Part shown: positions 1-60,498 of the stretch, piece by piece
Position numbering within the stretch: the first letter of the stretch is position 1
Layout: the number at the start of each line of letters is the position of its first letter
Virus genome (UHGV): UHGV-1361614
Length of the DNA: 60,498 nt
Source of the DNA: a virus
Reading direction: 5' to 3' (one strand)
The notes under the pieces: model-generated
What the model was told of the DNA's origin: nothing
Seen by the model: the letters and a program-made list of their open reading frames with translations, nothing else
Database searches by the model: none
Translations under genes and position numbers: made by a program

Positions 1-71
1 AACTCTTTGGCGGGGTTGATCCTTGATTTAATTCTAGAGATATAGTATTCCCCGCGCACAAAGAGTTTCTT

Positions 72-518
72 TTATTTTCTTGCCATCTGATCCCACTCTT
101 GACCTGTTTTTGAAAAATATTTCAACAAATTTAAAAGTCGTGCCCTTTCGTAATTTTCATCTCCAACAGCTGCCGCATATTCTCTTCTTAAAATTTCTCT
201 GTTTGCCTTGATAACATCCTCCTGCTTAACGTATCCTACTTTCTCATCAGGATATCTACTACGTCCGTGATTTATGGCTGATGTAAAAACATTACCATAA
301 TCATCAATATAAAACTCATATATAAAATAGCACCATTCGTCATCATCCGTTTCCCGAAAAATTGCAGGTTCGGGAAAATTAATGTCTGTATGTATATGGT
401 ATTTTTCATTTGTTAAATATACTTTTACAGGAATACCCTGTAAAAAATATTCACCATTAGATCTCGTTAATTTTGTTCCGTATAAAAACATTTCCATTTC
501 TCTTGTATTATCTCTCAT
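72..518 (-). CDS. hypothetical protein
   Basis: 148-aa ORF with no recognisable motif; co-oriented with neighbours. Confidence 0.4.
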   Translation of the reverse strand: MRDNTREMEMFLYGTKLTRSNGEYFLQGIPVKVYLTNEKYHIHTDINFPEPAIFRETDDDEWCYFIYEFYIDDYGNVFTSAINHGRSRYPDEKVGYVKQEDVIKANREILRREYAAAVGDENYERARLLNLLKYFSKTGQEWDQMARK

Positions 519-618
519 GTTATCTTCCTCCTGATTTTTATTTACTACTCTTTACAGTTGTTATAATACACCGTTTATAATGCAATGTCAATATATTTCT
601 ACATTATTTTTAATGTTT

Positions 619-831
619 CTATTTCTGATCATTTTCTACATATTTTATAATGTTTCCGGGCTGCATGTCTAACAACGTACAAATTTTATCAAGTGCTATG
701 ATTCCGACCATTTCCCCATGTCTTAAAGACTGGATCGCATTTTCCCCCAGCAACTTTTCCTTTCTTAGCTTTGTTGTAGTGTATCCACTTTCTTTTAGCG
801 TATCTAACACATCAAACTTATATTTAAGCAT
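619..831 (-). CDS. XRE-family helix-turn-helix transcriptional regulator
   Basis: 70 aa; HTH-like segment LLGENAIQSLRHGEMVGIIALDKICTLL typical of short Cro/CI-type HTH proteins. Confidence 0.6.
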   Translation of the reverse strand: MLKYKFDVLDTLKESGYTTTKLRKEKLLGENAIQSLRHGEMVGIIALDKICTLLDMQPGNIIKYVENDQK

Positions 832-1393
832 ATATTTTCACCTCCATAAATATTTTACATTATTTTTGAAGCATTTTCAATAGTTTTACATTATAAATAA
901 TGCACAAATATTTATAGTTTGCAATGCTTTATTTTTGGTGTATTTGTGTATTGAAATTACATTAAATATAATGTATTATATAGCCATAAGGAACAGAAAA
1001 CAAGCCCCAAGAAAAGGAGATAGGAAACATGAAAAAAATCAAAATTGAAAACGGAAAAATCTATTCAGAGTCTTTCGGAAAAACGGACGTATTCGAGATT
1101 GTCGGAAGAATCCCGGTAAGTTATCGTCAGCGTGTTTGTTTGGTAGGAGGGCAAAAAAATGCGATTAAAAACAGCAAGAGCGGCAATATATACCGCTCTT
1201 ATTCCTGTAATTATGTTAATTTTTCAAAACATTTGTTCGGCGGGTCTTGCCTCTACTTACCCGTTTCTTTTGCTTGCGTTGTCTGTACTCAGTTTTTATA
1301 ATCGTTATATTTCCGCGCTTTTCCTCTGTTCTAACCTTAACGGCCTCCGGGATATATGCAGCAGTTACAAGCCGATGCTTGGTCCCCGATCTA

Positions 1394-2119
1394 CTACCCA
1401 TTTATCCCCACCTCCGCACCATTTGCGACAGTTTGTCCACCGCTACGCCGCCGGATCTGCTGCCCGTATGACTCCAGGTAGACCACCGGTGCAAGATCCC
1501 GGGGTAAATTCTGAAGCTCAGGCCCCACAACTAGCACTTGATCTGGATGTAACCGGCGGATCATTTCCCGGTATCCAATCTCAAAGCAGTGTTGCCCATC
1601 ATCCCAGAAGCAGCCGGTTGTACTTACTGCCACTGTTCCGCCCTGACTCAAGCCGTCAAAACAGAAATCAAAACTATCCGGGCTGCCCCAGCCAATCGAA
1701 GGAATCACTTCAAAACCGTTGGCATGGAGCCACCAGCCAAGCGCCCGGTTTCTGTAGACTTGCCAAACCTTCATAGCTAGTGGCATACCGTCATAAAATG
1801 AAAAATCCGGTGCGCAAACATATCTGAAATTCTCCAAAATTCCAAAATATTTCTCTGAATTATTCCATAATCGCTCAAACCTGTGATCGTCAATAAAAAA
1901 ATGGCATACAGAATTTCTGGGCTTTAGTTCTCTTTGTGCCAAATTAAAAGGCACTGCTTTAACTCCAGTCAAATCTGCATTGACTGCCGGAAGTTTTGGA
2001 AAACCATATTTCCCGTCTAATTCTGAGCCATGCAAATAACGCTCACGTATTACATCGTTGATCGTATTGATTTCTTGATACATCTGGTTCTCTCCTTTCG
2101 CCAATTTGAACAACCACAA
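1394..2119 (-). CDS. DUF4417-like protein
   Basis: 241 aa; HFFIDDHRFERLWN and WGSPDSFDF blocks resemble DUF4417; the C-terminal ~60 codons run through an unusually GC-rich stretch. Confidence 0.5.
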   Translation of the reverse strand: MWLFKLAKGENQMYQEINTINDVIRERYLHGSELDGKYGFPKLPAVNADLTGVKAVPFNLAQRELKPRNSVCHFFIDDHRFERLWNNSEKYFGILENFRYVCAPDFSFYDGMPLAMKVWQVYRNRALGWWLHANGFEVIPSIGWGSPDSFDFCFDGLSQGGTVAVSTTGCFWDDGQHCFEIGYREMIRRLHPDQVLVVGPELQNLPRDLAPVVYLESYGQQIRRRSGGQTVANGAEVGING

Positions 2120-2170
2120 CTATAGGCTGTTAATCATAATTCATGCAAAAAGGCAAAAATCCAAATTATA

Positions 2171-2509
2171 TCAATCTCCTGTATTCAGGATACCATTATT
2201 CTGCAAATTAAGCAACATTAAATTGTCTAGCAAATACACTAGATCTGTCCCGTACAAACTGATCCAGTCTGCCATATATTCTTCCTGTTCAATAGGCATG
2301 TGGATATTGTACGAAAAGCAGAATACATGGCAGAGTTCATGTGCCAACACTTTGCGCAGAAATGCCCCTCTAAGCCGTTTATTTAGGTAAATGGTTTTGT
2401 TGTTCCAATCGGTCACTCCAACGGTTTCTGAGCCGTCTGAGCGCATCAGGAAGGTGCTTCCGCTAGACACTCTGCTTATGGTCCATTGTATCCCATTAAT
2501 TTCAAACAT
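2171..2509 (-). CDS. ImmA/IrrE-like zinc metallopeptidase domain protein
   Basis: 112 aa with the HEXXH motif LAHELCHVF, the pattern seen in ImmA/IrrE anti-repressor peptidases. Confidence 0.5.
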   Translation of the reverse strand: MFEINGIQWTISRVSSGSTFLMRSDGSETVGVTDWNNKTIYLNKRLRGAFLRKVLAHELCHVFCFSYNIHMPIEQEEYMADWISLYGTDLVYLLDNLMLLNLQNNGILNTGD

Positions 2510-2569
2510 AATTTGCCCCTTTCAAAAAGAACTACCGCCTGGATAGCAGACGATAGTTCCTCTTCATCA

Positions 2570-3214
2570 TTACAGTTTGGTAGCCAATGCAGAAATCTTA
2601 GATTTAAGCATAGTCCTTTCTTCCGGTGTCATATCAGACAGCAGCCCCGTGATGTCAGAAGAGATTTCTTTGAAATAATCTTCCAGACCTCTCATTTTGG
2701 CTTCTTTGTCCTGCGTGGTGTTAGCTCTGTGAAGCTCTTTTGTTTCAATATAACCTCTTTTTGCTCTATCGTAGTTGCTTTCACTCATGGTCATAGTTGG
2801 CTCAGTGTAATACATCCGGCCGGTATTTCTGTCCATGTCCCGGTATTCCTGCATGTCTTTGTACATTTCCGGGGTCATTCTCCAATATGGTCCTTCGTAT
2901 CCTCTGCGATAAGTGCCTCTGCCTTTTGGAGCAAATCTTCCGTCAGAATAGCGGTAATGATCGTAATACCGTCTTTCTGGATAATCTTCATATTGTTCCA
3001 GCATTTCCATAATATCATCGTTTTCTTCTGCTTTTTTCATTGCCTCTACGATTTTAAAATCTTTATCAAAGCAAGCAATGTTCTTAGCAATTTCTGTCCA
3101 ATCTTTCAAATCATCCAAATTTTGTCCTTCAAAATTCTCAATTCCGATTGATTCCGCTTTTACCTTAACACATTCCAGGATTTTTTTTGCCCATTCATGC
3201 ATACATTCCACCAC
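2570..3214 (-). CDS. hypothetical Y/R/E/D-rich protein
   Basis: 214 aa; low-complexity YYDHYRYSDGRF...YRRGYEGPYW region; in an operon with other low-complexity proteins. Confidence 0.45.
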   Translation of the reverse strand: MVECMHEWAKKILECVKVKAESIGIENFEGQNLDDLKDWTEIAKNIACFDKDFKIVEAMKKAEENDDIMEMLEQYEDYPERRYYDHYRYSDGRFAPKGRGTYRRGYEGPYWRMTPEMYKDMQEYRDMDRNTGRMYYTEPTMTMSESNYDRAKRGYIETKELHRANTTQDKEAKMRGLEDYFKEISSDITGLLSDMTPEERTMLKSKISALATKL

Positions 3215-3218
3215 CCTT

Positions 3219-3656
3219 TCACGCTTCTCTGGTAACTACAAGGTTAGCGTTAGCCACTTCAATAGCCTGTGTGCTGGTATTTTCAATCGCAATATTCGCA
3301 CAGCAGCCTGCCGGAACATCAATATAGATTCCGGCGGACACGTTGTTATACTGTGATACTGCTGCCGGAGTGGAGCGCATCTGAGATGAAAGAACCGGTT
3401 CTCCACTGATTGCGATTGCCAGAGAAATTTCACCTGCTGTTCCACCTGTTGGGACGGCGATATTTGCGGAAAAGTTTACAAAGTATCTTGCTCTACACTG
3501 ATTGGTCAACCCACGAAGCGTGATAATGCCGGATCCTTCCCGGTGTTTAATGCAATTCCCGCCTTTAACAGCGGTGCTTGTAAAGACTACGTTCCCATTC
3601 TGCGCTACTTCCTGAGCAGCTACAGCCACAAATTCAGCCATAATATTTACCTCCAT
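3219..3656 (-). CDS. hypothetical protein, beta-rich, possible surface or spore-associated
   Basis: 145 aa; A/V/S/T/G/N-rich; CC pair near the C-terminus. Confidence 0.4.
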   Translation of the reverse strand: MEVNIMAEFVAVAAQEVAQNGNVVFTSTAVKGGNCIKHREGSGIITLRGLTNQCRARYFVNFSANIAVPTGGTAGEISLAIAISGEPVLSSQMRSTPAAVSQYNNVSAGIYIDVPAGCCANIAIENTSTQAIEVANANLVVTREA

Positions 3657-3768
3657 AAATGATAAGGGCAGACCGTTAAGCCTGCCCTGTGTAATTCTGC
3701 TATGCAGACATAACCTGTTTGGTTAAGTTACGATTATTCCGTTGTAACCGTATGTGATTCCATACGGT

Positions 3769-4665
3769 TTAGCAACCGCAGCCTGTATTGCAGCCACAGC
3801 CATATGCATAAGCGTTCGGATTCGGAACAACGTATGCCGGAACTGCTGCCGGATTAACCGCGTTGATAATCTGCTGTGTCTGATTAGCCATCTGAGTTGT
3901 GAGCAATGCGCTCTGACGATCCTGAGAAGCTGCCCGACGAAGATCATTATTTTCTGCTTGCAGAGAAGAAATCTTCTCATTGCACAGATAATCAAGAATT
4001 GCACGGGTTCCCGCATTCTGGCTGTCAATGATATCACGGGTGTTGGAATTCATCGTATTCTGTAATGCGCAGGTATTCTGTGCCATGCTGTAGTTTACAC
4101 CCTGGATTGCTTCCCGGGTTTCGCAGCAACATGAAGCATTTTGAGCTGCCATATTAGCAAGTGTAGACTGAATAGCATTTGTATTCTGCATTCCCGCTAC
4201 TGTGTCAGCGTTGATAGCCTGCTGGATGCCATAGCCTGTCTGAAGAATATTGGTATTAATACCATTAAATCCAGTCAGCATGCCATTATTCACAGCATAG
4301 AATCCATTACATAATCCATTGGTAATTCCATCAAGCTTAGAAATTACAGCTTGATTATCAAATCCTCGTTGAATATCAGCCTGAGTTGCAGCAGTTGCTA
4401 CGTAACCACCACCGTTATTTCCTCCAAATCCTCCCCAGCCATTATTACCCCAGCCGAAAAGCAAAGCGAATACCACGATGATCCAAAGCCAACCGCCATC
4501 GCCCCAAGCCCCATTTGCGCCATATCCGCCGCTATTAGCTGGCATGACTGGCATTGTAAATGGTGCATTGTTTGAATTAAACATATTGCTACCTCCGAAA
4601 AAATTATTCATAAAGAGATCCCCTAGATTTTGTGCACAGATCTCTAATATGTCACTTATTATCAA
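3769..4665 (-). CDS. glycine-rich membrane protein with Cys-rich C-terminus
   Basis: 298 aa; a G/N/W-rich region flanks a hydrophobic helix WLWIIVVFALLFGW; Q/N-rich middle with a CCC cluster; C-terminus ends CGCNTGCGC. Confidence 0.45.
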   Translation of the reverse strand: MIISDILEICAQNLGDLFMNNFFGGSNMFNSNNAPFTMPVMPANSGGYGANGAWGDGGWLWIIVVFALLFGWGNNGWGGFGGNNGGGYVATAATQADIQRGFDNQAVISKLDGITNGLCNGFYAVNNGMLTGFNGINTNILQTGYGIQQAINADTVAGMQNTNAIQSTLANMAAQNASCCCETREAIQGVNYSMAQNTCALQNTMNSNTRDIIDSQNAGTRAILDYLCNEKISSLQAENNDLRRAASQDRQSALLTTQMANQTQQIINAVNPAAVPAYVVPNPNAYAYGCGCNTGCGC

Positions 4666-4891
4666 ATCTACTTTTTATCTGCTGCATTACCTGGTCGGCA
4701 TCCAGCCCTTTTTCTTTGCATAGGTTTCTCGCCATTTGCTCAATTCCTTGCATATTTCCATTTTGAGCCATATCAATTACATTTTTTGCCATGGGGTTGC
4801 TCATTATCTGATTATTTCCCATTATCTGCTGAATAAATTGTTGAGGATTACCGCCTTTAAACATTTGCATAATCTGCATAGGGTTCATCAT
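4652..4891 (-). CDS. small M/Q/N-rich hypothetical protein
   Basis: 79 aa; ends 13 bp inside the next ORF, consistent with translational coupling in an operon. Confidence 0.4.
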   Translation of the reverse strand: MMNPMQIMQMFKGGNPQQFIQQIMGNNQIMSNPMAKNVIDMAQNGNMQGIEQMARNLCKEKGLDADQVMQQIKSRFDNK

Positions 4892-5367
4892 CCTGCTTCA
4901 CCGGCTTTCTTGGTTGTTAAGGTGGTTTTCTTTGTCATGGAATTGGTTATTGTCTGTTCCAACTGTTCGATTTTTCCGAACAGTTCATCAAAACGCTGCT
5001 CAAATACAGCTGTGACATTCTCAGACAGCCCAGGATCGTTTTTATTAGTGTTTCCGGTGATTTCTACAGGTCTAAAAATCAAAGTCCTTATTGTGCCGTC
5101 TGCACACCAGTTTTTAACATAGATTTCAGACAGATCCTGTTTCGGGAAGAACGCAGCTGATCCATCCATTGGCACGCAGTCAGCTGTTATCTTATCCGCA
5201 GACATTACTACCATGCCATTCAGTCCTCTTTGAACCGGTTGCTGTAGAACGACCGGCTGTTGTATCTGTTGCTCCATTTGCTTCTGCTGTTGCATATACG
5301 GATTATAAAACTGCTGTGGATACGCTGGCTGTGGATTATAAAAATTGTTCTGATAAGGATTTACCAT
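4888..5367 (-). CDS. hypothetical Q/P/Y-rich protein
   Basis: 159 aa; N-terminal low-complexity NPYQNNFYNPQPAYPQQFYNPYMQQQ. Confidence 0.45.
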   Translation of the reverse strand: MVNPYQNNFYNPQPAYPQQFYNPYMQQQKQMEQQIQQPVVLQQPVQRGLNGMVVMSADKITADCVPMDGSAAFFPKQDLSEIYVKNWCADGTIRTLIFRPVEITGNTNKNDPGLSENVTAVFEQRFDELFGKIEQLEQTITNSMTKKTTLTTKKAGEAG

Positions 5368-5490
5368 TGTTTTGCTCCTCCTCTTCCAGTATTTCCTCTA
5401 TCGCATGAATTACGGCAGACTGAGTTTGCAAATCAAGTCTCTGTAATTCCTCTCTGGCAAAAATCTTTTCTAAAACTTCATCCGAAAACA
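5335..5490 (-). CDS. small acidic protein (51 aa)
   Basis: ATG with an AGGAGG RBS 7 nt upstream; overlaps the next gene in a different frame; not in the supplied track because it is under 60 aa. Confidence 0.3.
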
Positions 5491-5523
5491 TATCTCATCC
5501 TCCTTCTAATTAAATTTTCGCAC

Positions 5524-5548
5524 AAAAAAAGACGGTTAAACCGTCAAG
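5524..5548 (-). terminator. rho-independent terminator after the integrase gene
   Basis: minus strand reads GACGGtttaaCCGTC followed by TTTTTTT. Confidence 0.6.
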
Positions 5549-5661
5549 CTGTCGCACATTATCAGTAAATTATTAGTAAAAATAGAATAAATACCTAGCC
5601 ATTTCTGTTTTTCGTCTTACCCACACTCACGGGAGCAACAGTAGGTAAGTTGAAAAATCTA

Positions 5662-7011
5662 TTAAAAAGTAACAAAACGAATTTCTATATCGTTTCCGTT
5701 AATAACAATCCTTTCAATGCATTCTTTTAAAACTCGGTTTTTCTCCTTAACAGAAAGCGTGTCCCAAACATCTGAAACATGCTTAATCTTTTGGATTTTT
5801 TGCGTATTATCTGGCTCCTTTCTGTCATTTTCAGTTAAAAGTTGTTTGTTCAGTTTTTCAATTTTCTTTTCCGTCTCCTTAATGACATCCATTAAGTTTT
5901 TACTTGGATTTTCTGCATAAAGTACATATAAACGTTTGACATGCTCATTTTCTTTTCTAATTGCTACCTTGAGCTTTGCAACCGGATCATCTTTCTGGCT
6001 AGTATTCGCTTTAACATTGATAGCAAACTTTTTAAAGCAATCTTCCACATCTGCTTCTATAATCTCTGCGTACGCTTTAATGTTAATACAGTTTTTATCC
6101 CGAATCATGTAACTCTTGCCACTATATTGCGAATAGCAAATAATACGCGGCTTTATTCCGTCCCATTTATGATATCTCATCCTAGCACCACATATTCCGC
6201 AGTAACATAATCCGCTCAGCAGATATCCATTTGACACATGTGCATTTGTTGAGCGCTTCTTTCGCATATCTTGTGCCATATAAAAAATCTCTTCATCAAT
6301 AATCGGTTCATGCTTGCCTTTATAAACGTTCCCTTTATATTCAATTAAACCAATATACGTTTTACGTTTAAGTGCATTATCTACAGCCTTTTCACAACTA
6401 AATCCAAGGATATTAGCAATTCTATTACATGAGTATCCTTTCAGATAAAGCCCAAATGCATCGCGAACCAGAGCTGCCTTATCAGCATCGATATGGAGTA
6501 TTCCATCATTTCTATCGTAATGATACCCAACAGGAATATTTCCACCACCAGGCCAAAGACCGTTTTTTACACGTTCAACCATTCCTGAAGACATTCTCAT
6601 TCGGATGACTTCCCTCTCATACTGGTTCATTGCTGCATTCATAGTTAGCATCATTCTGTCCATTGGGTTTTCGGTACGTAATTCTTCAGTCATTGATATT
6701 ACTTTAACTCCGTAGCTCGGAAGTGTTTTGTAAAACAAAGTTAATGTATCAATAACATCACGGCTCATACGATCCAATTTGTAGATATAAACTGTATCTA
6801 TAATTCCACTCTTCGCATGGTCTAGTAACTCTTGTATTTTCGGCCTATCGAGCTTGCTTCCACTATACCCCCCATCTATGTACCACTTGTCAACAGTAAT
6901 ACCGTGTTTTTCACAGTAATCCATGATTTTTTGTTTCTGCATATCCAAGCCGTATTTTTCAGTCTGTGTCTCTGTTGATACTCTCAAATATGCCACCTGT
7001 AATTTGCTCAT
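5662..7011 (-). CDS. large serine recombinase (phage integrase)
   Basis: 449 aa; N-terminal resolvase-type catalytic domain with the Ser in LRVSTETQ, a recombinase domain and a Cys-rich zinc-ribbon region CYCGICGARMRYH; AGGAGG RBS. Confidence 0.9.
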   Translation of the reverse strand: MSKLQVAYLRVSTETQTEKYGLDMQKQKIMDYCEKHGITVDKWYIDGGYSGSKLDRPKIQELLDHAKSGIIDTVYIYKLDRMSRDVIDTLTLFYKTLPSYGVKVISMTEELRTENPMDRMMLTMNAAMNQYEREVIRMRMSSGMVERVKNGLWPGGGNIPVGYHYDRNDGILHIDADKAALVRDAFGLYLKGYSCNRIANILGFSCEKAVDNALKRKTYIGLIEYKGNVYKGKHEPIIDEEIFYMAQDMRKKRSTNAHVSNGYLLSGLCYCGICGARMRYHKWDGIKPRIICYSQYSGKSYMIRDKNCINIKAYAEIIEADVEDCFKKFAINVKANTSQKDDPVAKLKVAIRKENEHVKRLYVLYAENPSKNLMDVIKETEKKIEKLNKQLLTENDRKEPDNTQKIQKIKHVSDVWDTLSVKEKNRVLKECIERIVINGNDIEIRFVTF

Positions 7012-7027
7012 ATGCCATCCTCCTAAA

Positions 7028-7060
7028 AGAAAATGGCTAGGTTTTTATTCTAGCCATAGT
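7028..7060 (-). terminator. hairpin plus T-tract upstream of int; right copy of the int-flanking inverted repeat
   Basis: minus strand ATGGCTAG...CTAGCCAT stem followed by TTTTCTTTT, then the RBS and ATG of int. Confidence 0.45.
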
Positions 7061-7068
7061 CTACAACA

Positions 7069-7404
7069 TCACTTTGTCTTAGTCAATTTCTCAGCAAGCA
7101 TTTTTTTAACACTTTCAATTTGAATTTCGTTATTTTTCAGATCTTCCTTTGTAACACGCCGACCATTAACATAAATTGTAGTCATGTTTTCAAACACCTC
7201 CAAAAAATCCATTATTTTTCTAAAAATAATTTTCTTCTTTTTAGTTATGCTGGAAAGTGACAAATTTAGCTTTTCTGCCATTTGAATATCACTTGCACCA
7301 GCACTTGCCATTTTTAATAATATGATTTCAGGTTGTGAAAAATTACAATTATCCAATAAAAAATCAACTTCTGGCTTACTCAGCTTGTTAAACCCTAACC
7401 GCAT
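7069..7404 (-). CDS. sigma-70 region-4-like HTH regulator (ArpU/RinA-like)
   Basis: 111 aa; HTH segment SDIQMAEKLNLSLSSITKKK resembles sigma-70 region 4 / phage late-activator proteins. Confidence 0.45.
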   Translation of the reverse strand: MRLGFNKLSKPEVDFLLDNCNFSQPEIILLKMASAGASDIQMAEKLNLSLSSITKKKKIIFRKIMDFLEVFENMTTIYVNGRRVTKEDLKNNEIQIESVKKMLAEKLTKTK

Positions 7405-7416
7405 AAGCCCTCCAAT

Positions 7417-8070
7417 TTAATTCCTAAAAATTAATTGATTACTCTCTTTCCAAGATTTATTCTGAGGAAATTTTTCTGGATGTGTTTTTCTGAGTGCTAT
7501 AGCATCATCGTGGCATTTTTGTATGCACGCAGCACACAATTTCTTTCCGGATCCGTTTTCAAGCGGCAATCCGCAATATCGGCAAAGGTAATTTTTTTCT
7601 TTATATTCCATTTTAGGGATAACGTCTGGAGGAAGTCTGTGCTTTTCTGCATCCTTTACTAGGCACAGCTTGCATTTTTTTCTTCCAGGAGCAGCTTTAC
7701 GTTTCCCACATCTTGTGCAAATACCTTGTTCGCTTCTTTCTTTATATACACTGCGGCCATAATTTCTCATAGCCGCCTTCTGTTCATTCGTTAAAGGTTG
7801 CTTATTTTTCTGCTTCCATTTATATTGCTTTTGCCTGCAACCAATACATGTTTTTTCAGTTCCAAAAAGGCGCTCCTTGCCACATTCTGGGCAAATATTG
7901 TTCGCTCTCCAAAATGCCCTATTTTCTCTTGTGTATTCATTGCACTTCGCCAAACAAGTTATACAATAATACCCTTGTCTATCCATTTCTTTACCGCACT
8001 TAGGGCATTTTCCTTCGCTTATCCTTCTGCGGCGCGTATATTCAATCCTTTTCTTTTGAGTTGTTGCCAT
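7417..8070 (-). CDS. Cys-rich multi-zinc-ribbon protein
   Basis: 217 aa with at least 7 CxxC pairs (CPKCGK, CITCL, CPECGK, CIGC, CTRCGK, CKLC, CRYCG, CAAC). Confidence 0.45.
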   Translation of the reverse strand: MATTQKKRIEYTRRRRISEGKCPKCGKEMDRQGYYCITCLAKCNEYTRENRAFWRANNICPECGKERLFGTEKTCIGCRQKQYKWKQKNKQPLTNEQKAAMRNYGRSVYKERSEQGICTRCGKRKAAPGRKKCKLCLVKDAEKHRLPPDVIPKMEYKEKNYLCRYCGLPLENGSGKKLCAACIQKCHDDAIALRKTHPEKFPQNKSWKESNQLIFRN

Positions 8071-8129
8071 AATTCATGGAGTAAAGTGCACTTTTCTGTC
8101 CGGACAAACCTCTTTACCTCCAATATATT

Positions 8130-8786
8130 TTATCTCAGCCCAAATGCTTTTAACTTTTCCATAGCAGCATTCGGAATAGCTACTGGCCGATCTATAGCCT
8201 TAATTTCTTGTTTTTCTTCTATCAGTGTACTTTTATCTGAAGTTTCTATTTTTGCTGTCACATCACCCTGATTAAGATTTTCAATTAATGTTCTGATTTT
8301 CAGTGGCAGCTTTCTAAGTTCCTGATTTCTTCCTATAACCATACGGTAGGATCTCATGAAGTTACTACTAGCTACGCTTTCGTTAAATTCTTCGTCCATA
8401 GCCCATATTCTGAGTTGCTCGGGTCTACCAATTGCCTTTTGAACTGATGCAGGCAGTTTTTGGAACTCTTCAACACTGTTGTATGTACTGTTCCTCAACG
8501 CCTTACTTACTAAAGTCCAAGCTTCCAACTCATTCATTTCTTGTGGAGATGTTAGTAGCATGATTTTCTCCATAATCTGACCGGGTGAAGGAGCAAAACC
8601 ACTGGAATTTGTGCGCATGTATACAGCAAATGCTCTCTGAACATCATCCCATTGGCAATCGCTCAAAGCCATTCTCCAAGCATTAACTGCTGCTGTCTTA
8701 TCCGGTGGGTTGAAATTCGGATATGTTGCTTGTATCATTGCAAGCAAGTTCTGTGTTTCTTCTCTCGTCATTATGACTGCCTCCAT
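8130..8786 (-). CDS. putative replicative helicase loader (G39P-like N-terminus)
   Basis: 218 aa; N-terminal ETQNLLAMIQATYPNF pattern as in phage loader/inhibitor proteins; adjacent to the replisome organiser. Confidence 0.45.
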   Translation of the reverse strand: MEAVIMTREETQNLLAMIQATYPNFNPPDKTAAVNAWRMALSDCQWDDVQRAFAVYMRTNSSGFAPSPGQIMEKIMLLTSPQEMNELEAWTLVSKALRNSTYNSVEEFQKLPASVQKAIGRPEQLRIWAMDEEFNESVASSNFMRSYRMVIGRNQELRKLPLKIRTLIENLNQGDVTAKIETSDKSTLIEEKQEIKAIDRPVAIPNAAMEKLKAFGLR

Positions 8787-9406
8787 TCATCTACAAGGTT
8801 TCTATCTGTATGAACTTCAGGCTGCTTTCGTGATCTCTCCCACGTTCTTACAGCTGCCTTCCAGTCTTTCATTTTGTTCTTACCTATCATCCAACCTTTA
8901 GAAACATAGAAGTTTACAAAAGATTGAGCATCAATTCCATTTCCCCTTTGCTCACAATAAGTCTGGACTTCATCCACTGTTGGGGGAATAAAAATCTGTC
9001 TTTTAGGTTCAGACTTTTCCTCTGCCTTAGGTGGTTCATCTGGTAGTTCGTTATGTGGTTCATTCTGATTTTCGGTAACTTGGAATTTGTTGTAATTTAC
9101 TACGTTTATCAGCGTTCCTCTGTTAGTTCGTTCCGTGATCACCATTTGCTCATCTTCTAATAACTTAAGGAAACGCTTGACTTTATTCCTAGACCATGAC
9201 CAGCGGGCGCTTAGCTTCTCTATACTGAACATATAGGAGCCTTTAGGGACTATGGTAGTCTTGCCGTCTACCAACATTTTTACATCCTTATGAGAAGCCG
9301 AAAGCAATATATCTATCCAAGCTGATCTTTTATCAAATGCCTCCCTACTGTTCCAAATAGAACAGTCAAATATTTGTCTATGTAGCTTTATCCAGCCTTT
9401 TTCCAT
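8771..9406 (-). CDS. phage replisome organiser / DnaD-like replication initiation protein
   Basis: 211 aa; N-terminal MEKGWIKLHRQIFD..W winged-helix pattern typical of phage replisome-organiser N-termini; C-terminal DnaD-like FVNFYVSKGWMIGKNKMKDWKAAVRTW. Confidence 0.6.
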   Translation of the reverse strand: MEKGWIKLHRQIFDCSIWNSREAFDKRSAWIDILLSASHKDVKMLVDGKTTIVPKGSYMFSIEKLSARWSWSRNKVKRFLKLLEDEQMVITERTNRGTLINVVNYNKFQVTENQNEPHNELPDEPPKAEEKSEPKRQIFIPPTVDEVQTYCEQRGNGIDAQSFVNFYVSKGWMIGKNKMKDWKAAVRTWERSRKQPEVHTDRNLVDEWRQS

Positions 9407-9848
9407 AATCCCACTCCACTATCATTCAATCGTTGTAAATTGTTTCAATAAGCAGCCTTCGCAAAGTTGCCTATCTTCATATTCATAAAGACGATCCACC
9501 TCTGACTTGCACTTATCACAAATTAATATTTTTCATACCGCTTCGGGCAGCTATCTCCCAAACAAGGATATCCAGGAGTAGCGCACCCACAGCAGTTGTT
9601 CACTTCTCTAACCATTCTATCCTATCTCCTATAATCTGGATCTGGACACAGTTCAGTATACGCATATGGTGGCATATTTGCTGACCATGTATTTGGTCTG
9701 TCCCGAAGCGCAGCTGCATCACTGGCTGCTTGAATAGCTTTGAGACGTAATGCATTTGCTTTTCTCTGCGCATCCGCGCTCTTTAATCTCATGTTTTTTA
9801 TCCTCCGTTAATTTTCTCATCCTTTGAATAACATACTCAAATGCTGGT

Positions 9849-10448
9849 TTATTCCGTTTCCACATCTTGTCCCTCTTTCAATAACTCCTGGAATTTTTCA
9901 TACTGTCTTTGGGATATCTTATTATTCGATTTATCGGGTCTAACAGCGATTGTAAGGTGTTTTTCTGCGATAGACGATAATTCCCTAGCCATAGCCTTTC
10001 TGCCTTGCTGTATACCGTCTCTATAGCCTCTAACAGGTTTAAATTCATTTATCTTTTCCTTGCCTTCGCCCTGACCGCCAGCAGTCTTATTGTATCGGCA
10101 TTGATAACCTTTCTTAGTGTATTCCAAAATCCAGTATTGTTCCCATTTGTCAAGTTCTGACACTGGATAATGAATAAAATTCAACTTCCACCCATATGGG
10201 TTATCTTTGCTATAAAATCCTCTCTTTTTAATCGAAAGGTCAATATGCTGGTATCCCGACAAATGAGAAATATTTCTTTCCAAACAATCAACACTCTGAC
10301 CGATATAAAAGTACGATATTTCATTTTCATCCGTCCTCGTATAGAAGTAAATTCCACCTTGATTTTTCATGCTAGGACAAGCATTCAATATACGTTCTTT
10401 GTTTTTGCTTTTTATGGCATATAATTGTTTATAATTCTTGCTTGACAT
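9849..10448 (-). CDS. GIY-YIG nuclease domain protein
   Basis: GIYFYTRT...YIGQS...R..SH motif near the N-terminus. Confidence 0.65.
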   Translation of the reverse strand: MSSKNYKQLYAIKSKNKERILNACPSMKNQGGIYFYTRTDENEISYFYIGQSVDCLERNISHLSGYQHIDLSIKKRGFYSKDNPYGWKLNFIHYPVSELDKWEQYWILEYTKKGYQCRYNKTAGGQGEGKEKINEFKPVRGYRDGIQQGRKAMARELSSIAEKHLTIAVRPDKSNNKISQRQYEKFQELLKEGQDVETE

Positions 10449-11403
10449 TTCTTTTGCCTCTCAATGGTGTCGTTAATATTTCTTCGATGCTCCAGCCCAT
10501 TTCTTTTCTGTGCAACAAACAATGTGCATTTACCCCTACTATGTCAGCCCATTCAATAACTCTATATGATTTTCCATTGTATTTCCAAACTGGTGAACAT
10601 GATAAATCCTTGCATCTTCGGCTACAATACACAGCGTTTTTGTAATGCCCTCCTCTTTTAGCATTAAATGTTTTTTCGCATATAGGGCAGATTTTCGTAT
10701 AATCCTTTGTATTAGGATGATTAATGTAATAAAGTTTTCTTGCACAAGTGTTACTACATGTATCATGACCTTTTCTTGCCAATCTTTCATATTCTTTACC
10801 ACATACAGGGCATACGACATATTTCTCATTATCTGTCATGGAATTTCTCTTGTTTTTTGCCTGTACATCATTAGTAACAAATCTACAATTTTCAGGACAA
10901 TAATTTTTATTAACATCAATTCTATCTATAGTAAGTATATTGATACCCTTGTTTGTTTTCTCTTCTTTATAGCCGTTTTTAATAGCCCAATCATAGAATG
11001 AGCGAAAATCATTTTTCCACTCATCACACATGATTATTCCTCTGCCACCATAATTCTTGTAATCACGAGAAGTTTTGCAATAGCAACGATATTTTATGCT
11101 TTTCCATAATGGATACAGCCTACCACATTTACCGGATAAACCATGTGTTCTATTTATCGAACCAATAATTTGTTTTTGAACACATCCACATGATTTTGTT
11201 TTGCCATTAACGATTTGACTTTTTCTTACTATTGTCTTGTTGCCACAATCGCATAAACAATTATATCTAATAGCCCTTTGACCATTTGGATATACAATAT
11301 CATCCGCTCTATTAAGAACATACAGCTTTCCGATTTTTTGCCCTATATAGCTTTTCCTCTCAATTGCCTTTGCTCTTGCTATGTTCTTGTAGTTTTGCAT
11401 CAA
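10429..11403 (-). CDS. phage zinc-binding protein with YKNYGGRGI motif (HNH/AP2-like homing-nuclease-associated)
   Basis: 324 aa; many CxxC pairs; conserved CYCKTSRDYKNYGGRGIIMCDEW block seen in phage proteins commonly annotated HNH/AP2-like. Confidence 0.5.
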   Translation of the reverse strand: MMQNYKNIARAKAIERKSYIGQKIGKLYVLNRADDIVYPNGQRAIRYNCLCDCGNKTIVRKSQIVNGKTKSCGCVQKQIIGSINRTHGLSGKCGRLYPLWKSIKYRCYCKTSRDYKNYGGRGIIMCDEWKNDFRSFYDWAIKNGYKEEKTNKGINILTIDRIDVNKNYCPENCRFVTNDVQAKNKRNSMTDNEKYVVCPVCGKEYERLARKGHDTCSNTCARKLYYINHPNTKDYTKICPICEKTFNAKRGGHYKNAVYCSRRCKDLSCSPVWKYNGKSYRVIEWADIVGVNAHCLLHRKEMGWSIEEILTTPLRGKRNVKQEL

Positions 11404-11579
11404 TTAACCTCTTTTTGGTATTTATCGCACCACCCAATTTCGCAATTTCTACTCCTATGGGTTATGATTATATAATTGCAGCTAACTTCTTTATTTGTAT
11501 TATGAGTACAGTATTTACAAGTCCGGCAAATCCCGGGGCTTGTCTTAATCATCTGTGTTGCACTTGTCATGGATCCTCC

Positions 11580-12026
11580 CTAATTGAATGGTAAGGAATC
11601 ATCATCCAAATTGTCTGGGATTTGCATAAACCCGTCTGAGTCAGCCGGACCATACGGAGAAGCACCAGGATCAGCCTGAGAAGGTGCATTGTTATTCTGT
11701 TGTTTACTTTCACCAAACTCAATCTCTTCCACCACAACATCTGTAGTGTGAACAGTATTCCCGTCCTTATTCTTATAACTTCCTGTCTGAATGCGCCCAA
11801 AAACAACAGCCTTCGTCCCTTTGCGAAAGTATTTCTCGATAAATTCCGCAGTATTTCTAAATGCGGTACAGTTAATAAAATCAGCAGTCTGCTGATCCTT
11901 ATCCTTTTTAGCAAATCTTCTGTCAACAGCAAGAGTAAATCTTGCCACCGCCATTGATTGGCTACCCTGTGTATATCTCACTTCTGGATCGCGCACAAAA
12001 CGTCCAGACAAAATCACTTTATTCAT
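11580..12026 (-). CDS. ssb: single-stranded DNA-binding protein
   Basis: MNKVILSGRFVRDPEVRYT OB-fold start; acidic tail ending DDDSLPFN; start chosen at the internal ATG that has an AAAGGA RBS. Confidence 0.85.
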   Translation of the reverse strand: MNKVILSGRFVRDPEVRYTQGSQSMAVARFTLAVDRRFAKKDKDQQTADFINCTAFRNTAEFIEKYFRKGTKAVVFGRIQTGSYKNKDGNTVHTTDVVVEEIEFGESKQQNNNAPSQADPGASPYGPADSDGFMQIPDNLDDDSLPFN

Positions 12027-12042
12027 AGCTTTTATTCCTTTC

Positions 12043-12765
12043 TTAAAACGGGCATTCACCCGGATTTTTTAATTTCCAACATTTACCTGGTTCTGCAACA
12101 TCTACATTTACTCTGGGAACCACTGCTTTCATCTTCTCGATAAATTTACCAGCATCTGCATTTTCGTTTGATAAATGGCACATAATCACATTTTGTAACT
12201 GATCTGATGCATTAGCTTTCACAAAATCACAAGCTGTATCAATGCTCATGTGTCCACGGACAACATGATTCGTTTTTGCATCGTCACCAGGCAACAGTTC
12301 CGGATCGTAATTGACACCAAGCAGAATGTGATTTACATTCTTGAACCGCCACTTAATCAACTCTGTGTCAGTTGCATAAATCATTGTTCCCATCTCCGGG
12401 TGCTGAATCCAAAAACCGTAACACGGGCATTCAGAGCCGTCACCGTTCGTGTGCATCCATTTGTCATTTAAGTCAGTTAAGTCAAATGTCCTCACTTTCC
12501 ACGGAGCTTTGAATTTCACGCCACTATCATTCCTGTATGGTGCAAATATTTGTACCCCAATACTTTCTAGGGCACTTATTGCTTTATTGTGATCTTTATG
12601 TTCGTGGGTGACTATACATCCAAAAACATGTCTTAAATCCCAATTCAAGCCTTTTTTTATTTCTGTTATTCGCAAACCAGCATCTAATATAAGTGTTTCT
12701 TCAGTATTCGTTGTTAAAAGATAGCAATTCCCAGAAGATCCAGTCCCAATAATTTTCAACCTCAT
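12043..12765 (-). CDS. metallo-beta-lactamase-fold hydrolase (phage recombination-module type)
   Basis: HEHKDH motif; MBL-fold sequence pattern. Confidence 0.7.
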   Translation of the reverse strand: MRLKIIGTGSSGNCYLLTTNTEETLILDAGLRITEIKKGLNWDLRHVFGCIVTHEHKDHNKAISALESIGVQIFAPYRNDSGVKFKAPWKVRTFDLTDLNDKWMHTNGDGSECPCYGFWIQHPEMGTMIYATDTELIKWRFKNVNHILLGVNYDPELLPGDDAKTNHVVRGHMSIDTACDFVKANASDQLQNVIMCHLSNENADAGKFIEKMKAVVPRVNVDVAEPGKCWKLKNPGECPF

Positions 12766-12933
12766 ACTACGCAGCTTTACCGGTATTCTTCTGGTCTTTT
12801 CTTTCCAGGTACAGCTTCACCAGTGTGTAGATCTGGCGAAGGAACAAGCTGTCTTCTGTATGGCTTATGTTCTGGATGATATACTGCTTTACATGTTTGT
12901 TATTCATAGGCTACCTCCTCTAAATTTCAGTTT

Positions 12934-13302
12934 TTAGTTAATTTTCTCAAAATAGAAAACAACAGGCTTCTTGTTCGGAATTACCAGTCCGAACCTTACT
13001 GCATTTTTGTATGTAACGTTGTCACGCATCAGAGTGTCCGGCATGGCTTCTATCATCTTTCTGAATCCCTCAAGTGTGGATCGACTCTTATAATGATTGC
13101 AGCTCCGGCAAGCAGGAAGCATATTATCTACCGTGTCTGTTCCCTGTTCACTCCATCCATTCAACGGGATCACATGATCTACTTGCATATCCTTATATTG
13201 CAAATCACACCCACAATAGGCACAATGACCGTTGCATTTTTGGTATACTGCCATCCTTACACTCTTAGATAATGCTTTTCTCTTTACTTCCAACAATATC
13301 AC
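12934..13302 (-). CDS. HNH endonuclease
   Basis: CAYCGC ... DHVIP ... N ... CRSCNHYK arrangement of the HNH motif. Confidence 0.8.
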   Translation of the reverse strand: MILLEVKRKALSKSVRMAVYQKCNGHCAYCGCDLQYKDMQVDHVIPLNGWSEQGTDTVDNMLPACRSCNHYKSRSTLEGFRKMIEAMPDTLMRDNVTYKNAVRFGLVIPNKKPVVFYFEKIN

Positions 13303-13315
13303 CTCATTTTCAGTT

Positions 13316-14191
13316 TTACTTAACTTTTTCGACTATTTTTTCAATAAGATATTTCGCGGTTTCTGCCTGTGTATGTTTTTCTTCTGAATACCGCCTTATA
13401 TCATCCGTAAGAAATGATGGTTCCACGCTATTCATATACGTTTCAATCATGGCGAGTCTTTCATTTTTATCAAAACAGCAAAACTCTACCTGTTGTCGAA
13501 ATCTCCGAAGCAAAGCCTTGTCCAGTCTGTCGCATCTATTTGTGGCAGCAATAACGATCTGACCATCTACCAATCCATCCAAAGCCTGCATTAACGCTAT
13601 CGTGGTCCTGCCGAGTTCTCCATCTGCACCAGTATCATTTCCACGCTCCAGTCCAATGCAATCCACTTCATCCAGCATCAGTACACATTTCTGATCTTTG
13701 CAGTAATCAAATATACGGCTCAGATTCTTTGCAGTCTGTCCCAAGTGAGAATCAATCAGATACGAAAAATTCAGATATGCATATGGCAGTCCAAGTTTGA
13801 ATGCAACATACCGGGCAAATTCTGTCTTGCCTGTTCCTGGGTCCCCGTAAATAAGAGTGCTGTTCGTATAGGGGATTCCGTATTCCAGCATCTTTGTGGT
13901 TGTTCTTACACCTGCTTCGATCTTACGAAAGAGTTCAGCCTGCTGATGCCCAAGATAGTATCTGTCCTCTTTAAAGTCCGACACATCCTGCATATTAATC
14001 AGTCCTTTAAGATTCATAGGGACTTCAAACAAATTCACACTTCCATTTTCCAACAGCTTTTTGTAGTAATCCGTCCTTGAAGCATTCTTTTTTGTGTTAT
14101 CGTTGATGCAACAGCATATTGCTTCATTCTTTGCATCCTGTATTCTGTTTTCAGCTAATGCCTTGATGCAGGCAAGCATATGTTCATCCAT
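13316..14191 (-). CDS. AAA+ ATPase
   Basis: Walker A GDPGTGKT, Walker B VLMLDEVD, and an arginine-finger-like ATNRCDRLDKALLRRF. Confidence 0.75.
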   Translation of the reverse strand: MDEHMLACIKALAENRIQDAKNEAICCCINDNTKKNASRTDYYKKLLENGSVNLFEVPMNLKGLINMQDVSDFKEDRYYLGHQQAELFRKIEAGVRTTTKMLEYGIPYTNSTLIYGDPGTGKTEFARYVAFKLGLPYAYLNFSYLIDSHLGQTAKNLSRIFDYCKDQKCVLMLDEVDCIGLERGNDTGADGELGRTTIALMQALDGLVDGQIVIAATNRCDRLDKALLRRFRQQVEFCCFDKNERLAMIETYMNSVEPSFLTDDIRRYSEEKHTQAETAKYLIEKIVEKVK

Positions 14192-14309
14192 GCCTATTAT
14201 TGGCGTTACCTCCTTTACTGAATATCTTAAAATTCATTGCATTTTCCTTAAAATACAGTTTTTTATATATCCATTTGTAGAATTTTCTTCTAATCATCAT
14301 TCACACCTT

Positions 14310-14714
14310 TCAGTTTAACTCAATTGCTTCAGCCTTAGAAATTGGCTGACTATTGTAGGTAACAGTAATTTCTCTCTGATATGCAAAATGGCTATGGCAA
14401 TATGGACATTCGCAATCATTATCATCATCGTCCATCTCAAAACTCTCAATCTCACTTTCGCAATATGGACAAACAATTTCATCGGTAAAATCATGGTCTT
14501 CTGGTTCATCTGGAAGTTCAAGTACATTCAGCTCTTTTACCACCGCATAATTTTGTTTTGATGCAATACAACAAACTGTATATAAATGTCCTCTAATTTT
14601 CAAAAGATCATCTATTTCAATTTTTCTGTCAACCTCAATGAGTGGAATCGCATTTTTATTTACCGGTTCAAAGATACCAACTTCTGATTTTTCATATACT
14701 TTCATTGCTTGCAT
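14310..14714 (-). CDS. zinc-ribbon hypothetical protein
   Basis: C-terminal CPYCESE ... CECPYCHSHF. Confidence 0.45.
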   Translation of the reverse strand: MQAMKVYEKSEVGIFEPVNKNAIPLIEVDRKIEIDDLLKIRGHLYTVCCIASKQNYAVVKELNVLELPDEPEDHDFTDEIVCPYCESEIESFEMDDDDNDCECPYCHSHFAYQREITVTYNSQPISKAEAIELN

Positions 14715-14864
14715 TTCCTCCGCTAAATCTTAATTTACCTGTGTAACAGTTTCAGGTTTAACTTCATTAAACTCTTTTGAATTATTCTTCACAGTCAATG
14801 CTTTAAATTTAACCATGTTACCTCCAAGTCTTAATTACTTTCGTTCCTAGAGTTATCAGTTCAA

Positions 14865-15614
14865 CTATTTCATAAACTCAGGTAATACCTGCTGCCCATC
14901 TGGCTCTTCTGCTGGTTCAGGCTTTTCAGACTCAGGTTCAAAAACAACCATATTTGCATTGGCTGCAATTTCTTTTTGAGCCCGTATCTGCATTTCTTCC
15001 ATCGGATATTCTTTAAAGTCATTGTCCTGCATTTCCTCTTTTGTATACAGTCCCATAGTCAGTTCTGGGCAATTAAGGCTAGAAAAGAAAGATGCAGCTC
15101 TGTAACGAAGCATCAGCTGTGGCATGGTTTTCCATTTGCTTCCATTTTTAGAAAGCCAGCCTTCATCTTTTGCCATATCCATATCAACAGTCATACCTTC
15201 AACTCGTCTGCCGTTCTTCATTGTCCATGCCATGCAAGAAAATGGCTTCCCGTCCTTGCCCTTCGTTTCCTCAAACTGCAATTCCATGTCAAATTTTCCA
15301 GAATTGTTAATAGCTGCAATCAAGAATTTAGAACTCCATGACGGTCTTCCCTGGATAACATAAAGATTCTGCATAACCATAAGCGGACTAACCTTAAGCC
15401 GATTGGCCTGCTCTATTGCAATCAAACAGTTTGCATCATTTCTCTGAAATGTAGCCGGAACAATTGTAGAACTCGAAAGCGCTTTAGCCATTTGCATAGC
15501 CATAATGAAGTTATCTGACGTTCCAAAAATTCCAAGGCTGTAGTCTGTCACCTTGTTTCTTGCCTGAACTGCCTCTTTCTTTTCCTCTGATACTGCCATC
15601 TGTGTATCTGTCAT
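14865..15614 (-). CDS. recT: RecT-family single-strand annealing recombinase
   Basis: 249 aa; RecT-like core; sits with SSB and the Rad50-like ATPase as in phage recombination modules. Confidence 0.65.
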   Translation of the reverse strand: MTDTQMAVSEEKKEAVQARNKVTDYSLGIFGTSDNFIMAMQMAKALSSSTIVPATFQRNDANCLIAIEQANRLKVSPLMVMQNLYVIQGRPSWSSKFLIAAINNSGKFDMELQFEETKGKDGKPFSCMAWTMKNGRRVEGMTVDMDMAKDEGWLSKNGSKWKTMPQLMLRYRAASFFSSLNCPELTMGLYTKEEMQDNDFKEYPMEEMQIRAQKEIAANANMVVFEPESEKPEPAEEPDGQQVLPEFMK

Positions 15615-16640
15615 CTATTTTCCCTCCATTGATTCTTTTACATACAAATCCATTGAATAGCACAGTTTAATGCAATTTCCATGTAATGCATGGTTTTTCC
15701 AAGCATTATATTTTTCGTAAAACTTCTCTTCTGGCATTTTTCCAACCTTAACCAGCTCTATCCATTTATGGATGTTTTTCCTGGATCTACGTTTGTTGCT
15801 GCCATTCAATTTCCTTATATATTTGCCCTCAGCCGTTACATAATGATGAAAACCTGTAAAAGATATCCCGCACTTAAACGGAACTATTTGTGTTTTCCCA
15901 TTTAGTTCCAATCTAAGGTTTGCTAAAGTTTGCCTTATCTGGTCTAAGCACATCTTCAAATACCCTTTGTCTGGATGAATTAAATAAAAATCATCCATAT
16001 ATCTTCCGTATCTGGAAATTTTGAGATTTTCTGTAATAATATGATCCATTTCATCCAGCATCAGAAGCGCATATACCTGTGCTACCTGATTTCCAAGAGG
16101 AATTCCCAAACCTTCTGTGCTGTCAATAAATAAATGGTTCAGCCATTTTACGTACTCATCTGGTAAATGATAATCTACAATCTGCTTGAGGATTTCGTGA
16201 TCTATCTGGTAGAAAAACTTTCTGATATCACACTTAAGGATCCAGCCAGAAAGTCCATACTGACTGTAAAAATCTAGCATCTGTTCTTTCAGACAATCCA
16301 TTCCAAAATGAGTGCCTTTTCCCTCTTGCCCGGCATAATTCGTTCTGATAAAACGATTCTTTAATACCGGATGCAGAACTTCATCACAAAGACAATGCTG
16401 CACTACTTTGTCTTTAAAAGAACACGATTTAATCACCCGTTCTTTAGGCTCATATATTTTAAATTCATTGTACGAATTCATACTATATGTCTGATTTTCC
16501 AGTTGCTCTTTTAACAGGTGCAAACCTTCCAAATTCATAGTCTGAAATTTTGCACAGCTACTATTAAAACCTTTTCCAGACTTAGCTTTCCTATACGCTT
16601 TATACAGGTTCTCATAACTGCATATAACATCTTTATACAT
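15615..16640 (-). CDS. reverse transcriptase, DGR type (DGR-1)
   Basis: 341 aa; YMDDF (YxDD) motif; motif 4 GIPLGNQVAQVYALLMLDEMDH resembles the DGR-specific GNxxSQ pattern; no maturase or endonuclease domain; cognate TR lies immediately upstream. Confidence 0.85.
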   Translation of the reverse strand: MYKDVICSYENLYKAYRKAKSGKGFNSSCAKFQTMNLEGLHLLKEQLENQTYSMNSYNEFKIYEPKERVIKSCSFKDKVVQHCLCDEVLHPVLKNRFIRTNYAGQEGKGTHFGMDCLKEQMLDFYSQYGLSGWILKCDIRKFFYQIDHEILKQIVDYHLPDEYVKWLNHLFIDSTEGLGIPLGNQVAQVYALLMLDEMDHIITENLKISRYGRYMDDFYLIHPDKGYLKMCLDQIRQTLANLRLELNGKTQIVPFKCGISFTGFHHYVTAEGKYIRKLNGSNKRRSRKNIHKWIELVKVGKMPEEKFYEKYNAWKNHALHGNCIKLCYSMDLYVKESMEGK

Positions 16641-16738
16641 TGTAAAAATTCCTTTGTATTTACCCTTCCTGGGAGGGTCATGAGCTTTTTTGTATCTTTT
16701 ACTGATTTCGGCTTAATGCCTACTCTTACTATCTGTGT

Positions 16739-16825
16739 GATACAGAATGGACGAACACCGTCGTTGTTATTGTAGTTGTTGTTGTTGATATTGCCAGAAG
16801 GAGAAACAACGGTTTGTACAGCTCA
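16739..16825 (-). repeat. DGR-1 template repeat (TR)
   Basis: On the coding (minus) strand this copy carries AAC/AAT codons (NINNNNYNNNDGVRPFCI) at every position where the two VRs differ; shared 3' core CGGTGTTCGTCCATTCTGTATC. Confidence 0.8.
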
Positions 16826-16837
16826 CAGCCCAATTAC

Positions 16838-17209
16838 TTATCTTTCTTTGTCCTTCGTTCTCCAAGCAATCGCCATATGCTTAATATCAGACACCATTTT
16901 TGACCAATATTCCATGCTTTTCACATTGATAATATTTAACTTCATGGACAATTCAATGTAAAACAGAAGCTCATCGCAATGCGTGATTGCTTTGGTTTGC
17001 AATTCTGATCGGTCCCTGCGATATGACTTCAAATCGGTTCTGTTTGCTTCATACAGATACTCATAAATTTCAAGAGCCTTATTCTGCATTTTATCTACAA
17101 GAGAAAATCTGTATTTCTTCGGATACCGGTTACAATTTGAAGTCACTCGCAAGGTATGTTCCGCCAGTTCTTTTGCTTTAAGTATTACTTTTAAATCATT
17201 TTCTGGCAT
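16838..17209 (-). CDS. avd: accessory variability determinant (Avd), 23S rRNA intervening-sequence-protein-like four-helix bundle
   Basis: 123 aa, basic; DLKVILKAKELAEHTLRVTSNCNRYPKKYRFSL matches the Avd/IVS-protein pattern; canonical position between target and TR. Confidence 0.7.
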   Translation of the reverse strand: MPENDLKVILKAKELAEHTLRVTSNCNRYPKKYRFSLVDKMQNKALEIYEYLYEANRTDLKSYRRDRSELQTKAITHCDELLFYIELSMKLNIINVKSMEYWSKMVSDIKHMAIAWRTKDKER

Positions 17210-17213
17210 TTAC

Positions 17214-17820
17214 TTATTCCTCTGATTCAAAGATTGAAGAGGAAAAGATACAGAATGGACGAACACCGTCGCAGCAATCGCAGTAGCGGTTGAGGACACG
17301 GCCAGAAGGAGAAACAACGGCTACTGTACTGGAATAATCATTACATGGTGTACTCCACGGGCTAATTAACCACCACCATTTATTTGCATTAGGAATGTAT
17401 TTCCTATATTTTCTGTACTCATCTACTGTCAGAAGCGACACTTTATCAGTGCATGATCCGTATTCTGTCTGACCGTCAAGAGAAAGGAGATTTCTTTCAA
17501 ACCCTAATACATTTCCTTCTCCTATTTCTTTTTCCAGCTTTTCTAAAAATTCTTTGTTCAGATAACTTCTCAGTTTACTTGTTTCCCAGTTGTTATCGTC
17601 AGAATCAAACTCTTTATTCCCTATAGATTCTGCCAGGCACACATATCCCTCACCTGCAATATTCAGAATTTTCCATGTTGTTCCGGCAAGCTGAAATTCA
17701 TCTCCGATTGAAAGTCCAGCTGGTAACTTCTTGTTCTTAGAATTATTACCATTCAATGCATTAATTTCTTTTTTTAACTCATCGATCTGATCCTGAAGTG
17801 CTTTCATTGTTAATGCCATG
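17214..17820 (-). CDS. DGR-1 variable target protein B (C-terminal VR)
   Basis: Paralogue of the upstream gene; VR residues RVLNRYCDCCD sit where the TR encodes NINNNNYNNND; start at the ATG 2 nt after the upstream stop, with an AGGGAG RBS. Confidence 0.75.
17247..17332 (-). repeat. DGR-1 variable repeat, VR-B
   Basis: About 85 bp matching the TR; roughly 18 mismatches, all at TR adenines on the coding strand. Confidence 0.8.
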
Positions 17821-17821
17821 A

Positions 17822-18427
17822 TTATTCTCCCTTCGATACAAAGATATGAGATTTTAAGATACAAAATGGACGAACACCGCCGTTGTTATCGTAGAAGTGG
17901 CTGATGAAATTGCCAGAAGGAGAAACAACGGCCATCGAGTACTCCCATCCACGTTCTTTGGTGCTCCATGGGGTGCATGTCCACCACCAGTCACCCAGGT
18001 CTTTATTGACAAGCAGATCATTATACTTTCTGGTTTCATCAAAGGTAATCGGTCTTACCTTGCATACACAGTCTTCAAATTCGTGCTGCATATCCACTGA
18101 TGTAAGGTTTACTTTATGTTCAACCAGGTTCTCTGCGCCAAGCGCATTTTCAATGATTGGCTGAATATCAGCTTCAATCATTTTTTTAAGGCTTGATTTG
18201 TTGTAATCTTTCGTATTTCGGTCGAATACAACGTCCTCTGCCATAAATTCTTTTGAAATAACTTTTGTTGTCTGACTAGAACCATCCTGATCCAGCACGA
18301 TAAAATCATGCTCCCCGATCTTAAATGTTTCCCTAGGCTTCAGTTCTGACAGCCTTACTTTGTTCTTTTTCTCTGCTTCTTCCAACTGCTTTACTAACTC
18401 TCTTGCCATATCTAAAGCTTTGCTCAT
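17822..18427 (-). CDS. DGR-1 variable target protein A (C-terminal VR)
   Basis: 201 aa; C-terminal WWWTCTPWS...VVSPSGNFISHFYDNNGGVRPFCI; VR aligns to the TR with adenine-only changes. Confidence 0.75.
   Translation of the reverse strand: MSKALDMARELVKQLEEAEKKNKVRLSELKPRETFKIGEHDFIVLDQDGSSQTTKVISKEFMAEDVVFDRNTKDYNKSSLKKMIEADIQPIIENALGAENLVEHKVNLTSVDMQHEFEDCVCKVRPITFDETRKYNDLLVNKDLGDWWWTCTPWSTKERGWEYSMAVVSPSGNFISHFYDNNGGVRPFCILKSHIFVSKGE
17858..17945 (-). repeat. DGR-1 variable repeat, VR-A
   Basis: Matches the TR; differences only at TR-A positions (N to F/S/H/D/G). Confidence 0.8.
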
Positions 18428-18606
18428 TTTTGTTTCCTCCCTCGCTAAATCGCATTAAATAACTGAACCGCAAACAGCTCATTAACAAATTTTTTGTAAA
18501 CCTTTCCATCCATTTTTACACAATACTGGAATCCGTCATTTTCAAGGGTGACTTTGCATGGTTTCCCCTTCTCTGTAGCAATCCATTTGTCCATGATTAC
18601 CATAAT

Positions 18607-20523
18607 TTATCCCTCCACTTTTAATTTTGTATTATCGTTTACAACTAACATAATCAGCTGACCGTTAACCATATTAGAACCCTTTTTCTGGTTTTCAGAA
18701 TCCAAGGATTCACAGTCATCCACCCAGATTGGAACTGATATTCCGGCAATTTCCTGTACACTCTGGCAAATATCAACTCTACCCAAGATCCGATTTCCCT
18801 TGTTGCTAATCGTTGTAAGGATAGATTTTCCGTCAACCATAGGTACGCAGGTTGATTTATAGTTGCCATTTTTTGCAGTTTCAAATAATTGCCACTGTAC
18901 CAGCTTGAACCTCTGGTTAATTTGGTCTGAAAGTTCTTCATTCTTAGCTTTCTCCAATTCAGTAAGCAGATAGAGGACTTTTTCTGCATCAGCCTGCTGC
19001 TGCACCATGTCAGTTCTCTTTTCTTTTAACCCTTCCAGGCGCTTTTCTTCGGCTTCCGTATTTGCCATGAGGATTTTTGATTCACAGCCAAAAAGTTCTT
19101 CTCTTAGCTCCTGTTCTTCTTCCTTAAGCGCCTTTCGATACTCTGAAGTGTCTTCCATGCTCTTCAGAAGCTTTTCTTTTTCGGCAATCTGTTTTGTGAT
19201 CTCCTGATATTCAGCTGTATCGGATATATCAATCTTTTCAGGAAGTTTTGAAAACTTATCTTCCAATTCTTTTGCCTCTAAAGTCACTGCATCACGCTCA
19301 GCTTTTCGCTCTTCCAAATCTAATCTCAACTGTTCTAAATCTTTTGTTTTTTTCTCTAACTGATCTTTGGTATTATTTCCGTCTGCGGTAATCGAAGCAA
19401 GTAAATCCGCTTTTTCCTTTTCAAAATTGGCAAAAAGTTCTACCTTTTTCTCTTCCGGGTAAAGCTGCTTGCAGTATGGGCAAACAAGCGAGGTTTCATC
19501 CAGTTTCCGTTCATTTTCTTCTTTCCACTCTATACGGATGCCTTCCAGCTTTCCTTTTAACCGATCAATAGCGGCTACAGCCGCAGAAATTTGGGTTTCT
19601 ATAGCATTTATACCTATCTGTAATTCGCCACGATCCGATATCTTTAGCGCAGAAGCGCTCAACAGTTTAGCTCTTTCTTCCACTAATGCCTCGTTTGCTT
19701 TTTTTTCAAGCCCAGACAGTTCCATTTTTAGCTCTAAAACACCGTCTGTCAGCTCATTATAATTCTTATAAAGTTTTTCGCTTTCAAGCTGCTTATCAGC
19801 GTTTTCCTGAATTTTCTGCTTAAGGCAGTTTTTCTGTACTTCCAAATCAGATACGTTCATATCTGACTTGGCTTTAATATCCGCTTCCTTTTCTTTAATC
19901 TGTCCCTCTAATATGGGAAGCTCTTTTTTAATATCAGCTACTTTTTTCTTATTCATAGCCGATAATTCCTCTACAGAATATTTTTCAAGCAGCACTCCCA
20001 ATTCTGCCAGATCTGGATATTTGTTTGTCACAGACGCATCCGGAATGTCTTTGACTGTCTGGAATAAAAACTTGCGGACCTCATCCGGTTTCTGATTAAG
20101 GAATGCATTGATATTGCTTGACATCTTAAAAGCGTTATCAACTTCCAGGTATTCATTAAATGCCGTTTTAGTTTTCGGAACATCATTAATGAAATATTTG
20201 TTATCATCTTTATATGAGCTTCCGTCTTTGATATAGGTACGCTTCTGCACCTTGCGAACTGTAATCTCTCTTCCGTCCATATCCAGAACCAGAGTTACTT
20301 CCACATCACCGTCTACCGGTGATCCATTTACCTCACGCCTAACAACTGGATTACTCCTCATTTTATAATCGCAGTCAAACAGACACCATGTATATGCGCT
20401 TGCAATGCTGGACTTGCCCCTCCCATTTGCCCCTGAAATGACGGTCTTATCATGGAAATCAAAGCCCTGCTCTTCATAACACATGAAGTTTTTGAGGTGC
20501 ATGCTTAAGAGTTTAATCCTCAT
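18607..20523 (-). CDS. SbcC/Rad50-like SMC-family ATPase
   Basis: 638 aa; N-terminal Walker A GANGRGKSS; long coiled-coil middle; C-terminal signature / Walker B. Confidence 0.7.
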   Translation of the reverse strand: MRIKLLSMHLKNFMCYEEQGFDFHDKTVISGANGRGKSSIASAYTWCLFDCDYKMRSNPVVRREVNGSPVDGDVEVTLVLDMDGREITVRKVQKRTYIKDGSSYKDDNKYFINDVPKTKTAFNEYLEVDNAFKMSSNINAFLNQKPDEVRKFLFQTVKDIPDASVTNKYPDLAELGVLLEKYSVEELSAMNKKKVADIKKELPILEGQIKEKEADIKAKSDMNVSDLEVQKNCLKQKIQENADKQLESEKLYKNYNELTDGVLELKMELSGLEKKANEALVEERAKLLSASALKISDRGELQIGINAIETQISAAVAAIDRLKGKLEGIRIEWKEENERKLDETSLVCPYCKQLYPEEKKVELFANFEKEKADLLASITADGNNTKDQLEKKTKDLEQLRLDLEERKAERDAVTLEAKELEDKFSKLPEKIDISDTAEYQEITKQIAEKEKLLKSMEDTSEYRKALKEEEQELREELFGCESKILMANTEAEEKRLEGLKEKRTDMVQQQADAEKVLYLLTELEKAKNEELSDQINQRFKLVQWQLFETAKNGNYKSTCVPMVDGKSILTTISNKGNRILGRVDICQSVQEIAGISVPIWVDDCESLDSENQKKGSNMVNGQLIMLVVNDNTKLKVEG

Positions 20524-20698
20524 TCGTCTTTACCGCCTTTCTTTCAACTCCCAGAATAGCCCTCACGACTTCATCTGAGATATAACCGCAGGTTTCAAAA
20601 ACTTCTTTAAGGACATTAAGCCTAGCTTGTTTGTCAGCTAATACTTCATACTCAGATTTAGTAAGCAGAACGGTTCTGCTATTTTTGTTTTCATCCAT
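20513..20698 (-). CDS. hypothetical protein
   Basis: 61-aa ORF co-oriented with the operon. Confidence 0.35.
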   Translation of the reverse strand: MDENKNSRTVLLTKSEYEVLADKQARLNVLKEVFETCGYISDEVVRAILGVERKAVKTNED

Positions 20699-21001
20699 CT
20701 ATCCCTGTCTCCTCGCTCTTTTAAATTTGTCCACGATTTTTCTTTTATTCGTGACCTTGTTAATGAGTTTCAAATAAAACTCTTTTTCTTCCACCAGCAT
20801 CCATTCACTGGCGTTTAAATAGGCTGCTGAAACAGCTTCTTTCTGCGACCGGGTTAATTTCTTCGGCTGCTTCATTTTTTATGTCTCCAGGTTTTCCATG
20901 CTGTGTAAAACAGCCAAACAACCGCTGCCACAAATTCAGCTTCGACCGTTGTTATTACTCCGGCCCAAAATGGATCAATATACACTATTTGGTCTCCTTT
21001 C

Positions 21002-21223
21002 TCACTTAATCAGCACCCACGCTGCCAGTGCTGCTCCTGCCAGTATCAATCCCATTGATACCATGATTAAATCTACAACCAGGTATGCCATTGATACCCA
21101 ATCCACCTTTCTCTTGCTTTTTTCAGCCTTAATTGCCACGTAGCTTACGCCAAGCGGGCAATCATGATTTTTCATCTTTGCCATTTTTCCAATACCTTTC
21201 TTGTGATATAATCTCCTTATCAT
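21002..21223 (-). CDS. small membrane protein
   Basis: 73 aa with a C-terminal hydrophobic helix. Confidence 0.35.
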   Translation of the reverse strand: MIRRLYHKKGIGKMAKMKNHDCPLGVSYVAIKAEKSKRKVDWVSMAYLVVDLIMVSMGLILAGAALAAWVLIK

Positions 21224-21244
21224 TTAACAAGGAGGTGAATTAAA

Positions 21245-21472
21245 ATGTTTATTAAAATCAGAATTTCTTGCCCTTGCCATTGCTCATATATCGTGAATGA
21301 GAATATCAATTCCGACAAAGTTGTTTGCCCCAACTGTGGAAGTGAATATCCTTACTCCGAAAAATTAGCATCTATGCTCAGATTGGCAAAAGAGATACCT
21401 GAAGGTGAGTGTCTTTCAGAACATTCCGTTCGGGTTATTTCTCTTTCGGAAGATATGAACAGCCGTCAATAA
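21245..21472 (+). CDS. small zinc-ribbon protein
   Basis: Strong RBS AAGGAGGTG 7 nt before ATG; CPCHC ... CPNCGSEYPY; a rare plus-strand gene in this block. Confidence 0.5.
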   Translation: MFIKIRISCPCHCSYIVNENINSDKVVCPNCGSEYPYSEKLASMLRLAKEIPEGECLSEHSVRVISLSEDMNSRQ

Positions 21473-21656
21473 CTAACTTCATATATTCCAGAAACCCTTT
21501 AGCAACCGTAGCGGTCAGATTATTTTCAGCAATTAGCATTTTTACATTCTTTTCTAATTCTGATGCTTGCTGACCGTTACATTGCCGGTAATAGGAATAA
21601 TGTTTTCCTTCATACGTCTTTTCAAGTTCATCTGCTGTTAATGCATATGGAGACAT
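21435..21656 (-). CDS. hypothetical protein
   Basis: 73-aa ORF. Confidence 0.35.
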   Translation of the reverse strand: MSPYALTADELEKTYEGKHYSYYRQCNGQQASELEKNVKMLIAENNLTATVAKGFLEYMKLVIDGCSYLPKEK

Positions 21657-21828
21657 ATTTTTTCACCCTCTTTCTACTTCAACGTCAAAAACAAAACAGT
21701 CAATATACCTGCAATAAAACCTAATACGGTAACAATGTCATTATCATTCTTCATATGTATTCAATACTTCCTTTCCTATGCTGTTTTCTCACAGCCACTC
21801 AGCATTATCTGTCATTGTTCCCTTTCTA

Positions 21829-22005
21829 TTCCTGTTGCCAGCTCATCAATAATTTTATAAAGTAGCTGCTTTTTTCTTCTGGAAGTTCATGTCTTAAAAT
21901 CCTTGAAAAAGCTGTTTCATGTGCATACCCCAAATACTCTGAAATTTCCCATAAATTAACTCTTTTTTGCTTCGCATACGCTCTAATATCCAAATTTTTC
22001 ATACA
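21829..22005 (-). CDS. small XRE-like HTH protein (58 aa)
   Basis: Own translation of the minus strand; NLWEISEYLGYAHETAFSRILR HTH; under 60 aa so absent from the track. Confidence 0.35.
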
Positions 22006-22008
22006 CCT

Positions 22009-22785
22009 TCACCCTCTTTCCGTTTCTTCCTCTGCATCAGCTTCCCGAACATTTCCAACAAACTTATTGACAAAGTAAATCTGGCCTTTGCCTGTGACTT
22101 TTGTTGTCCGGGTTATTCGTACTGATCCGTCTGGGTTCTGTACATTGCTTTCCTTGACCTCAAACAAGCCCAGTTCTACATACCTTTGCATTGGCATATT
22201 TTTTGAGCTTCCGCCCTTTACCAGATACCCGTTTTCCCGCAGCCACTCAAATAATCTTTTCTGCCCTATCTGGTATCCGTTTTGACAAATCAGCTTTGCC
22301 AAGTCACCAACAAGAATTGACGTATGACTTGTACTTACTGCATCAGCAAAAATCGTCTTAGGCTTATCTGCTTCAATTTTCTGTTCCAGAAGTCGGTTGT
22401 TATGCTTTAAATCTTCAATCTGCTGGTCTGCGATTTTCAGGGCTCTTGCCATAACCTGTTCAGGCGTGTTCCAGGCTTTCTCCAAGTCTAAGAAATACTC
22501 ACGGTACCGCTTACCTTTTTCGCTGCGCTGGATCATGCAGATCTGCTTTGCCATATCTACTGAAATCTGATAGTCTACAATCTCTCTTCTTACTTCACGA
22601 TTGCCCTCCATTTGAACTCGCTCATTTTTGAGCATGTTGAAATCTTTGCCTGTTTCAAATCCATACTCTGCCATTCTTGGGAACCAGTCCTTAAAAGCAG
22701 TTTTAATTTCTAATCCCTCATGGAGATCTCTTGCAGATACAGTCGGAGCATCCGTTCCATACGTAACCTTAATCAGTTCTTCCAT
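22009..22785 (-). CDS. phage antirepressor (AntA-like N-terminal domain plus KilAC C-terminal domain)
   Basis: 258 aa; first gene downstream of the Cro-like gene. Confidence 0.7.
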   Translation of the reverse strand: MEELIKVTYGTDAPTVSARDLHEGLEIKTAFKDWFPRMAEYGFETGKDFNMLKNERVQMEGNREVRREIVDYQISVDMAKQICMIQRSEKGKRYREYFLDLEKAWNTPEQVMARALKIADQQIEDLKHNNRLLEQKIEADKPKTIFADAVSTSHTSILVGDLAKLICQNGYQIGQKRLFEWLRENGYLVKGGSSKNMPMQRYVELGLFEVKESNVQNPDGSVRITRTTKVTGKGQIYFVNKFVGNVREADAEEETERG

Positions 22786-22794
22786 GCTTTCTCC

Positions 22795-23073
22795 TTATTC
22801 AATGAAGTATCCAATATCAACACCAAAGTAATTTGCTATCTTTATTAATTTATCTGTCTTTGGCATCGATTTTCCTGATTTCCAATCAGAAAATGTGCTT
22901 CTGGCTAACCCCAACTCCTCTGATAGCTTGTAAAACGTAACGTTTCTAGCCTTCGCAAGAGCATCCAGTTTCAAAAAGCTTTCCTTTCTTTTATTTTGGC
23001 TCAATATATCACTTCCTTTCTTGACTTTAGTTAAGATTTCCGTTATAATAGTTCCACCAAATGGCATCTTCAA
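22795..23073 (-). CDS. Cro-like XRE-family HTH repressor
   Basis: HTH KLSEELGLARSTFSDWKSGKSMP; divergent from the CI-like gene across a 530-bp control region. Confidence 0.7.
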   Translation of the reverse strand: MKMPFGGTIITEILTKVKKGSDILSQNKRKESFLKLDALAKARNVTFYKLSEELGLARSTFSDWKSGKSMPKTDKLIKIANYFGVDIGYFIE

Positions 23074-23226
23074 GCTTAAGGAGGGATATCTCTTGAAGGC
23101 GGTTTTGAATTTGCTGTTCCGTTTTTGTAAGGTTGCAATCGTGGTTCCAACGCACGTAAAACCGGAGTAAAATGTAGCAATCGGTATAGCGTAGCTTGAG
23201 CTGATTAGCTCGTTAAAAACATGTGC

Positions 23227-23260
23227 TTGACATTGCGGTATATTGTCACACTATACTGGA
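23227..23260 (+). promoter_or_regulatory. sigma-A-like promoter facing the CI-like gene
   Basis: TTGACA, 17-bp spacer, then TATACT. Confidence 0.4.
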
Positions 23261-23643
23261 TACTCCTTGCAATCCACCAACTAATGGCAACTATTTTGCT
23301 GAACCAAAACTGCATAAGTGGTGGAGTGTTTGAAGAAATATTGTTGTCGTGCAATATGTTGAAAAACTGCAAAACACAAACGGTAAAAAAATTGGGGCAA
23401 AAGCTGTTAGTGACGACACACTAGCAGTTTTTTGCTTTATTACGTTTGAAAATCCTAACTATATCTTGATTTAAGTTAGGAAAGTGTGTATACTATGAAT
23501 TGTCCAGAAACATATTATACAGTTTTTATATTTTTGTTTTTTAAAGTTGAGATTTCCTAACTTGTTTCTAGTATACGTTAGGAGGTCTTGTTTGTCAACC
23601 CAAAAAGTTGAGAAATTACAACTTTTTAAATGGAGGCCTTATT

Positions 23644-23979
23644 ATGTACGAAAGATATTGCAAATTAAGAGATTTAAAAGAGCTAACCGATGCTCAGGTA
23701 TCTAAATATTGTGGCTTGGAAAAAAGCACCTTTACCGACTGGAAGAAAGGTAAAAGTATCCCAAAGCTTCCGAAAATAATAAAAATAGCAGAATGCTTAG
23801 ATTGCTCTATTGATTATTTAGCTACAGGAAAAGAAAAGTCATATCCTGAGCTGGCAGACTTACTCATAAATATTCGTAACGATAAAGCTTTAATATACGC
23901 ATTAGGAAAGTATTTTAAATTAACAGAAGAAAATAAAGAGCACGTCCTTAATACAATTGACGTGCTTAGTGAGGTGTAA
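23644..23979 (+). CDS. CI-like XRE-family HTH repressor
   Basis: Start chosen at MYERYC with a GGAGG RBS; HTH LTDAQVSKYCGLEKSTFTDWKKGKSIP. Confidence 0.7.
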   Translation: MYERYCKLRDLKELTDAQVSKYCGLEKSTFTDWKKGKSIPKLPKIIKIAECLDCSIDYLATGKEKSYPELADLLINIRNDKALIYALGKYFKLTEENKEHVLNTIDVLSEV

Positions 23980-23981
23980 TT

Positions 23982-24188
23982 ATGAGTTGTATATCTAAGA
24001 AATTTGCAGGATTTTGTCCTACTCAACAGAAAGAATACTCTGTTTTAGTAGAATATTATGGTGACGGTATTCTGGAAGAAAAAGAAACTTTTTCCAGAGG
24101 TCGCCTTGAATGTAGTTATCAAAAAGGCTATGGATGTCCACAGGCAAATAAATGTCCTATTATGGCAAAAGCGCCATATAAATTATAG
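23982..24188 (+). CDS. hypothetical Cys-containing small protein
   Basis: 68 aa; starts 3 bp after the CI-like stop. Confidence 0.4.
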   Translation: MSCISKKFAGFCPTQQKEYSVLVEYYGDGILEEKETFSRGRLECSYQKGYGCPQANKCPIMAKAPYKL

Positions 24189-24191
24189 CAG

Positions 24192-24464
24192 TTAGCTTTC
24201 ACTACCAAGCAATTCGCTTTCATTTCCATAATCGTCCTTAAGCGTTATCTTCAATTCTCCGTAGCCTTTGTGCCGTAAAATACCCAAGCAGTCCACGCTC
24301 ATGTTCATGGCATTAAGGTCTACGGTCAATGTGGGGATACCAGGCGCATCTTGTTTCAGTTCAAAACTTCTTACCCCCTTCAACTTTACACCATCAATGA
24401 ATATTTCCGTATATCCATCTTTGACATTTGACTTAATTTCTATATTAGGGTAATTGTCCATCAT
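24192..24464 (-). CDS. hypothetical protein
   Basis: 90-aa ORF at the distal end of the late operon. Confidence 0.4.
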   Translation of the reverse strand: MMDNYPNIEIKSNVKDGYTEIFIDGVKLKGVRSFELKQDAPGIPTLTVDLNAMNMSVDCLGILRHKGYGELKITLKDDYGNESELLGSES

Positions 24465-24636
24465 TATAATCCTCCTTAATAATATCTTCTACAATTTTGA
24501 AAATATAAATGAGAATATCTTTTCTGTTTACGTTTTTTACCATTTCAATAATTTTCTTCCGATACTCTTCTTTTTCATCCACTAAAAGTCCCTCCAATTC
24601 ATCCAATCCACACGAACTATGTAGCGATAACCGCAT
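24445..24636 (-). CDS. hypothetical protein
   Basis: 63-aa ORF. Confidence 0.35.
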   Translation of the reverse strand: MRLSLHSSCGLDELEGLLVDEKEEYRKKIIEMVKNVNRKDILIYIFKIVEDIIKEDYNDGQLP

Positions 24637-24921
24637 TATAGAACATATGTTCTGTTATGTCAAGATAGCATCGGGGACACCGATACAAAATCAATGCCCC
24701 CAAGCCAGAAGTTGATTGCCCATTTTACTGGACAATTCTAGTATATGCACTTAGCAGGAGAAATATTACTGCTTTAAATCATTTTTCCAAAGCTTTCAAA
24801 ATTTCCTGTTTTTCTTCAATAGTAAGCTTGGAATATCCGGAAATAATCTTAACCGGATCATATCCTCTTTCTTTCTGCTTTTTCATTGCTAATACAATAA
24901 TTCTTTTCTGTACTTCTGTCA

Positions 24922-25287
24922 TCATTCTACAGCACCCCCGATCACGTCAGACAAAGCAATTGTCAAATCATCATTCGTAGATTGTAAATCAGTGGTAATT
25001 TGTTTTAAGGTTGCATTATCGCTAGTAAGTTGATTTATTTTCTCTTCCTCGGAAGGAATATACTCTGCTGGTTCTTCTGAACCATCTAACCCGACCATGT
25101 AGTATATGCTATTTTTCTTCTTGTCACCAGCAGATACCAACCATTTATATTCTTCTGCCGCCGCATTGTCTCCATACACTGCTCTTGTAATTTTATTCGC
25201 ATCTTCATAATTCATAAACATGGCAATGTTTCTTACAATTCCATCACCATCAAGCATAATGTACGGTCTTGATAATTCTCTTTTCAT
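24922..25287 (-). CDS. hypothetical tail-fibre-associated protein
   Basis: 121 aa; immediately downstream of the Gly-rich fibre gene. Confidence 0.4.
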   Translation of the reverse strand: MKRELSRPYIMLDGDGIVRNIAMFMNYEDANKITRAVYGDNAAAEEYKWLVSAGDKKKNSIYYMVGLDGSEEPAEYIPSEEEKINQLTSDNATLKQITTDLQSTNDDLTIALSDVIGGAVE

Positions 25288-25296
25288 GCTGTCTCC

Positions 25297-26613
25297 TTAA
25301 TATAATATAACAATAATTATGCCTGACCCTCCAGCGCCACCGGCGCCGCCTGTATAGTCATAGCCGCCACCGCCTCCACCTCCGCCAGAGCCGGAGTTCA
25401 CAGCAGCGTCACGCCCAGCTTCTGCATAAGCATAATCATAGCCCTCTGACCCGCTACCACCTATTCTGTAACATCCGCGTCCACCATTTCCACCGCCGTA
25501 ATCTCCGCCGGTGCCTCCATATCTAGGGGTTCGTCCTCCGGTTCCTTCTCCACCACTGGCGCCACCGCCAGAGTATGCAGTACCCGTGTCTTCTCCGAAT
25601 GCTTTTGTAGTTCTTCCTTGACCAGATCCTGGGTTTCCCCCGCCATCTCCGCCGTTGGTTCCGCCATTATATCCACCATTATCATCATACGAATATGAGC
25701 CGCCGCCTGAGCCGCCTTTTCCGGTTCCGAAGTTCGCTCTGCTGCTATGCCCGTATGCTCCACCATTAGCACTGCATAGCTTTTCCCCGTTTCTTGCGAC
25801 ATAACTTTCTCCGCCATTAGTGCCAGATCCAGCAACGCCTCCGTTACCTACAATACAGTTAAGCACAGCTCCCACTTTTACTGCTATGCCTTTAACCGTG
25901 CTAGTATATCCGCCGCCGCCTCCGCCTGCGCCATAGGTGCTAGTTCTGTCGTCCTCTTCGCCCCAGCCACCACTTCCGCCGCCGCCAACGCAAAATATAT
26001 CCGCAAAATTATATCCAGATGGAATTTCAATATCCTGACTATATTTTATTATCTTAGTAAGCGGCTCGCTAGTAGCACATTCATCTGTAAGAGTATTTCC
26101 TTGCAAATCTCCAAGAGTGCTTGTGGCGTATGCAGTACATTTAAAATAATACTTGGTATTAAGGTTTGGCATTGCAAATATTGCTTGCGACCAACCACCA
26201 GAGTTTTTGTTATCTCCATATCCAGTATGAAGCCATGTCCACGGACCATCAGGTCCATTAGTGCTATAGCTAATAATAACTCCAGAAAACGGCCTTCCTG
26301 CCGCAGCATAAGGATTTTGCCATTTTAGCAAAACCTGCCGTCCGCTATATGCTGCCGCACTAAAATTTAAAATGCTTCCAGCTCTAAATTTTCCAGTAAG
26401 TTTCGTATGTAAGTCTGTATTATAAAAAGTCCTGCCTTCATAGACATATTCAGCTGTGGCTGTTCCTGTCAATTCCAGAGTGCCTTCCATAGCTTCATCA
26501 TCTGAGCCATTAAATACAGCTGTTTTTCCTTTCGGTATATCGTTTATTGTAGCTGTGCATTCGTCCGAAATGCCAACAGATCCTCCACTGCCAGTCATCA
26601 AAACTCGTCCCAT
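25297..26613 (-). CDS. glycine-rich tail fibre-like protein
   Basis: 438 aa; N-terminal beta-rich domain then a long GGxGG / G-rich C-terminal half. Confidence 0.55.
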   Translation of the reverse strand: MGRVLMTGSGGSVGISDECTATINDIPKGKTAVFNGSDDEAMEGTLELTGTATAEYVYEGRTFYNTDLHTKLTGKFRAGSILNFSAAAYSGRQVLLKWQNPYAAAGRPFSGVIISYSTNGPDGPWTWLHTGYGDNKNSGGWSQAIFAMPNLNTKYYFKCTAYATSTLGDLQGNTLTDECATSEPLTKIIKYSQDIEIPSGYNFADIFCVGGGGSGGWGEEDDRTSTYGAGGGGGGYTSTVKGIAVKVGAVLNCIVGNGGVAGSGTNGGESYVARNGEKLCSANGGAYGHSSRANFGTGKGGSGGGSYSYDDNGGYNGGTNGGDGGGNPGSGQGRTTKAFGEDTGTAYSGGGASGGEGTGGRTPRYGGTGGDYGGGNGGRGCYRIGGSGSEGYDYAYAEAGRDAAVNSGSGGGGGGGGYDYTGGAGGAGGSGIIIVILY

Positions 26614-26614
26614 T

Positions 26615-27073
26615 TTATACTCCTTTCAAGCCTACAATGATATCTGTTTCTGGTTTTTTGTAAACTTTGAAAATTATGCTCCCATTCACTGTCTTTGCAG
26701 TTCCAGAAGCAACTCTCCCAAAGGCTTTCCCATACGCCTTTTGTACGTCCGGACTTGCCCCATCCTCTAACAAGCTTACCAATATAGGCTCATCATCTGC
26801 TCTTATCCCAGAAACATTTACCGTTTGAACGTATGGAGCCGAAGATCCGGTCCATCCTACAGCAGTTAACGTGACCTCTGCAATATGGTTCAATTGATTT
26901 ATATTTTTATTGGTTTTATTGATGTCGTTTGCACCGAATGTATCTCCTACCTGAGAATAATTTGTCTTATCTACCAGGGAAATAGTTCCGTCTGAATTTG
27001 ATGTTTGAGAATATTTTCTACTTGTTCCAGAGGCTATAATATCATCCTTGTAATTTGTTTTAAGTGTTTCCAT
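26615..27073 (-). CDS. hypothetical tail protein
   Basis: 152 aa, S/T/N-rich. Confidence 0.4.
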   Translation of the reverse strand: METLKTNYKDDIIASGTSRKYSQTSNSDGTISLVDKTNYSQVGDTFGANDINKTNKNINQLNHIAEVTLTAVGWTGSSAPYVQTVNVSGIRADDEPILVSLLEDGASPDVQKAYGKAFGRVASGTAKTVNGSIIFKVYKKPETDIIVGLKGV

Positions 27074-27483
27074 CAGGTTTTTACTCCTTTCATGTTACCT
27101 AGGCGGAAAGAAAGTTTTGGAAGCCCTGCTTTCTGTCTTCCTAGCAACTCATATATTTTTAAAATTGCTGACTCAATCCTGTTTAATTCTCCATATTGGA
27201 TAAATGGACCATTGTCATAAAATCTCTGAGCAATTCCAAAATCTTGTGTGAATACGTTCTGGTTGAGTATTTTAAGATTGTCCTCAAACAGATTAAATTC
27301 ATCAGCATAAAAATAATCCGCATAATCACCTTTATCATTTCCCATGTCATTAAAATCAAAAGGCAAATAAAGATTTTCTGCATATTCGTGCAGATACTCC
27401 AAATTGTTTTTTATCCTGTTGTAATCAGAAATGTTAAATCGGTCTGTGCTGATCCAATTTGTTTTAGGGGCTATCCATGCCAT
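27073..27483 (-). CDS. hypothetical tail protein
   Basis: 136 aa. Confidence 0.4.
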   Translation of the reverse strand: MAWIAPKTNWISTDRFNISDYNRIKNNLEYLHEYAENLYLPFDFNDMGNDKGDYADYFYADEFNLFEDNLKILNQNVFTQDFGIAQRFYDNGPFIQYGELNRIESAILKIYELLGRQKAGLPKLSFRLGNMKGVKT

Positions 27484-27493
27484 TTTCTCCCTC

Positions 27494-28057
27494 CTAGCTC
27501 GTTCTTATCCACATATAGCAAGTAAAATACGGTTGCAATGTTGATATGTCCTGATTCGTATTGGTTACCTCTCCGTGGTTGTGACCCCAACCGTTTCCAG
27601 CATATTGTGATGACGCGTTGGTTCCCTTGTTCCATCCAGAAAACCATGATCCCAATGTATTCTGAAAGCCATAGTTAGAAGCTGCCGAGTCAAATCCTCC
27701 TGCTATTTCGCTTTTGCTTATTGCTAATAGCTCGTTGTTAAAACCATGATTATGGGATGGCATTTCATTGATTGTTAAAACGTGATCTTGTGTAGCGTGG
27801 GTGTGAGAATATTTATTCGTTTTATATCCTCCGGTTTTTCCTGATTGATTGAATTCATCTTGTTCGGTATCAACGCACACCAGCGTTCTGCCTGGTGCTA
27901 AAAGTTTCCAGCTTCCTCCAAATATGTTCGACGGATTTTCTGGATTAATCGAAAGATATATCGCTCCAACAGGATAAATATCCAGTGCTGTTATCTGCTT
28001 TATCTTTCTTTGTCCTTGTCCCTCATAGCTTGCGTTATTTTGCCTTGCCATTGTCAA
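27494..28057 (-). CDS. phage tail-collar domain protein (receptor-binding/fibre-related)
   Basis: VGAIYLSINPENPSNIFGGSWKLLAPGRTLVCVD matches the tail-collar-domain signature. Confidence 0.6.
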   Translation of the reverse strand: MTMARQNNASYEGQGQRKIKQITALDIYPVGAIYLSINPENPSNIFGGSWKLLAPGRTLVCVDTEQDEFNQSGKTGGYKTNKYSHTHATQDHVLTINEMPSHNHGFNNELLAISKSEIAGGFDSAASNYGFQNTLGSWFSGWNKGTNASSQYAGNGWGHNHGEVTNTNQDISTLQPYFTCYMWIRTS

Positions 28058-30345
28058 TCCTCCTGTGGCGAAACTGTTTTTCTAATCTTTGCAGTTCCAG
28101 AAAAAGCGCCATTAAAGGTTATTTCATGTTCGTAAATTCTGGCATTTATGCTACTATCTCTTTTAGTTTCCAAAGCAACAATATCTCCCGAGTCTATACG
28201 TGGTTCTCCGGCATAAGAAACAGAATAGTTGACACTGTTATAGTAATAATCACTTAACCAGTCCACCATATCTTGTGCGTGTTCTTCTGTGCTTATCAAT
28301 ACATTGTTTTTCCATGTTTTCACAACACCAACGCTGTTGATCCGTTTCGAGGTGACTTTTTCTGTCACAGAATAAGCCTTTCCATCCACGGAAATTTCAT
28401 GAAGTCCGGTCAATGAAGACGTGTCAACCGTAACGAAATAGCTACTGCTTTCAGTGATTGTAAGTTGCTGTCCATCAGCTGCGACAGTTACGTCATAAGA
28501 TGCTTCTGTAAAGTAAAAAGTATATGTATCATACTCTGTCACATCTATGCTTTCCTGAAAAATGTTTTTCACTTCATCCGTTTTGCCGTAAATATGGCGG
28601 ATCACATCCACCTGCATAACTTTTTCTTCTTGAGTTGCAACCGGGCTGGTTTTTACAACATCATAATTCATGCTATAGTCTGACATATCACCAAATAGCA
28701 CGTTATCAACCGTAATTCTAGCGTTTGGATGTCCCTTTGTAAATTCCAGAACAATTCTATCAAAATTGGATAATTCATCTGTAATATTACATTCAATATC
28801 AGGATCTGATACTATAATTTGTTGCATTTTCTCGCTTTGATAATAGGTTTTAATAACAAATTCTTCTGGGGCAACATTTCTGAACTTTATGGTAAATCCA
28901 AAAAATGTAGCAGCAGCCTCTAAATCAATTGTTATAACCGGATTTACGCCAAAATTTCCATCATTATCAGCTACAGCGCCGCTCACATATCCAATATTCG
29001 TTGAATAATCATCTTTATCTCTTGGAATAAAGTTAATGCTGCCATCTACAACCGAAAAATCGTTGCTTGCCATAGCATACGCTTCTTTTGCAGAACTAAT
29101 TAGCACATTTTTTTGCTCGCCAAATATCGTTGTATTTTCAAGTGTTGGAAATATTTCTGGTCCAGGATACAATGTGGTGTCTGGATACAACAAATTATCT
29201 TCATGTTCCGGTGTTGACATATCCGGAATAAATGACGCAAATATCTTCACAATCCCATGCCGATCTGCGCTCAAAATACATCTTCCGGCATTTGCTATAA
29301 TTTGCAGCGCCTCTGCATGGGTAACAACTGGTAACGGATTATAAACAATAATATCTTTCAGATACGGATCAATACTGTATTTATCCTCTTCAAGTCCCGC
29401 ATCCGTAAGCACATCTATTGCCAAGTCATATAGGTTTATTCCGCCCTCGTAGTATTGACCGCCATAATATGTTCCAGTTAACTTCCAATCAAACACATCA
29501 ACCATTGTGAATTTAGCTTCTGTATCCGTGGCACTCCATGTTTTTAAATAAGCAACAAATTCCGGTAACCATTCAATTGTGCCGCTTCCATCCACATCAT
29601 AGCCAAGCCTTGCTTTCAGCTCTTGCCCCTGTTCCAGATAAGATATGGCGCTTTCGTGGTTGCTAGGGTTATAGTATAAATTTTGGTTATCAACCGTAAG
29701 TGTCATATCCTGGCTTGGCAGCGACTCCGAAATCTCAGAAGCATATTCCTTGTAGGTAAAGTTCTTAACTTCTTTGTTTGAGAATGTATTTGAAATTCCA
29801 CAAATAAATTGATATATTCTCAGTCTTCCATTGCCATTCACCATCTTCAAAGGAGTAATGATCATGTAAGTAACAGCGTCAAACGTGTCCTCTGTTACAA
29901 ATATCTCTTTAGCGTTGCTGTAAGCCTTTTTACCGCCGTCATATTGCAACTCGAATAATTCTGGGTACATCTCCCCAAAATCGATTGTGACCCCCTTTAT
30001 GTCTGCCACGTTGCCATCAAAAGAAATATATATGCGGTCAAGTAGCTTTGCAGTCACAATTCCATTGTTGTAATAGTCAAGATCTGCATCTTCTGGCGGA
30101 AGAAAATACATGCTGCCATCAATTTTAGAGAAATCCTGTTCGCCAGTTGCATATATGTGGGATACCGTATTAGCCTTGAACGCTTCTTCCTGGTTTGAAA
30201 AATATGCAAAATCATTATTTTTTTCTTCTGCGACCACATTATCCTGTGCAACCGAACTAATAATACCAATTCTGGCAGTAATATATGCCCGGTTCCTATA
30301 CGGTTTTTTCATGGCGTTTTTATACGCTGCACTGGCTTTCTGCAT
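28054..30345 (-). CDS. large tail structural protein (putative baseplate or tail-tip protein)
   Basis: 763 aa; its position after the distal tail genes suggests a Tal/baseplate role. Confidence 0.55.
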   Translation of the reverse strand: MQKASAAYKNAMKKPYRNRAYITARIGIISSVAQDNVVAEEKNNDFAYFSNQEEAFKANTVSHIYATGEQDFSKIDGSMYFLPPEDADLDYYNNGIVTAKLLDRIYISFDGNVADIKGVTIDFGEMYPELFELQYDGGKKAYSNAKEIFVTEDTFDAVTYMIITPLKMVNGNGRLRIYQFICGISNTFSNKEVKNFTYKEYASEISESLPSQDMTLTVDNQNLYYNPSNHESAISYLEQGQELKARLGYDVDGSGTIEWLPEFVAYLKTWSATDTEAKFTMVDVFDWKLTGTYYGGQYYEGGINLYDLAIDVLTDAGLEEDKYSIDPYLKDIIVYNPLPVVTHAEALQIIANAGRCILSADRHGIVKIFASFIPDMSTPEHEDNLLYPDTTLYPGPEIFPTLENTTIFGEQKNVLISSAKEAYAMASNDFSVVDGSINFIPRDKDDYSTNIGYVSGAVADNDGNFGVNPVITIDLEAAATFFGFTIKFRNVAPEEFVIKTYYQSEKMQQIIVSDPDIECNITDELSNFDRIVLEFTKGHPNARITVDNVLFGDMSDYSMNYDVVKTSPVATQEEKVMQVDVIRHIYGKTDEVKNIFQESIDVTEYDTYTFYFTEASYDVTVAADGQQLTITESSSYFVTVDTSSLTGLHEISVDGKAYSVTEKVTSKRINSVGVVKTWKNNVLISTEEHAQDMVDWLSDYYYNSVNYSVSYAGEPRIDSGDIVALETKRDSSINARIYEHEITFNGAFSGTAKIRKTVSPQED

Positions 30346-30351
30346 TTATTA

Positions 30352-30765
30352 TCACTCCAGTCCTGCATCAATTAAATTGAATTTGCAGTTTTCATACTTG
30401 GTTACTATATGGCTATCCGGATCTGCGAACAACGGTTTGGCTTCTCTATCTCCGGGATACATGGTTACGGTTATTGGCTTCCCAGTCCTGTAATCCTCAA
30501 ATGTTACCGGAACATAAAATGGTTCAACTGCTCTCAACATCATCTGCCAGACTTCTGGTTCAAGCATGGCCCATTCAAGGTTATTCAGCTTATACAGATC
30601 TCTGCCCACTCGTTGACCTATGACGGCATTGTTAGCATTTCGTCCGGCATTAACAGTTGTTGTGATGATATAACTAAACCCAGCCTTGGGGCATGGAAAA
30701 TCATAACCATTCACATTCAAGAAAGCTGTTAGACCTGATCCAGTAACCCTCGTTGTCTGTGCCAT
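30352..30765 (-). CDS. tail protein
   Basis: Start chosen at MAQTTRV with a GGAGGTG RBS. Confidence 0.45.
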   Translation of the reverse strand: MAQTTRVTGSGLTAFLNVNGYDFPCPKAGFSYIITTTVNAGRNANNAVIGQRVGRDLYKLNNLEWAMLEPEVWQMMLRAVEPFYVPVTFEDYRTGKPITVTMYPGDREAKPLFADPDSHIVTKYENCKFNLIDAGLE

Positions 30766-30937
30766 TAAGTACACCTCCATTCGTTGGCAGTAATCTTTTT
30801 ATCCACCCACCCCCAAAAAAAGTAAAATCAGGGGACTTTTTCTTTTTAGATTATTACGTTAGTAATAATCTTTTTCTTTTTAATTTCTTATATTCTTTCA
30901 TTCTTACATTCTTTATATTCTTACATTCTTGTTTTGT

Positions 30938-31033
30938 GGTCCGTCTGGTAGTTCGCTTGGTGGTTCATCCGGTAGTCCGTTAGGTGGTTCACTAGGTAGT
31001 TCACTAGGTGGTTCGTTGGGTGGTTCAATATTT
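30938..31033 (-). repeat. 12-bp tandem repeat array (GAACCACCNANN x8), locus 1
   Basis: Minus strand reads GAACCACCCAAC GAACCACCTAGT GAACTACCTAGT GAACCACCTAAC GGACTACCGGAT GAACCACCAAGC GAACTACCAGAC GGACCAC; a homologous array lies in the opposite orientation at 59.5-59.7 kb. Confidence 0.7.
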
Positions 31034-31211
31034 TTTCAAAAAGTCCGCAAACCGTTGATTTTACTAGCTTTTTCGGCTATAAATATCAGTTCGCCAGTTG
31101 GTTCACATACCTAACACTACTTGAACACCAAAGTGAACACCAACCACACACCAAAACGATCACTCAACAATCACGTTTTTGGGTACATTTTGTCGGTTAG
31201 AATGGGCTGAT

Positions 31212-31886
31212 TTAAAGCTCATAATCTGGATAAACAGCTTCCCAAACATCTTTATGATAAGCATTAATCGACCCATAATTAGCGTCGAAGATCTTCTTGA
31301 CTTCGTACCCCATACGTTCCCCAGCCTCTTTTAGCCTTCTCCATTTGAATGTTTTCCAAGAAACATTATTCAGTGCTGCTACTCGCTTGATAGAGTACCA
31401 ATCTTTGCTTGTATCAAGCTGTGCCCGTAGCTCTGCTTCCCGATCCAGGCTTTCCAAAAGCTGTGCGATAGCGTCCCGGTAAGACATCGGCATATTCATC
31501 TTATCGTCTTTCTTCTGGAAGTAATTGTCAACTAGGCGGTCATACACTTCCCACGCCTGATCCGTGTTCAGGGACTTAGCGTGAAGAAAAGCACCTTTTT
31601 CTGTCCAGAGGTAAATTGTTTTTGCATTTTTCAGACCGTCGTGATTTTCCAGACGGTTTACAAATAAGGCCTTTTCTTCGTTTTCAAGTTTTATAAAATG
31701 TTTTCCTTCTACAAAACGATCAATATTGTGGTTAAAATTGTACGAGATTGTTTTTCTGTCCGTTCCATATGCTTCTGCAATCTGCTGTGTTGTCAATACT
31801 CTCTGGCATCTGTACTCTGTTACTTTTAATCCTTCCATCCAATTATCTCCTTTTATTTTTAAGCAACAAAAACGCCCACCAGACAT
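31212..31886 (-). CDS. antirepressor-like protein (ORF6N/KilA-N-type N-terminus, Ant-type C-terminus)
   Basis: 224 aa. Confidence 0.6.
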   Translation of the reverse strand: MSGGRFCCLKIKGDNWMEGLKVTEYRCQRVLTTQQIAEAYGTDRKTISYNFNHNIDRFVEGKHFIKLENEEKALFVNRLENHDGLKNAKTIYLWTEKGAFLHAKSLNTDQAWEVYDRLVDNYFQKKDDKMNMPMSYRDAIAQLLESLDREAELRAQLDTSKDWYSIKRVAALNNVSWKTFKWRRLKEAGERMGYEVKKIFDANYGSINAYHKDVWEAVYPDYEL

Positions 31887-32071
31887 AGATTTTCTACATC
31901 TAGTGAGCGTGTTTCTTAAACTGTTTTTGCCGTCCTTACTCAGTTCGTCCTATCCTTTAAGCCTTGTTTTTCCCGCAACGGCTATTGGGCAAAGCTGATG
32001 GATTTGGCTAAATTTTACCCTTTTATTATACCTGTTTTGGAATGGAATATCAAGGTTTATAACGTATTTGA

Positions 32072-32788
32072 TTACCTACCAAAATATGATCTGTCAAGCT
32101 CTTCTAACCGGTCAAGATAACTGTCTGCCAATTTTCCAAGGTCTGTGAAGTGCTCAACAAGGTCAAGTGGATGATATGGAGCATGGCCAACTTCTTTTTT
32201 GTAAATTTCATTTGCCTTGTCCAAGTCATACTCTTCGCCAATTTTTAGCATAATGTTGTAATGCAGTTGAGACAACGGAGCATTGGCATTGTTGCAAATC
32301 CTGTACATCCTCCGCTGATTTCTAGCATACCAGCTAGGATTTTTCGGTATAGGTGTATTGCTTGGCTGGCAAACTGAAGATTGCTCCAAAGTTGCTGGTT
32401 TTGCTTTTGCCCGAAAGTATGTGTTCACCAACTCTCTCTGGACTTTCCAAGATAAATCATCTGTAAAGGTTTTGACTATCATCAGATAGCCGCTTTCTGT
32501 AAGCAAATAAGTTATAAGGCTTGGATTTCCCTTAATTATTTCATTAGGGGAATATCGTTCCCCTAATTCTTTTCTTGTCATTTCAAAGTAATCCTCACCC
32601 AAAATAAAATGCTTTTTATGCTTTTGAAAAGATTTCTTTGCGGTATCTGTTTGTTTTCCGTGTACTCTGTCAATGTCTTTTAGTGTCACAACCCTCTGCC
32701 CGTTGTACTCTCTCACTGGCATTTCAGTATTTTCAATGGTAATGACTTCTTTCATTTTTTCACTCAATCGTCTGCTGGATAGTTCCAT
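32072..32788 (-). CDS. ORF6N/Bro-N-like DNA-binding domain protein
   Basis: 238 aa; N-terminal VVTLKDIDRVHGKQTDTAKKSFQKHKKHFILGEDYF pattern. Confidence 0.55.
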   Translation of the reverse strand: MELSSRRLSEKMKEVITIENTEMPVREYNGQRVVTLKDIDRVHGKQTDTAKKSFQKHKKHFILGEDYFEMTRKELGERYSPNEIIKGNPSLITYLLTESGYLMIVKTFTDDLSWKVQRELVNTYFRAKAKPATLEQSSVCQPSNTPIPKNPSWYARNQRRMYRICNNANAPLSQLHYNIMLKIGEEYDLDKANEIYKKEVGHAPYHPLDLVEHFTDLGKLADSYLDRLEELDRSYFGR

Positions 32789-33008
32789 TTGTCACTCCAA
32801 TAGCAAGCTCCATGCCAGTAACACCGGCATAGGTAACTGCATCGCCATAGCAATCTGTAAGGAGCATATCAAGCTCATCACAAAACTGTGCGCTCATTCT
32901 TTCTCTAACATACTCCATGACTGGGTCAAACATTTTCTCTATCTTCCACCCAATATCTTCATTGTTTCTAAGATAATTTGTAAATGATAACTCGTAAAAT
33001 TTGTTCAT
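32760..33008 (-). CDS. hypothetical protein (83 aa)
   Basis: Start moved to the internal ATG MNKFYELS, which has an AGGAGG RBS. Confidence 0.4.
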   Translation of the reverse strand: MNKFYELSFTNYLRNNEDIGWKIEKMFDPVMEYVRERMSAQFCDELDMLLTDCYGDAVTYAGVTGMELAIGVTNGTIQQTIE

Positions 33009-33128
33009 AAAAAACCTCCTGTAAAATATTGATTTTCCACAAGAGGTATGATACATTATTAGTGCATATCCCCTTGTGGATGTGGCTTGATAAAAGTAAT
33101 CGTCTCTCGCCAAAGTGACCGGTTACTT

Positions 33129-33305
33129 TTATTTTTTTAGTTTGGCGTAGACTTCCCTAATGCCCTCACGGATAATATCGGCTTTTGTCCTTCCGGTAGC
33201 CTTACAACAATATTCAAGAATTTCAACATCTTCATCTGACATTCGTATTCTTGTTTCATGATGTTTAGGGTCATCAGTAGGTCTGCCTGTTCTTGGCGAC
33301 AACAT
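33129..33305 (-). CDS. ribbon-helix-helix (CopG/Arc-like) DNA-binding protein
   Basis: Start at MLSPRTG with a GGGAG RBS; RIRMSDEDVEILEYCCKATGRTKADIIREGI is an RHH pattern. Confidence 0.55.
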   Translation of the reverse strand: MLSPRTGRPTDDPKHHETRIRMSDEDVEILEYCCKATGRTKADIIREGIREVYAKLKK

Positions 33306-33422
33306 ATCAACTCCCTTCTTTTTTGGTGACACATATATAATAATATATGGTGATACATAAGTCAATACCCAAAATAAAAAAATCAGGGAAGTTTTTCGCT
33401 TCCCTGATAATTCGTACCAATA

Positions 33423-33776
33423 TTAAACTTTCCATGTGTGACCGCAGTTCTGGCATGTGGCTCTGGTTTCAAGAATAGATTTTTCTTTTCCCTGAGTTTT
33501 TCCAACACCTACTTTATCACCTCTAAGAGTTCCAAAAAGTAATTTCCACAACCAGCCCATACACCCAAAATAATAAATAAAGTCAATAACCCAGCCAAAG
33601 CAAAGCCAATATAAACAGCCCTTTTTCCTAGGCTCTCTCATAACGATTTTCCCGGTAGATGTGCTACCAGTCTGTACATTCTGAACAAAAACATCTTCGC
33701 TTCCACATTTAGGACACTTCATAAAATCCAACCCCCTGTTTAATATTTGTGGATATTGTACCACATAAAGGGGCAA
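33423..33776 (-). CDS. zinc-ribbon membrane protein
   Basis: CPKCGSE at the N-terminus, a hydrophobic core, CQNCGH at the C-terminus. Confidence 0.45.
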   Translation of the reverse strand: MPLYVVQYPQILNRGLDFMKCPKCGSEDVFVQNVQTGSTSTGKIVMREPRKKGCLYWLCFGWVIDFIYYFGCMGWLWKLLFGTLRGDKVGVGKTQGKEKSILETRATCQNCGHTWKV

Positions 33777-33799
33777 AAGAAAAGAGGCTCTGTGGCCTC

Positions 33800-34465
33800 T
33801 TATGCTGTCAGATATGCAATATCTGCAAATCTCTCCAATCTGTCTTTGCAGTCCTTGTAAATATCTTTATATAGCATATTCATTGACATGTCAATTCTAA
33901 TTGTCTGTAAAATGATGCTTTCAACTAACGTCAGGTTATTCAGGTCGGTAACCGATGCAGCGTCCCGGTTTCCCCCAACAATTGACTTAGCCAGCTTCGT
34001 ATATGTGAGATACAGTTTATCAGAATGCGTACTGCCCTGTTCTTTCGCATAATCAACAAGCATCTTGATCACATCAGTTTCTTTCAGCCGGTTTTCTTTA
34101 TTGGCAAGTCTGGTGTCGTTCCACTGCTTTGACTGTTTTTCGCGAATAAATTCTCTCATTCTGATAAACTCGCTTGCCAGTCTTGCTTTGAAATTTACTA
34201 CCGCGCCATCTACGCCATCATTTCTCAAAAGCGTCATCAGAAACATTGCCTGCCCCTCATTTAAAAAGTATATTTTTTCTTTTTGACCGTTTTTTGAAGG
34301 CTCCGTTTTAAACGTAACCTTTCCGATCATAGGTGTTTTTTCAAACACTTCCTCATACTTCTGTATAATTTCTCTTACATTTTTGTGCTGATTTCCAGTT
34401 CCTTCCGCAATCATCTTGCTGTTTGTAAATACATCATTCCCTTTGAGTTCAACCAATTCATACAT
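33800..34465 (-). CDS. Rha-family phage regulatory protein
   Basis: N-terminal ELVELKGNDVFTNSKMIAEGTGNQHKNVREII is the Rha/ORF6N-like signature. Confidence 0.65.
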   Translation of the reverse strand: MYELVELKGNDVFTNSKMIAEGTGNQHKNVREIIQKYEEVFEKTPMIGKVTFKTEPSKNGQKEKIYFLNEGQAMFLMTLLRNDGVDGAVVNFKARLASEFIRMREFIREKQSKQWNDTRLANKENRLKETDVIKMLVDYAKEQGSTHSDKLYLTYTKLAKSIVGGNRDAASVTDLNNLTLVESIILQTIRIDMSMNMLYKDIYKDCKDRLERFADIAYLTA

Positions 34466-34555
34466 ACTGATACCGCCTTTCTTGAACTACTGCTTGTGCA
34501 GGTAGGTTATTTTGTATCAGTATTATGGACATGTACTTCATCAATGGAACTGAGC

Positions 34556-37500
34556 TTAAGTAAAGCTAAAACCATTTCTACTAATTCGACTATTCACACC
34601 ACTAACAAGTTCTCTGCCATCAAGGCTAATAGACATATTCTTTTCAGCAGTTTCCTTGGTGTTGTCTGCAATCTGTGACAGGTACGGAGCTAAGACATCT
34701 ACAACCGCTGCTTTTACTCCGGCAGTAATTCCAGCTACAATCTGCTCATTATTTGCTACTGCGGTCTTGCCATTGGAGAATTGACCAACCATTTCATTGT
34801 GATTTGCAAAAAACAGACCATCTTCTGGAAACCCACCTACAGAGTATTTCGGAATGTCAACATGAGCTATTGATCTAAAAGATACATGTGAAATGGTATC
34901 TTCTTCCATTTCTTTTGCCGCCTCATTGTAATCGCTAATCAAGTCATTCATGGATTCTGCGATTCGGGAAAGTCCAGTATTGAATACATCAATCATACCA
35001 TTGACTAAATCTCCAACCTCTTTCACAATGCCCTTAAATCCGGAATAGATACCGTCCTTCATATTGGTTCCAAATGGTTCCCACTTTTCCTTTGTGAACC
35101 AGGTAGACACATTGTTGGTAAACCAATTGTTGATATTAGTGTTCCACTGGGTTTCAAATTCAGCCCATTTATCCAGAAGTGCAGTTTTGAAGTGATCGCC
35201 CTGTTCCTTCCACTTTTCAACGGTAAACCATGTTTTTACGTTAGTATTCCACCACGTATTAGTCTTTGTTTTCCACTGAGATACAAATTCATCCCACTTG
35301 GCAATAAGACCTGTTTTCATTCCGTCCGTTGTAGTTTTCCATTTTTCGGTGGTAAACCACGGAGAAACATTTGCACTAAAAAATGTTGGCATTGCTGTTC
35401 CAGACCACCATACAGCAGCTTGGTTCCATGCATTCATTAACGATGTCTCAAGATTGCCAAAAATAGGATCCAGTGCCGTAGTAGTAAAACTTGACGCAAG
35501 ACCAGATACAGCAGTAGTACCAATCGTGCTAAACTGCGACTCACTAAGGGTATCAGAAATAGTATTGTATACGTCAGTAGCAAATGTGCTAATTGTATCA
35601 ATACCGTTACTGCTCTCAAATGGCTTGATTAAACCATCCAGCATACCTTGCCCAATCTCTTTCCATTTGGATTCAGAGAATATGTCATAAACATCATTTA
35701 TAGTACCGGAAATACCATTTTGCAGTCCTTCAATGAGATAAACACCATTCTCATCCATGACAGTAGACGGGGAATGGATACCAAGGATGTCCTTAAATTT
35801 ATCAATGACACTTTGAGCTACCGTACCAACACTCTCTTTGATATTATTCCAACCGTCTTTGATACCATTAATCAAGCCTTCCATGAGGTACCCACCCATG
35901 TCAGCCATAACCGTAGACGGAGAATGGATACCAAACGCCGCCTTAAATCCGTCAATAAACGGAGTGAAAATATTATCAATTATCCATTGACCTACAGATT
36001 TTAAAGCATCTACAATACCATTGTATAATCCCTGAATAATATTTCCACCGGCAGCCTGAATGTAAGTATCAAAATATGCTATAGTCGCATTAAATCCAGC
36101 AACCAATTGATTCCATACAGCTTGTCCAACACCTGCGGCCAAGGCAAATGATGCACCAATAGCAGCGCCTAAATATGTATACGCACTGCTTACAAGACCA
36201 GCATAATCAATAGTGGTTACAATCTTAATTAATTCGTTTACTATACTAATTCCAATTTGCTGCCAGTTAACCGAAGTAATTGCATCGGCTAAAAATCCAT
36301 ATAACCCCTCTACAATCAGCACTGCGGAGCTCACTAATCTCTCTGCCAGGCCTTCCCAGTCAATACCTACAAGAAAATCCATGACTCCTTCGCCAAAAGC
36401 TCCCCAGTCTGTTTCGTCAAGAAGCGCAATCAAAGTATCAAGCAAACCTGTGACAACAGAACTAAGACTAGATGCGGCTCCAGACCAGCTAAAAGTTGAT
36501 GCAAATGTATTTAAACTAAGCGCAAGACCACTTCCAAAATTAGTCCAGTCAAATGTTGTTGCAGCATTCTCTAATACCGTAAACGCCGCATTTAATCCAT
36601 TAGCGAACATTTGTCCAAGCTCATCCCATTGAACGGAGTTGACAATCCCATTGAGGCCTTCACCGATAAATTTTCCAATAGAGTCCCAATGCGTAACATC
36701 CAAAAGAGTATTTGCAAAATCTACAGCTGTGTTGACTGCTTGTCCAATCGTAGTACCAATTGATGTTGCCAAACCTTCTGTTTCAACAAAACCATTTATG
36801 AATGTTCCGATACTAGATGCAATCTTTCTTGCAGACTCTTGGATACCGTCCCAAGGGATAGAGTCCAGTCCGTTTTTGAGCCAAGTGCCAACAGCAGAAC
36901 CCAGCTCTGTAAAATCGCCAGCATTCCACATGGCTTTGATTTTATCAGCCCATTCCTTGTACTTGCTGTCAATATCTTGCGTCTCAAACATATCAGCAGC
37001 GCTTGCGCCGCCACCGCTGCCACCAGATCCGCCATTTTTGTTTTGGTCTACGACATTCAGTTCGTCAATTCCAAGCGTGTGGGTTTTAAGGTCATCCGCA
37101 GCCTTGCTAGCTCCGCCCAGGCTTTTAGCATAGTCCTGAGTTTGCTTTGTTGCTTTAATCCATGTACCGTGACCTGTAAGTGCAGAAAATAGCTGATTAA
37201 CAGCATTTGCCGCATTAATACACATCTGAATGATAGTATTTAACGCCGGAGCAAGTGCATTGAGAATTGGAGCTCCTGCTGCTGCCACAGAGTTTTTCAA
37301 CTGGTTCGTGGAGTTCATCAGCAATGACATGCTGGTGTTGGTTTCGTTGCTGTACTTGACCAGATTTTGCATGCCGTCTGTAAAGGCTTTTCTAAGTTTA
37401 TTGACCAATGCAAATAAAGTTCTTACACCAATTGCATATCTCAGTATCGTTCCCAGGTTTTTTAATAATGAATTATGAGTACCTTTGCTTGCACCGGTAA

Positions 37501-38821
37501 GCCCAGAAAACGCTTTTACCAGCTTGCTTTTAATCGATGATGCTAACGCAAGCACCGGTTTTTTGATAGCTTTTAACGGAGCAGACATGCCCGCAAATGA
37601 TTTTTGCGCCAGATATGCTGTTTCTTTCGCAGCTCGACCAATAAGTGGGATTTTTCCTACAACCCCTGGAATTGATTGTGCAAACGAAGCAATACCATTT
37701 TTAATTCCGCCCATAGCTTGACTGGCAACTGCTACCGATGTTTTTAATGCACTTTGGTTCGCAAGTCCAGGTGCTTGCCTAATGCTTCCGTCATCTGACT
37801 GAATTTTAATTCCAGCTGCAATTTGCGCTTGCTGGATATACTCTTTAGCAGAATTGGTAAGATATTTAAAGACATTACCATTTATGAGGTCCTTGAAAGA
37901 TTTAATCATTAAATCTTTCATATTCCGAAATTCACCAGCTAAATTACGGGTTTGCTGGCTGGCGTTCTCCAAGCCCTGTACTGTTTGTTGGAACATTTCA
38001 GGGTTATTTAAGGCCTGTCCGGCCTGCGCACCATATTCACTTACAGCCTGCGTCCAGTCTCTAATCTGTGCGGCTGACTCTCCAAATGTTGCAGCCATAG
38101 CATCAGCATTGTATTGCATATCAGAAACGGCTACTTTTACTGCGTCTTGAACTTCGGTAATGTTTTCCTTGACGTTATCTCCAAAAAGCTCTGATACATC
38201 ATGTACAACAAACATATCGTCAAATTTTGGAAATTCACCATCAATCGTACCTGTAAACTCATTGGGATTTGATTTTGTAGCTGCTACTTCTTGTGCCGCA
38301 GCAGCGGCTTCAATTTCAGCTTGTCTAAGAGCCTCAAGCTGTGATTTCAGGCTTTCAATCTGGTTTTCATACTTGACAACGCTTGCTACAGCCTTCTCGT
38401 ATGACTGACCGCCAGTATTTCCGGAAGCTTCTAATTCCTGCTGTTTCAGGCGTGCATTTGCTAAAGCATTAGTTAAAGAGTCTACTTTTTTTTGAATTTG
38501 CTTTTCAGTACCGGACATGGTAAATCCCTTACCAACTTCCGCATACTGCTTTCTAATCTCTTCTAATGACTTTGAAACATTCTTTGCAAGTCCAGACGTT
38601 TGATCCTTAATTTTTTTATTGATGGATGCAAGACTTTCTCCGCTATCCTGAGAAACCGCAGAGAAGCTTTTTCTAAGGTCAGATAAAGCAGAATTTTTTG
38701 TAAGCGCAGAAAGCCCTTCTGCTACCAGGCCTAATTTTTCAATAAGTTCATCAAGGCTTTCATTTGCCTCATCCGCCGTACTTTCAATTACTATCTCTAA
38801 AGAATCCACTTCTGCTCCCAT
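34556..38821 (-). CDS. tail tape measure protein
   Basis: 1421 aa; coiled-coil N-terminus; long A/G/S-rich low-complexity core; preceded by the chaperone pair. Confidence 0.85.
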   Translation of the reverse strand: MGAEVDSLEIVIESTADEANESLDELIEKLGLVAEGLSALTKNSALSDLRKSFSAVSQDSGESLASINKKIKDQTSGLAKNVSKSLEEIRKQYAEVGKGFTMSGTEKQIQKKVDSLTNALANARLKQQELEASGNTGGQSYEKAVASVVKYENQIESLKSQLEALRQAEIEAAAAAQEVAATKSNPNEFTGTIDGEFPKFDDMFVVHDVSELFGDNVKENITEVQDAVKVAVSDMQYNADAMAATFGESAAQIRDWTQAVSEYGAQAGQALNNPEMFQQTVQGLENASQQTRNLAGEFRNMKDLMIKSFKDLINGNVFKYLTNSAKEYIQQAQIAAGIKIQSDDGSIRQAPGLANQSALKTSVAVASQAMGGIKNGIASFAQSIPGVVGKIPLIGRAAKETAYLAQKSFAGMSAPLKAIKKPVLALASSIKSKLVKAFSGLTGASKGTHNSLLKNLGTILRYAIGVRTLFALVNKLRKAFTDGMQNLVKYSNETNTSMSLLMNSTNQLKNSVAAAGAPILNALAPALNTIIQMCINAANAVNQLFSALTGHGTWIKATKQTQDYAKSLGGASKAADDLKTHTLGIDELNVVDQNKNGGSGGSGGGASAADMFETQDIDSKYKEWADKIKAMWNAGDFTELGSAVGTWLKNGLDSIPWDGIQESARKIASSIGTFINGFVETEGLATSIGTTIGQAVNTAVDFANTLLDVTHWDSIGKFIGEGLNGIVNSVQWDELGQMFANGLNAAFTVLENAATTFDWTNFGSGLALSLNTFASTFSWSGAASSLSSVVTGLLDTLIALLDETDWGAFGEGVMDFLVGIDWEGLAERLVSSAVLIVEGLYGFLADAITSVNWQQIGISIVNELIKIVTTIDYAGLVSSAYTYLGAAIGASFALAAGVGQAVWNQLVAGFNATIAYFDTYIQAAGGNIIQGLYNGIVDALKSVGQWIIDNIFTPFIDGFKAAFGIHSPSTVMADMGGYLMEGLINGIKDGWNNIKESVGTVAQSVIDKFKDILGIHSPSTVMDENGVYLIEGLQNGISGTINDVYDIFSESKWKEIGQGMLDGLIKPFESSNGIDTISTFATDVYNTISDTLSESQFSTIGTTAVSGLASSFTTTALDPIFGNLETSLMNAWNQAAVWWSGTAMPTFFSANVSPWFTTEKWKTTTDGMKTGLIAKWDEFVSQWKTKTNTWWNTNVKTWFTVEKWKEQGDHFKTALLDKWAEFETQWNTNINNWFTNNVSTWFTKEKWEPFGTNMKDGIYSGFKGIVKEVGDLVNGMIDVFNTGLSRIAESMNDLISDYNEAAKEMEEDTISHVSFRSIAHVDIPKYSVGGFPEDGLFFANHNEMVGQFSNGKTAVANNEQIVAGITAGVKAAVVDVLAPYLSQIADNTKETAEKNMSISLDGRELVSGVNSRISRNGFSFT

Positions 38822-38887
38822 TTCGCACCTCTTTTCTGTAAAATAAAAAAAGAGGGAGATAAGTGATTAAACCTATCTCCCTAAAGT

Positions 38888-39664
38888 TTAAAAAATTCCT
38901 ACATCTTGCCTTCCTTCTGAATTTGTAAGATATAATGCGCACTCATATGGGTGCCCTGATCTTGGCTCGAAATAATACCAGTTTCCGCCTATTTCTTGCC
39001 AGCCCGTCACTGCATAGCCGTCATTGTTGAAATAATACTTATGATTGTTGATAACTTGCCAACATTTTTTGAAATATGTTGATTTCGTATCCGCATACCA
39101 CCAACCAGAACTATCATGATTCCACCCAGGAGTATACTCATTGCTTTCTGCAAGAGTCCAATCCGGTCTTCCGTATCCATCAATTCTGCTATTATTAAGG
39201 TTATATGACTTTTCACATACAGCACCGCCGTTGGGTACTACTTCTGCACCACTACTGGTATTGCCTTCAATCGTATAAACCTTTCCGCCAGAAACTTTTG
39301 TAACAATTCCTGTATGGCAAATTCTTGATGAATTGCGGAAAAAAATCTGATCCCCTGGTTTTGGATCAGATTTATGGTATTGGCCCTTATTTTTGAAATA
39401 CTGTGCGGATGTAGGTGTATAGGCGCTAAAACCGCCCAACAATTGTTTGGCTTTTACTAAACCAAAAGCCTGTACAAAGCACCAATCTACAAACATGTCA
39501 CACCAAGCTTGACCTTGAAGTGATGGATAAATGTCCCTGGCATACTTTGTAAAATTATTGCTGCCTGCATTATCGGTTTTGCTTTCCAAAGAAGATTTTG
39601 TTTTCTTTTCAAGATAACCAACTTCTGCTTTGGCAATTTCAATTATTTTTTCAACTGCACTCAT
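38888..39664 (-). CDS. CHAP-domain peptidoglycan hydrolase with C-terminal cell-wall-binding repeats
   Basis: Cys in QGQAWCDMFVDW and a His in ICHTGIV form a CHAP-like Cys/His arrangement; C-terminal GWQEIGGNWYYF-type repeats. Confidence 0.7.
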   Translation of the reverse strand: MSAVEKIIEIAKAEVGYLEKKTKSSLESKTDNAGSNNFTKYARDIYPSLQGQAWCDMFVDWCFVQAFGLVKAKQLLGGFSAYTPTSAQYFKNKGQYHKSDPKPGDQIFFRNSSRICHTGIVTKVSGGKVYTIEGNTSSGAEVVPNGGAVCEKSYNLNNSRIDGYGRPDWTLAESNEYTPGWNHDSSGWWYADTKSTYFKKCWQVINNHKYYFNNDGYAVTGWQEIGGNWYYFEPRSGHPYECALYLTNSEGRQDVGIF

Positions 39665-39675
39665 AAAGCCTCCTT

Positions 39676-40020
39676 TTAATCCGGTCCTTCTGGCAATCCG
39701 GACTGTCTTAATAAGTTAATTCTTTGTTTCATCTCATAAACAGCGCATTCCTCGCTAGATTCTGCATTTGTATTCTCTGAACTGCCCATAAATCTACCCA
39801 TAACCGGATGTTTAGTATATTGAGACCTTGATTTTTTGCCCGCCAAATTGCGCTCTATAGCAGTTCCAACAGCAGATAAGCCATAAGCTCCCCACTGCAT
39901 CCAAGCCTCAGTATCCCTTTGTTTGCGTTCAAGAATATATGCATCCGCATACGGTTGCAAGTCCGTTGGACATGAGCTATCTATTTCCGGTACTGTTAAT
40001 CCATAACCTTTAGACACCAT
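39676..40020 (-). CDS. hypothetical protein (possible -1 frameshift partner of the tail assembly chaperone)
   Basis: 114 aa; lies between the chaperone and the CHAP gene. Confidence 0.35.
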   Translation of the reverse strand: MVSKGYGLTVPEIDSSCPTDLQPYADAYILERKQRDTEAWMQWGAYGLSAVGTAIERNLAGKKSRSQYTKHPVMGRFMGSSENTNAESSEECAVYEMKQRINLLRQSGLPEGPD

Positions 40021-40061
40021 TAGCCAATACGGCCTGATTTCTTTGCAGTACGTCTGCCAAG

Positions 40062-40478
40062 TTAATTCTCTTTGTTCTCCGGAGGTTCCGGCGCCGCCTG
40101 AGGCTCCTTCATTTTCTTTGATTTGAACATTTTGGATAAAAAACCATTATCAAAAAGCTCCTTCTGTAAAACCGCAAACAAAGCCTGAATATCTCCATCT
40201 TCTCCGTCAAAGTAATCATCAAGAAGGCCATACATCTCTTCCAGACGCGCATTTTTCTGCTCTAAGTTTTGAGGATCATAACCATATTCGTTTTTATGGT
40301 ATTTTTGTAAACCAACTAAAAGCATTTCTGGCACAAACAATAAAATCTTTTCCACAGTTTCTATGTCTTCAGAAACCTTATCTATATTCATCAGTTCGCG
40401 AATAATGCCAGACTTGATTGTAGCTTCGTAACCATATTTAATTTTTAGCTCTTTATCTCCAAATTTAAGTGTTGTCAT
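40062..40478 (-). CDS. tail assembly chaperone (gpG-like)
   Basis: 138 aa, acidic; sits between the major tail and tape measure genes. Confidence 0.5.
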   Translation of the reverse strand: MTTLKFGDKELKIKYGYEATIKSGIIRELMNIDKVSEDIETVEKILLFVPEMLLVGLQKYHKNEYGYDPQNLEQKNARLEEMYGLLDDYFDGEDGDIQALFAVLQKELFDNGFLSKMFKSKKMKEPQAAPEPPENKEN

Positions 40479-40626
40479 TTTAAGTCCTTTCCCTTATATC
40501 AATGTGTAAGAAAAGGGAGGTAAAATACCTCCCGTAATTTTTAGCCGCTTTCGCCATCCTCATTGCTTTACTCTGGATAAAGATTAGTTTCCGGCAGCAA
40601 AGTATCAGAAGGATACAAAGGATGGC

Positions 40627-41127
40627 TTATCCTTTTTTTGTTAAAGTAATAGATGTTGGATATCCATTGGCATCCTCGACGACTTCTACGTCGTAATCAT
40701 CCTCGATCCACTTCGGAACAGTCTGAACAGATACCGTTGCTGTACCGGTCAGATGATCATCTGATGCCTCACCTGGTGCAAATGACTCTTGACCAATAAA
40801 TGCACAAATGCCTTCAGAACCTTTACCATCAGTTCCGTAAAGGATAATGAAATCAAGCTTCTGTCCTTCGTTTGCTACCATTTCATCTTTGTACTTCTTT
40901 TCAAAAGCACCTTCTACTTCCATAGATCCAGCAGATCTTCTACCCATTTCCTGTGTTTCTACAAGATCTTCAAGGGTAGATGTATCTACCATATTCTGAG
41001 ATCCGAATGGAGAAGGAATGCTTTTCGCTTTCATCAGAAGTTTATAAGTTCCTGCCCAATATTCTCCTGATGTCGGATTGGAATTAATAGTTTTATAAGC
41101 AATCCTACTTTTTAAACCTGTAGCCAT
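40627..41127 (-). CDS. major tail protein
   Basis: 166 aa; its position and composition are typical of siphovirus major tail proteins. Confidence 0.55.
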   Translation of the reverse strand: MATGLKSRIAYKTINSNPTSGEYWAGTYKLLMKAKSIPSPFGSQNMVDTSTLEDLVETQEMGRRSAGSMEVEGAFEKKYKDEMVANEGQKLDFIILYGTDGKGSEGICAFIGQESFAPGEASDDHLTGTATVSVQTVPKWIEDDYDVEVVEDANGYPTSITLTKKG

Positions 41128-41182
41128 GCCAATTACCTCCTAAATTTTTGTAAAAAAATAAGAGCCATACGCTCTTTATGTG

Positions 41183-41596
41183 TTACAATATGTCATTTGC
41201 ACTTATAATGCGTCGCACTCTCATAGTGCTTCTGTACGTTTCGCCGGTCCCATCAAATTCCGGCATCGCCGTTACTTTAAAGCATAGTCGTTTAAATTCA
41301 TCAGCCACTATCGCCATGACCTTATTGGCATCGTTCTGACTTGTATTGGTAATCACATCAATCTGGAATGTTTCCTGCACTGCGTTTATGGAGAAACCTT
41401 CAAGGTCTGATGCTTTTTCAACTCCTGGAAGCTCATGGATATAGACCGTTGGGAATACTGCTTTAGAAGTGTTTTTTTCAATGTCAGTAATATAGACACT
41501 AGGATACTTAGATTTCAGCTTTTCATAGGCCCTTGATTTTACAATAGAAAATATCTTCTTTTCTAAATCATAGGCCCACTGATTTACGCTAATCAC
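41183..41596 (-). CDS. tail completion / head-tail joining protein
   Basis: Synteny only. Confidence 0.4.
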   Translation of the reverse strand: MISVNQWAYDLEKKIFSIVKSRAYEKLKSKYPSVYITDIEKNTSKAVFPTVYIHELPGVEKASDLEGFSINAVQETFQIDVITNTSQNDANKVMAIVADEFKRLCFKVTAMPEFDGTGETYRSTMRVRRIISANDIL

Positions 41597-42147
41597 TTTC
41601 CAAACACCTCCCTAGCCGTTTCAACAATCTTATCCATGAGTTCATTCGCTGTATTGTACATGAATGGTCTGCTTGGCATACCTTTTGTGATATGAATCTT
41701 TCCGTCCTTGCCAACATAGCTCCAATAATACTCACCAGCCTTAACAAACGTGCTGCCATGAATTACAATGTCATTTAATGCCTGGCGAATAGTTTTACCT
41801 GTATTGTATGACCATGAGATACCTTCCGGAAATCCATACGGATATGGGGACTGCTGTCCTACTTGGCCTGTACCAAATTCTACGAACAACGCATGATCTG
41901 TCCCAGCCACAACAGCCCATACGCCGTTTCCTTTGTCTTCAGAGTGAATACTATTAAGCAGTTCACTGGTAAATACCGCATCAAGGTCAACAATCTCTGC
42001 TCTGGCAATCTCTACGCCCTTTTCAGCCAGCCTTTGACTAAGCAGGTTGCATTTATCCTTTAATTCTTTTTTGTAAGCTTCTAAGGCGTTTATAGCCTGT
42101 CTAATAGACTTTTTAGAAAGACTAAATTTAATTTCATGCCTTGTCAT
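41593..42147 (-). CDS. head-tail joining protein
   Basis: Synteny only. Confidence 0.4.
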   Translation of the reverse strand: MTRHEIKFSLSKKSIRQAINALEAYKKELKDKCNLLSQRLAEKGVEIARAEIVDLDAVFTSELLNSIHSEDKGNGVWAVVAGTDHALFVEFGTGQVGQQSPYPYGFPEGISWSYNTGKTIRQALNDIVIHGSTFVKAGEYYWSYVGKDGKIHITKGMPSRPFMYNTANELMDKIVETAREVFGK

Positions 42148-42572
42148 TATTTCACTACTTTTTGCAGAAGAAATAGGTCTACAGTTAAACCTTCATCCGC
42201 AACACCTTTTACGATATAATCCGCTGATAATGGGTCTGTATTTCCGTCAGAGTCATTTAAAACTCCAGAACGTTTCCAGACCACATCTCCGGCTTTTAAC
42301 GGTAAATAGCCTTTATCTGTCACAATTTGGACATACGTAGATGAGTCATCAATACCAAATTCCTTTACCAGAACTTCGCTTAACTTATTGCTAATATTCG
42401 CAAAAAATTCTACCGGCTTAGAAAATCCTACCTTTTCATCAGCAATGATCGGTATTTTGTTTCCTTCACTGTCCACGTAGTATTTAATGCTTCCGTCATC
42501 TTCTTTTTCATATATAGTGATACGCTGTCCCTGACGGGAATACTGCATTTTTTGTTTGTTGATATCAAGCAT
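42147..42572 (-). CDS. head-tail joining protein
   Basis: Synteny only. Confidence 0.4.
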   Translation of the reverse strand: MLDINKQKMQYSRQGQRITIYEKEDDGSIKYYVDSEGNKIPIIADEKVGFSKPVEFFANISNKLSEVLVKEFGIDDSSTYVQIVTDKGYLPLKAGDVVWKRSGVLNDSDGNTDPLSADYIVKGVADEGLTVDLFLLQKVVK

Positions 42573-42834
42573 CTTTTTTTACCTGCTTATAAATCTGGTT
42601 TACGCCGGTGCTTGCAAGACCGCTTACAATTCCAACTGCAACAGCTGTCATAATGTCTGTTGCCGGGAAATCTGGAATGACGTACATTCCAGCAGCGCCA
42701 AGTGCGCCACCAACAGCACCAACAATTACCGGAATGTAATTGTCTTTAACTCCATCAATGGTCTTTGCTCCAAGACCAACCAAATAGCAGATAATCACAA
42801 TCGCTAATGATGTTCCGACTTGTGTAATATCCAT
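42565..42834 (-). CDS. holin
   Basis: 89 aa; two hydrophobic helices (LAIVIICYLVGLG; IPVIVGAVGGALGAAGMYVI); charged C-terminus KQVKKDA. Confidence 0.6.
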   Translation of the reverse strand: MDITQVGTSLAIVIICYLVGLGAKTIDGVKDNYIPVIVGAVGGALGAAGMYVIPDFPATDIMTAVAVGIVSGLASTGVNQIYKQVKKDA

Positions 42835-43139
42835 CAGTCTTTGCCTCCTTTTTTAAAGTGCAATTCTTGAATTTCTTTATACATTTTTGTAATCATTCCA
42901 TTTCCACCCAAAGCATGATAAGCGTCATACATTTCGGAAAAATTATCATAAGCATATGAAGGAATTTCTCCCTCTTTCATATACTTGCTGTGATACTCAA
43001 TTAACTGCACGCGCAGCAAAAGCATGGTACCTTTGCTGTTTGCATCTCTGTCTTTCTTTTGCTGTTGCAAAAGCCAAACAATGTACCCCAAAATCACTGG
43101 CAATGCCAATGTATATGTCTGTAGTAATATTTCTTTCAT
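42834..43139 (-). CDS. membrane protein (single N-terminal TM), possible holin partner
   Basis: LALPVILGYIVWLL helix then a basic stretch; stop overlaps the holin start. Confidence 0.4.
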   Translation of the reverse strand: MKEILLQTYTLALPVILGYIVWLLQQQKKDRDANSKGTMLLLRVQLIEYHSKYMKEGEIPSYAYDNFSEMYDAYHALGGNGMITKMYKEIQELHFKKGGKD

Positions 43140-43266
43140 TTCTTAGCTCCTGCTGCTGTAAAAATCGCACACCGCCCACCGCCACCATAAAGTGTGCCCC
43201 TGCTACGTCTTGTTGATCCCAGCAAAACGTAACGCGCAATCTTCTAAACTCCTCGAAATCAAAGAG

Positions 43267-43629
43267 TTATAAAACCTTTATAAACGGATATACCCCAGCC
43301 AGAAGGCTATCACGATCTTTCCAGTTCCTGCTTACTCCGTTCTCTGTATAAGATGCCATATAGGCCTCACCAGCCTGTGATCTGTCATAGATAGCCAAAT
43401 TTACAATAACACTTTCATATTTCTTCATGTCATTTTCGATTTGCTCATTTGTATAACTCTCCGGGTACATCCGCCGGTTCATGACTTCATCCGTTGCCTG
43501 AGCAATCAGCTGTTCCAATAATGGATTTTCCTCTTTATGGTCAAACACAGCAATGTCAGCTCCGGAGCTATCATCGATATGAAATTGTTTCAGCCGGATT
43601 TTTACCTGCTCCAATACCGTATATGCCAT
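43267..43629 (-). CDS. head-tail connector / DNA-packaging protein (gp6-like)
   Basis: 120 aa; position immediately after the capsid genes. Confidence 0.5.
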   Translation of the reverse strand: MAYTVLEQVKIRLKQFHIDDSSGADIAVFDHKEENPLLEQLIAQATDEVMNRRMYPESYTNEQIENDMKKYESVIVNLAIYDRSQAGEAYMASYTENGVSRNWKDRDSLLAGVYPFIKVL

Positions 43630-43637
43630 AAAGCCTC

Positions 43638-43877
43638 CTAAAGTCCAAACAAGTTGATAAAATACTCTTTCAATGCTGATCCTGTCATAGATTCATATCC
43701 TACAACTTCATTTTCAGCAGCGAGAGACTTTAAATCGTCAGTACTCATTCTGTTAATTTCAGTTTTGGTAAACGCTTTGCCATCAAAAGGTAACGAAGCG
43801 GTTTTTACCGCTTCATCAATTTTTTCACCTGCGTGATACCATTTTCCATTGCGTTTTACTGTGTATTCCGCAACCAT
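43638..43877 (-). CDS. hypothetical head protein
   Basis: 79 aa. Confidence 0.35.
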   Translation of the reverse strand: MVAEYTVKRNGKWYHAGEKIDEAVKTASLPFDGKAFTKTEINRMSTDDLKSLAAENEVVGYESMTGSALKEYFINLFGL

Positions 43878-43888
43878 TCAGGCACCTC

Positions 43889-44983
43889 CTACGCAACTTT
43901 CATAACAACAACGCTGTCCATTCCTTCAAAAGTCGGCAGACCAATCATAGATACTACGCAGTGAGTATTGATTGGATGATTGGTAGCATAGGTATATACA
44001 GCAACTCCAGTTTCTACAATAGAAAGGTTGCCATCAGTAAGGCTTCCGCTTCTTTCTTCAGGTGTTCTGCCAAATACATAATCTCCAAGGTACACGCCGC
44101 CGGAAGTAGCAGAAATAATTCCTGTAGGGATAAAATATTTGGTCTGTCCGTCAGTTGGGTCAACATAAAGCTTATCGTAAACCTCAATCTCAATGCCATA
44201 TCCTCTTAAATATTCGGCAACCTGAGACTGCTGTAAACGAATTCCGCCGTTATATGCGGTAATTCCAAGTACTTGCTTTTTGGTGTCCTCTGCCTTTAAT
44301 ACCATTTCCCAAGTTTCAGTGTTCATGGTAAATCTGGTCAAAGAATATCCAGTTTTTTTAGCAAAGTTTCTTCTTTCTTCAATCAGATCATCTAATGGTG
44401 TAGCTGTCGCAGATGCGGACCATTTATCTGAGGAGCTTCCAGAAATATCCACAAAGTGATCCTTCTTATGCTCGGTGCCATCATCTTCCGTATAGCCAAT
44501 ATCGTATGTTTTAGATCCAATATTGACAGTTACTTTAGGGACACCATCAGAAGGAGCAAGTAACTGCCAGATTTGCCTTTCTGGAACAACTCTAGCCCCT
44601 TCAATTAACATCATCGGCTTCTTGCTGATTTCTCTAAGAACCTGATTTGCCATGCTTGAGTTTTCTGCTGACTGATAATTTGCATAATCCTGTTCTTCTT
44701 TTTCAGTCACCATATAAGACTCTCTGTAAAATGGCATGCTATTCTGAATGTCTGAAAATCCGCCAACATCTCTTAACTCTGCCTGTGCATCAAAATTGGA
44801 TGCTTTAAGAGATACAGGAAGACCACTTTTCCCTTTAATAAATCTTAAATCCAGGCTATCTTGTTTTCTGGTTCCGAATTTCTGCCGTCCAAGGTACGGT
44901 GCTGCACCAAGAGTTTTTTCATAATTATTCCACATTACTCCCAGACTTCTGGCAGTAAAGGCTTCTGCTAAAGGTAATGCCAT
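43889..44983 (-). CDS. major capsid protein
   Basis: 364 aa; follows the scaffold gene; typical size. Confidence 0.7.
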   Translation of the reverse strand: MALPLAEAFTARSLGVMWNNYEKTLGAAPYLGRQKFGTRKQDSLDLRFIKGKSGLPVSLKASNFDAQAELRDVGGFSDIQNSMPFYRESYMVTEKEEQDYANYQSAENSSMANQVLREISKKPMMLIEGARVVPERQIWQLLAPSDGVPKVTVNIGSKTYDIGYTEDDGTEHKKDHFVDISGSSSDKWSASATATPLDDLIEERRNFAKKTGYSLTRFTMNTETWEMVLKAEDTKKQVLGITAYNGGIRLQQSQVAEYLRGYGIEIEVYDKLYVDPTDGQTKYFIPTGIISATSGGVYLGDYVFGRTPEERSGSLTDGNLSIVETGVAVYTYATNHPINTHCVVSMIGLPTFEGMDSVVVMKVA

Positions 44984-45003
44984 ATTTTATTTCCTCCTTC
45001 CGA

Positions 45004-45348
45004 TTAGATACTTGCGATTTTTGGCGCGCCGTAAAAAGTAACTCTTGGTGTCGCTTTTCTCGCAGCGTCTGAAATCGTCAGGCTCTTAACTTTCTTCCAG
45101 TCAACTGTTCCCTGGTAAACGTATGTACCCGGTGCATCGCCCTGAGTTACATCGACATCTTCTAAAAGGTATCCAAGACACTCATCGTCATTGGACGGCC
45201 ATGGTGTGCCCGCCGGAACAATCTTGTTCCCATTCGCATCTGCGCTAGATACTGCGGACTGCGGTACCAGACATGCAGCTCCTTCATACGGGAAGAACTT
45301 CAAGATGCCCTTACTTTGCCCAAAATTCCTAATAATAGGTTTTCCCAT
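45004..45348 (-). CDS. hypothetical head protein (possibly decoration)
   Basis: 114 aa, between scaffold and capsid. Confidence 0.4.
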   Translation of the reverse strand: MGKPIIRNFGQSKGILKFFPYEGAACLVPQSAVSSADANGNKIVPAGTPWPSNDDECLGYLLEDVDVTQGDAPGTYVYQGTVDWKKVKSLTISDAARKATPRVTFYGAPKIASI

Positions 45349-45361
45349 GATTATTTCCTCC

Positions 45362-45919
45362 TTAAATCACATAATGGTTTTGTGCTTCTTGAGAAGCAGC
45401 CTTATTTCCAAAGCAAATTGTTTCTGCATTGGCTACATCAGGAGTTTTTTCTCCATCTTTATTGCCACCAGTGCTTCCTCCAGGAATAGCTTGGTTTTTA
45501 GCGATTTCCTGTTCTTTTGCCTGTGCAGCAGCTATTTCTTTGTCAGACATAATTTTTCCAAGCTCAACACAATCAAAACTTCCATCATCTTTCACAACCG
45601 CTTTGGCCTGTTCAGCAGTAATCTTGAAATTGGTCATTGCAACCTCTCTCTGGTCTCTAATGGCATTGTTCTTCTGTAGGTCGGCAATAGTCTTGTTTGC
45701 CGCTTCCAGAGCCTTGTTGACTTTTTCAACCTCAGAAAGATTACCTGCCTCCAAGTCATCAATTCTTTTCTGAAGATCAGCCGCTTTGTCCGCATCAGCC
45801 TTGTAAGTCTTTGCTTTTTCTTTTTCCCTAGCGACTTCGCTGTTGTTTTGATTTAACAGGTTTGTAATCTGATCATCGGTTGCATCCGGAAAAAGTTTTA
45901 AAATCTGTTCTCTTGTCAT
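45362..45919 (-). CDS. scaffolding protein
   Basis: 185 aa, strongly helical, A/K/E-rich coiled-coil composition. Confidence 0.6.
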   Translation of the reverse strand: MTREQILKLFPDATDDQITNLLNQNNSEVAREKEKAKTYKADADKAADLQKRIDDLEAGNLSEVEKVNKALEAANKTIADLQKNNAIRDQREVAMTNFKITAEQAKAVVKDDGSFDCVELGKIMSDKEIAAAQAKEQEIAKNQAIPGGSTGGNKDGEKTPDVANAETICFGNKAASQEAQNHYVI

Positions 45920-46034
45920 AAAAAATTACCTCCATTACTCACGCTTTTGTTTCCGCAGGTCGCTCCTGCTGAGTTTCCTATTTACCGCATAGGTGCAAAT
46001 TTTTATAAGAAAAAAGCAACCCTAAAAAGGTTGC

Positions 46035-46655
46035 TTAATCTTTCGTGTATCTTAAAGAGCATCGACAATTAATAATTTCCTCCGGGAAAGCATCTGCCCC
46101 TAAAGAAGTGTCTCTTGGAAACATCATTTGTGTTTTTCCAACGTCAAAATGCTCAAAAATACCTATTTTCTGTTCATCTAATCTGATATGTGTGTGCCGA
46201 ACACGACCATCTTTCATCGTGCACCAAGTCTTGAACCGGTATCCCTGTTTTACCATTTCTACCTGTTCCCGATAGTTTCCAACAGAATTAGCTTCATTGG
46301 CTGCCAGAAGCATTGCTCTGTCTTTCGACAAGTAATACTCGCTGTCGATATTATTCAATGTGGTGTCAACAATCGACTTTGTTGCCCGTGCAGCGTATTC
46401 CGTAATATATGCCGGAGTTTCTTTTATATCCATATACTTTGTGGCTATCTGGCAATATTTATCATCAATGTACTGGTAACAGCTGTCTGCATTTTCATCT
46501 TCTTGTACTGCCATTGCAAACAGAAGTAAAAATGCATCCTCAAACTTGTGAGCAAGTTGAATGCGGTCTTTTTTTTCTTTTTCAGAAAGTTCCATTTCTC
46601 CAAAATATTGCTCATATGAAGCTATATTCAATTCATCATTTTTAGTTATTGCCAT
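46035..46655 (-). CDS. head morphogenesis protein (SPP1 gp7 / Mu F-like)
   Basis: C-terminal VRHTH...CRC pattern of the Mu-F/gp7 family. Confidence 0.65.
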   Translation of the reverse strand: MAITKNDELNIASYEQYFGEMELSEKEKKDRIQLAHKFEDAFLLLFAMAVQEDENADSCYQYIDDKYCQIATKYMDIKETPAYITEYAARATKSIVDTTLNNIDSEYYLSKDRAMLLAANEANSVGNYREQVEMVKQGYRFKTWCTMKDGRVRHTHIRLDEQKIGIFEHFDVGKTQMMFPRDTSLGADAFPEEIINCRCSLRYTKD

Positions 46656-46895
46656 ATTTGCCCCATAAAAAAGGCTACTACCGATTATCTCAGTAATAGT
46701 CCTAAATAATTGAGTTCTTTTTGAACCACCATCTTAATCCTATCTTTTTTAAATTTGTACCACTCGCAACTTTTCCAGCTGGTAAAATATCATTTCCAGG
46801 ATACAATATGTCAGTCGGATACAGACCTTCAGAAACAATTTGCTCTTTAAGAAACAATTTATTTACGAGCATATCGTTCAAAATTCCAACCATAA

Positions 46896-47147
46896 CTACT
46901 CTCCTTGTGGATACCATGTTTTTGAACTAGACTCATAAACATAAACTGTGCTAGTGTCTGCTGCAAGAGCTGCACTGCCACTTGAAAGGTCGTCATAAGT
47001 TGGGAGTTTGCTTAAGTCCTTGCTTGCAAACACATAATTTCTGACATTTCCATTTGTTTGAATGCAAGTTATGCTTCCTAAATCAGGCACATCTTGTCCT
47101 GGTTTGTAAACTTGGCCATCTTGCGTTACGGTATGATCATATTTCAT
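46896..47147 (-). CDS. hypothetical protein
   Basis: 83 aa; overlaps the portal stop. Confidence 0.35.
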   Translation of the reverse strand: MKYDHTVTQDGQVYKPGQDVPDLGSITCIQTNGNVRNYVFASKDLSKLPTYDDLSSGSAALAADTSTVYVYESSSKTWYPQGE

Positions 47148-48586
47148 TTTGCAGCACCTCCCGCTTTATTTAATTTTGTCGCAATTTCTTGAGCTTTTCT
47201 TTCCTGTTCTTCTACATCTTCAATGGTTTTCCACAAATTATCTAAATAGGATTTAGACAGAAGAAATGTCTTTTCTGCATCTCCCCAAAGACCTACCGTT
47301 TTAATTGCTACAAGTGGGTGGATGCCACATTGGAGAAGTTGGAGCAACGTCTGTGATTTTGTATACATATTATCCTGAGGACTATGATTAATCTGTACAT
47401 CAAAGTCTCTAACAGAAAGTTTTAAATCGTGCCCTGCTAAACGGAGAATATTAAGCGCAACTACCGCTAAACGTTTTTCGGAAGATTTTACAATTGGGTC
47501 CTTTAGCTTTGCTCTTGTCTTAGAAAAATCCCACCCATTACGGAGTTGGACAGCCCCTTGTGTATCACCACCAGTATTACTTTGTTTTGTCGGAATAGCT
47601 AATATAGACAAAGCATTATCCCACATATCATCTTTCGCAACCTGACATTGTGTTTGGTTGAGCTCCTGCGTCATTATCTCAACATCAGATTTGTTATCCT
47701 TGTTGGTTGATGTAACAACCAATGCATGGCTTTCCTTCATCTTCGCAAATGTTTCTTCATCAATCTGACAATTGACAAATTTCACAAAGTATTCTACAAA
47801 TTGCTGTATTCCATCTACACGGTTAGACTGCATATTATTAATTGCATCTAGCATAGATGACACCAATTCGATGTCCGAAATGCGTTCGTGGTTATTTGGA
47901 TATTCAACAATTGGGATTTCTCCGTATGTATGGAGTTTCGCCTCTAATACTTTGCTATCAACAATTTTGTAAGACATTGTGTCCGAAAACGCCATTTTGT
48001 AAAATCTTCCATTTTCATCTTTCAATTCTTGCACAGCCAGCAAAGGTTCTTCTGTGCTTCGGTTATAGATAACAAATGTATTCATCGGTGACGGTGCAAC
48101 AATCCTAAACGGTACGTCCCCTTTTTTGGGCTGTATAGCTTTAAAAGAAGTTCCAGTTGCTGACTGCCACTCACCAGACTTGATGTCTTTTTCCTGTTTG
48201 TTGGCATCTGACATATAATCATTAAGTTCATCAACAGCTTTATTAATAGCTTTATCATCTTTCCTACTAATAAACTGTATTGGTTCTCCATATGTCTGTC
48301 CAACTTTAAATTGGACTATTTCGTATGCATGGTTTTCAACAACCTTATTCAAAATATCTTCGTTGGACAGCTTTGTTCTGTAAAGCACCGGTTGATCTCC
48401 TTTGTAGTAATTCCAAAGGTATCTAATTGCTGTTCTGTTGTAGTTAAAGATCCCAATGCAATTTGCGATAACGTCCACTACGTTATTTACAGTAATGACA
48501 TCTGTATCTGTATATGCTATTTTTCTTCCATATCGGCCTTTGACAAGTTCTTGAAAGCTAACCATATTCCTGTTTAAATTCATCAT
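47144..48586 (-). CDS. portal protein (SPP1 gp6-like)
   Basis: 480 aa; size typical of SPP1-type portals. Confidence 0.7.
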   Translation of the reverse strand: MMNLNRNMVSFQELVKGRYGRKIAYTDTDVITVNNVVDVIANCIGIFNYNRTAIRYLWNYYKGDQPVLYRTKLSNEDILNKVVENHAYEIVQFKVGQTYGEPIQFISRKDDKAINKAVDELNDYMSDANKQEKDIKSGEWQSATGTSFKAIQPKKGDVPFRIVAPSPMNTFVIYNRSTEEPLLAVQELKDENGRFYKMAFSDTMSYKIVDSKVLEAKLHTYGEIPIVEYPNNHERISDIELVSSMLDAINNMQSNRVDGIQQFVEYFVKFVNCQIDEETFAKMKESHALVVTSTNKDNKSDVEIMTQELNQTQCQVAKDDMWDNALSILAIPTKQSNTGGDTQGAVQLRNGWDFSKTRAKLKDPIVKSSEKRLAVVALNILRLAGHDLKLSVRDFDVQINHSPQDNMYTKSQTLLQLLQCGIHPLVAIKTVGLWGDAEKTFLLSKSYLDNLWKTIEDVEEQERKAQEIATKLNKAGGAAK

Positions 48587-48779
48587 TAACCACCTTTAAT
48601 ACGCATTGTCTCTAATCTCCGATCGCTGCCATAAGTTGAGCTGCTTGGTTGATGTTTTTAACACAATCCATATCATCTGCTTCTTCTGGAGTCACATATT
48701 GCATCAATAATAAGAAAAGACTATTAATGGCTTTTGATTGTAAATCTATGATTGCCTGTTGCGTAGCAAACATTTCTAC

Positions 48780-48937
48780 TGTATTCATAAAATTTTGTCA
48801 AGTTAACGAATCCACCACTTCGCTAACTACCTCTCTAAGATTAAAAAGTTTTGGAACCTGTTCTTTTGTATATGCTCCGCTGAGTACCAGGCTCACCCAT
48901 GTTTTTACCAGTGCACTGTCTTTTGTGAATACCATAA
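48780..48937 (-). CDS. small protein, paralogue of 48939..49136
   Basis: Own translation: ..ALVKTWVSLVLSGAYTKEQVPKLFNLREVVSEVVDSLT aligns with PLVKTWVRLVRENIYSKNDVPNLSNLREIVWKILDKAE in the neighbour. Confidence 0.3.
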
Positions 48938-48938
48938 A

Positions 48939-49136
48939 TTACATCTCCTCATTTTCTGCTTTATCCAAAATTTTCCAAACAATTTCACGTAAATTGCTCA
49001 GATTAGGAACATCATTTTTAGAATAAATATTTTCTCGTACAAGTCTTACCCATGTTTTTACTAATGGGCTGTGTTCATCAAACATAAACGTATGTCTCCT
49101 ATTCAGTTGATTGAGGCACCATTGTTGCAAGCACAA
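48939..49136 (-). CDS. small hypothetical protein (tandem paralogue)
   Basis: 65 aa. Confidence 0.35.
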   Translation of the reverse strand: MCLQQWCLNQLNRRHTFMFDEHSPLVKTWVRLVRENIYSKNDVPNLSNLREIVWKILDKAENEEM

Positions 49137-49512
49137 TGGTCAATTCAGCAATCGCCATATCGCTGTCTGTTCTAGCCTGTTTTAATTTTTCTTCGAGCTC
49201 AGCAATCTTCTTTTCTTGCTGTTCTTCTTTTGTCATAGGAATATCAGGCATCCAAGTTTGTCCTTGCGCCCAATAGGTATCAGGATCAGCTTCAATTTGC
49301 CCTTGTGTATCTTTTGTCCTAAAAAAGACTTCATCATATACATATTCCATGCCACCAGATAAGTTTTCGTCATCAGAAAGGTAAGGTGCTTGGACAATAT
49401 TTTTTCTCATCCATACATCCGCCATTCCATCCGGTCGTGCTGAATATTGTATTTCCTTTGGAATTTCTGCAGCGTGTGCTGTTGTAATCATCCCATTGTC
49501 TCCTTTCTTCAT
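49099..49512 (-). CDS. hypothetical protein
   Basis: 137 aa; true start probably an internal Met, because it overlaps the RT 3' end. Confidence 0.35.
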   Translation of the reverse strand: MKKGDNGMITTAHAAEIPKEIQYSARPDGMADVWMRKNIVQAPYLSDDENLSGGMEYVYDEVFFRTKDTQGQIEADPDTYWAQGQTWMPDIPMTKEEQQEKKIAELEEKLKQARTDSDMAIAELTIVLATMVPQSTE

Positions 49513-50734
49513 TTATTAGGTTCTGAATTTTCCTATCAAAATCTGATATTACTTTTTCCGCAAAATGCAATACTCTGAAAAGTCTCAGCCTTTTTGATAC
49601 GTTTTTAGAGTCGCTGTTATCAAACTTGCCTTTAAAAGACATCAGTCTGCGGGCTTCTTTTAGCCCCAATTCTTTTCCTCTGGCTATCTTTGCCCTGGCT
49701 CTTAGAATTCCTCTTCTATGCCGCCTAAAAGTCCTGCGGCGTATGGTCATATGATCGCAATACACTCTATAACCCATCATATCTATATCTCTGCCATGAC
49801 ACTTGCCGTCTGGTCCGATGTAATCCGTAACTTCTATTCGCCAATTTGGCTTGATCGCAAGTCCTAAGGATCTATGCAATTCTTCCGTCAGTAGCTCCAT
49901 AGCCTTCTTCAAATCACGCTCTGATGCTCCCAAAAGCAAAATATCATCCATAAACCAAATCTGATGATAGGCTAAACGAGTGCGGACTACATCTCCACTT
50001 TTCTTCCTACGGGCCTTATACAGCCTCTCGCTTATGTAGTGATACGCATGCGACAAATAGTAGTTACAGGCAAACTGTGAAAAATATGAGCCGATCGACA
50101 GCCCTTCCGGGAATGAGTCAATCAGTTCACAAATCAACCATAGCAGTTTGGGATTTTTAACATCTCTGGCAAATCTTGCCTTTATGCGGTCCTGAGGTAT
50201 GGAAGGATAACACTTGCGTATATCTCCTTTCACCCAGTAACGGCAATGCTTTGGATCCAACTGGATCCACTTCTGTATCTGCCTTGCACCTTTCTCCTGG
50301 CCACGGCCTGGTATAGATGCCATTTGATACGGTCCGATTTTAGCCATAAACATTTCTTTGCAGGCTTCCACAGCGACATAATCAAAAATTTGATGTATGG
50401 GCTTCTGGATACCGATCCGGCGCCATTTTCCACATACATCATCGTACTTATCTTTAAACTCAATTTCTGGCAGATCAAGTTTTTCATCAATCAGCCGTTT
50501 TTGTACATCGTCCGCTATCTTCTCGATGCAATCGGGCAACCAATCTGTTACTCCAATCCTCATCATCTTGCAGACTTGACGGTAGGTAAGACTTGTATAT
50601 CTGGATAAAAAGTGCTGCACATCCGCACGGCCTTTCTTTCCGTCCAGCCATAGGTATATGCAGCGCTCTATAAATCCTATATCTATAATATCGACGCATT
50701 TATAACGTCTCATAGCAGTCCTTTCTGATCTCAA
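49373..50734 (-). CDS. reverse transcriptase, DGR type (DGR-2)
   Basis: 453 aa; FMDD catalytic motif (IWFMDDILLL); DGR-specific motif 4 GLSIGSYFSQFACNYYL (SQ motif); its TR lies about 190 bp upstream. Confidence 0.85.
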   Translation of the reverse strand: MRSERTAMRRYKCVDIIDIGFIERCIYLWLDGKKGRADVQHFLSRYTSLTYRQVCKMMRIGVTDWLPDCIEKIADDVQKRLIDEKLDLPEIEFKDKYDDVCGKWRRIGIQKPIHQIFDYVAVEACKEMFMAKIGPYQMASIPGRGQEKGARQIQKWIQLDPKHCRYWVKGDIRKCYPSIPQDRIKARFARDVKNPKLLWLICELIDSFPEGLSIGSYFSQFACNYYLSHAYHYISERLYKARRKKSGDVVRTRLAYHQIWFMDDILLLGASERDLKKAMELLTEELHRSLGLAIKPNWRIEVTDYIGPDGKCHGRDIDMMGYRVYCDHMTIRRRTFRRHRRGILRARAKIARGKELGLKEARRLMSFKGKFDNSDSKNVSKRLRLFRVLHFAEKVISDFDRKIQNLINEERRQWDDYNSTRCRNSKGNTIFSTTGWNGGCMDEKKYCPSTLPF

Positions 50735-50918
50735 GGGCTTTCGGTGTGACTACTAACCCCCTGGCATGTCCTCCGCCATGCCGCCGTAGCTGCTTTTCCA
50801 CAGTTCCGGTGCCGTCTCGATCAATTTTAGGGATTGCTCCCAAGGCTGCCTAAGCAGGCCGGTTGCACGACGCTGCAAAGTGCAAAACAACTTTTTCAAC
50901 ATTGTTTTATCAGAAAAA

Positions 50919-51024
50919 CGAGAGCAGTAGTTCCACCTGCCCCTGTCCAGGGTGTTGTTCAGATTCGAGCACCGGAGGCCAGCATTCGACCTATCGTTCA
51001 GATTGCCGCCCCAGAGCGGGGAAA
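50919..51024 (-). repeat. DGR-2 template repeat (TR)
   Basis: 106 bp; coding strand carries AAC/AAT codons; differs from the VR at 51149-51250 at about 16 positions, every one a TR adenine. Confidence 0.85.
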
Positions 51025-51114
51025 AACCACAAAGCGCACCTTGCAGCCCTTTATCTTTAGTATTTTATTTTTTTAATTAAGGGGCGCTCCCCTCTCCGCT
51101 ACGCGGTTCACCCC

Positions 51115-52953
51115 CTAAGCGGCTACGCCGCGACGGAGAGAGGAAAGGCGAGAGCAGTAGAACCACCAGCCCCCGGCCAGGGAGTTGTACAGATACGAGC
51201 ACCGGAGGCCAGCATACGACCAAGCGTGCAGACCGCCGCCCCAGAGGAACTCTCTCAGCGAGGTAGTTCGTTTTCCGGTATGCAGTCCATCGCAAAAACC
51301 TGTTGTGGATGATCCCGTAGCTTCAATTGGTAACTGCAAAAACGGATATCTTGGATCATATCCTTCTTTTGATATATACTTCCAACTGTCATTTGTGTCC
51401 GGGATCGTAATATCAAGCTTTACATAATCATCAGTCAACTTGTTATTTGCAATCTTTCGATTGTCATTCACGATGTAAGGCGTCTGACTGCATGTATCGG
51501 CATCAGAGTCATATACACTAGATAAGATAATGTCTGAAATAGTGGTATATGCGCCATGAGACAACTCAACTCCTGACAGTACAAATGGTTCTTTTCCCGA
51601 TGTGCAATTACTTGGTGATCCGTCCGGTCCTAAAACATCGTCACAATCCCCTGACCACCAATGCATCGTTGACAGATATACCGGAGATGTCAGAGTATCG
51701 TTCAGCGCAACTGTATCCGTGCTAAATGCCGTCGGTGCATCTACATACACCGCGCTGTTGTTATCATCATAATCCTCAATCTTGAGAATCTTCACATCGT
51801 CCGCATACTTATGCACGTTATCGTTTCCTCGATCAGTATTCACCGTTCCATTCTGGATAAATCCATATCCGATTGATGCATAGGAGCCGACAACAAGATT
51901 TTTCGCATTATTCTTTGATATAATAATTCTTTTTACATCATTTTCAATTACAGTAGCAGGATACTGATAAGAGTAACCCGTACATCCAGTCATAGTGACC
52001 TGAGAGTTTCTGTTGGCAAACTTCATATCCATCATCCACTGCGCCCACGCTACGTCTGTAGATGTCATACCACAGTACTGAGTACCCTTCTTTGCAAACA
52101 TGCTGATCTGCCCGTTGTGGGATACGTCTCTAATTAGTTTCTTACCAGAAATAGATGATACAATGTTTTCGTCATTGTAAACACCCGGATACTTAGCCAC
52201 AAAGTAGAATGATCTGTATGTACCATCCTGCCTTACAGCTCCATCCCAAGGCTTCATGCCATCAAGCTGATGATCTGCAAAATCCCAGCTATCTTCCATA
52301 TCATTGTAAATGCGCTTATAAAACGGGGTCAGGAACGCCATGTAGACATCTCCGTTGCTGCCGTCCCTAGAAAATTCTGGCGATCCTTTTACAGCTGTGA
52401 TATGCGGTTCTCCGTCTTCATCAACATAGCCGTTGACTTCGATACCGTTAAACATCAAGTCTGTAACCGGCTTGTCCGCCAAATCATTTCTTCCCTTTGT
52501 GGTAGCTGTAGAAGTCTGCACTACAACGTCCGCATTATCTCCGGTCTTGGTACCGAGCGGGGACTGAGAAGAGGCAAACTGTGGGAAGGTTACACCGCCA
52601 TGCCAGCCGGTACGATGCAGGTCAAACCACTGACTCCAGGTTATAGCGTCTTCTTTATCAGCCTTTTTATCATTAAGAGTAGTAATTCCCCTCACTAAGT
52701 CTCCCATACCCTCAGGTAAGGCATCCGTTCCGACTTTTTTATTTACCCCATACAAGGCAGCCATGCTCGGGATTTTATTTGCATCGTCAGCAATCTCGTC
52801 TTTTACCGCATCTATAATTGCTTTGACGCCATCGGCAGCACTTTTGATACCTGCCTCCATGTGATTAAGTCTGTCAGCATTTATAGGTGTTGTTTTATCC
52901 GGAGCATTTTTCCAGGATTGCTCGCTATAATCTTTTACATTGTCCAGTTTCAT
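51115..52953 (-). CDS. DGR-2 variable target: tail fibre-like receptor-binding protein with C-terminal VR
   Basis: 612 aa; N-terminus MKLDNVKDYSEQSWKNAPDKTTPINADRLNHME is typical of phage tail fibres; C-terminus WGGGLHAWSYAGLRCSYLYNSLAGGWWFYCSR aligns with the TR-encoded WGGNLNDRSNAGLRCSNLNNTLDRGRWNYCSR. Confidence 0.8.
   Translation of the reverse strand: MKLDNVKDYSEQSWKNAPDKTTPINADRLNHMEAGIKSAADGVKAIIDAVKDEIADDANKIPSMAALYGVNKKVGTDALPEGMGDLVRGITTLNDKKADKEDAITWSQWFDLHRTGWHGGVTFPQFASSQSPLGTKTGDNADVVVQTSTATTKGRNDLADKPVTDLMFNGIEVNGYVDEDGEPHITAVKGSPEFSRDGSNGDVYMAFLTPFYKRIYNDMEDSWDFADHQLDGMKPWDGAVRQDGTYRSFYFVAKYPGVYNDENIVSSISGKKLIRDVSHNGQISMFAKKGTQYCGMTSTDVAWAQWMMDMKFANRNSQVTMTGCTGYSYQYPATVIENDVKRIIISKNNAKNLVVGSYASIGYGFIQNGTVNTDRGNDNVHKYADDVKILKIEDYDDNNSAVYVDAPTAFSTDTVALNDTLTSPVYLSTMHWWSGDCDDVLGPDGSPSNCTSGKEPFVLSGVELSHGAYTTISDIILSSVYDSDADTCSQTPYIVNDNRKIANNKLTDDYVKLDITIPDTNDSWKYISKEGYDPRYPFLQLPIEATGSSTTGFCDGLHTGKRTTSLREFLWGGGLHAWSYAGLRCSYLYNSLAGGWWFYCSRLSSLRRGVAA
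51149..51250 (-). repeat. DGR-2 variable repeat (VR)
   Basis: At the 3' end of the target gene, about 10 codons before the stop; followed by a GC-rich imperfect hairpin at 51088-51148. Confidence 0.85.
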
Positions 52954-52965
52954 TTTGTCTCCTTA

Positions 52966-53169
52966 CTAATAATTAAATGTTATTCCAGAAGAGCAGTTCC
53001 GAGACGGAATAGGTTCGAGTTTTGCTTCATCAGAATCAACATAATACACAACTCGTTTCCAGCATTTGCGGCACTTTAGCACAATAACATTTATTGTAGA
53101 TTTTCCATCCCATCGGCCAACACGTCTGCCGCAGCGAGGGCAATATATTGTTTTAGGTTCAGATTTCAT
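52966..53169 (-). CDS. Com-like zinc-ribbon protein
   Basis: 67 aa; CPRCGRR ... CRKCWKR; the architecture recalls Mu Com. Confidence 0.45.
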   Translation of the reverse strand: MKSEPKTIYCPRCGRRVGRWDGKSTINVIVLKCRKCWKRVVYYVDSDEAKLEPIPSRNCSSGITFNY

Positions 53170-53289
53170 AAAATTCTCTCATTTCTGCAAAAGAAAAACG
53201 CTATCGTTTCGATAGCGCCTCTCAGGGGATTGGATAGTTTGGATTTTTTCAAGTATATTTTATAACATTGTTTTTTCGAAAGATAGATA

Positions 53290-53733
53290 CTAAGTAGGGA
53301 CATTTGGGGACATTTTGTCCTGAATATATTCTTTCCCATACATTTTCTCAAACAGATTTAATGCACTATACAAGATACGCTTTGTTTGTTTAAGTGAATA
53401 CACGCCTTCCAAATGAATGGCTTTAATTTCTACTCCAAGGATATATTTCTGGGCAAGCACATCGTACATATTCATGTCTGGAATGCTCTCAATCTGCTGC
53501 ACGATTTTTTTCCGCTTATCAATACTGTCATTGACTTCACGCTCCATATCCACTATTTTGCTCACATAAGAGCAAATTTTATCCGGGTCCTTAGTAGTTT
53601 GAACACGATCCGTATTGCTCGACATAGGGGCAGTTCCGCAAATAATTTCTCTGAGGTTTGCAATTTCTCTGATTTTATTCTCAACCATGCGGTCATATCT
53701 GCGGACCTGTGATAAATATTCCTTAGTTTCCAT
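53290..53733 (-). CDS. putative late-gene transcriptional regulator (ArpU/RinA-like) or small terminase-associated HTH protein
   Basis: 147 aa; C-terminal HTH-like DVLAQKYILGVEIKAIHLEGVYSLKQTKRILYSAL; stop abuts the large terminase start. Confidence 0.4.
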   Translation of the reverse strand: METKEYLSQVRRYDRMVENKIREIANLREIICGTAPMSSNTDRVQTTKDPDKICSYVSKIVDMEREVNDSIDKRKKIVQQIESIPDMNMYDVLAQKYILGVEIKAIHLEGVYSLKQTKRILYSALNLFEKMYGKEYIQDKMSPNVPT

Positions 53734-55481
53734 TATCTCAACCTCCTAAATGGATTTACTGCTGCTTCTACTTTTGCTACTCTATTTCCCTGGGTAACTC
53801 TTAATGCGAAGTTTGAAAATACATCCGGAACGTCATCCAATTGCTTTTTTCCAGATACCGAATACTGCTTTAATAGCGACATCATTATGCCATACGGCTC
53901 ATTTGGCCTGTAAAGAGACTGGTCCTTAAAAATAACATGCTGCAAGATCCAGCTTGAACATTGAAAAATCCTAGCTTCCTTATTGGTTTCTGTTGGAATG
54001 TCGGTAATATTGCATATCCAGCCTTTAGCCTCTACGCGCTTATTAACTTCCATTGCTACTCGATCACCACCGGCATTTCGCTCAAACTCGCATTCCTGTA
54101 CCTCATTATTTACCAGGATGTTTGCAGCATTCTCATACTGCATTTCGTAATCGGCAGTATTGTCGCACACAGCATCTACACAATAGTAATCTTCACCATA
54201 TTTCTGAAGAACCGGAAGAACAAAAAAGTCAGTTCCTTTTCCCTTCGTATCGCATTCTGCTGTGATAATTTCCGGTGTACCATGCGGTAGATTAAGATAC
54301 CTACGAATTTTGTCATCCGGAAACAAGAGGCCTTCACGCTCAATAGGTTGCTGTTTATACAGGCACTTATACGAAATTTCATCCATTAAAAGCTGCTGGT
54401 CCGCAAAGAAATCTACCGTAAATCCTGAGAACTCATAGTCAAAATTGCTTTCGCCAGTAACCGGGTCTATATCCGGGACCGCAATAACTTTTACTCTTGG
54501 ATTTCCAGCGTACATATTTTGGATACGACCAATAACATCATGGACACTCCAACGTGTGGCAATATGGATTTCCTTGCAATTATGTCCGTCTGTATCCTGT
54601 ATTTTTCTTTGGCGGGCATCTACAGCGTATTTATTCCATAGTTTTTCAAGGATAGCCGGATTTAAAGCCTCTTCGATACCGCCGATCATATCATCTACCA
54701 GAAGAAATTTTGATGCACGGACCTTACCAGCATTCTTACTTCCTACAGATGTACATTGGACAGACGGGAACGGCTTATATTTTCCCACGTTGAACTGCTC
54801 AACTTTTGCATTAGTACTTGTAACATACAAGTCTGGAAAAATCTCATTCCATGCGTATTCATCAGAATTGGTTACAATATCGTACATGCCGTCGTAATAC
54901 ATTCTGGTAATGTCACCGCTATGTGAATAGAATAAGTTAAAATCTTTTGGATACCAACCAATTACCGCTGCATTAAAGAATTTTTCGATTGTGGTCTTTC
55001 CAGCGCCAGGGATAAGGCTAATACACAAAATATCGTATTTATCATCAATCATGCCTTGCAGCGCATCAATTAGACCTATTTTTAAAAATTGCTTACGCCT
55101 AGGCATGTAAAATCGTTCCCGTGGCTCTCTCTTCTTTTCGATGTACCGAAAAAAGCTATCAACATTTTTATTTCTGGCTTCAAGTAACAATACTGAATAA
55201 AACTTTTCGATTAGGTCCAACACTGTCTTATTTGTGGTTTTACTGGAAAATGCATATTTTTCCAGGTCCCAGATTGTACCACCAGTTTGAGCCACACAGT
55301 AAGCTTCTATAAGCTCTTTGGCACGGTTCGTAAGCTGCAAACCATAGCTTATATCATTTTCATCATTTACAGCCACGTCACAAGCCTTTGCGTAGGCTTC
55401 AACTACAGATATGTCTATTCCATGCAGCTGTATGTATTTTTCATATTCTTGGATTTTTTGTCTTAGATATTCAGATGCCAA
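53733..55481 (-). CDS. terL: terminase large subunit
   Basis: 582 aa; Walker A ISLIPGAGKTT; Walker B FLLVDDMIG; C-terminal nuclease-like acidic residues. Confidence 0.85.
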   Translation of the reverse strand: MASEYLRQKIQEYEKYIQLHGIDISVVEAYAKACDVAVNDENDISYGLQLTNRAKELIEAYCVAQTGGTIWDLEKYAFSSKTTNKTVLDLIEKFYSVLLLEARNKNVDSFFRYIEKKREPRERFYMPRRKQFLKIGLIDALQGMIDDKYDILCISLIPGAGKTTIEKFFNAAVIGWYPKDFNLFYSHSGDITRMYYDGMYDIVTNSDEYAWNEIFPDLYVTSTNAKVEQFNVGKYKPFPSVQCTSVGSKNAGKVRASKFLLVDDMIGGIEEALNPAILEKLWNKYAVDARQRKIQDTDGHNCKEIHIATRWSVHDVIGRIQNMYAGNPRVKVIAVPDIDPVTGESNFDYEFSGFTVDFFADQQLLMDEISYKCLYKQQPIEREGLLFPDDKIRRYLNLPHGTPEIITAECDTKGKGTDFFVLPVLQKYGEDYYCVDAVCDNTADYEMQYENAANILVNNEVQECEFERNAGGDRVAMEVNKRVEAKGWICNITDIPTETNKEARIFQCSSWILQHVIFKDQSLYRPNEPYGIMMSLLKQYSVSGKKQLDDVPDVFSNFALRVTQGNRVAKVEAAVNPFRRLR

Positions 55482-55580
55482 TAGAAAAGCACCTCCACTT
55501 AAAAAGCAAAGGTGCTATTAGACCTCTGCCTATAATTTTTTAGGTTACCGGCTAACTCTGTTCATTAGCCGGTAATTACT

Positions 55581-55976
55581 TTAATTTAATTGTTTAATAG
55601 CGTTTTCACAAAACCTTATATGGCTTTTACATAGTTCAATTCTCGTTTTGTTATCAACAATAACTCCGTCAAAACACTCTGCATATGCTTTTATTTTTTC
55701 TCTAGTCATTTCGATTTCTGCCAAAAACCACTCTTTCGATTTAGAGTAATTATTGCAAAGTTTCAATTCATCGCATATGCATTTTGTGATATCACAAAAT
55801 GGTTGCGGGTGTTCTACTCTGCTCAAAGCATCTTCAAAAGTGCATTTTTCTTTGTAGTCCATAATAATGCCAACAGCTTCATATTTTCCAAGATTAACTC
55901 CCAAAAACCTATCAGAAACTGTATTCCATATTGCATATAAATTATCTACATCGTCCTGAAGAGCAACAATCAACAT
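55581..55976 (-). CDS. hypothetical Cys-containing protein
   Basis: Start moved to MLIVALQDD, which has an AAAGGA RBS. Confidence 0.4.
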   Translation of the reverse strand: MLIVALQDDVDNLYAIWNTVSDRFLGVNLGKYEAVGIIMDYKEKCTFEDALSRVEHPQPFCDITKCICDELKLCNNYSKSKEWFLAEIEMTREKIKAYAECFDGVIVDNKTRIELCKSHIRFCENAIKQLN

Positions 55977-56107
55977 ACTATTCCTTTCTTTTTTGCCCGG
56001 CTGCCGTCGCAATCTACAACATCTCTTTTGACCAGATTGGTATTTTACCGCAATGGTGCGTGGGTGCAATGAATTTTCCCACCTCGGGCAAACATAGCAT
56101 ACAAAAA

Positions 56108-56180
56108 TAGACCATCTGTGATTTGAACCCAGGACAAACCGCTTATGAGGCGGTCGCTCTAGCCACTGAGATAACGGTCC
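56108..56180 (-). tRNA. tRNA-Met-like (anticodon CAU)
   Basis: By-eye cloverleaf: acceptor GGACCGU / AUGGUCU with two G-U pairs; anticodon stem ACCGC/GCGGU; loop CUCAUAA; T-arm CUGGG-UUCAAAU-CACAG with one mismatch. Confidence 0.45.
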
Positions 56181-56331
56181 ATAGCGGTTTCCAGTTTTTG
56201 AGCAATGTTTAATTATCGCAAACAGCCGCTAGCATAACCGCTTACTATATACATTGCTCTAAATCCCGGCATTGTCATTCTTGCTGAGGCTTACCGCCGC
56301 GCTCAGATTAGTTGGGAGCGACCCAACAACA

Positions 56332-56421
56332 TGAGGAAGGGAGGAATTGAACCTCCAATGTTTACCGCAAGGGAACTGATTTACAGTCAGCTGCAACACC
56401 GCCAATCGTTGCCGCTTCCCC
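56332..56421 (-). tRNA. tRNA-Tyr (anticodon GUA), class II with long variable arm
   Basis: Acceptor GGGGAAG / CUUCCUC; D-stem GCAA/UUGC; anticodon loop CUGUAAA; T-arm GGAGG-UUCAAUU-CCUCC; discriminator A; no encoded CCA. Confidence 0.55.
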
Positions 56422-56698
56422 AAACTGCATATGCCCCGTGAAAGCATTCTAGGTGATATGCAAGCACCTGACAGCCTTGTGCGTGACTACCGAACGGATT
56501 TTAATGTCTTTTCTGACATGAGGGTTGTCGTACAATAGGAAAGAAGGTGGCTGCCTATAACAGTTACGTAATGCGCAGGTTGATTTTCACGAACCCCACC
56601 GGACCTTGTGACGATCCTTTAATCAGCTTTCCGCTAGTGGGTCAGGGAGGATACCTATATGAAAACCATACAAGTATTGGGGCCAATGCACACCCCAG

Positions 56699-56771
56699 CT
56701 AGGCTACCGGGATTTGAACCCGGGCATCCAGGTGTCAAAGACCTGTGTCTTCACCGCTTGACTATAGCCCA
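56699..56771 (-). tRNA. tRNA-Gln (anticodon UUG)
   Basis: UGGGCUA-UA-GUC-AAGCGGUGAA-GAC-A-CAGGU-CUUUGAC-ACCUG-GAUGC-CCGGG-UUCAAAU-CCCGG-UAGCCUA-G; the U1-A72 closing pair is the bacterial tRNA-Gln hallmark. Confidence 0.6.
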
Positions 56772-56945
56772 TTGTTTTTGCGCCGTTCTTCATGGCGCAT
56801 CTGACATCGGAACATCTGAGAAACATTTTCTCTTTCCCGACCTATTCCGTGCCCTTGCCTACATAATTCGCAAGTAAGAATTTGACCACAATATTGACAC
56901 TCATCTTTGATTTCTTTGTTTGCGATTTTAATCATTGCTTTTACC

Positions 56946-57179
56946 TTACTGTTCAAGCTCACTTTGAAGAGAAATCATTTTATCCATATACCGATCAGCC
57001 TTTGCCAGATCCTCTTCTCTGGATCCTTTTGATCCAGCTCTGTATCTATATTTCCAAACATTAAGTTTGCAAAATGTAATGACTGCTTCCTTACCAAAAA
57101 CAGCCGCCATTTCATCCCAACACTCATGTTTTCTGTTTGTATAATGTTCCGGGTGTTTGATTACATCATTTTCCATCAA
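56946..57179 (-). CDS. DUF3310-like phage protein
   Basis: HPEHY...ECWD...F...NVWKYRYRAGSK...EDLAKADRY pattern. Confidence 0.5.
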   Translation of the reverse strand: MMENDVIKHPEHYTNRKHECWDEMAAVFGKEAVITFCKLNVWKYRYRAGSKGSREEDLAKADRYMDKMISLQSELEQ

Positions 57180-57517
57180 ATATCACCCTCTTTTCTATGC
57201 AAAGATCTGTCCGCCTCAAAACCATTCGGGTATCGTTCCCAGAGCTTGCGGTTATTTGTAATGGCAACGTTTTCTAATGTTGTCCCCAGAGCTTCAGCAA
57301 TCAGGGCTAAATAATATAGCACGTCACCACACTCTTCGATGTAGTGATCCCTGTCATGCGGATGACCTTGGAATAATTCCTTTTTTATCAGATCTGCAAG
57401 TTCACCTGATTCACCGGCCGCCCCTAAAATACCATTTAGGAGCATATTTTCCTTTGTGGCCGCTGTCACCCCGCTTGCAGTGCGCAGGCAACCTTTCTGA
57501 AATTCATCAAATGTCAT
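57176..57517 (-). CDS. MazG-like nucleotide pyrophosphohydrolase
   Basis: GESGELADLIKKELFQG ... EECGDVLYYLALIAEALG are the EExxE/D-type MazG helices. Confidence 0.7.
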   Translation of the reverse strand: MTFDEFQKGCLRTASGVTAATKENMLLNGILGAAGESGELADLIKKELFQGHPHDRDHYIEECGDVLYYLALIAEALGTTLENVAITNNRKLWERYPNGFEADRSLHRKEGDI

Positions 57518-57849
57518 TTTGTGTTCTCCTTTTCCGTTTCAAACCGAACGCCACCATATTCCCATAAATCCTCTACCATGGACTCCATTGATACTTTTCC
57601 CGCCTCATACTGTTCATACAGATCTAAAACCTTTTGAACGAATCCGGGACATCTTTTCTCTGCTGATCTGGGCCAATAATCTTTTGCCAGAACTTCCAGA
57701 GGAATTGTCAGCATCAATTTCATTGCCTCCGCTACCGCTTCTTCATAAGCTACTTGCTTTAGCTGTTCTATCTGTGATTGCGTCAGCGTATATGTATTTT
57801 GCTTTCTTTGCGCAGCCTTTTGCATTCTACGCATTTCAGCTCTTCCCAT
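57514..57849 (-). CDS. hypothetical phage protein
   Basis: 111-aa helical protein. Confidence 0.4.
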   Translation of the reverse strand: MGRAEMRRMQKAAQRKQNTYTLTQSQIEQLKQVAYEEAVAEAMKLMLTIPLEVLAKDYWPRSAEKRCPGFVQKVLDLYEQYEAGKVSMESMVEDLWEYGGVRFETEKENTK

Positions 57850-57872
57850 CCAACTATCTCCCGTATATTTTG

Positions 57873-58034
57873 CTATTTCTGCTTTAGTCTGAAATACTCA
57901 CTTACCGCCTGTCTAACTATCTGTGATACACTCTTATCTGTTCGATTCTTTTCCTCAAACAGCTTATTTGCTATATCATCATCAAGTCTAATTCTTAATG
58001 TCCGGCCTTTTAAAACCACTCTACGATTACCCAT
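57873..58034 (-). CDS. ribbon-helix-helix DNA-binding protein (53 aa)
   Basis: Own translation: MGNRRVVLKGRTLRIRLDDDIANKLFEEKNRTDKSVSQIVRQAVSEYFRLKQK; beta-strand then two helices, the CopG/Arc pattern. Confidence 0.4.
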   Translation of the reverse strand: MGNRRVVLKGRTLRIRLDDDIANKLFEEKNRTDKSVSQIVRQAVSEYFRLKQK

Positions 58035-58318
58035 TTGGTATCATTCCTTTGTGTTTTATATTGTTTTATCGGCATAGAAGCTGTATCTATACAGTTTATC
58101 GGGTTATCCTATCTATGCCAGGAGAGCGCCTTTTTGTTTTTGGCGGTTATTTGGGGGACTTAGTAGGCCCATCTTCGGATATCTCCAAGACCCCTACCCC
58201 GGTGCCTGCATCAACACTCTACGGTATCATCTGGCAGCTGATCCAGGGATGTTTTTCTAACTATTCGTTAAAGAAATGTTTCACGAATAGTTAAACACTA
58301 TATCTTGTGGTTTTATTG

Positions 58319-58941
58319 CTAATCATCACTAGATATGGTTTTTGTTGTCTCCGTGTCCGTATCCGGGAGACTTTCAGCATCTGGCGGGAACAACCTGGGC
58401 AGCTGTTCGGCTGTAAGTTTTGGCTTTGGCTGCTCAATATGCACCGGTGCAGTCTCTACTAGACCATCAACAGCTTTGCAGAGAAAGATATAACCAACAT
58501 TGCCAGCTGCGGCCCCTTTGTATCGTCCCAACCTACATTCATTCTGCCATTTTCGGACGGTGTCGGCCCTCGAACAACTAAGTTTAGAACACCAATCACT
58601 ACTCCTATACTCCCCAGAAGCCCATGAATATAATATATCTCTTGAGCATCCAATCAATAACGCAAACTCTTCTAATACAGGCTTTTGATCATATTTATAA
58701 ACGATATCAATATACATATCCCATATATCATCTAAAAGATTAATATCGTCATATATAGCCCTAGTAAATCCCATTTTTTTATTAATATATCTTATAAGAC
58801 CTGTAAACGTACTGGAGGATAGTTTATATAAATTTTCTGGGTGTGGTAAACTGTCCTCATACTCCTGAGCATATATATGCATATCATCTGGGTATATCTC
58901 AATACCTGCATCTGTGCTGACTGCATTAGTTTTTTTTGTAG
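58319..58941 (-). CDS. hypothetical protein at the head of the late operon (possible small terminase-like DNA-binding protein)
   Basis: GTG start with a GGAGGTG RBS; preceded by a consensus promoter and a long leader. Confidence 0.4.
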
Positions 58942-59127
58942 ATCTGCTCACTGTATCACCTCCAGAAAAGAATATAAAAAACGCCCACAGACAGAACCGA
59001 TATAGATCCCATCTGTGAGCGTGTAGCCTCGAATTTTGCCGTCCTTGCTCCTGCTGCCTATCCTGATCCGAGTTGTGCGCCCTTCTCACGGCTCCAGGGC
59101 AACCCTACAAGACTCAGCTATATTGTA

Positions 59128-59165
59128 CATAAAGCATACACCAGATTTTTTTATCTGTCAAGCAT
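59128..59165 (-). promoter_or_regulatory. near-consensus sigma-A promoter facing the late genes
   Basis: Minus strand reads TTGACA, 17-bp spacer, then TATGCT. Confidence 0.45.
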
Positions 59166-59529
59166 ATACACTATGTCATTTTTACAGATACCCTAGGCCC
59201 TTATATATAATATATATATTAATAATAATTATCGTTGATTATATTAAAAATAAATATATAAAAGCCCTATAGTGTATAAATATATCAGAATAGGGATTAA
59301 AAGAGATATAAAGGAATATAGGTTAATAGGGGGTATGGGGGAAAGAAGGAAAAAGGGAAGAAAAGAGACATTAAGGGAAAGGAGGTAAATTTATACGCAT
59401 TGTCTACCTGCTAATCTGCTCATCTTGCCCGGCTGCCTGGATCCGGTCCAGTTGTGATCTTCGTTGCCTGAAAAAACTAGATTTTATGCCAGTTTCCGGG
59501 ATTTATGGAAGTTGCCCGGGCACAGTTCT

Positions 59530-59722
59530 GGAAGTGTCCGTAAAATGCCAAAATGAGCACCGTTAACACTAGATGAACCAGAAAGTGAACCAATACATGA
59601 ACCACCAGACGAACCAGTAAAAACTCAGTAAATACAAGGCTTTGCGGACATATGCGAACAGCAGGCGAACCAGCCAACGGACTAGCAAACGGACACCCAG
59701 ACGAACCAATAGAGCACAAAAA
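59530..59722 (+). repeat. 12-bp tandem repeat element, locus 2 (inverted homologue of locus 1)
   Basis: atGAACCAgaaa gtGAACCAatac atGAACCAccag acGAACCAgtaa, then core AGTAAATACAAGGCTTTGCGGAC, then gcGAACAgcagg cGAACCAgccaa cGGACTAgcaaa cGGACACccaga cGAACCAatag. Confidence 0.65.
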
Positions 59723-59744
59723 AGCGGTCGAATATGACCACTTT

Positions 59745-60449
59745 TTAGCTATCCAGCTTCGCTTTTACATCTTCATCATGGACACAAACAGAAAATCCAT
59801 TATCTAACAATATTTTACCTACTCCAACTGCTTCGTCTCCAAAACTAGACTCTACAGTTTTCGGTAATGCTTTGCACCAACCACCTACGTGTTGACTCCA
59901 TTCATATCCTCTACTTTTAACAAGACTTATGAAATCGCTATTTTTCATGTAACAAAGTTTTATATATCTATCAACACCACCTAAATCTACATACTCTGTA
60001 ATCTCTACTGTATCAGAGTATTTCTGACTTGTGGGTATGATCGTATCTTCCGGCAGAAACCTTGATGCTTGTAGCTTTCTTTCCAAAATATCCTCATAAC
60101 ACAGCACAAACTCTTTATCACAGATATGATCCCGATTATCAATCCAGAACTTAGCTCCTGTTTCTGTATTAATCAGAGGCTCTGCTACTAATTCGTGTTT
60201 TTCGCAGTAGTCCAGGAAGTCTGCTCTAATCGCATTCGCCCAGGCTATTTGCTTATCCGTTCCACTTAAACCGGGCATATCATATTGTTCTGCAACCTCT
60301 TTAGCTCTTTTTTTCTGTTCTTTTTGCTTGCAGTCTGGGCACACATCAGAAAAATACTGTTTCGCTCTCCAGTCCTTATATGACTTCGTGCCTACAAGCT
60401 CTATACCACCCTCATGCCCGCATGAGTGCTTTCCTTCATACCAAGACAT
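59745..60449 (-). CDS. hypothetical Cys/His-containing protein
   Basis: 234 aa; N-terminal CGHEGG...CPDCKQKE. Confidence 0.45.
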   Translation of the reverse strand: MSWYEGKHSCGHEGGIELVGTKSYKDWRAKQYFSDVCPDCKQKEQKKRAKEVAEQYDMPGLSGTDKQIAWANAIRADFLDYCEKHELVAEPLINTETGAKFWIDNRDHICDKEFVLCYEDILERKLQASRFLPEDTIIPTSQKYSDTVEITEYVDLGGVDRYIKLCYMKNSDFISLVKSRGYEWSQHVGGWCKALPKTVESSFGDEAVGVGKILLDNGFSVCVHDEDVKAKLDS

Positions 60450-60498
60450 ATATTTTACCTCTTTCTTTTTTCTTAAAACATGTTATAATATATCCAGA

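Follow-up and report, generated by a model that had tools for sequence, protein, structure and literature searches.

A DGR with two small DUF6273 targets among the early recombination genes of a temperate Lachnospiraceae phage

The minus strand of positions 15615-18427 in the virus genome UHGV-1361614 carries a reverse transcriptase (RT) gene and three copies of a short repeat, two of them inside neighbouring paralogous genes. (The whole stretch analysed, 60,498 nucleotides, is called the window below.) The question raised by this locus is whether its parts make up a complete DGR that has recently been diversifying its targets, and what such an element might do among recombination genes. We conclude that it is very probably a complete, recently active DGR that belongs to the early lytic operon of a temperate gut phage of Lachnospiraceae. 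All components of a complete DGR are present, and they follow the canonical order target-target-avd-TR-RT, as a preliminary description of the locus had proposed:

17822-18427, minus strand: target B, 201 aa, a paralogue of target A with the same architecture
17858-17934, minus strand: VR_B, with its variable codons at residues 173-183
17835-17857, minus strand: conserved element directly 3' of VR_B, UUAAAAUCUCAUAUCUUUGUAUC
17214-17819, minus strand: target A, 201 aa, an N-terminal helix (residues 5-24) and a DUF6273 C-type-lectin-like domain
17247-17323, minus strand: VR_A, with its variable codons at residues 174-184 of 201 (R V L N R Y C D C C D)
17217-17246, minus strand: conserved element immediately 3' of VR_A, UUUUCNUCUNCAAUCUUUGAAUC, with an inverted repeat at 17217-17244
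16838-17209, minus strand: Avd accessory protein, 123 aa, pI 9.3
16739-16815, minus strand: template repeat (TR) of 77 nt, 24 of them adenines, most of these in AAC/AAT codons
16641-16738, minus strand: spacer (Sp) between TR and RT, 98 nt, the non-coding 3' part of the DGR RNA
15615-16640, minus strand: DGR RT, 341 aa, with YMDD at residue 214 and the motif 4 LGNQVAQ

The three repeat copies are collinear and share a strict core of 74 nt (16739-16812, 17247-17320 and 17858-17931), or 77 nt when three 5' adenines are counted (ends at 16815, 17323 and 17934). The preliminary description had correctly seen three copies, but its length of about 85 nt overshoots slightly, as the additional bases at the 5' end show divergence at non-A positions. 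The TR translates as T V V S P S G N I N N N N Y N N N D G V R P F C I, with eight AAC/AAT codons as well as ATC, TAC and GAC. Tabulated by TR base, a check that had been recommended, the mismatches are adenine-specific and not spread over the four bases. In VR_A, the 17247 copy in the avd-proximal gene, 16 of 16 mismatches fall on TR adenines (14 of 14 in the core, hypergeometric p = 2.5e-10); in VR_B, the 17858 copy, 11 of 12 do so, the exception being a C>T change at TR position 71 (8 of 9 in the core, p = 1e-4). The earlier statement that VR-B had about 18 substitutions, all at adenines, was thus largely right about the base and not about the count, which is a mild over-count for the 17247 copy and wrong for the 17858 copy. 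If the TR adenines are treated as wildcards, the 60.5-kb window contains just these three sites with no more than one mismatch at the 53 non-A positions, and the next-best site has 24-25. The same bias is found among relatives, where 102 unique TR/VR pairs contain 1312 A-site versus 289 non-A mismatches, the latter clustering at the two repeat ends. Position by position, nearly all non-A sites between TR positions 4 and 67 mismatch in 0-4% of these pairs (7% at position 17), and the A sites mostly in 40-75%.

Both VRs lie at the 3' ends of their genes, ending 30-33 nt ahead of the stop codons, in proteins of a C-type-lectin-type fold, and the corresponding TR adenines stand in AAY codons. The targets are 30% identical to each other; they had been described as paralogous 200-aa proteins, which is true of the relationship, the exact length being 201 aa. 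The start codon of target A is the ATG at 17819, not the TTG at 17864 given in the mechanical ORF list. The lectin-like fold predicted for the C-termini is DUF6273 according to both Pfam and fold matches: target A (39.6 bits) and target B (24.5 bits, 2.8e-5) exceed the PF19789 gathering threshold of 23.5 bits, and target B also matches phrog_9958 (9.3e-28). Structure prediction, another of the proposed checks, gave the N-terminal helix and the DUF6273 fold, with a model that is weak exactly at the VR loop (residues 153-183, pLDDT <50). The proteins are predicted to be soluble and acidic, and no signal peptide, membrane segment or recognisable virion-attachment domain was found in them.

The RT shows the YMDD and the GNxxAQ-type motif 4 that had been read from the sequence. 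It matches PF00078 (5.4e-16) and phrog_1423 (5.9e-102), and its best solved relative is bRT from BPP-1, a Bordetella phage (8ub7_A, E 4.6e-36, residues 4-318; next RT 1.3e-7), which places it in the DGR clade with intact catalytic motifs. Motif 4 differs from IGSLTSQ of bRT in that Ala replaces the Ser usual in DGR RTs; the form LGNQ[VA]AQ is kept in 42 of the 43 relatives matched. No dedicated DGR-RT model matched the RT in the NCBIfam scan. The assignment of the 123-aa protein as Avd-like agrees with its match to phrog_3206, 'Avd protein of DGR' (9.2e-23), together with sub-threshold matches to NF033474 DivGenRetAVD (9.6e-13, 48 bits, cut-off 80), PF22296 bAvd (6.7e-5, 24 bits, cut-off 40) and PF05635 (1.1e-5, under cut-off); no sequence match was found in PDB. 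Avd is 72-100% identical across relatives (at least 79% in those from IMG/VR), and in most of them it is better conserved than the RT.

The spacer is highly conserved among 36 distinct relatives and has a consensus fold with covariation. The following elements of the DGR RNA were recognised in and around it:

16820-16831, minus strand: 5' strand of a long-range helix, GGGCUGUGAGCU, in the avd-TR gap, pairing with 16675-16686
16687-16696, minus strand: candidate primer strand, the invariant GAUACAAAAA, complementary to the TR 3' end UUCUGUAUC
16675-16686, minus strand: 3' strand of the long-range helix, AGCUCAUGACCC, in the spacer, corresponding to the BPP-1 avd:Sp 'cPRT Stop' duplex
16650-16677, minus strand: stem-loop (16663-16677) with a 3-bp stem, then an A-rich run (16650-16662), UAAAUACAAAGGA

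The 12-bp helix that brackets the TR has compensatory double changes at 9 of its 12 pairs and is paired in 97.7% of cells; none of 500 shuffles reached its observed score. In the small stem-loop two of the three pairs are compensatory, and the A-rich run doubles as the site of the RT ribosome-binding site. With the candidate duplex between the TR 3' end and the spacer, the locus has the upstream:spacer duplex, the stem-loop with adenosines and the primer duplex of a DGR RNA. The last of these is proposed on the basis of complementarity, of the invariance of GAUACAAAAA (18 of 18 aligned relatives) and of the transfer boundary; it shows no compensatory changes, has a G.A mismatch in two relatives, and shares its TR 3' nucleotides with a competing hairpin (16732-16747). 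The boundary of mutagenesis and transfer falls exactly after A68 in the 102 TR/VR pairs, and beyond it TR and VR differ in 58% of pairs at position 69, in 92% at position 71 and in 45% at position 75, where many TRs have G. TR positions 69-77 (16739-16747) appear to behave as an IMH*-like, non-transferred end; in the window, VR_A is identical to the TR across the region of positions 69, 71 and 75, 3' of the last mutable A. By analogy with priming at Sp A56 in BPP-1, we predict that cDNA synthesis starts at TR A68 (16748). Downstream of VR_A, UUUUCNUCUNCAAUCUUUGAAUC is among the most conserved DNA of the target A gene (0.86-0.87 versus about 0.75) and can form a DNA hairpin (-8.2 kcal/mol, z -3.1); we infer that it acts as a homing signal. 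The element UUAAAAUCUCAUAUCUUUGUAUC is the most conserved stretch of the target B gene (0.92-0.96), and no convincing hairpin was found after VR_B, so that only VR_A has one downstream.

Taken together, these features suggest how the element might work. The operon transcript would yield an RNA consisting of the avd-TR gap, the TR and the spacer, in which the 12-bp helix would close the TR into a loop and, with the adjacent stem-loop and A-run, would make up a counterpart of the 'cPRT Stop' in BPP-1. The 3' end of the TR would pair with the invariant spacer segment GAUACAAAA, and RT with Avd would prime in cis from a spacer adenosine, copying the TR from A68 towards its 5' end and misincorporating opposite TR adenines. 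The cDNA would then replace the homologous 3' segment of both neighbouring paralogues, so that in each gene ten codons templated by AAY are randomised, and the variable DUF6273 loop would be the putative ligand-binding surface of the soluble 201-aa targets. The region just 3' of A68 and the approximately 23 conserved nt past each VR would not be overwritten and probably mark the targets in an IMH-like manner.

A different origin of the RT, from a group II intron, a retron or a defence-associated element, with the three repeats as merely a duplicated gene end, might be suspected from the NCBIfam scan, whose top named model is a group II intron RT/maturase (TIGR04416, 97.6 bits), followed by weak retron and Drt matches. 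These scores are, however, far under the curated cut-offs (300 for TIGR04416, 39 versus 235 bits for retron St85, 17-47 versus 200-550 for Drt2-5), and no intron or retron RNA was found in Rfam at gathering thresholds. Moreover, the DGR RT of BPP-1 is closer than any other solved protein, by 29 orders of magnitude, and one of the repeats, situated between avd and RT, is non-coding and distinguished from the others only by its adenines, so we reject such an origin with near certainty. The activity of the DGR can be judged by comparison between genomes and with metagenomic homologues. A relative that is 98.8% identical over 7 kb (L001) has no differences in the TR, 14 in VR_A and 21 in or beside VR_B, so that 35 of 87 differences belong to two segments of about 77 nt; those in VR_A are overwhelmingly at TR-adenine positions. 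VR heterogeneity in metagenomic strains, which it had been suggested to look for, is evident as well: in 120 homologues of each target the variation is confined to the ten AAY-derived codons, with a codon entropy in VR_A of >2.5 bits at nine and 1.5 bits at the tenth (homologues 81-99% identical) and an entropy peak at residues 173-183 of target B. This pattern is what ongoing mutagenic retrohoming would be expected to leave. One could instead regard the DGR as a relic whose VRs diversified long ago, the differences between strains being due to recombination among old alleles. Indeed, close to the 5' end VR_B of L001 departs from the L001 TR at four non-A sites and there resembles the TR of another relative (L002), which suggests some allele exchange, and two DGR-less relatives (L083 and L084) still differ between themselves in their VRs. 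Against this, RT, Avd and TR, together with every RNA element, are intact and subject to purifying and covarying selection, the TR has kept its 24 adenines in AAY codons and stayed unchanged where the VRs of a nearly identical genome changed, and hundreds of near-identical metagenomic proteins vary only at AAY codons. A relic is, in our judgement, highly improbable.

The element lies between RecT (14865-15614) and an SbcC/Rad50-like ATPase (18607-20523), in an early operon that has a near-consensus promoter (23598-23570) and runs through a Cro-like gene (22795-23073), an antirepressor, the SbcC-like gene, the DGR and RecT. The preliminary description had called this location unusual, and the placement outside the tail module is real and conserved with the cassette in >70 relatives; the same genome, however, has a second DGR (49373-52953) whose target is a 612-aa protein encoded in the structural half. 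The two DGRs have RTs of different types, and one of them lacks an Avd of its own. The further claim that one TR serving two tandem targets is unusual did not hold up, as two targets occur in approximately 13% of catalogued DGRs (Wu et al. 2018, PMC5758913) and two VRs are the norm in this phage family (43 of the 67 relatives with a recognisable TR).

Compared with the prototype DGR of BPP-1 (mtd-avd-TR-brt), the locus has the same target-avd-TR-RT order, adenine-specific TR-to-VR transfer into the 3' end of a gene with the C-lec fold, a basic Avd and a homologous RT. The RNA is also alike: cryo-EM of the BPP-1 RNP revealed an avd:Sp 'cPRT Stop' duplex, a stem-loop with adenosines, and priming at Sp A56 (bioRxiv 10.1101/2023.10.23.563531), and in both systems the TR-3'-end:spacer duplex, predicted in ours, lies just 5' of the upstream:spacer duplex. 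The differences are that there are two tandem targets here and one in BPP-1; that these are 201-aa DUF6273 proteins of an early operon rather than a 381-aa tail-fibre tip protein of the tail module; that the 5' strand of the stop duplex is in the avd-TR gap and not inside avd; that the spacer (98 versus 140 nt) and TR (77 versus 134 nt) are shorter; that motif 4 of the RT ends in AQ instead of SQ; and that the post-VR element is AT-rich, with a hairpin evident only after VR_A. Further parallels are the two-target DUF6273 DGRs of gut Firmicutes phages, namely nd4/nd12 (Baykov et al. 2023, PMC10743442), the Faecalibacterium phages Lelie/CP11 (PMC11792537), Toutatis (bioRxiv 10.1101/2024.10.15.618418) and Brigit. 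There too a single TR acts on a pair of DUF6273 targets that carry the VR at the domain's C-terminal end, the RTs are 38-48% identical to ours, and the small target (about 200-235 aa, a single domain with flanking helices, 29-36% identical to A and B) is encoded in an early or replication module. Small DUF6273 targets were thus already described (nd4/nd12 tgt2, Lelie/CP11, Toutatis). The other target in these phages is a large 'tentaclin' or Hoc-like protein with Ig domains, encoded beside the RT and close to the tail genes, and the small one lies >10 kb away, whereas here both targets are small paralogues that adjoin each other and avd-TR-RT, and therefore the entire element is in the early operon. 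No tentaclin-type target for this TR was detected in the window; A and B, at 201 aa, carry DUF6273 at their C-terminal end and have no Ig or Fn3 domain. ThomasA, another PF19789 protein, is a 137-kDa secreted, probably wall-anchored enzyme whose DUF6273 is not hypervariable. The DGR is accordingly ordinary in kind, since the mechanism and cassettes with two targets are already documented, as are DUF6273 targets, some of them small, in gut Firmicutes phages, and it is notable only because the element and its targets sit among early recombination genes.

What the targets bind can be approached by analogy, and we lean towards a ligand that varies and comes from host cells or the environment, as with other DUF6273 targets. 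The absence of an obvious virion role, noted earlier, agrees with our results; the genes are early-operon genes, placed between the SbcC-like ATPase and avd and not in the tail module as for an Mtd-like tail-fibre protein. In the published view of small DUF6273 targets, A and B would be virion-associated or released adhesins, or receptor-binding accessories, and the DGR would broaden host or mucosal binding; on this we are evenly divided. Most characterised DUF6273 contexts are extracellular or virion-linked (tentaclins/Hoc-like proteins, the Pioen tail-fibre fusion, the secreted ThomasA N-terminal domain), the N-terminal helix could dock on a fibre or form an oligomer, and an early-operon position says nothing of the final location of a protein. 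On the other hand, both genes stay beside recombination genes and away from the structural half in >70 relatives, their products have none of the export or attachment features searched for, a separate DGR of the same genome is already aimed at a structural-half protein, and proteomic support was not found in the literature searched. The early-operon position may leave room for an intracellular role, in which A and B would be early proteins that bind a variable molecule of the host or of a rival phage (such as a defence protein, a precursor of the cell envelope or a component of a superinfecting phage) and the DGR would serve counter-defence or exclusion, not adsorption. The conserved position argues for it, as do the soluble, acidic proteins without export signal and the persistence of both targets in some relatives that have lost Avd-TR-RT. 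Small DUF6273 DGR targets are early genes in unrelated phages too: Brigit gp06, which the Brigit TR serves from a distance (7 changes at A sites and 2 elsewhere), lies between switch regulators and exo/RecT, and methylase and replication genes surround Toutatis gp24 and nd4 tgt2. For cyanobacteria, too, C-lec DGR targets inside the cell have been proposed (PMC7517822). Yet this evidence is purely contextual, phage gene position is a weak predictor of protein location, the general searches made brought up no homology to a known anti-defence protein, and DUF6273 is otherwise known from extracellular or virion contexts, so that we consider an intracellular role rather unlikely.

The locus is a compact natural system, in which 2.8 kb hold a TR of 77 nt, a spacer of 98 nt and two soluble 201-aa targets. 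Its >70 sequenced variants provide unusually clean covariation support for the RNA architecture seen in BPP-1 by cryo-EM and also yield a precise predicted cDNA start, and the presence of two complete DGRs in this one genome is a natural test of insulation between such systems. Small DUF6273 DGR targets are early-operon genes, often beside exo/RecT, in at least four phage lineages, and they outlive the loss of the DGR, a pattern on which we found no remark in the literature searched. We speculate, while regarding it as doubtful, that the small single-domain proteins (A, B, Brigit gp06, Toutatis gp24 and nd4 tgt2) are early intracellular binders diversified against a variable cytoplasmic or envelope-precursor target and not virion receptor-binding proteins. 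If this is true, two roles would be split between the two DGRs of the phage, one serving the 612-aa structural-half protein and the other the early intracellular binders. The pattern makes the function of non-structural phage DGR targets testable.

Judging from the sequence, it is highly probable that the preliminary description was right and that the element on the minus strand at 15615-18427 is a functional DGR. Its parts follow each other in the order that had been proposed (target-target-avd-TR-RT), all on the minus strand, and the cassette does lie between RecT and a Rad50-like ATPase rather than in the tail module. In the order of transcription, the region reads as follows:

18607-20523, minus strand, SbcC/Rad50-like ATPase, first in transcription order (phrog_77 1.4e-49, AAA_23 1.9e-14)
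between the SbcC/Rad50-like gene and target B, minus strand, 52-aa ORF
17822-18427, minus strand, target B, 201 aa
17214-17819, minus strand, target A, the avd-proximal gene, 201 aa, ATG at 17819
16838-17209, minus strand, Avd, 123 aa, followed by a 22-nt gap to TR
16739-16815, minus strand, template repeat (TR), followed by a 98-nt spacer to RT
15615-16640, minus strand, RT, 341 aa
14865-15614, minus strand, RecT, abutting the RT stop

The letters A and B are our own, A being the gene nearest avd. Intrinsic terminators and strong promoters within the cassette were no more numerous than expected from shuffled sequence, and three "terminator" matches (16750-16762, 17258-17270 and 17869-17881) were rejected since they are merely GACGGUGUUCGUC, which is common to TR and the VRs.

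The three repeat copies, i.e. TR, VR_A in target A (17247-17323) and VR_B in target B (17858-17934), align without gaps over a core of 74 nt, or 77 nt if three 5' adenines are counted. The claim that the VRs differ from TR only at its adenines is true of VR_A (16 out of 16 mismatches, core hypergeometric p = 2.5e-10). VR_B keeps the bias but not the exclusivity, as it has 11 mismatches at adenines and, at TR position 71, one C>T (core p = 1e-4). The figure of about 18 substitutions, all at TR adenines, that had been reported for one copy is slightly too high if the copy at 17247 was meant, and wrong for the one at 17858. In 102 distinct TR/VR pairs from related loci, 1312 mismatches are at A sites vs 289 at non-A sites; the A sites are mostly mismatched in 40-75% of the pairs, and nearly all non-A sites between TR positions 4 and 67 in 0-4% (position 17, 7%). 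The TR adenines fall in AAC/AAT codons, which is the classical DGR design, and in the target frame TR reads T V V S P S G N I N N N N Y N N N D G V R P F C I. Searching both strands of the window with TR adenines as wildcards gave no further VR; the next best site has at least 24 mismatches at the 53 non-A positions, so TR serves exactly two VRs. A 9-bp helix is also predicted within TR (window 16729-16785), where ACCGUUGUU in the 5' part is complementary to AACAACGGU near the 3' part, enclosing the variable codons. Its pairing is retained in 97% of cells with zero compensatory changes, and it may be a coincidence or a coding constraint.

A related RT is present at 71 loci in IMG/VR. Over 7 kb the nearest of them (L001) shares 98.8% identity with the window; TR is free of the 87 differences, of which VR_A has 14 and another 21 are within or directly next to VR_B. 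VR heterogeneity among metagenomic strains, suggested in the preliminary description as a check, was indeed seen at TR-templated codons in sets of 120 homologues of target A (81-99% identical) and 120 of target B (71-95%). In both sets the Shannon entropy clusters at ten positions in a stretch of eleven codons (residues 174-184 in A, 173-183 in B), and the high-entropy codons are those templated by AAY, ATC and GAC.

The RT matches PF00078 and phrog_1423 (5.9e-102), and its closest solved relative is bRT, the RT of the prototype DGR of Bordetella phage BPP-1 (8ub7_A, E 4.6e-36; next RT 1.3e-7), in agreement with the original assignment. The YMDD motif is intact, and motif 4 is LGNQVAQ as compared to IGSLTSQ in bRT, the Ala-for-Ser variant being fixed in the lineage. 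We rejected the alternatives that the RT is of the group II intron, retron or Drt type, as their model scores are far under the cut-offs and Rfam found no intron or retron RNA. The proposed Avd, a basic protein (pI 9.3), is assigned to the PHROG family "Avd protein of DGR" (9.2e-23); against NCBIfam DivGenRetAVD and Pfam bAvd its E-values are significant with bit scores under the curated thresholds. A PDB sequence search with Avd gave no match. Across the related loci L001-L079, Avd exceeds the targets in conservation in every relative, and the RT in most of them (typical identities: Avd 79-93%, RT 63-83%, targets mostly 47-70%). Such conservation is unexpected in a small accessory protein and could reflect constraints from the RNA or at protein interfaces, or service to more than one RT.

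The RNA between the avd stop codon and the RT start was aligned for 18 diverse relatives. In the consensus fold the avd-TR gap (16820-16831) pairs with the spacer (16675-16686) in a 12-bp helix, with compensatory double changes at 9 out of 12 pairs and 97.7% of cells paired; 0 of 500 shuffles reach the observed covariation, and slid controls show about 40% pairing. A 3-bp stem-loop (16663-16677), also with covariation, comes directly after the helix, and after it an A-rich run (16650-16662). The cPRT Stop that cryo-EM revealed in the BPP-1 bRT-Avd-RNA complex has the same layout, i.e. a duplex of avd with Sp, a stem-loop plus A-minor adenosines, and the authors of that structure predict such duplexes in 207 other DGRs, Bacillota included (bioRxiv 10.1101/2023.10.23.563531). 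Just 5' of the helix, the invariant spacer element GAUACAAAAA (16687-16696) is complementary to the TR 3' end UUCUGUAUC (16739-16747). By analogy, we infer that priming would take place at this TR:spacer duplex; the TR 3' end would pair with the spacer element and cDNA would start at TR A68 (16748), coinciding with the mutagenesis boundary. Note that in the 18 relatives the proposed primer duplex has no covariation, only invariance and wobble tolerance, and that a rival local hairpin (16732-16747) uses the same TR 3' nucleotides.

The last mutable TR adenine is A68 (window 16748). Directly 3' of it, the 102 pairs differ at non-A positions: position 69 is T in TR and G in 58% of VRs, position 71 is C in TR and T in 92% of VRs, and at position 75 TR and VR disagree in 45% of pairs, for the most part where TR has G. 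These differences are such as an IMH*/IMH pair (TR-side and VR-side ends at the transfer boundary) would show, the segment probably not being overwritten by cDNA. In the window itself VR_A equals TR 3' of A68, and VR_B has T at position 71. The 23-30 nt past each VR are the most conserved target-gene DNA (column identity 0.86-0.96 vs about 0.75), and we infer that these stretches act in target recognition. An imperfect hairpin (-8.2 kcal/mol, z -3.1) is found in the DNA after VR_A, and none that is convincing in that after VR_B.

Both targets exceed the Pfam threshold for DUF6273 (23.5 bits), with 39.6 bits for target A and 24.5 for target B. DUF6273 is also found in ThomasA, a secreted enzyme, where the domain has no function assigned to it. 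An AlphaFold model of target A from a shallow alignment (76 sequences, two tight subfamilies) had a pLDDT of 43.6 and was discarded; a broader alignment gave pLDDT 70.9 and pTM 0.66, with an N-terminal helix (5-24), a confident core (30-150) and a VR loop of low confidence (153-183). Much weaker than the best, there are fold matches to Legionella Lcl, the Bacteroides fimbrial protein 4eps, PvdO, the Treponema DGR target TvpA and langerin. The lectin-like C-terminal fold that had been suggested is supported by DUF6273 and by these C-lec/FGE-type matches, the VR loop itself being of low confidence. A PDB sequence search with the target profile gave only chance S100 matches (E above 0.05), Foldseek against viral predicted structures gave zero matches at E up to 1e-3, and neither target has a signal peptide or hydrophobic segment. 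The small single-domain architecture is frequent, with 252 matching clusters (50% identity, E up to 1e-30) whose proteins are mostly 170-270 aa long. Other arrangements were observed as well: L027, a related locus, has three tandem targets (3624-5427), the middle one a chimera of an A-type body and a B-type C-terminal tail; fused double DUF6273 proteins of 380-395 aa occur among metagenomic proteins; and one protein of 6979 aa has 26 stretches that match the target profile.

One TR with two tandem targets, described earlier as unusual, is not so: about 13% of DGRs have two targets per cassette (Wu et al. 2018, PMC5758913), and 43 out of 67 related loci have two VRs (two have three). DUF6273, which modelling has shown to be C-lec-like, bears the VR in both targets of nd4 and nd12, a large "tentaclin" and a small tgt2 (PMC10743442), in the large and small targets of Faecalibacterium phages Lelie and CP11 (PMC11792537), and in both targets of Toutatis (bioRxiv 10.1101/2024.10.15.618418). 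Our RT shares 48% identity with the RT of nd12 and 38-41% with its counterparts in nd4, Lelie, Toutatis and Brigit, and target A is 29-36% identical to the small targets of these phages. Given this homology and the published two-target DUF6273 DGRs, the kind is already known. The arrangement differs: in the window both targets are small paralogues and the whole element is in the early operon, whereas in nd4/nd12, Lelie/CP11, Toutatis and Brigit avd-TR-RT and the large target lie near the tail genes, with the small target at a distance. Toutatis gp24 is among methyltransferase, regulator and replication genes, and nd4 tgt2 adjoins an exonuclease-like "Pol III alpha" gene near SSB. Brigit gp06 (FP_Brigit, NC_047909; L163 3948-4559 and L165 3624-3753) is a 203-aa DUF6273 protein whose gene comes right behind the switch regulators and ahead of exo-exo-RecT. 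The Brigit TR, about 41 kb away, has it as a remote target, with 7 A-site and 2 other changes. The nd4/nd12, Lelie/CP11 and Toutatis papers call the small targets Mtd-like or of unclear function, and we found in them no remark on early-gene placement.

The window is a temperate tailed phage, with these landmarks:

5662-7011, minus strand, serine integrase (phrog_95 1.6e-106)
22795-23073, minus strand, Cro-like protein of the divergent switch
23273-23433, plus strand, FuFi-1 RNA (RF02986, 142 bits, E 3.5e-31), in the switch region between the divergent HTH genes
23598-23570, minus strand, near-consensus promoter
23608-23979, plus strand, CI-like HTH protein of the divergent switch
25297-30345, baseplate and Gly-rich fibre genes
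34556-38821, tape measure
38888-39664, endolysin
43889-44983, major head protein
47144-48586, portal
53733-55481, large terminase
55992-56092, minus strand, Skipping-rope RNA (RF02924, 51 bits), upstream of the terminase gene
56107-56771, minus strand, tRNA-Met, tRNA-Tyr and tRNA-Gln, directly after Skipping-rope RNA, upstream of terminase

The integrase sits in the middle of the early/replication block, away from the lysogeny switch at about 23 kb, and FuFi-1 RNA ends in a terminator-like hairpin (23399-23432). Two ORF6N-domain genes and a Rha-family regulator (31212-34465, minus strand) lie within the tail region between tape measure and baseplate genes, resembling a regulatory or moron block that has been inserted there. 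The DGR is within the early operon rightward of the switch, in which the order is Cro-like, antirepressor, small ORFs, SbcC-like, DGR, RecT, zinc-ribbon protein, AAA ATPase, HNH, hydrolase and replication loaders. Megablast of the region against GenBank phages gave no match, relatives there being found at the protein level only; MAG hosts of related RTs are Agathobacter, Acetatifactor, Tyzzerella, Muricomes, Faecalimonas and other Lachnospiraceae. Essentially all RT relatives keep TgtB-TgtA-Avd-TR-RT as a unit, always amid the same early genes, with identities to the window of 72-100% for Avd (at least 79% in IMG/VR relatives), 63-100% for RT and, the two nearest relatives excepted, mostly 47-70% for the targets. 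Most relatives anchored on the SbcC-like gene have neither targets nor DGR, and about eight (L083, L084, L098, L109 and L156 among them) have TgtB-TgtA without Avd-TR-RT. In L083 (about 9320-9900) an HNH-type endonuclease gene is inserted between two remnants, ~60 nt from the start of avd and ~50 nt from the end of the RT gene, so the DGR core was lost and the targets were retained. The VRs of L083 and L084 differ at many TR-adenine positions, though both loci are without Avd-TR-RT.

What the targets do can be read in two ways. The chances are about even that they are adhesins or receptor-binding accessories ending on or outside the virion, since characterised DUF6273 contexts are mostly extracellular or virion-linked. 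That they are instead early intracellular binders we consider rather improbable. The points in favour of this reading are that their gene position is conserved, they are without export signals, they persist without the DGR, and the same genome has a separate DGR with a target in its structural half. Searches of the literature gave no directly relevant report of a phage DGR that targets a non-structural or anti-defence protein.

The second DGR (49373-52953) is situated between terminase and portal, and there is no avd next to it:

51115-52953, minus strand, 612-aa target ORF (phrog_17147; weak N-terminal "minor tail protein" match)
51143-51246, minus strand, VR2, at the 3' end of the 612-aa ORF
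50913-51016, minus strand, TR2, preceding RT2
49373-50734, minus strand, RT2, 453 aa (PF00078 2.2e-10, phrog_1423 1.7e-63)

The sole PDB match of RT2 is bRT (7e-8), and its motifs are canonical (IGSYFSQ and FMDD). TR2 and VR2 differ at 14 TR2 adenines and 2 other positions, the G+C content of the element is above that of the rest of the window (0.45 vs 0.40; TR2, 0.57), and a related RT2 is present in only five IMG/VR contigs. Between the window and a near-identical relative (L166) there are 16 differences in VR2 and 0 in TR2, and by this same strain test of VR against TR the second DGR is to be regarded as active too. We consider the finding of interest for the clean RNA covariation in the cassette, for the early-operon placement that is common to small DUF6273 targets of several lineages, and for the fact that a single phage carries two DGRs.

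Follow-up and report, generated by a model that had tools for sequence, protein, structure and literature searches.

A probable replication origin module displaced from the replisome organizer gene in a temperate phage of human-gut Lachnospiraceae

The 12-nt tandem repeats found in two intergenic regions of the virus genome UHGV-1361614 (60,498 nt; hereafter the window, meaning the whole stretch of DNA analysed) are probably the iterons of the phage's own replisome organizer, and the first of these regions, locus 1 (30.8–31.2 kb), is probably a complete origin module that was ancestrally embedded in the organizer gene. The origin is most likely a familiar type of element in an unusual place: locus 1 occupies an intergenic gap between an antirepressor island (morons) and the tail genes. 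Its features are as follows.

30931–31026, minus strand: iteron array of eight tandem 12-nt units, G[AG]AC[CT]ACC plus N4 (from the sequence, motif and spacer variation, and alignment to in-gene origins)
30885–30930, minus strand: AAGAATR(T) repeat tract, 80% A+T, presumed DNA-unwinding element (TRF period 8, 5.6 copies)
30848–30871, unstranded: perfect palindrome AGATTATTAC-GTTA-GTAATAATCT, with 10-bp stems and a 4-nt loop (read from the sequence)
31043–31065, minus strand: 23-nt core AGTAAAATCAACGGTTTGCGGAC (pattern search; match to a tyrosine-recombinase att core)
31088–31160, unstranded: left flank, with two weak direct units on the minus strand, GAACCAAC (31097–31104) and GCGAACTG (from the sequence; kept in relatives)
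31123–31160, plus strand: three inverted, 12-nt-spaced units in the left flank, two of TGAACACC and one ACACACC (from the sequence; kept in relatives)
31157–31175, minus strand: GTGATYG doublet GTGATTGttgaGTGATCG (four copies in a distant clade)
30821–30836, plus strand: degenerate second core-like copy AGTAAAATCAGGGGAC, inverted relative to 31043–31065 (from the sequence, weak)

The 12-bp repeats, core, 8-bp repeats and palindrome described in an earlier, sequence-only reading of this DNA are all present, with corrections. The 10-bp palindrome lies at 30848–30871, and the arrays said to stand on either side of the core amount, at locus 1, to eight good units on one side but only about two weak direct units and three inverted GAACACC-type units on the other. 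The array ends in GGACCACAAAAC, which the AAGAATR tract directly adjoins; the A+T-rich stretch abutting this last iteron extends over 46–91 bp at 80–82% A+T, and locus 1 (about 30891–30930) is the sole place in the window where AAGAATR clusters. GTGATCG repeats, considered as a general motif, show no enrichment in the window and are restricted to the clade, and the core-like copy at 30821–30836 is conserved in neither L374 nor L383.

In a pattern scan, GAACYA-N6-GAACYA was matched nine times in the window against 0.02 expected, and all nine matches are confined to three places: locus 1, locus 2 (59.5–59.75 kb) and positions 9026–9061. Both loci of the sequence-only reading are real, but it had missed the third cluster, at 9026–9061 on the minus strand. 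In all three, direct repeats occur in tandem, at least three together and at roughly helical spacing (8 × 12 nt at locus 1, 4 + 5 at locus 2, 3 in the gene). A three-unit pattern scan run on IMG/VR returned mostly unrelated EPP-type coding repeats, e.g. in giant viruses, and the relevant matches were those of the window's clade only.

The third cluster lies within a gene that, together with its neighbour, appears to encode replication functions.

8771–9406, minus strand: putative replisome organizer/origin-binding protein, DnaD-like and O-like (PHROG matches, AlphaFold model, Foldseek)
9026–9061, minus strand: three iterons in frame within the organizer gene, encoding EPHNELPDEPPK (unit scan)
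8130–8786, minus strand: helicase-loader-like gene, immediately downstream of the organizer (phrog_9804, 7e-50; phrog_2289 ‘helicase loader’, 2e-7)

The organizer matches PHROG 2514 at 7e-30 as well as PHROGs 186, 7498, 428, 345 and 678, the matches to the O-like PHROGs 345 and 678 being weak. Its AlphaFold model comprises a winged-helix N-domain, a disordered linker (residues 112–137) and a helical C-domain; Foldseek matches it to winged-helix DNA-binding domains, and it is the linker, residues 112–137, that the iterons encode. Neither Pfam nor NCBIfam gave a curated replication family above threshold, Pfam Phage_rep_org_N gave no match at E < 0.01, and a PDB sequence search gave no match; the organizer role is predicted from PHROG names, from the neighbouring genes and from the iterons within the gene. 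The exact initiator protein is present on at least 23 metagenome contigs. After the in-gene triplet comes neither an AAGAATR tract nor a palindrome. A tblastn match of the C-domain (FYxSKGW) to 30750–30827 was set aside, being unsupported by the profile and overlapping the ribosome-binding site and start of a tail gene.

The 12-bp unit consists of an 8-nt motif, G[AG]AC[CT]ACC, and a 4-nt variable spacer, N4. Across six haplotypes of the locus 1 array, motif positions 1–8 vary in 3 of 64 columns and spacer positions 9–12 in 13 of 32 (p = 2e-5). The would-be codon wobble positions 3 and 6 of the motif show no variation in the six haplotypes, and the first and second positions of the unit's fourth codon are variable. 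Since the motif is fixed, wobble positions included, while the spacers vary, constraint at the level of DNA is indicated and coding constraint is not; on this substitution pattern, the 8-nt motif is under DNA-level constraint. This disposes of ‘decayed coding remnants’, one of two natures first proposed for the units, as a description of what they are now. As history the proposal stands in part, the module being homologous to the stretch of organizer genes that encodes the linker, but no remnant of a folded domain is detectable.

The same evidence bears on the explanation that both loci are functionless debris of a duplicated rep gene, with EPPx tetrapeptides as fossil coding sequence. The homology to the rep linker-coding part would fit, as would the EPPx frame, which at locus 1 is open for 40 codons and free of stops across the array, albeit with no start codon, and in the first array of locus 2 is open for 24 codons; tblastn with the organizer detects linker similarity at the module. 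Yet the pattern of substitution is the reverse of that left by coding or by neutral decay, and locus 1 shows neither the start codon nor the mainly synonymous variation of a protein-coding EPPx gene or pseudogene. An organizer-family profile searched against the six-frame window finds nothing beyond the linker, any trace of the N- or C-domain having E > 3. Even in a clade with just 77% identity in the flanking tail protein the module is kept, and its palindrome is kept in structure and not in sequence (see below). We consider debris very unlikely.

The family to which the organizer belongs shows where such a module would have come from. Most of its rep genes that we examined contain repeated 8-mers (at least three copies) mid-gene, and the linkers inspected hold 11–12-bp tandem iterons, often followed by CACAAACAAGAATG... 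repeats. Clusters of at least three AAGAATR are found in 17 of 80 family rep genes, versus none in 1.1 Mb of their flanks, and no extragenic iteron cluster occurs within ±10 kb of other family rep genes. In a sister clade, whose N-domain is 59–61% identical to that of the window's organizer, the gene itself contains eight GAACCACC-type units (G[AG]AC[CT]A[ACG]C), an AAGAATA tract and a palindrome (10-bp stems, 4-nt loop), arranged in the order seen at locus 1, and the locus 1 array aligns with the in-gene origins of L463, L467 and L063. Judged by this order and alignment, locus 1 is homologous to the in-gene origins of the rep family. The palindrome of the L463 in-gene origin is ATATAGTATC-TAAC-GATACTATAT and that at the same place in L383 is ATAAATTTAC-TTCG-GTAAATTTAT, both with 10-bp stems and a 4-nt loop and both unrelated in stem sequence, such that the structure is kept with three unrelated stem sequences (window, L383, L463). 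Repeats lying in frame within longer genes of relatives had been named in advance as the mark of pseudogene debris; they do so lie in the sister clade, but there they reflect a gene-embedded origin.

The repeats co-occur with one particular type of initiator N-domain: locus-1 arrays are carried by four IMG/VR contigs, and these are the very four whose N-domains are the closest (97, 97, 92 and 72% identity); the one at 72% (contig 065977) has the external module and no iterons in its gene. Of the roles at first envisaged, protein-binding iterons and an origin are those that this evidence appears to support; nothing ties the repeats to the genes for the small terminase, Rha/Bro or sigma-like proteins, which had been suggested as binding partners, and it is the one initiator N-domain that they track.

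We infer binding, unwinding, the firing site and the role of locus 2 along the following lines. The 12-nt units would be binding sites for the winged-helix N-domain of the organizer (8771–9406), and the locus 1 module would comprise eight iterons, the AAGAATR unwinding tract and then the palindrome. Ancestrally the module would have lain inside the linker-coding middle of the organizer gene; in the window's clade it would sit in the tail-region intergenic gap near the antirepressor morons, with only three iterons retained in the gene. Organizer molecules would load cooperatively onto the 12-bp-spaced sites, and the loaded organizer would distort the DNA and open the adjoining A+T tract. The organizer C-domain and the loader (8130–8786) would next recruit the host replicative helicase, with the phage SSB (11580–12059) stabilising the bubble as theta replication begins. 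Locus 2, with nine weaker inverted units, and the in-gene triplet are best taken for an auxiliary organizer-binding array; locus 2 may act as a second origin, or may serve in titration, in handcuffing or as a fork barrier, as proposed for SPP1 oriR.

Locus 2 and its surroundings comprise the following.

59575–59622, plus strand: first array, four 12-nt units, GAACCA plus N6 (from the sequence; unit scan)
59627–59649, plus strand: core AGTAAATACAAGGCTTTGCGGAC, TA variant (pattern search)
59656–59714, plus strand: second array, five units, GAACAG, GAACCAGC, GGACTAGC, GGACACCC and GAACCAAT, then CACAAAAAAG
59477–59501, plus strand: degenerate core-like copy with reversed centre, CTAGATTTTATGCCAGTTTCCGGGA (clearer in relatives: GATTTACTCCGGTTTGCGGGC)
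59200–59262, unstranded: most A+T-rich stretch of the genome, 94% A+T, possible unwinding element (~310 bp from the locus 2 arrays)
59290–59385, unstranded: polypurine (plus strand)/polypyrimidine tract, 84% purine
59133–59161, minus strand: promoter-like TTGACA-17-TATGCT before gene 58319–59089, the start of an operon leading to terminase

The units here are weak, inverted in orientation relative to those of locus 1, and lack an AAGAATR tract; the locus is found in the two closest relatives only, and its function is doubtful. The units' minus-strand reading, GGTTCG/GGTTCA, is kept in L452 and L458, with variable spacers. Outside the units and core, the two loci align poorly with each other. 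When the genome is ranked by A+T content in 60-nt windows, positions 59202 and 30860 come first and second, i.e. the top two are at the two loci.

The placement of locus 2, between a weak terminator and a good promoter heading the operon to terminase, and that of locus 1, which precedes the tail genes, might suggest pac or cos sites for the small terminase, or operator arrays (for Rha/antirepressor or another factor) controlling late genes. Repeat arrays do occur at some pac sites, those of P1 and SPP1 among them. The candidate small-terminase gene (55581–56069), which precedes the large-terminase gene, is however more than 3.5 kb from the arrays, and the motif, present within the initiator gene too, goes with the type of initiator N-domain and not with terminase or Rha. 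Relatives keep locus 1 despite different neighbouring morons, and the A+T tract plus palindrome is an origin signature. Nothing ties the repeats to packaging, as had been envisaged with a pac site, and we judge packaging and operator roles alike to be highly improbable. Still fainter is the prospect that the loci encode structured or repeat-containing noncoding RNAs, such as protein sponges. Their intergenic position, strong sequence conservation and periodic motifs would suit such RNAs, but Rfam 15 covariance models gave no match at either locus at the gathering threshold or even at E = 10, no promoter or terminator was predicted at locus 1, and these units also occur within a protein-coding gene.

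The window is a circular or permuted genome, so that the two loci, which are indeed in opposite orientation, lie ~28.5 kb apart one way, as had been noted, but ~32 kb apart the other way round. The invertible 28-kb segment that had been suggested gains no support from the assemblies of six relatives that run past locus 1 into the bracketed segment and of two that run across locus 2, all of them collinear with the window. GC skew is uniformly negative, with no inflection at either locus; having all genes on one strand would hide one. Against the GenBank phage collection (blastn), locus 1 matches through the antirepressor gene only, and locus 2 matches nothing.

The core, as first reported, is present at both loci (31043–31065, minus strand; 59627–59649, plus strand), and its pattern, with up to three mismatches, has 2 matches in the window versus 0 expected. 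It is not private to the two loci, as had been supposed, but shared by att sites from at least 27 flank families that are unrelated to one another. The core corresponds to the right half-site and centre of an att core of tyrosine-recombinase type, which is widespread among the mobile elements of Lachnospiraceae and whose full site takes the canonical form, GTCCGCAAACCC-AGTAAAATCAA-GGGTTTGCGGAC. Stretches with the 23-nt pattern number 60 (viral) and 113 (genome), and it lies in them at integrase, lysS or tRNA junctions, the 113 genome stretches with the core at lysS/tRNA junctions being almost all from Lachnospiraceae. In at least nine IMG/VR families, att cores that match it lie 50–550 bp from the 3′ end of tyrosine-integrase genes and are flanked on both sides by family-specific direct repeats; the arms of one att family, GACCACAAA, resemble the last iteron. 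The TA variant seen at locus 2 occurs in IMG/VR in contigs 071685 and 073970 only, and a relative, contig 091929, has a tyrosine integrase and the core where the window has a serine integrase. In related DNA totalling 2.2 Mb, core-like matches outside the window's own clade fall at only 4 loci, and this rarity implies that the association of the core with both arrays is not due to chance.

These observations could be taken to mean that the loci are tyrosine-recombinase attachment or recombination sites, with the core as the crossover and the repeats as arm-type sites, on which a recombinase would act in trans for integration, inversion or resolution. No tyrosine recombinase was found in the window, however (tblastn with nine neighbouring integrases), its only recombinase being a large serine recombinase. 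Prophage–host junctions on five contigs place the phage attP about 5632, ~30 nt past the serine-integrase gene, and at neither core. The right half (3′ end) of the core drifts among near-identical relatives (GCGGAC, GCAGAC, GCTAAC) and is lost in the distant clade, while the iterons persist. The supposed arms are the initiator's iterons with an origin-type A+T tract attached, and all assemblies are collinear. Attachment-site function is on balance distinctly unlikely, and we regard the att-type core as either a relic that is drifting or a site that may have an architectural role. Its occurrence in both external arrays is not predicted by the origin explanation.

Each external array is built round a genuine tyrosine-recombinase core, and a degenerate inverted core-like copy lies beside it. 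That both arrays hold an att-type core hints that origin placement may be linked to site-specific recombination. It is conceivable, though we think it unlikely, that the origin module was moved, or can still be moved or inverted, as a cassette by site-specific recombination and not by chance drift. If so, co-resident elements that target lysS or tRNA could, through their integrases, move or invert a phage origin, or the phage could use the attachment sites of those elements, with initiator–iteron complexes in place of arm-site complexes. Derivation of the core from the VVNY codons of the rep gene (AGTAAATTAC) was rejected, 11 of 23 positions matching versus 22 of 23 for the att consensus, as was a terminator at the locus 1 core, where a scan found none. 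Within the core, AATCAAGGGTTTG fits the E. coli IHF consensus, WATCAANNNNTTR; Firmicutes are not generally known to have IHF, and this likeness is left as a lead and unused here.

The closest precedent is SPP1 (oriL/oriR and G38P), in which oriL lies within gene 38 and oriR, with the same repeats and an A+T-rich unwinding element, lies in a late-region segment with three morons (PMC6316719, PMC5737612). Both systems have a repeat cluster in the organizer gene and another with the same repeats elsewhere. SPP1 oriR stands in the late region among morons, between transcription signals, just as locus 1 stands in the tail module beside antirepressor morons; in both, A+T-rich islands mark the origins and all genes are on one strand. 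The two differ in that here the in-gene cluster has no A+T tract and the external one is complete, one relative lacking in-gene iterons altogether, and in that there are three clusters as opposed to two, the phage is temperate, and the external loci each contain an att-type core. Examined for homology to G38P, the organizer gave no Phage_rep_org_N match at E < 0.01, its matches being to PHROG ‘DnaD-like’ and ‘O-like’ families.

In lambda the origin is found midway along gene O (PMC7466680). Lambdoid origins share with the modules of the present family a central position in the initiator gene, where the linker joins the DNA-binding and helicase-loader-interacting domains, and the succession of iterons and then an A+T tract (PMC7466680). 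They differ in unit length (12 nt here versus ~19 bp) and number (eight versus four to six), and in that here the complete module is extragenic. Beyond the A+T tract, lambdoid origins have a palindrome. Among plasmids, RepA_N initiators such as staphylococcal pSK41 RepA bind iterons located centrally in their own gene through a winged-helix N-domain, and have a DnaD-like C-domain. The organizer's fold search weakly matches such structures (4pql and 4pt7, ‘initiator’; Foldseek E ~0.02), although there is no match at the level of sequence and the replicon here is a phage and not a plasmid. Iteron plasmids have extra arrays (P1 incA, F incC) that act in titration and handcuffing. Their situation away from the unwinding element is shared by locus 2 and the in-gene triplet and suggests a possible role for these, the difference being that the phage here integrates by a serine recombinase. 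As for the attP sites of tyrosine integrases, the likeness lies in a central core with flanking arrays of short direct repeats, the core matching real Lachnospiraceae att cores; here, however, there is no integrase of that type, iterons of the initiator make up the repeats, the phage has its own attP at another place and the core is drifting.

A displaced organizer-bound origin would allow the origin to be assigned, in testable form, in a group of human-gut Lachnospiraceae temperate phages that is widespread and uncultured, and would extend the two-origin arrangement of SPP1 to a temperate phage from a different class of bacteria. The questions posed by SPP1 would carry over with it, namely which site fires, and whether the switch to concatemer synthesis is set off by the second site once it is bound. 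The relatives form a graded series that documents the relocation, from a full in-gene origin, through a vestigial triplet with an external origin, to a gene with no iterons.

The claim, made from the sequence alone, of two noncoding loci built of 12-nt repeats (locus 1, ~30.8-31.2 kb; locus 2, ~59.5-59.75 kb) holds: the elements can be read at both, in a window with essentially all genes on the minus strand. We take the loci to be real because GAACYA-N6-GAACYA matches nine times in the whole window (0.02 expected), always within the repeat loci, and because the frame in which the units read as EPPx tetrapeptides is short (40 codons in locus 1, without a start codon; 24 in the first array of locus 2).

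Elements of locus 1 (in minus-strand reading order) and locus 2
Locus 1, first element: GTGATYG doublet
Locus 1, 31123-31160, plus strand: three inverted GAACACC-type units
Locus 1, between inverted units and core: two weak direct units
Locus 1, 31065-31043, minus strand: 23-nt core
Locus 1, 31026-30931, minus strand: eight tandem 12-nt units
Locus 1, 30930-30885, minus strand: AAGAATR repeat tract
Locus 1, 30871-30848: perfect 10-bp palindrome
Locus 1, last element, minus strand: tail gene ribosome-binding site and start (30780)
Locus 2, 59575-59622, plus strand: first array, four units
Locus 2, 59627-59649, plus strand: core
Locus 2, 59656-59714, plus strand: second array, five units

Read along the minus strand, locus 2 comes after a weak terminator; beyond it lie a degenerate core-like copy, a polypyrimidine tract, a stretch of 94% A+T and a promoter-like site (TTGACA-17-TATGCT). 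Ranked by A+T content, the top two 60-nt windows of the genome (59202 and 30860) fall one at each locus. In the interval from locus 2 to the A+T-rich stretch, a polypurine/polypyrimidine tract (59290-59385; 96 nt, 84% purine on the plus strand), conserved in two relatives covering this locus (L452, L458), might readily adopt triplex or H-DNA structures.

A repeat finder placed units of the same type at a third site, 9027-9064, inside ORF 8771-9406 (minus strand), where they encode NEPHNELPDEPPK. The product of this ORF matches the PHROGs DnaD-like helicase loader 2514 (7e-30), as well as 186 and 7498, PHROG 428 (replication initiation protein) and the O-like 345 and 678; the adjacent gene matches a helicase-loader family, and SSB and RecT genes lie upstream. 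As the sequence has no match in curated Pfam, NCBIfam or PDB, its designation as a replisome organizer rests on PHROGs, gene context and the in-gene iterons of its family. In the AlphaFold model, a winged-helix N-domain (residues ~20-110; pLDDT 75-92) is followed by a disordered linker (112-137), which is exactly the iteron-encoded part, and then by a helical C-domain; Foldseek matched the model to winged-helix DNA-binding domains, including, weakly, the N-domains of plasmid initiators. Also within the replication/recombination (early) block is a metal-dependent hydrolase gene (12043-12765, minus strand; phrog_392), metagenome copies of which carry a faint precomputed Pfam match to Anti-Pycsar Apyc1; it may be an anti-defence gene.

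Among 80 IMG/VR loci encoding relatives of the organizer, most rep (organizer) genes examined contain repeated 8-mers (at least three copies) mid-gene. The linkers inspected consist of 11-12-nt tandem units that depend on the clade (GAAACGACA, CGACCAACGAG, GAGACCACAGGC, TGACCAGCAAG and others), and in many rep genes these pass directly into CACAAACAAGAATGAAAAGAATG... repeats. Of the 80 rep genes, 17 contain a cluster of at least three AAGAATR, a feature absent from 1.1 Mb of their flanks; the only such cluster in the window (30891-30930) abuts the locus-1 array and shares its orientation. The decisive comparison came from searching with the organizer N-domain alone. In a sister clade (59-61% identity in this domain), eight in-gene G[AG]AC[CT]A[ACG]C units lead into GAACCACAAATAAAGAATATAAGAAATAAAGAAGATAAGAATATATATA and then the palindrome ATATAGTATC-TAAC-GATACTATAT; locus 1 has the same set of parts, likewise ordered, and the sequences align. 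The four closest N-domains in IMG/VR (97, 97, 92 and 72% identity) belong to exactly those contigs that carry the locus-1 array (060590, 087778, 071685, 065977). At 72% identity, the rep gene has no iterons, yet the external module is present, made up of six units, the tract and a 10-bp palindrome of different sequence. The window's own organizer gene keeps three units, without tract or palindrome. Read this way, the relatives form a graded series in which the putative origin is leaving its initiator gene. The most likely reading is that the 12-nt repeats serve as initiator iterons, that locus 1 is the phage's complete origin, displaced from that gene, and that locus 2 and the in-gene triplet are auxiliary binding arrays whose role is uncertain.

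Six distinct haplotypes of the locus-1 array, from IMG/VR and ten metagenome contigs, bear on whether the loci are pure debris, such as the decayed coding remnants once proposed. Variable columns number 3/64 at motif positions 1-8 and 13/32 at spacer positions 9-12 (Fisher p=2e-5); the would-be wobble positions 3 and 6 do not vary at all, and variation is frequent at the first two positions of the fourth 'codon'. This fits neither coding sequence nor neutral decay, speaks against pure debris and is the pattern expected of a DNA-binding motif whose spacer is free to vary. The palindrome likewise keeps its architecture (10-bp stems, 4-nt loop) across three stem sequences that are unrelated to one another. 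A protein-family profile search of both loci found no remnant of folded domains, which argues for origin segments rather than whole pseudogenes. Packaging or operator sites, bound by terminase or Rha proteins, find no support, and the repeats track the initiator and not the terminase or Rha genes; nor does an RNA function. Protein-binding iterons, the other option of the sequence-only reading, are favoured by this tracking and by a motif that appears constrained at the DNA level. In one locus-1 haplotype, from a metagenome (L542), the first unit (GAACCAATACAT) and the GAACCACCAGAT after it match units 2-3 of locus 2 (GAACCAATACAT GAACCACCAGAC; window 59587-59610), which suggests gene conversion between the loci.

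The arrangement is of a known type, with an in-gene plus an external origin as in Bacillus phage SPP1. There, oriL is part of gene 38. The second origin, oriR, combines the repeats of oriL with an A+T-rich unwinding element and is found in a segment of the late region that holds three morons between transcription signals; a proposed role of gp38 on oriR is to stall forks and so switch replication to concatemer synthesis (PMC6316719, PMC5737612). The window similarly has an in-gene cluster, external repeats at A+T-rich sites and a late-region locus beside antirepressor genes: locus 1 sits in the tail module, adjoining a variable antirepressor and Rha gene island, and locus 2 where the early genes give way to the operon that leads to terminase. 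The genome is circular or permuted, as two relatives continue across its ends. An origin inside the initiator gene also recalls lambdoid phages, where it occupies the middle of gene O (PMC7466680). What is of interest here is the documented relocation series and the att-type core embedded in the external arrays.

That core is not peculiar to this phage: its pattern AGTAAANNCAANGNTTTGCGGAC occurs in 60 IMG/VR stretches and, almost exclusively in Lachnospiraceae, in 113 stretches from genomes. At least nine viral families carry it 50-550 bp past the end of a tyrosine-integrase gene, with family-specific short direct repeats on both sides, the classic attP layout; genomic copies follow the lysS stop codon or a tRNA gene. 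Across 29 flank families, the window's two loci included, the full site reads GTCCGCAAACCC-AGTAAAATCAA-GGGTTTGCGGAC, inverted half-sites around a short centre. The core also fits WATCAANNNNTTR, the IHF consensus of E. coli. At least 27 Lachnospiraceae tyrosine-integrase flank families have a single 23-nt att core in common, each with its own arm repeats; such elements (L001-L060, L141-L253, e.g. L141, L171, L219, L193) are inserted downstream of lysS or of tRNA genes, in many cases apparently in tandem, and many carry a replacement lysS 3' end (TTCCCGACGATGAAAACGCTTGGCGGAAAAGACC).

Att or inversion sites are a reading of the two loci that we disfavour. No tyrosine recombinase was found in the window, and the phage has its own attP ~30 nt past its serine-recombinase gene. 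The right half of the core drifts among near-identical relatives (GCGGAC, GCAGAC, GCTAAC) and is lost in a distant clade that retains the iterons. An invertible segment between the loci, which the sequence-only reading put forward for checking, is disfavoured, as all assemblies of relatives that cross locus 1 or locus 2 are collinear with the window. Core-like sequences (up to four mismatches) are rare, at four loci outside the window's clade in 2.2 Mb of related phage DNA, so the presence of the core in both external arrays is not due to chance. The core may have been left behind when the origin was relocated, or it is possibly an architectural site, or perhaps a still-active site for recombinases provided in trans.

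Five long metagenome contigs (L531-L533, L535, L536 at 13745-16140; window 5600-7011) show the serine-recombinase gene as the final gene of the phage. Directly after it comes a sporulation-type sigma factor in truncated form (regions 3-4), then spoVAA, spoVAB and spoVAC, so that the prophage interrupts a gene resembling sigF, much as skin and SPbeta-type intervening elements interrupt theirs. The crossover point lies ~30 nt past the integrase stop (window ~5632), and a 22-nt inverted repeat (5583-5604 and 7031-7052; 95% complementary) brackets the gene. Contig 091929 has a tyrosine integrase with att core in the same slot, so the integration module is exchangeable.

Rfam matches above the gathering score comprise a FuFi-1 RNA (23273-23433, plus strand; 142 bits), a skipping-rope RNA directly upstream of the terminase region (55992-56092, minus strand; 51 bits) and two tRNAs (56108-56180 and 56699-56771, both minus strand). 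The window also holds two diversity-generating retroelements.

Diversity-generating retroelements
15615-18427: first retroelement; reverse transcriptase 15615-16640; Avd 16838-17209; 108-nt repeats 16706-16813, 17214-17321 and 17825-17932
49373-52953: second retroelement; reverse transcriptase 49373-50734; 104-nt repeats 50913-51016 and 51143-51246; adjoining gene 51115-52953

Follow-up and report, generated by a model that had tools for sequence, protein, structure and literature searches.

A compact DGR without an adjacent Avd gene in the terminase-portal interval of a phage genome that carries a second DGR

In the Bordetella DGR system Avd is essential (PMC5758913). Avd-less DGRs make up 29% of a curated set (PMC5758913), and Wu et al. 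2018 (PMC5758913) describe among them both Architecture A1, a TR-RT core without an accessory gene, and the Avd-less "Lineage 3". Because 29% of curated DGRs have no accessory genes, a missing Avd does not disqualify a locus as a DGR. In gut phages there is a precedent for DGR targets whose genes lie away from the tail module and whose products are displayed on capsids (PMC10743442).

Here we describe DGR-2, one of two DGRs in a phage DNA of 60,498 nucleotides (the window). All features of the cassette lie on the minus strand (Table 1). With a probability of about 0.9, we read DGR-2 as a complete, naturally active and compact Avd-less DGR, ordered target-VR-TR-spacer-RT, that was acquired as a 4.4-kb module and is independent of DGR-1, an avd-containing type with two tandem targets at 15.6-18.4 kb. 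The system belongs to a known kind and is ordinary within it, but its place in the genome is unusual. An earlier note on this DNA had spoken of a prophage; a serine integrase is indeed present, but the window showed no recognisable bacterial flank.

Table 1. Features of the DGR-2 cassette and its surroundings (window coordinates)
Feature	Position	Strand	Remarks
Large terminase	53733-55481	-	Pfam terminase RNaseH-like domains; phrog_38, E=8.8e-42; left border
147-aa regulator-like gene	53290-53733	-	phrog_36/phrog_6417 matches of interval genes
67-aa zinc-ribbon gene	52966-53169	-	phrog_36/phrog_6417 matches of interval genes
DGR-2 target gene, 612-aa fibre-like protein	51115-52953	-	ORF, VR near C-terminus
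VR	51149-51246	-	target codons 570-602, 14 diversified codons
IMH-like VR 3' end	51143-51160	-	12 nt as in TR (CTACTGCTCTCG), then CCTTTC
Conserved post-VR element	51079-51131	-	three small hairpins and motif
Post-VR hairpin GCGGC-GTA-GCCGC	51119-51131	-	within target's last codons
Post-VR motif GGGGGTGAA	51107-51115	-	
Covarying post-VR hairpin CCGC-GTA-GCGG	51096-51106	-	pairing kept, sequence changes
Post-VR hairpin GAGGGG-AGCG-CCCCTT	51079-51094	-	
TR, 98 nt	50919-51016	-	non-coding copy, 21 adenines
IMH*-like TR 3' end	50913-50930	-	TTTTTC where VR has CCTTTC
TR-RT spacer, presumed 3' part of DGR RNA	50714-50918	-	invariant columns, covariation
Spacer hairpins H1-H3	50864-50877, 50844-50860, 50830-50841	-	
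Spacer hairpins H4-H6	50784-50809, 50763-50782, 50734-50760	-	
DGR-2 RT, 446 aa	49373-50713	-	ATG 50713; IGSYFSQ, FMDD
137-aa companion gene	49099-49512	-	overlaps RT 3' end; phrog_37768
48- and 45-aa tandem paralogues	49085-48939, 48935-48798	-	phrog_5056, E=1.6e-14, 5.2e-22
58-aa ORF	48788-48612	-	third small ORF of inserted block
Portal protein	47144-48586	-	Pfam SPP1_portal, E=1.3e-75; right border

The repeat pair and its variation among relatives

A repeat search recovered a 104-nt repeat with 85% identity (50913-51016 and 51143-51246), the identity first estimated for TR and VR; the repeats are real, though their ends had been drawn a few bases too long on the 5' side. Within them lies an ungapped core of 98 nt, with the two copies offset by 230 nt and separated by a gap of 132 nt. 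All 14 core mismatches coincide with adenines of the TR (8 A>T, 3 A>G and 3 A>C; hypergeometric P = 3.6e-12), so that the adenine bias stands on proper alignment. Of the TR's 21 adenines, 14 are substituted, each in the first or second position of its codon. Six extra nucleotides at the 3' end of the repeat add two T>C changes. The earlier note had placed all of roughly 16 differences at adenines; 14 of the 16 are there, and the other two belong to the IMH-like tail.

The translations of TR (LWGGNLNDRSNAGLRCSNLNNTLDRGRWNYCS) and VR (LWGGGLHAWSYAGLRCSYLYNSLAGGWWFYCS) are exactly those first given. The diversified TR codons comprise seven AAY, three AGG, two GAY, one ACC and one TAC, for which mutation to a stop codon is impossible, and the theoretical VR repertoire extends to ~1.2e12 protein variants with zero stop codons. 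We compared the 3' ends of VR and TR directly in the window and 23 related loci. These IMH-like and IMH*-like ends, like the hairpins downstream of the VR, are conserved but differ in sequence from their BPP-1 counterparts, and the VR end would play its IMH-like role by analogy with the Bordetella phage model (PMC3240598).

VR variants do occur in related genomes, at the codons that contain TR adenines. One phage (L001), 97.7% identical to the window across 13.4 kb, has the very same TR, yet its VR departs from the window's at 16 of 98 bases, 15 of them TR adenines. At the protein level, the target belongs to a 90%-identity cluster of 255 members. We analyzed alignment columns in 16 sequences (15 cluster members and the window protein), where the 14 A-containing codons are the sole multi-allelic columns. 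Once the L001 protein is added, 543 of the 544 VR residues in the 17 proteins can be reached from the TR through adenine changes alone, with W/R/G seen at AGG, F/S/Y/C at TAC and V/A/D/G at GAY. Among the related genomes compared, close relatives combine an invariant TR with a hypervariable VR, as is typical of a DGR. That near-identical phages differ at exactly the 14 diversified codons argues that DGR-2 works, and sequence comparison indicates that it is active in nature.

The same data bear on whether TR and VR could be a decayed relic, in which a duplicated gene fragment lies beside an unrelated or dead RT. A related cassette (L044) does look decayed, with a split RT ORF and a TR and VR that differ at two positions only, and the activity of the window's copy is deduced from differences among its relatives. 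However, the confinement of all 14 core mismatches to adenines, the hypervariability of the VR between 97.7%-identical genomes that share a TR, the adherence of 543 of 544 residues to the adenine-only rule and an intact RT ORF with a catalytic FMDD largely refute such a relic already, and we consider it extremely unlikely.

We analyzed the repeats in all 35 loci with enough upstream sequence (RT identity 36-100%), and the same architecture is present in each, with a VR-TR gap of 63-149 nt (648 nt in one locus) and a TR-RT spacer of 164-340 nt. In 34 related loci the TR/VR mismatches are dominated by adenines, and each locus has 0-5 non-A exceptions. This compact clade keeps the Avd-less order target-VR-TR-spacer-RT; its members occur in prophages of gut Clostridia, where they usually lie in tail modules.

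The reverse transcriptase and its possible partners

The RT open frame (49373-50734) extends up to TTG 50734, but ATG 50713 is the likely start and is the gene callers' choice in homologues (n=366, called at 446-447 aa). The 453-aa protein originally proposed is thus likely to have 446 aa, while its SQ motif stands as IGSYFSQ. The ORF is intact and contains IGSYFSQFACNYYL and the catalytic FMDD, in keeping with the motif 4 ((I/L/V)GxxxSQ) and YxDD-type motif of DGR-type RTs. It matches Pfam RVT_1 (E=2.2e-10) and phrog_1423 (E=1.7e-63), and the best PDB match of its model (pLDDT 88.5) is the Bordetella DGR RT (8ub7_A, E=7.3e-16, TM 0.82 on target). Two features set the model apart from the Bordetella RT, which lacks both: a helical N-terminal extension of ~80 aa, described from the clade alignment and conserved in the RT clade, and a long C-terminal helix.

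There is no room for a gene between VR and TR or between TR and RT. When 60 small ORFs, taken from the window and from the sequence flanking related cassettes, were searched for Avd (NCBIfam NF033474), the DGR-1 Avd was the sole match, which bears out the earlier statement that no Avd is adjacent. The ORFs flanking DGR-2 have no Avd signature, general Pfam searches surfaced no HRDC/MSL/CH1-type matches, and the ~8 kb on either side of related cassettes revealed neither another DGR RT nor an Avd.

RT2 might instead borrow the DGR-1 Avd (16838-17209) in trans, or use an unrecognised accessory protein from elsewhere. Avd is essential in Bordetella (PMC5758913), this genome encodes one 32 kb away, and avd genes are poorly conserved and easily missed. 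However, the Avd-less layout is kept across the whole RT clade, in prophages of many genera, with no second RT or Avd in the ~8-kb flanks, and an Avd-less DGR lineage has already been described (PMC5758913). Furthermore, although RT1 and RT2 both match phrog_1423, their alignment covers 123 aa at just 26% identity (E=0.001), making a shared partner unlikely. Overall, we consider borrowing improbable and favor an Avd-less DGR-2. The two RTs are distant homologues, not duplicates, and the TRs and targets of the two DGRs have no detectable sequence similarity. DGR-2 is independent of DGR-1, but the description of all three of its components as unrelated to those of DGR-1 fits the TR and the target and not the RT. 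A limited literature search returned no account of a phage genome that, like this one, carries two different DGRs whose RTs are distantly related.

Another candidate partner is the 137-aa companion. Immediately after the RT, and often overlapping with it, comes a small ORF of comparable length; this holds for nearly all related loci whose sequence reaches this point, and 21 representatives align as one family, as might be expected of a new DGR accessory that functionally replaces Avd. Yet members of this family also follow target-family fibre genes in the RT-less loci L118-L122 (by tblastn and called genes), and the family is about as large as that of the target (1285 versus 1338 matches), with only 366 matches for the RT. 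The protein is acidic with a C-terminal coiled coil, unlike the basic Avd. Because the family follows fibre genes with or without an RT, its distribution indicates that the companion is associated with the fibre rather than being an accessory of the DGR; replacement of Avd is very unlikely.

The TR-RT spacer measures 184 nt to the TTG and 205 nt to the ATG and has a GC content of 0.50, compared to ~0.39 in the window, in line with the GC-rich spacer of about 185 bp noted before. It contains columns that are invariant across 22 loci. RNAalifold recovers both the base of H4 and H6, with compensatory changes; the AGUAG...AAACCGAA loop in H6 is invariant. In a four-helix model 74.8% of cells pair, compared to 38-53% with the partners slid, and the covariation score (0.391 versus <=0.222) was reached by 0/500 shuffles. 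A closing helix may form between UGAUC (~50819-50823) and GAUCA (50726-50730), and a ribosome-binding site, GAAAGGA, lies upstream of the RT ATG. The spacer matches no Rfam family, and the stretch from VR to RT yielded no convincing candidate for a sigma-70 promoter or an intrinsic terminator.

Downstream of the VR, the GC-rich hairpin region is structured (MFE -20.5 kcal/mol, z=-2.06), but it folds into three small hairpins and not into the one long hairpin envisaged at first. The GGGGTGAAT motif and a GAGGGG-N4-CCCCU hairpin follow the VR in most of 24 related loci, with the motif truncated in L045/L047. The conserved hairpins and the motif occur after the VR only.

If DGR-2 operates like the Bordetella phage DGR, the 446-aa RT would bind an RNA that includes the TR and the structured ~205-nt spacer, copy the TR to cDNA and misincorporate opposite the 21 template adenines. 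The cDNA would then take the place of the VR, at the fibre gene's 3' end, with homing directed by the common 3' end (CTACTGCTCTCG and the diverging IMH-like bases) and the hairpin element downstream of the VR. From this analogy we infer the RNA, priming site, promoter and homing steps of DGR-2. In an Avd-independent form of the mechanism, the ~80-aa helical RT extension, the clade-specific spacer RNA with its AGUAG...AAACCGAA loop and the clade-specific post-VR element (GGGGUGAAU and the GAGGGG-N4-CCCCU hairpin) would replace the Avd pentamer and its RNA stem-loop.

The target protein and its genome position

Among 80 phages with terL identity >=81%, 75 have no cassette and a terL-portal interval of 570-1450 nt. 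The interval measures 5150 nt in the contig L038, which belongs to the 97.7%-identical relative of the window and is the one used for this measurement. Where the cassette is missing, as in L039/L040, ~15 nt lie between the zinc-ribbon gene and the portal gene. Most related phages have the regulator-like gene in the interval, and many have the zinc-ribbon gene as well; of the 75 without the cassette, 29 had both genes detected and 43 had one or both. The genes upstream of the insertion (52966-53733) are thus native residents of the interval. This arrangement indicates that the DGR-2 cassette, the companion and three small ORFs (48612-49085, minus strand) are a 4.4-kb acquired module in the gap between the zinc-ribbon gene and the portal. 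The cassette was correctly placed in the terminase-portal interval by the earlier note, but the junction it took to be contiguous natively holds two small genes.

The target consists of a ~90-aa N-terminal anchor, a central domain and a C-terminal C-type-lectin-fold domain that holds the VR, whose end lies exactly 10 codons upstream of the stop (TAG, 51115-51117), as had been estimated. As anticipated, the C-terminus is predicted to fold as a CLec domain, with TaqVP, a Thermus DGR variable protein, as the best match, followed by Mtd and TvpA. Thus, the VR occupies the C-terminus of a protein-coding target, in a predicted C-type-lectin fold, as in other DGRs. The target has no Mtd domain homology of the kind that marks Mtd-type targets (Bordetella phage Mtd family). 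In the model, the 14 randomised codons are predicted to sit on the ligand-binding face of this domain, and diversification probably changes what the phage fibre binds.

The target family, phrog_17147 (1338 matches), has no named function. The N-terminus matches the minor tail protein phrog_2012 (E=6.9e-11), residues 9-90 are 37% identical to mycobacteriophage minor tail proteins, the fold neighbours are computationally named "tail collar fiber" proteins, and some homologues bear BppU_N baseplate-anchor domains. Together with the tail-module positions of relatives' cassettes, these matches agree with the original designation as a tail fibre. That name fits less well with a further N-terminal match, to the "head fiber" phrog_5711, and with the position of the gene in the window, in the head-morphogenesis region outside the tail module. 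The target could instead be an adhesin displayed on the head or neck, a question of location that leaves its identity as a DGR target unaffected. Its position between terminase and portal and the "head fiber" match point this way, as do relatives in head modules: a distant cassette directly after the portal in L044-L047, and RT-less target homologues between portal and minor-capsid genes in L118-L121. Capsid-displayed DGR targets are also known in gut phages (PMC10743442). However, minor tail proteins are the stronger N-terminal matches, some homologues have baseplate anchors, the fold neighbours are named as tail (collar) fibres, and in other prophages the cassette comes after Dit/Tal or baseplate/tail-fibre genes and before lysis genes. 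We regard head or neck display as unlikely. If true, each DGR would diversify a binding surface of its own, and the two surfaces of the phage would evolve separately. It is likewise doubtful that DGR-2 combines a mechanistically distinct, Avd-independent DGR branch with such an adhesin and two separately evolving surfaces.

Comparison with described DGRs

DGR-2 has the gene order of the BPP-1 DGR (mtd-avd-TR-brt) except for avd. The two also share adenine-specific TR-to-VR differences with an AAY-rich TR, a C-type-lectin-fold variable domain on a phage fibre, and a common 3' repeat end with GC-rich hairpin(s) beyond the VR; the RT model of DGR-2 best matches bRT (8ub7). In having no accessory gene, a single adjacent target, few non-adenine substitutions and a likely phage association, DGR-2 resembles Architecture A1 and Lineage 3 (PMC5758913). 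PMC5758913 describes no RNA or post-VR element to set beside those of DGR-2. TaqVP (PDB 5vf4), a bacterial protein of 381 aa, is only 14% identical to the target and is no phage fibre, whereas the DGR-2 target has 612 aa and a fibre-type N-terminal anchor. Like DGR-2, gut DGRs (Hankyphage, Faecalibacterium prophages, "tentaclin"/Hoc-like targets) belong to temperate phages that diversify receptor-binding or surface proteins. In the gut-phage DGR reports that our literature searches turned up, one RT serves one or two targets, whereas the window contains two DGRs.

Template and variable repeats of a modular fibre gene

The template repeat (TR) and variable repeat (VR) of DGR-2 align best without gaps at an offset of 230 nt, with all features on the minus strand. 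The two cores differ at 14 positions, and all 14 fall on TR adenines (8 A>T, 3 A>G and 3 A>C), an outcome with a chance probability of 3.6e-12 given 21 adenines in 98 nt. Each of these mismatches lies at codon position 1 or 2 of the target frame. An independent repeat search returned the same pair as a 104-nt repeat of 85% identity, whose six extra 3' bases read CCTTTC in the VR and TTTTTC in the TR and hold the only two non-adenine differences. The earlier note, whose TR and VR peptide translations are exact, had placed every mismatch at a TR adenine; this holds for the 14 in the core but not for the two in the last six bases. The VR ends 10 codons before the target stop, and a promoter and terminator consensus scan from VR to RT gave nothing convincing.

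Coordinates of the two DGRs and of the small ORFs that accompany DGR-2
Feature	Coordinates	Strand	Details
DGR-2 target ORF	51115-52953	-	612 aa
DGR-2 VR core	51149-51246	-	98 nt, aligned ungapped to TR
DGR-2 post-VR composite	51079-51131	-	24 loci compared
DGR-2 TR core	50919-51016	-	98 nt, 21 adenines
DGR-2 spacer	50714-50918	-	
RT2 ORF	49373-50734	-	Pfam RVT_1 match; IGSYFSQ and FMDD
Tandem paralogous ORFs	48798-49085	-	48 and 45 aa; PHROG 5056, function unnamed; travel with cassette
58-aa ORF	48612-48788	-	Travels with cassette
DGR-1 whole	15615-18427	-	Canonical, avd-containing, two tandem targets
DGR-1 RT	15615-16640	-	
DGR-1 TR	16739-16812	-	21 adenines
DGR-1 Avd	16838-17209	-	
DGR-1 VR1a	17247-17320	-	14 A-only mismatches
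DGR-1 VR1b	17858-17931	-	8 A mismatches and one C>T

The target belongs to PHROG 17147, a family of unnamed function (E=8.9e-117). Its residues 9-68 match a 'minor tail protein' PHROG (E=6.9e-11) and residues 9-90 match mycobacteriophage minor tail proteins, while a 'head fiber' PHROG also matches the N-terminus, more weakly. Some homologues carry a BppU_N baseplate anchor in place of this N-terminus. In a viral structure library, the target model found many proteins of uncultured gut phages that are computationally named tail or tail-collar fibres. Given the N-terminal matches, the anchor swaps and the fold matches, we conclude that the target is a modular fibre or adhesin with an exchangeable N-terminal anchor and a conserved binding module of ~500 aa.

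Related genomes hold a hypervariable VR beside a constant TR. An IMG/VR contig (locus L001) shares 97.7% identity with the window over 13.4 kb and has an identical TR, but its VR shows 16 differences in 98 positions, of which 15 fall on TR adenines. The target's 90%-identity protein cluster has 255 distinct members, and we compared 15 of these with the window protein, column by column. Across the 16 sequences, 14 columns between residues 574 and 599 have 2-9 alleles each, and these are exactly the adenine-containing codons of the TR; outside the VR, nearly all variation consists of singletons. Adding the L001 protein gave 17 proteins and, over 32 codons, 544 residue observations, 543 of which can be reached from the TR codon by adenine changes alone. 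The sole exception is a single G>T change in L001. Observed residues follow the template codon: W, R or G for AGG; Y, F or C for TAC; D, A, G or V for GAY; and T, S or A for ACC. The variable codons (7 AAY, 3 AGG, 2 GAY, ACC and TAC) make stop codons impossible and allow ~1.2e12 protein variants. Adenine-ruled VR variation opposite a constant TR is the signature of mutagenic retrohoming in natural populations. As read from these related genomes, DGR-2 is evidently a second, independent and active DGR.

Reverse transcriptase and absence of Avd

RT2, the DGR-2 reverse transcriptase, starts at the ATG at 50713 if the gene callers' choice in its homologues is followed, giving 446 aa. When its model (pLDDT 88.5) was compared by fold, the top match was 8ub7, the RT of the Bordetella DGR within its ribonucleoprotein (TM 0.82 on the target structure, E=7.3e-16), followed by group-II-intron-like RTs. 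A four-helix N-terminal region of ~80 aa and a long C-terminal helix are extra to RT2, and both are conserved through the clade. Close relatives conserve the RT2 C-terminal tail, which ends ...PF, although it is modelled as disordered (pLDDT <50 from residue 414).

The earlier note described the RTs of DGR-1 and DGR-2 as unrelated. However, they share 26% identity over 123 aa (E=0.001) and match one common RT PHROG, and they are distant homologues, neither duplicates nor unrelated. Both DGR-1 targets end ...VSPSG...GVRPFCI. We found nothing explicit in the literature on two different DGRs in one phage genome, which is absence of evidence only. Here, a single temperate gut phage has two distantly related DGRs acting on three proteins.

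Scanning IMG/VR and one genome per species for RT2 relatives yielded 37 loci at 36-100% identity. Most come from gut Clostridia (Enterocloster, Lachnoclostridium, Hespellia, Blautia, Dorea, Coprococcus, Ruminococcus and Oscillospiraceae), and one is from Mesobacillus. Wherever the upstream sequence is long enough, a homologue of the target module lies directly upstream of the RT, and the mismatches of the TR/VR pairs are adenine-dominated. VR and TR are 63-149 nt apart (648 nt in one locus), and the spacer from TR to RT measures 164-340 nt; neither has room for a gene. No near-identical DNA was found in an annotated phage collection. Only uncultured human-faecal 'Bacteriophage sp.' records of at most 35% identity were returned by tblastn, and because all are unannotated, they provide no curated context.

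The absence of an Avd next to DGR-2, already remarked on in the earlier note, was borne out: the ORFs flanking the cassette in the window have no Avd signature, and there is no space for the gene inside it. We also scanned 60 small ORFs with NCBIfam, of which the window supplied 34 and the flanks of related cassettes 26 (9 of 10 loci contributed). The Avd of DGR-1 was the sole match to the Avd model in this set.

Insertion between terminase and portal genes

The window encodes a serine integrase, anti-repressors, tape measure, major head protein, portal and terminase, a gene content that marks it as a temperate siphovirus-like phage. The integrase agrees with the earlier designation as a prophage, but no bacterial flanking genes were recognised at either end of the window. 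Three anti-repressor/Rha-like genes on the minus strand (33800-34465, 32072-32788 and 31212-31886) occupy an odd site for regulators, between the tape-measure gene (34556-38821) and the gene for a 763-aa protein of no known function (28054-30345); a fourth anti-repressor gene lies at 22009-22785. Directly upstream of the tape-measure gene and outside any lysis cassette, a 258-aa protein (38888-39664, minus strand) has endolysin-like PHROG matches.

We surveyed 80 phages with a large terminase at least 81% identical to that of the window. The terL-portal interval of 75 of these phages measures 570-1450 nt and contains no cassette. Among these 75, a 147-aa regulator-like gene was detected in the interval in 41 and a 67-aa zinc-ribbon gene in 31, with both detected in 29 and neither in 32. 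The interval extends to 5150 nt at locus L038, on the same contig as L001, and the more distant relative L004 has the same layout. Within the inserted 4.4 kb, from 52953 to 48612, lie the target, the TR, the RT, the companion gene and three small ORFs, and we saw no target-site duplication at the borders of the insertion. Thus, of the earlier proposal that the cassette interrupts a contiguous terminase-portal junction, the insertion stands, but the junction already held small genes.

Relatives carry the cassette elsewhere. In L044-L047, IMG/VR loci with a terminase 83-84% identical to the window's, a distant cassette of the same family (31-37% identity) directly follows the portal and a small 84-aa gene. 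L044 has a split RT ORF and just 2 differences between TR and VR, so its copy may be decaying or may recently have been reset. In a Dorea prophage, the cassette follows Dit and Tal and precedes the lysis genes; in Oscillospiraceae and Lachnoclostridium prophages, it lies after the baseplate and tail-fibre genes, again before the lysis genes. These are the positions expected of a tail fibre. Among gut phages, there are known cases of DGR targets displayed on the capsid (PMC10743442). With both head- and tail-module positions among the relatives, the fibre may sit on either the tail or the head of this virion.

In nearly all loci that reach far enough, the next ORF after the RT is one of 105-150 aa, and the two often overlap. 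The 21 representatives aligned form a single family, which has 1285 detectable members. In the window, the 3' end of RT2 and the companion gene overlap by 140 nt (49373-49512, minus strand). We considered the 137-aa companion as a new DGR accessory and rejected this, as its family follows fibre genes in loci that have no RT. These loci, L118-L122 on ENA metagenome contigs, contain the target fibre family and the companion. In L118-L121, the pair is placed between portal and minor-capsid genes, sometimes with an opposite-strand HNH gene in the gap where the RT would be. The companion gene belongs with the fibre gene, and the TR-RT unit is placed between these two. For the small downstream ORFs, an XkdW/XkdX-like identity was unsupported by Pfam or PDB profile searches, and only unnamed PHROGs match. 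Among Clostridia phages, the fibre module has changed place between tail and head gene clusters, with or without a DGR, and this mobility is relevant to how phages in the gut keep up with changing host surfaces.

Conserved cis elements and comparison with known DGRs

Downstream of the VR, the earlier note had drawn one long imperfect hairpin. The region is GC-rich and foldable (MFE -20.5 kcal/mol, z=-2.06), but a conserved composite describes it better, in which a GGGGTGAAT motif is followed by one hairpin and next by a GAGGGG-N4-CCCCU hairpin. Across the 24 loci compared, the middle hairpin changes in sequence while its pairing is kept. The GGGGTGAAT motif, truncated in L045 and L047, resembles GGGGUUAGUAG, the start of the spacer's terminal hairpin. 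The composite follows the VR and is absent after the TR. The Bordetella phage cassette has a comparable GC-rich inverted repeat beyond the IMH, the homing element at the VR 3' end (PMC5758913), and its target-site recognition has been studied (PMC3240598). By this parallel, we infer that the post-VR element may function in target-site recognition.

The spacer appears to form an RNA of several hairpins, with stems that covary and one invariant loop, AGUAG...AAACCGAA. Its conserved hairpins span RTs of only 36-50% identity (loci L003-L047), and in 22 divergent loci the invariant bases of the terminal-hairpin loop are AGUA, CCG and neighbouring A's. RNAalifold found the terminal hairpin and the base of a second one, with compensatory changes. 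Run on the alignment of the whole spacer, it returned a single hairpin, since aligning by sequence shifts the hairpin arms out of register. Because a four-helix model was derived from the window itself and applied to an alignment made by sequence, its numbers are indicative only: 74.8% of cells pair, compared with 38-53% when the partners are slid by 1-3 columns, and the covariation score is 0.391 against at most 0.222, with none of 500 shuffles reaching 0.391. The least certain helix is P1, a possible long-range closing helix with 60% of cells paired; in a crude and weak test, 55% of cognate and 32% of non-cognate pairings had at least 5 bp. An Rfam search of the cassette found no family for the spacer. 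Its sole match was sub-threshold (ctRNA_p42d, 28.9 bits against a gathering score of 50), to a terminator-like hairpin with a U-run at 53187-53222 (minus strand), between the regulator-like and zinc-ribbon genes.

DGR-2 is a minimal DGR, with a TR, a spacer, one RT gene and no Avd, whose rewriting of a fibre tip is documented in natural populations. Compact cassettes of this kind are an attractive, simpler chassis for targeted in-vivo mutagenesis, and they allow one to ask which functions of the Avd-RNA complex a DGR can do without. As concrete sequences to mutate, the spacer RNA and the post-VR element, both conserved, could make Avd independence testable. The interest is moderate and lies in two DGRs in one phage, a demonstrable insertion in the head-gene region and the clade-wide RNA and DNA elements; the known concept of a DGR is unchanged.

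The Bordetella spacer RNA is wound around the RT and offers Avd a stem-loop, and the published survey of such spacer elements covers Avd-containing DGRs only (bioRxiv 10.1101/2023.10.23.563531). In a curated DGR set, 29% are cassettes with a TR-RT core and no Avd, and one RT lineage is described as being without avd throughout (PMC5758913). Therefore, the architecture of DGR-2, an Avd-less and compact cassette with a lectin-fold fibre target, is of a kind already known.
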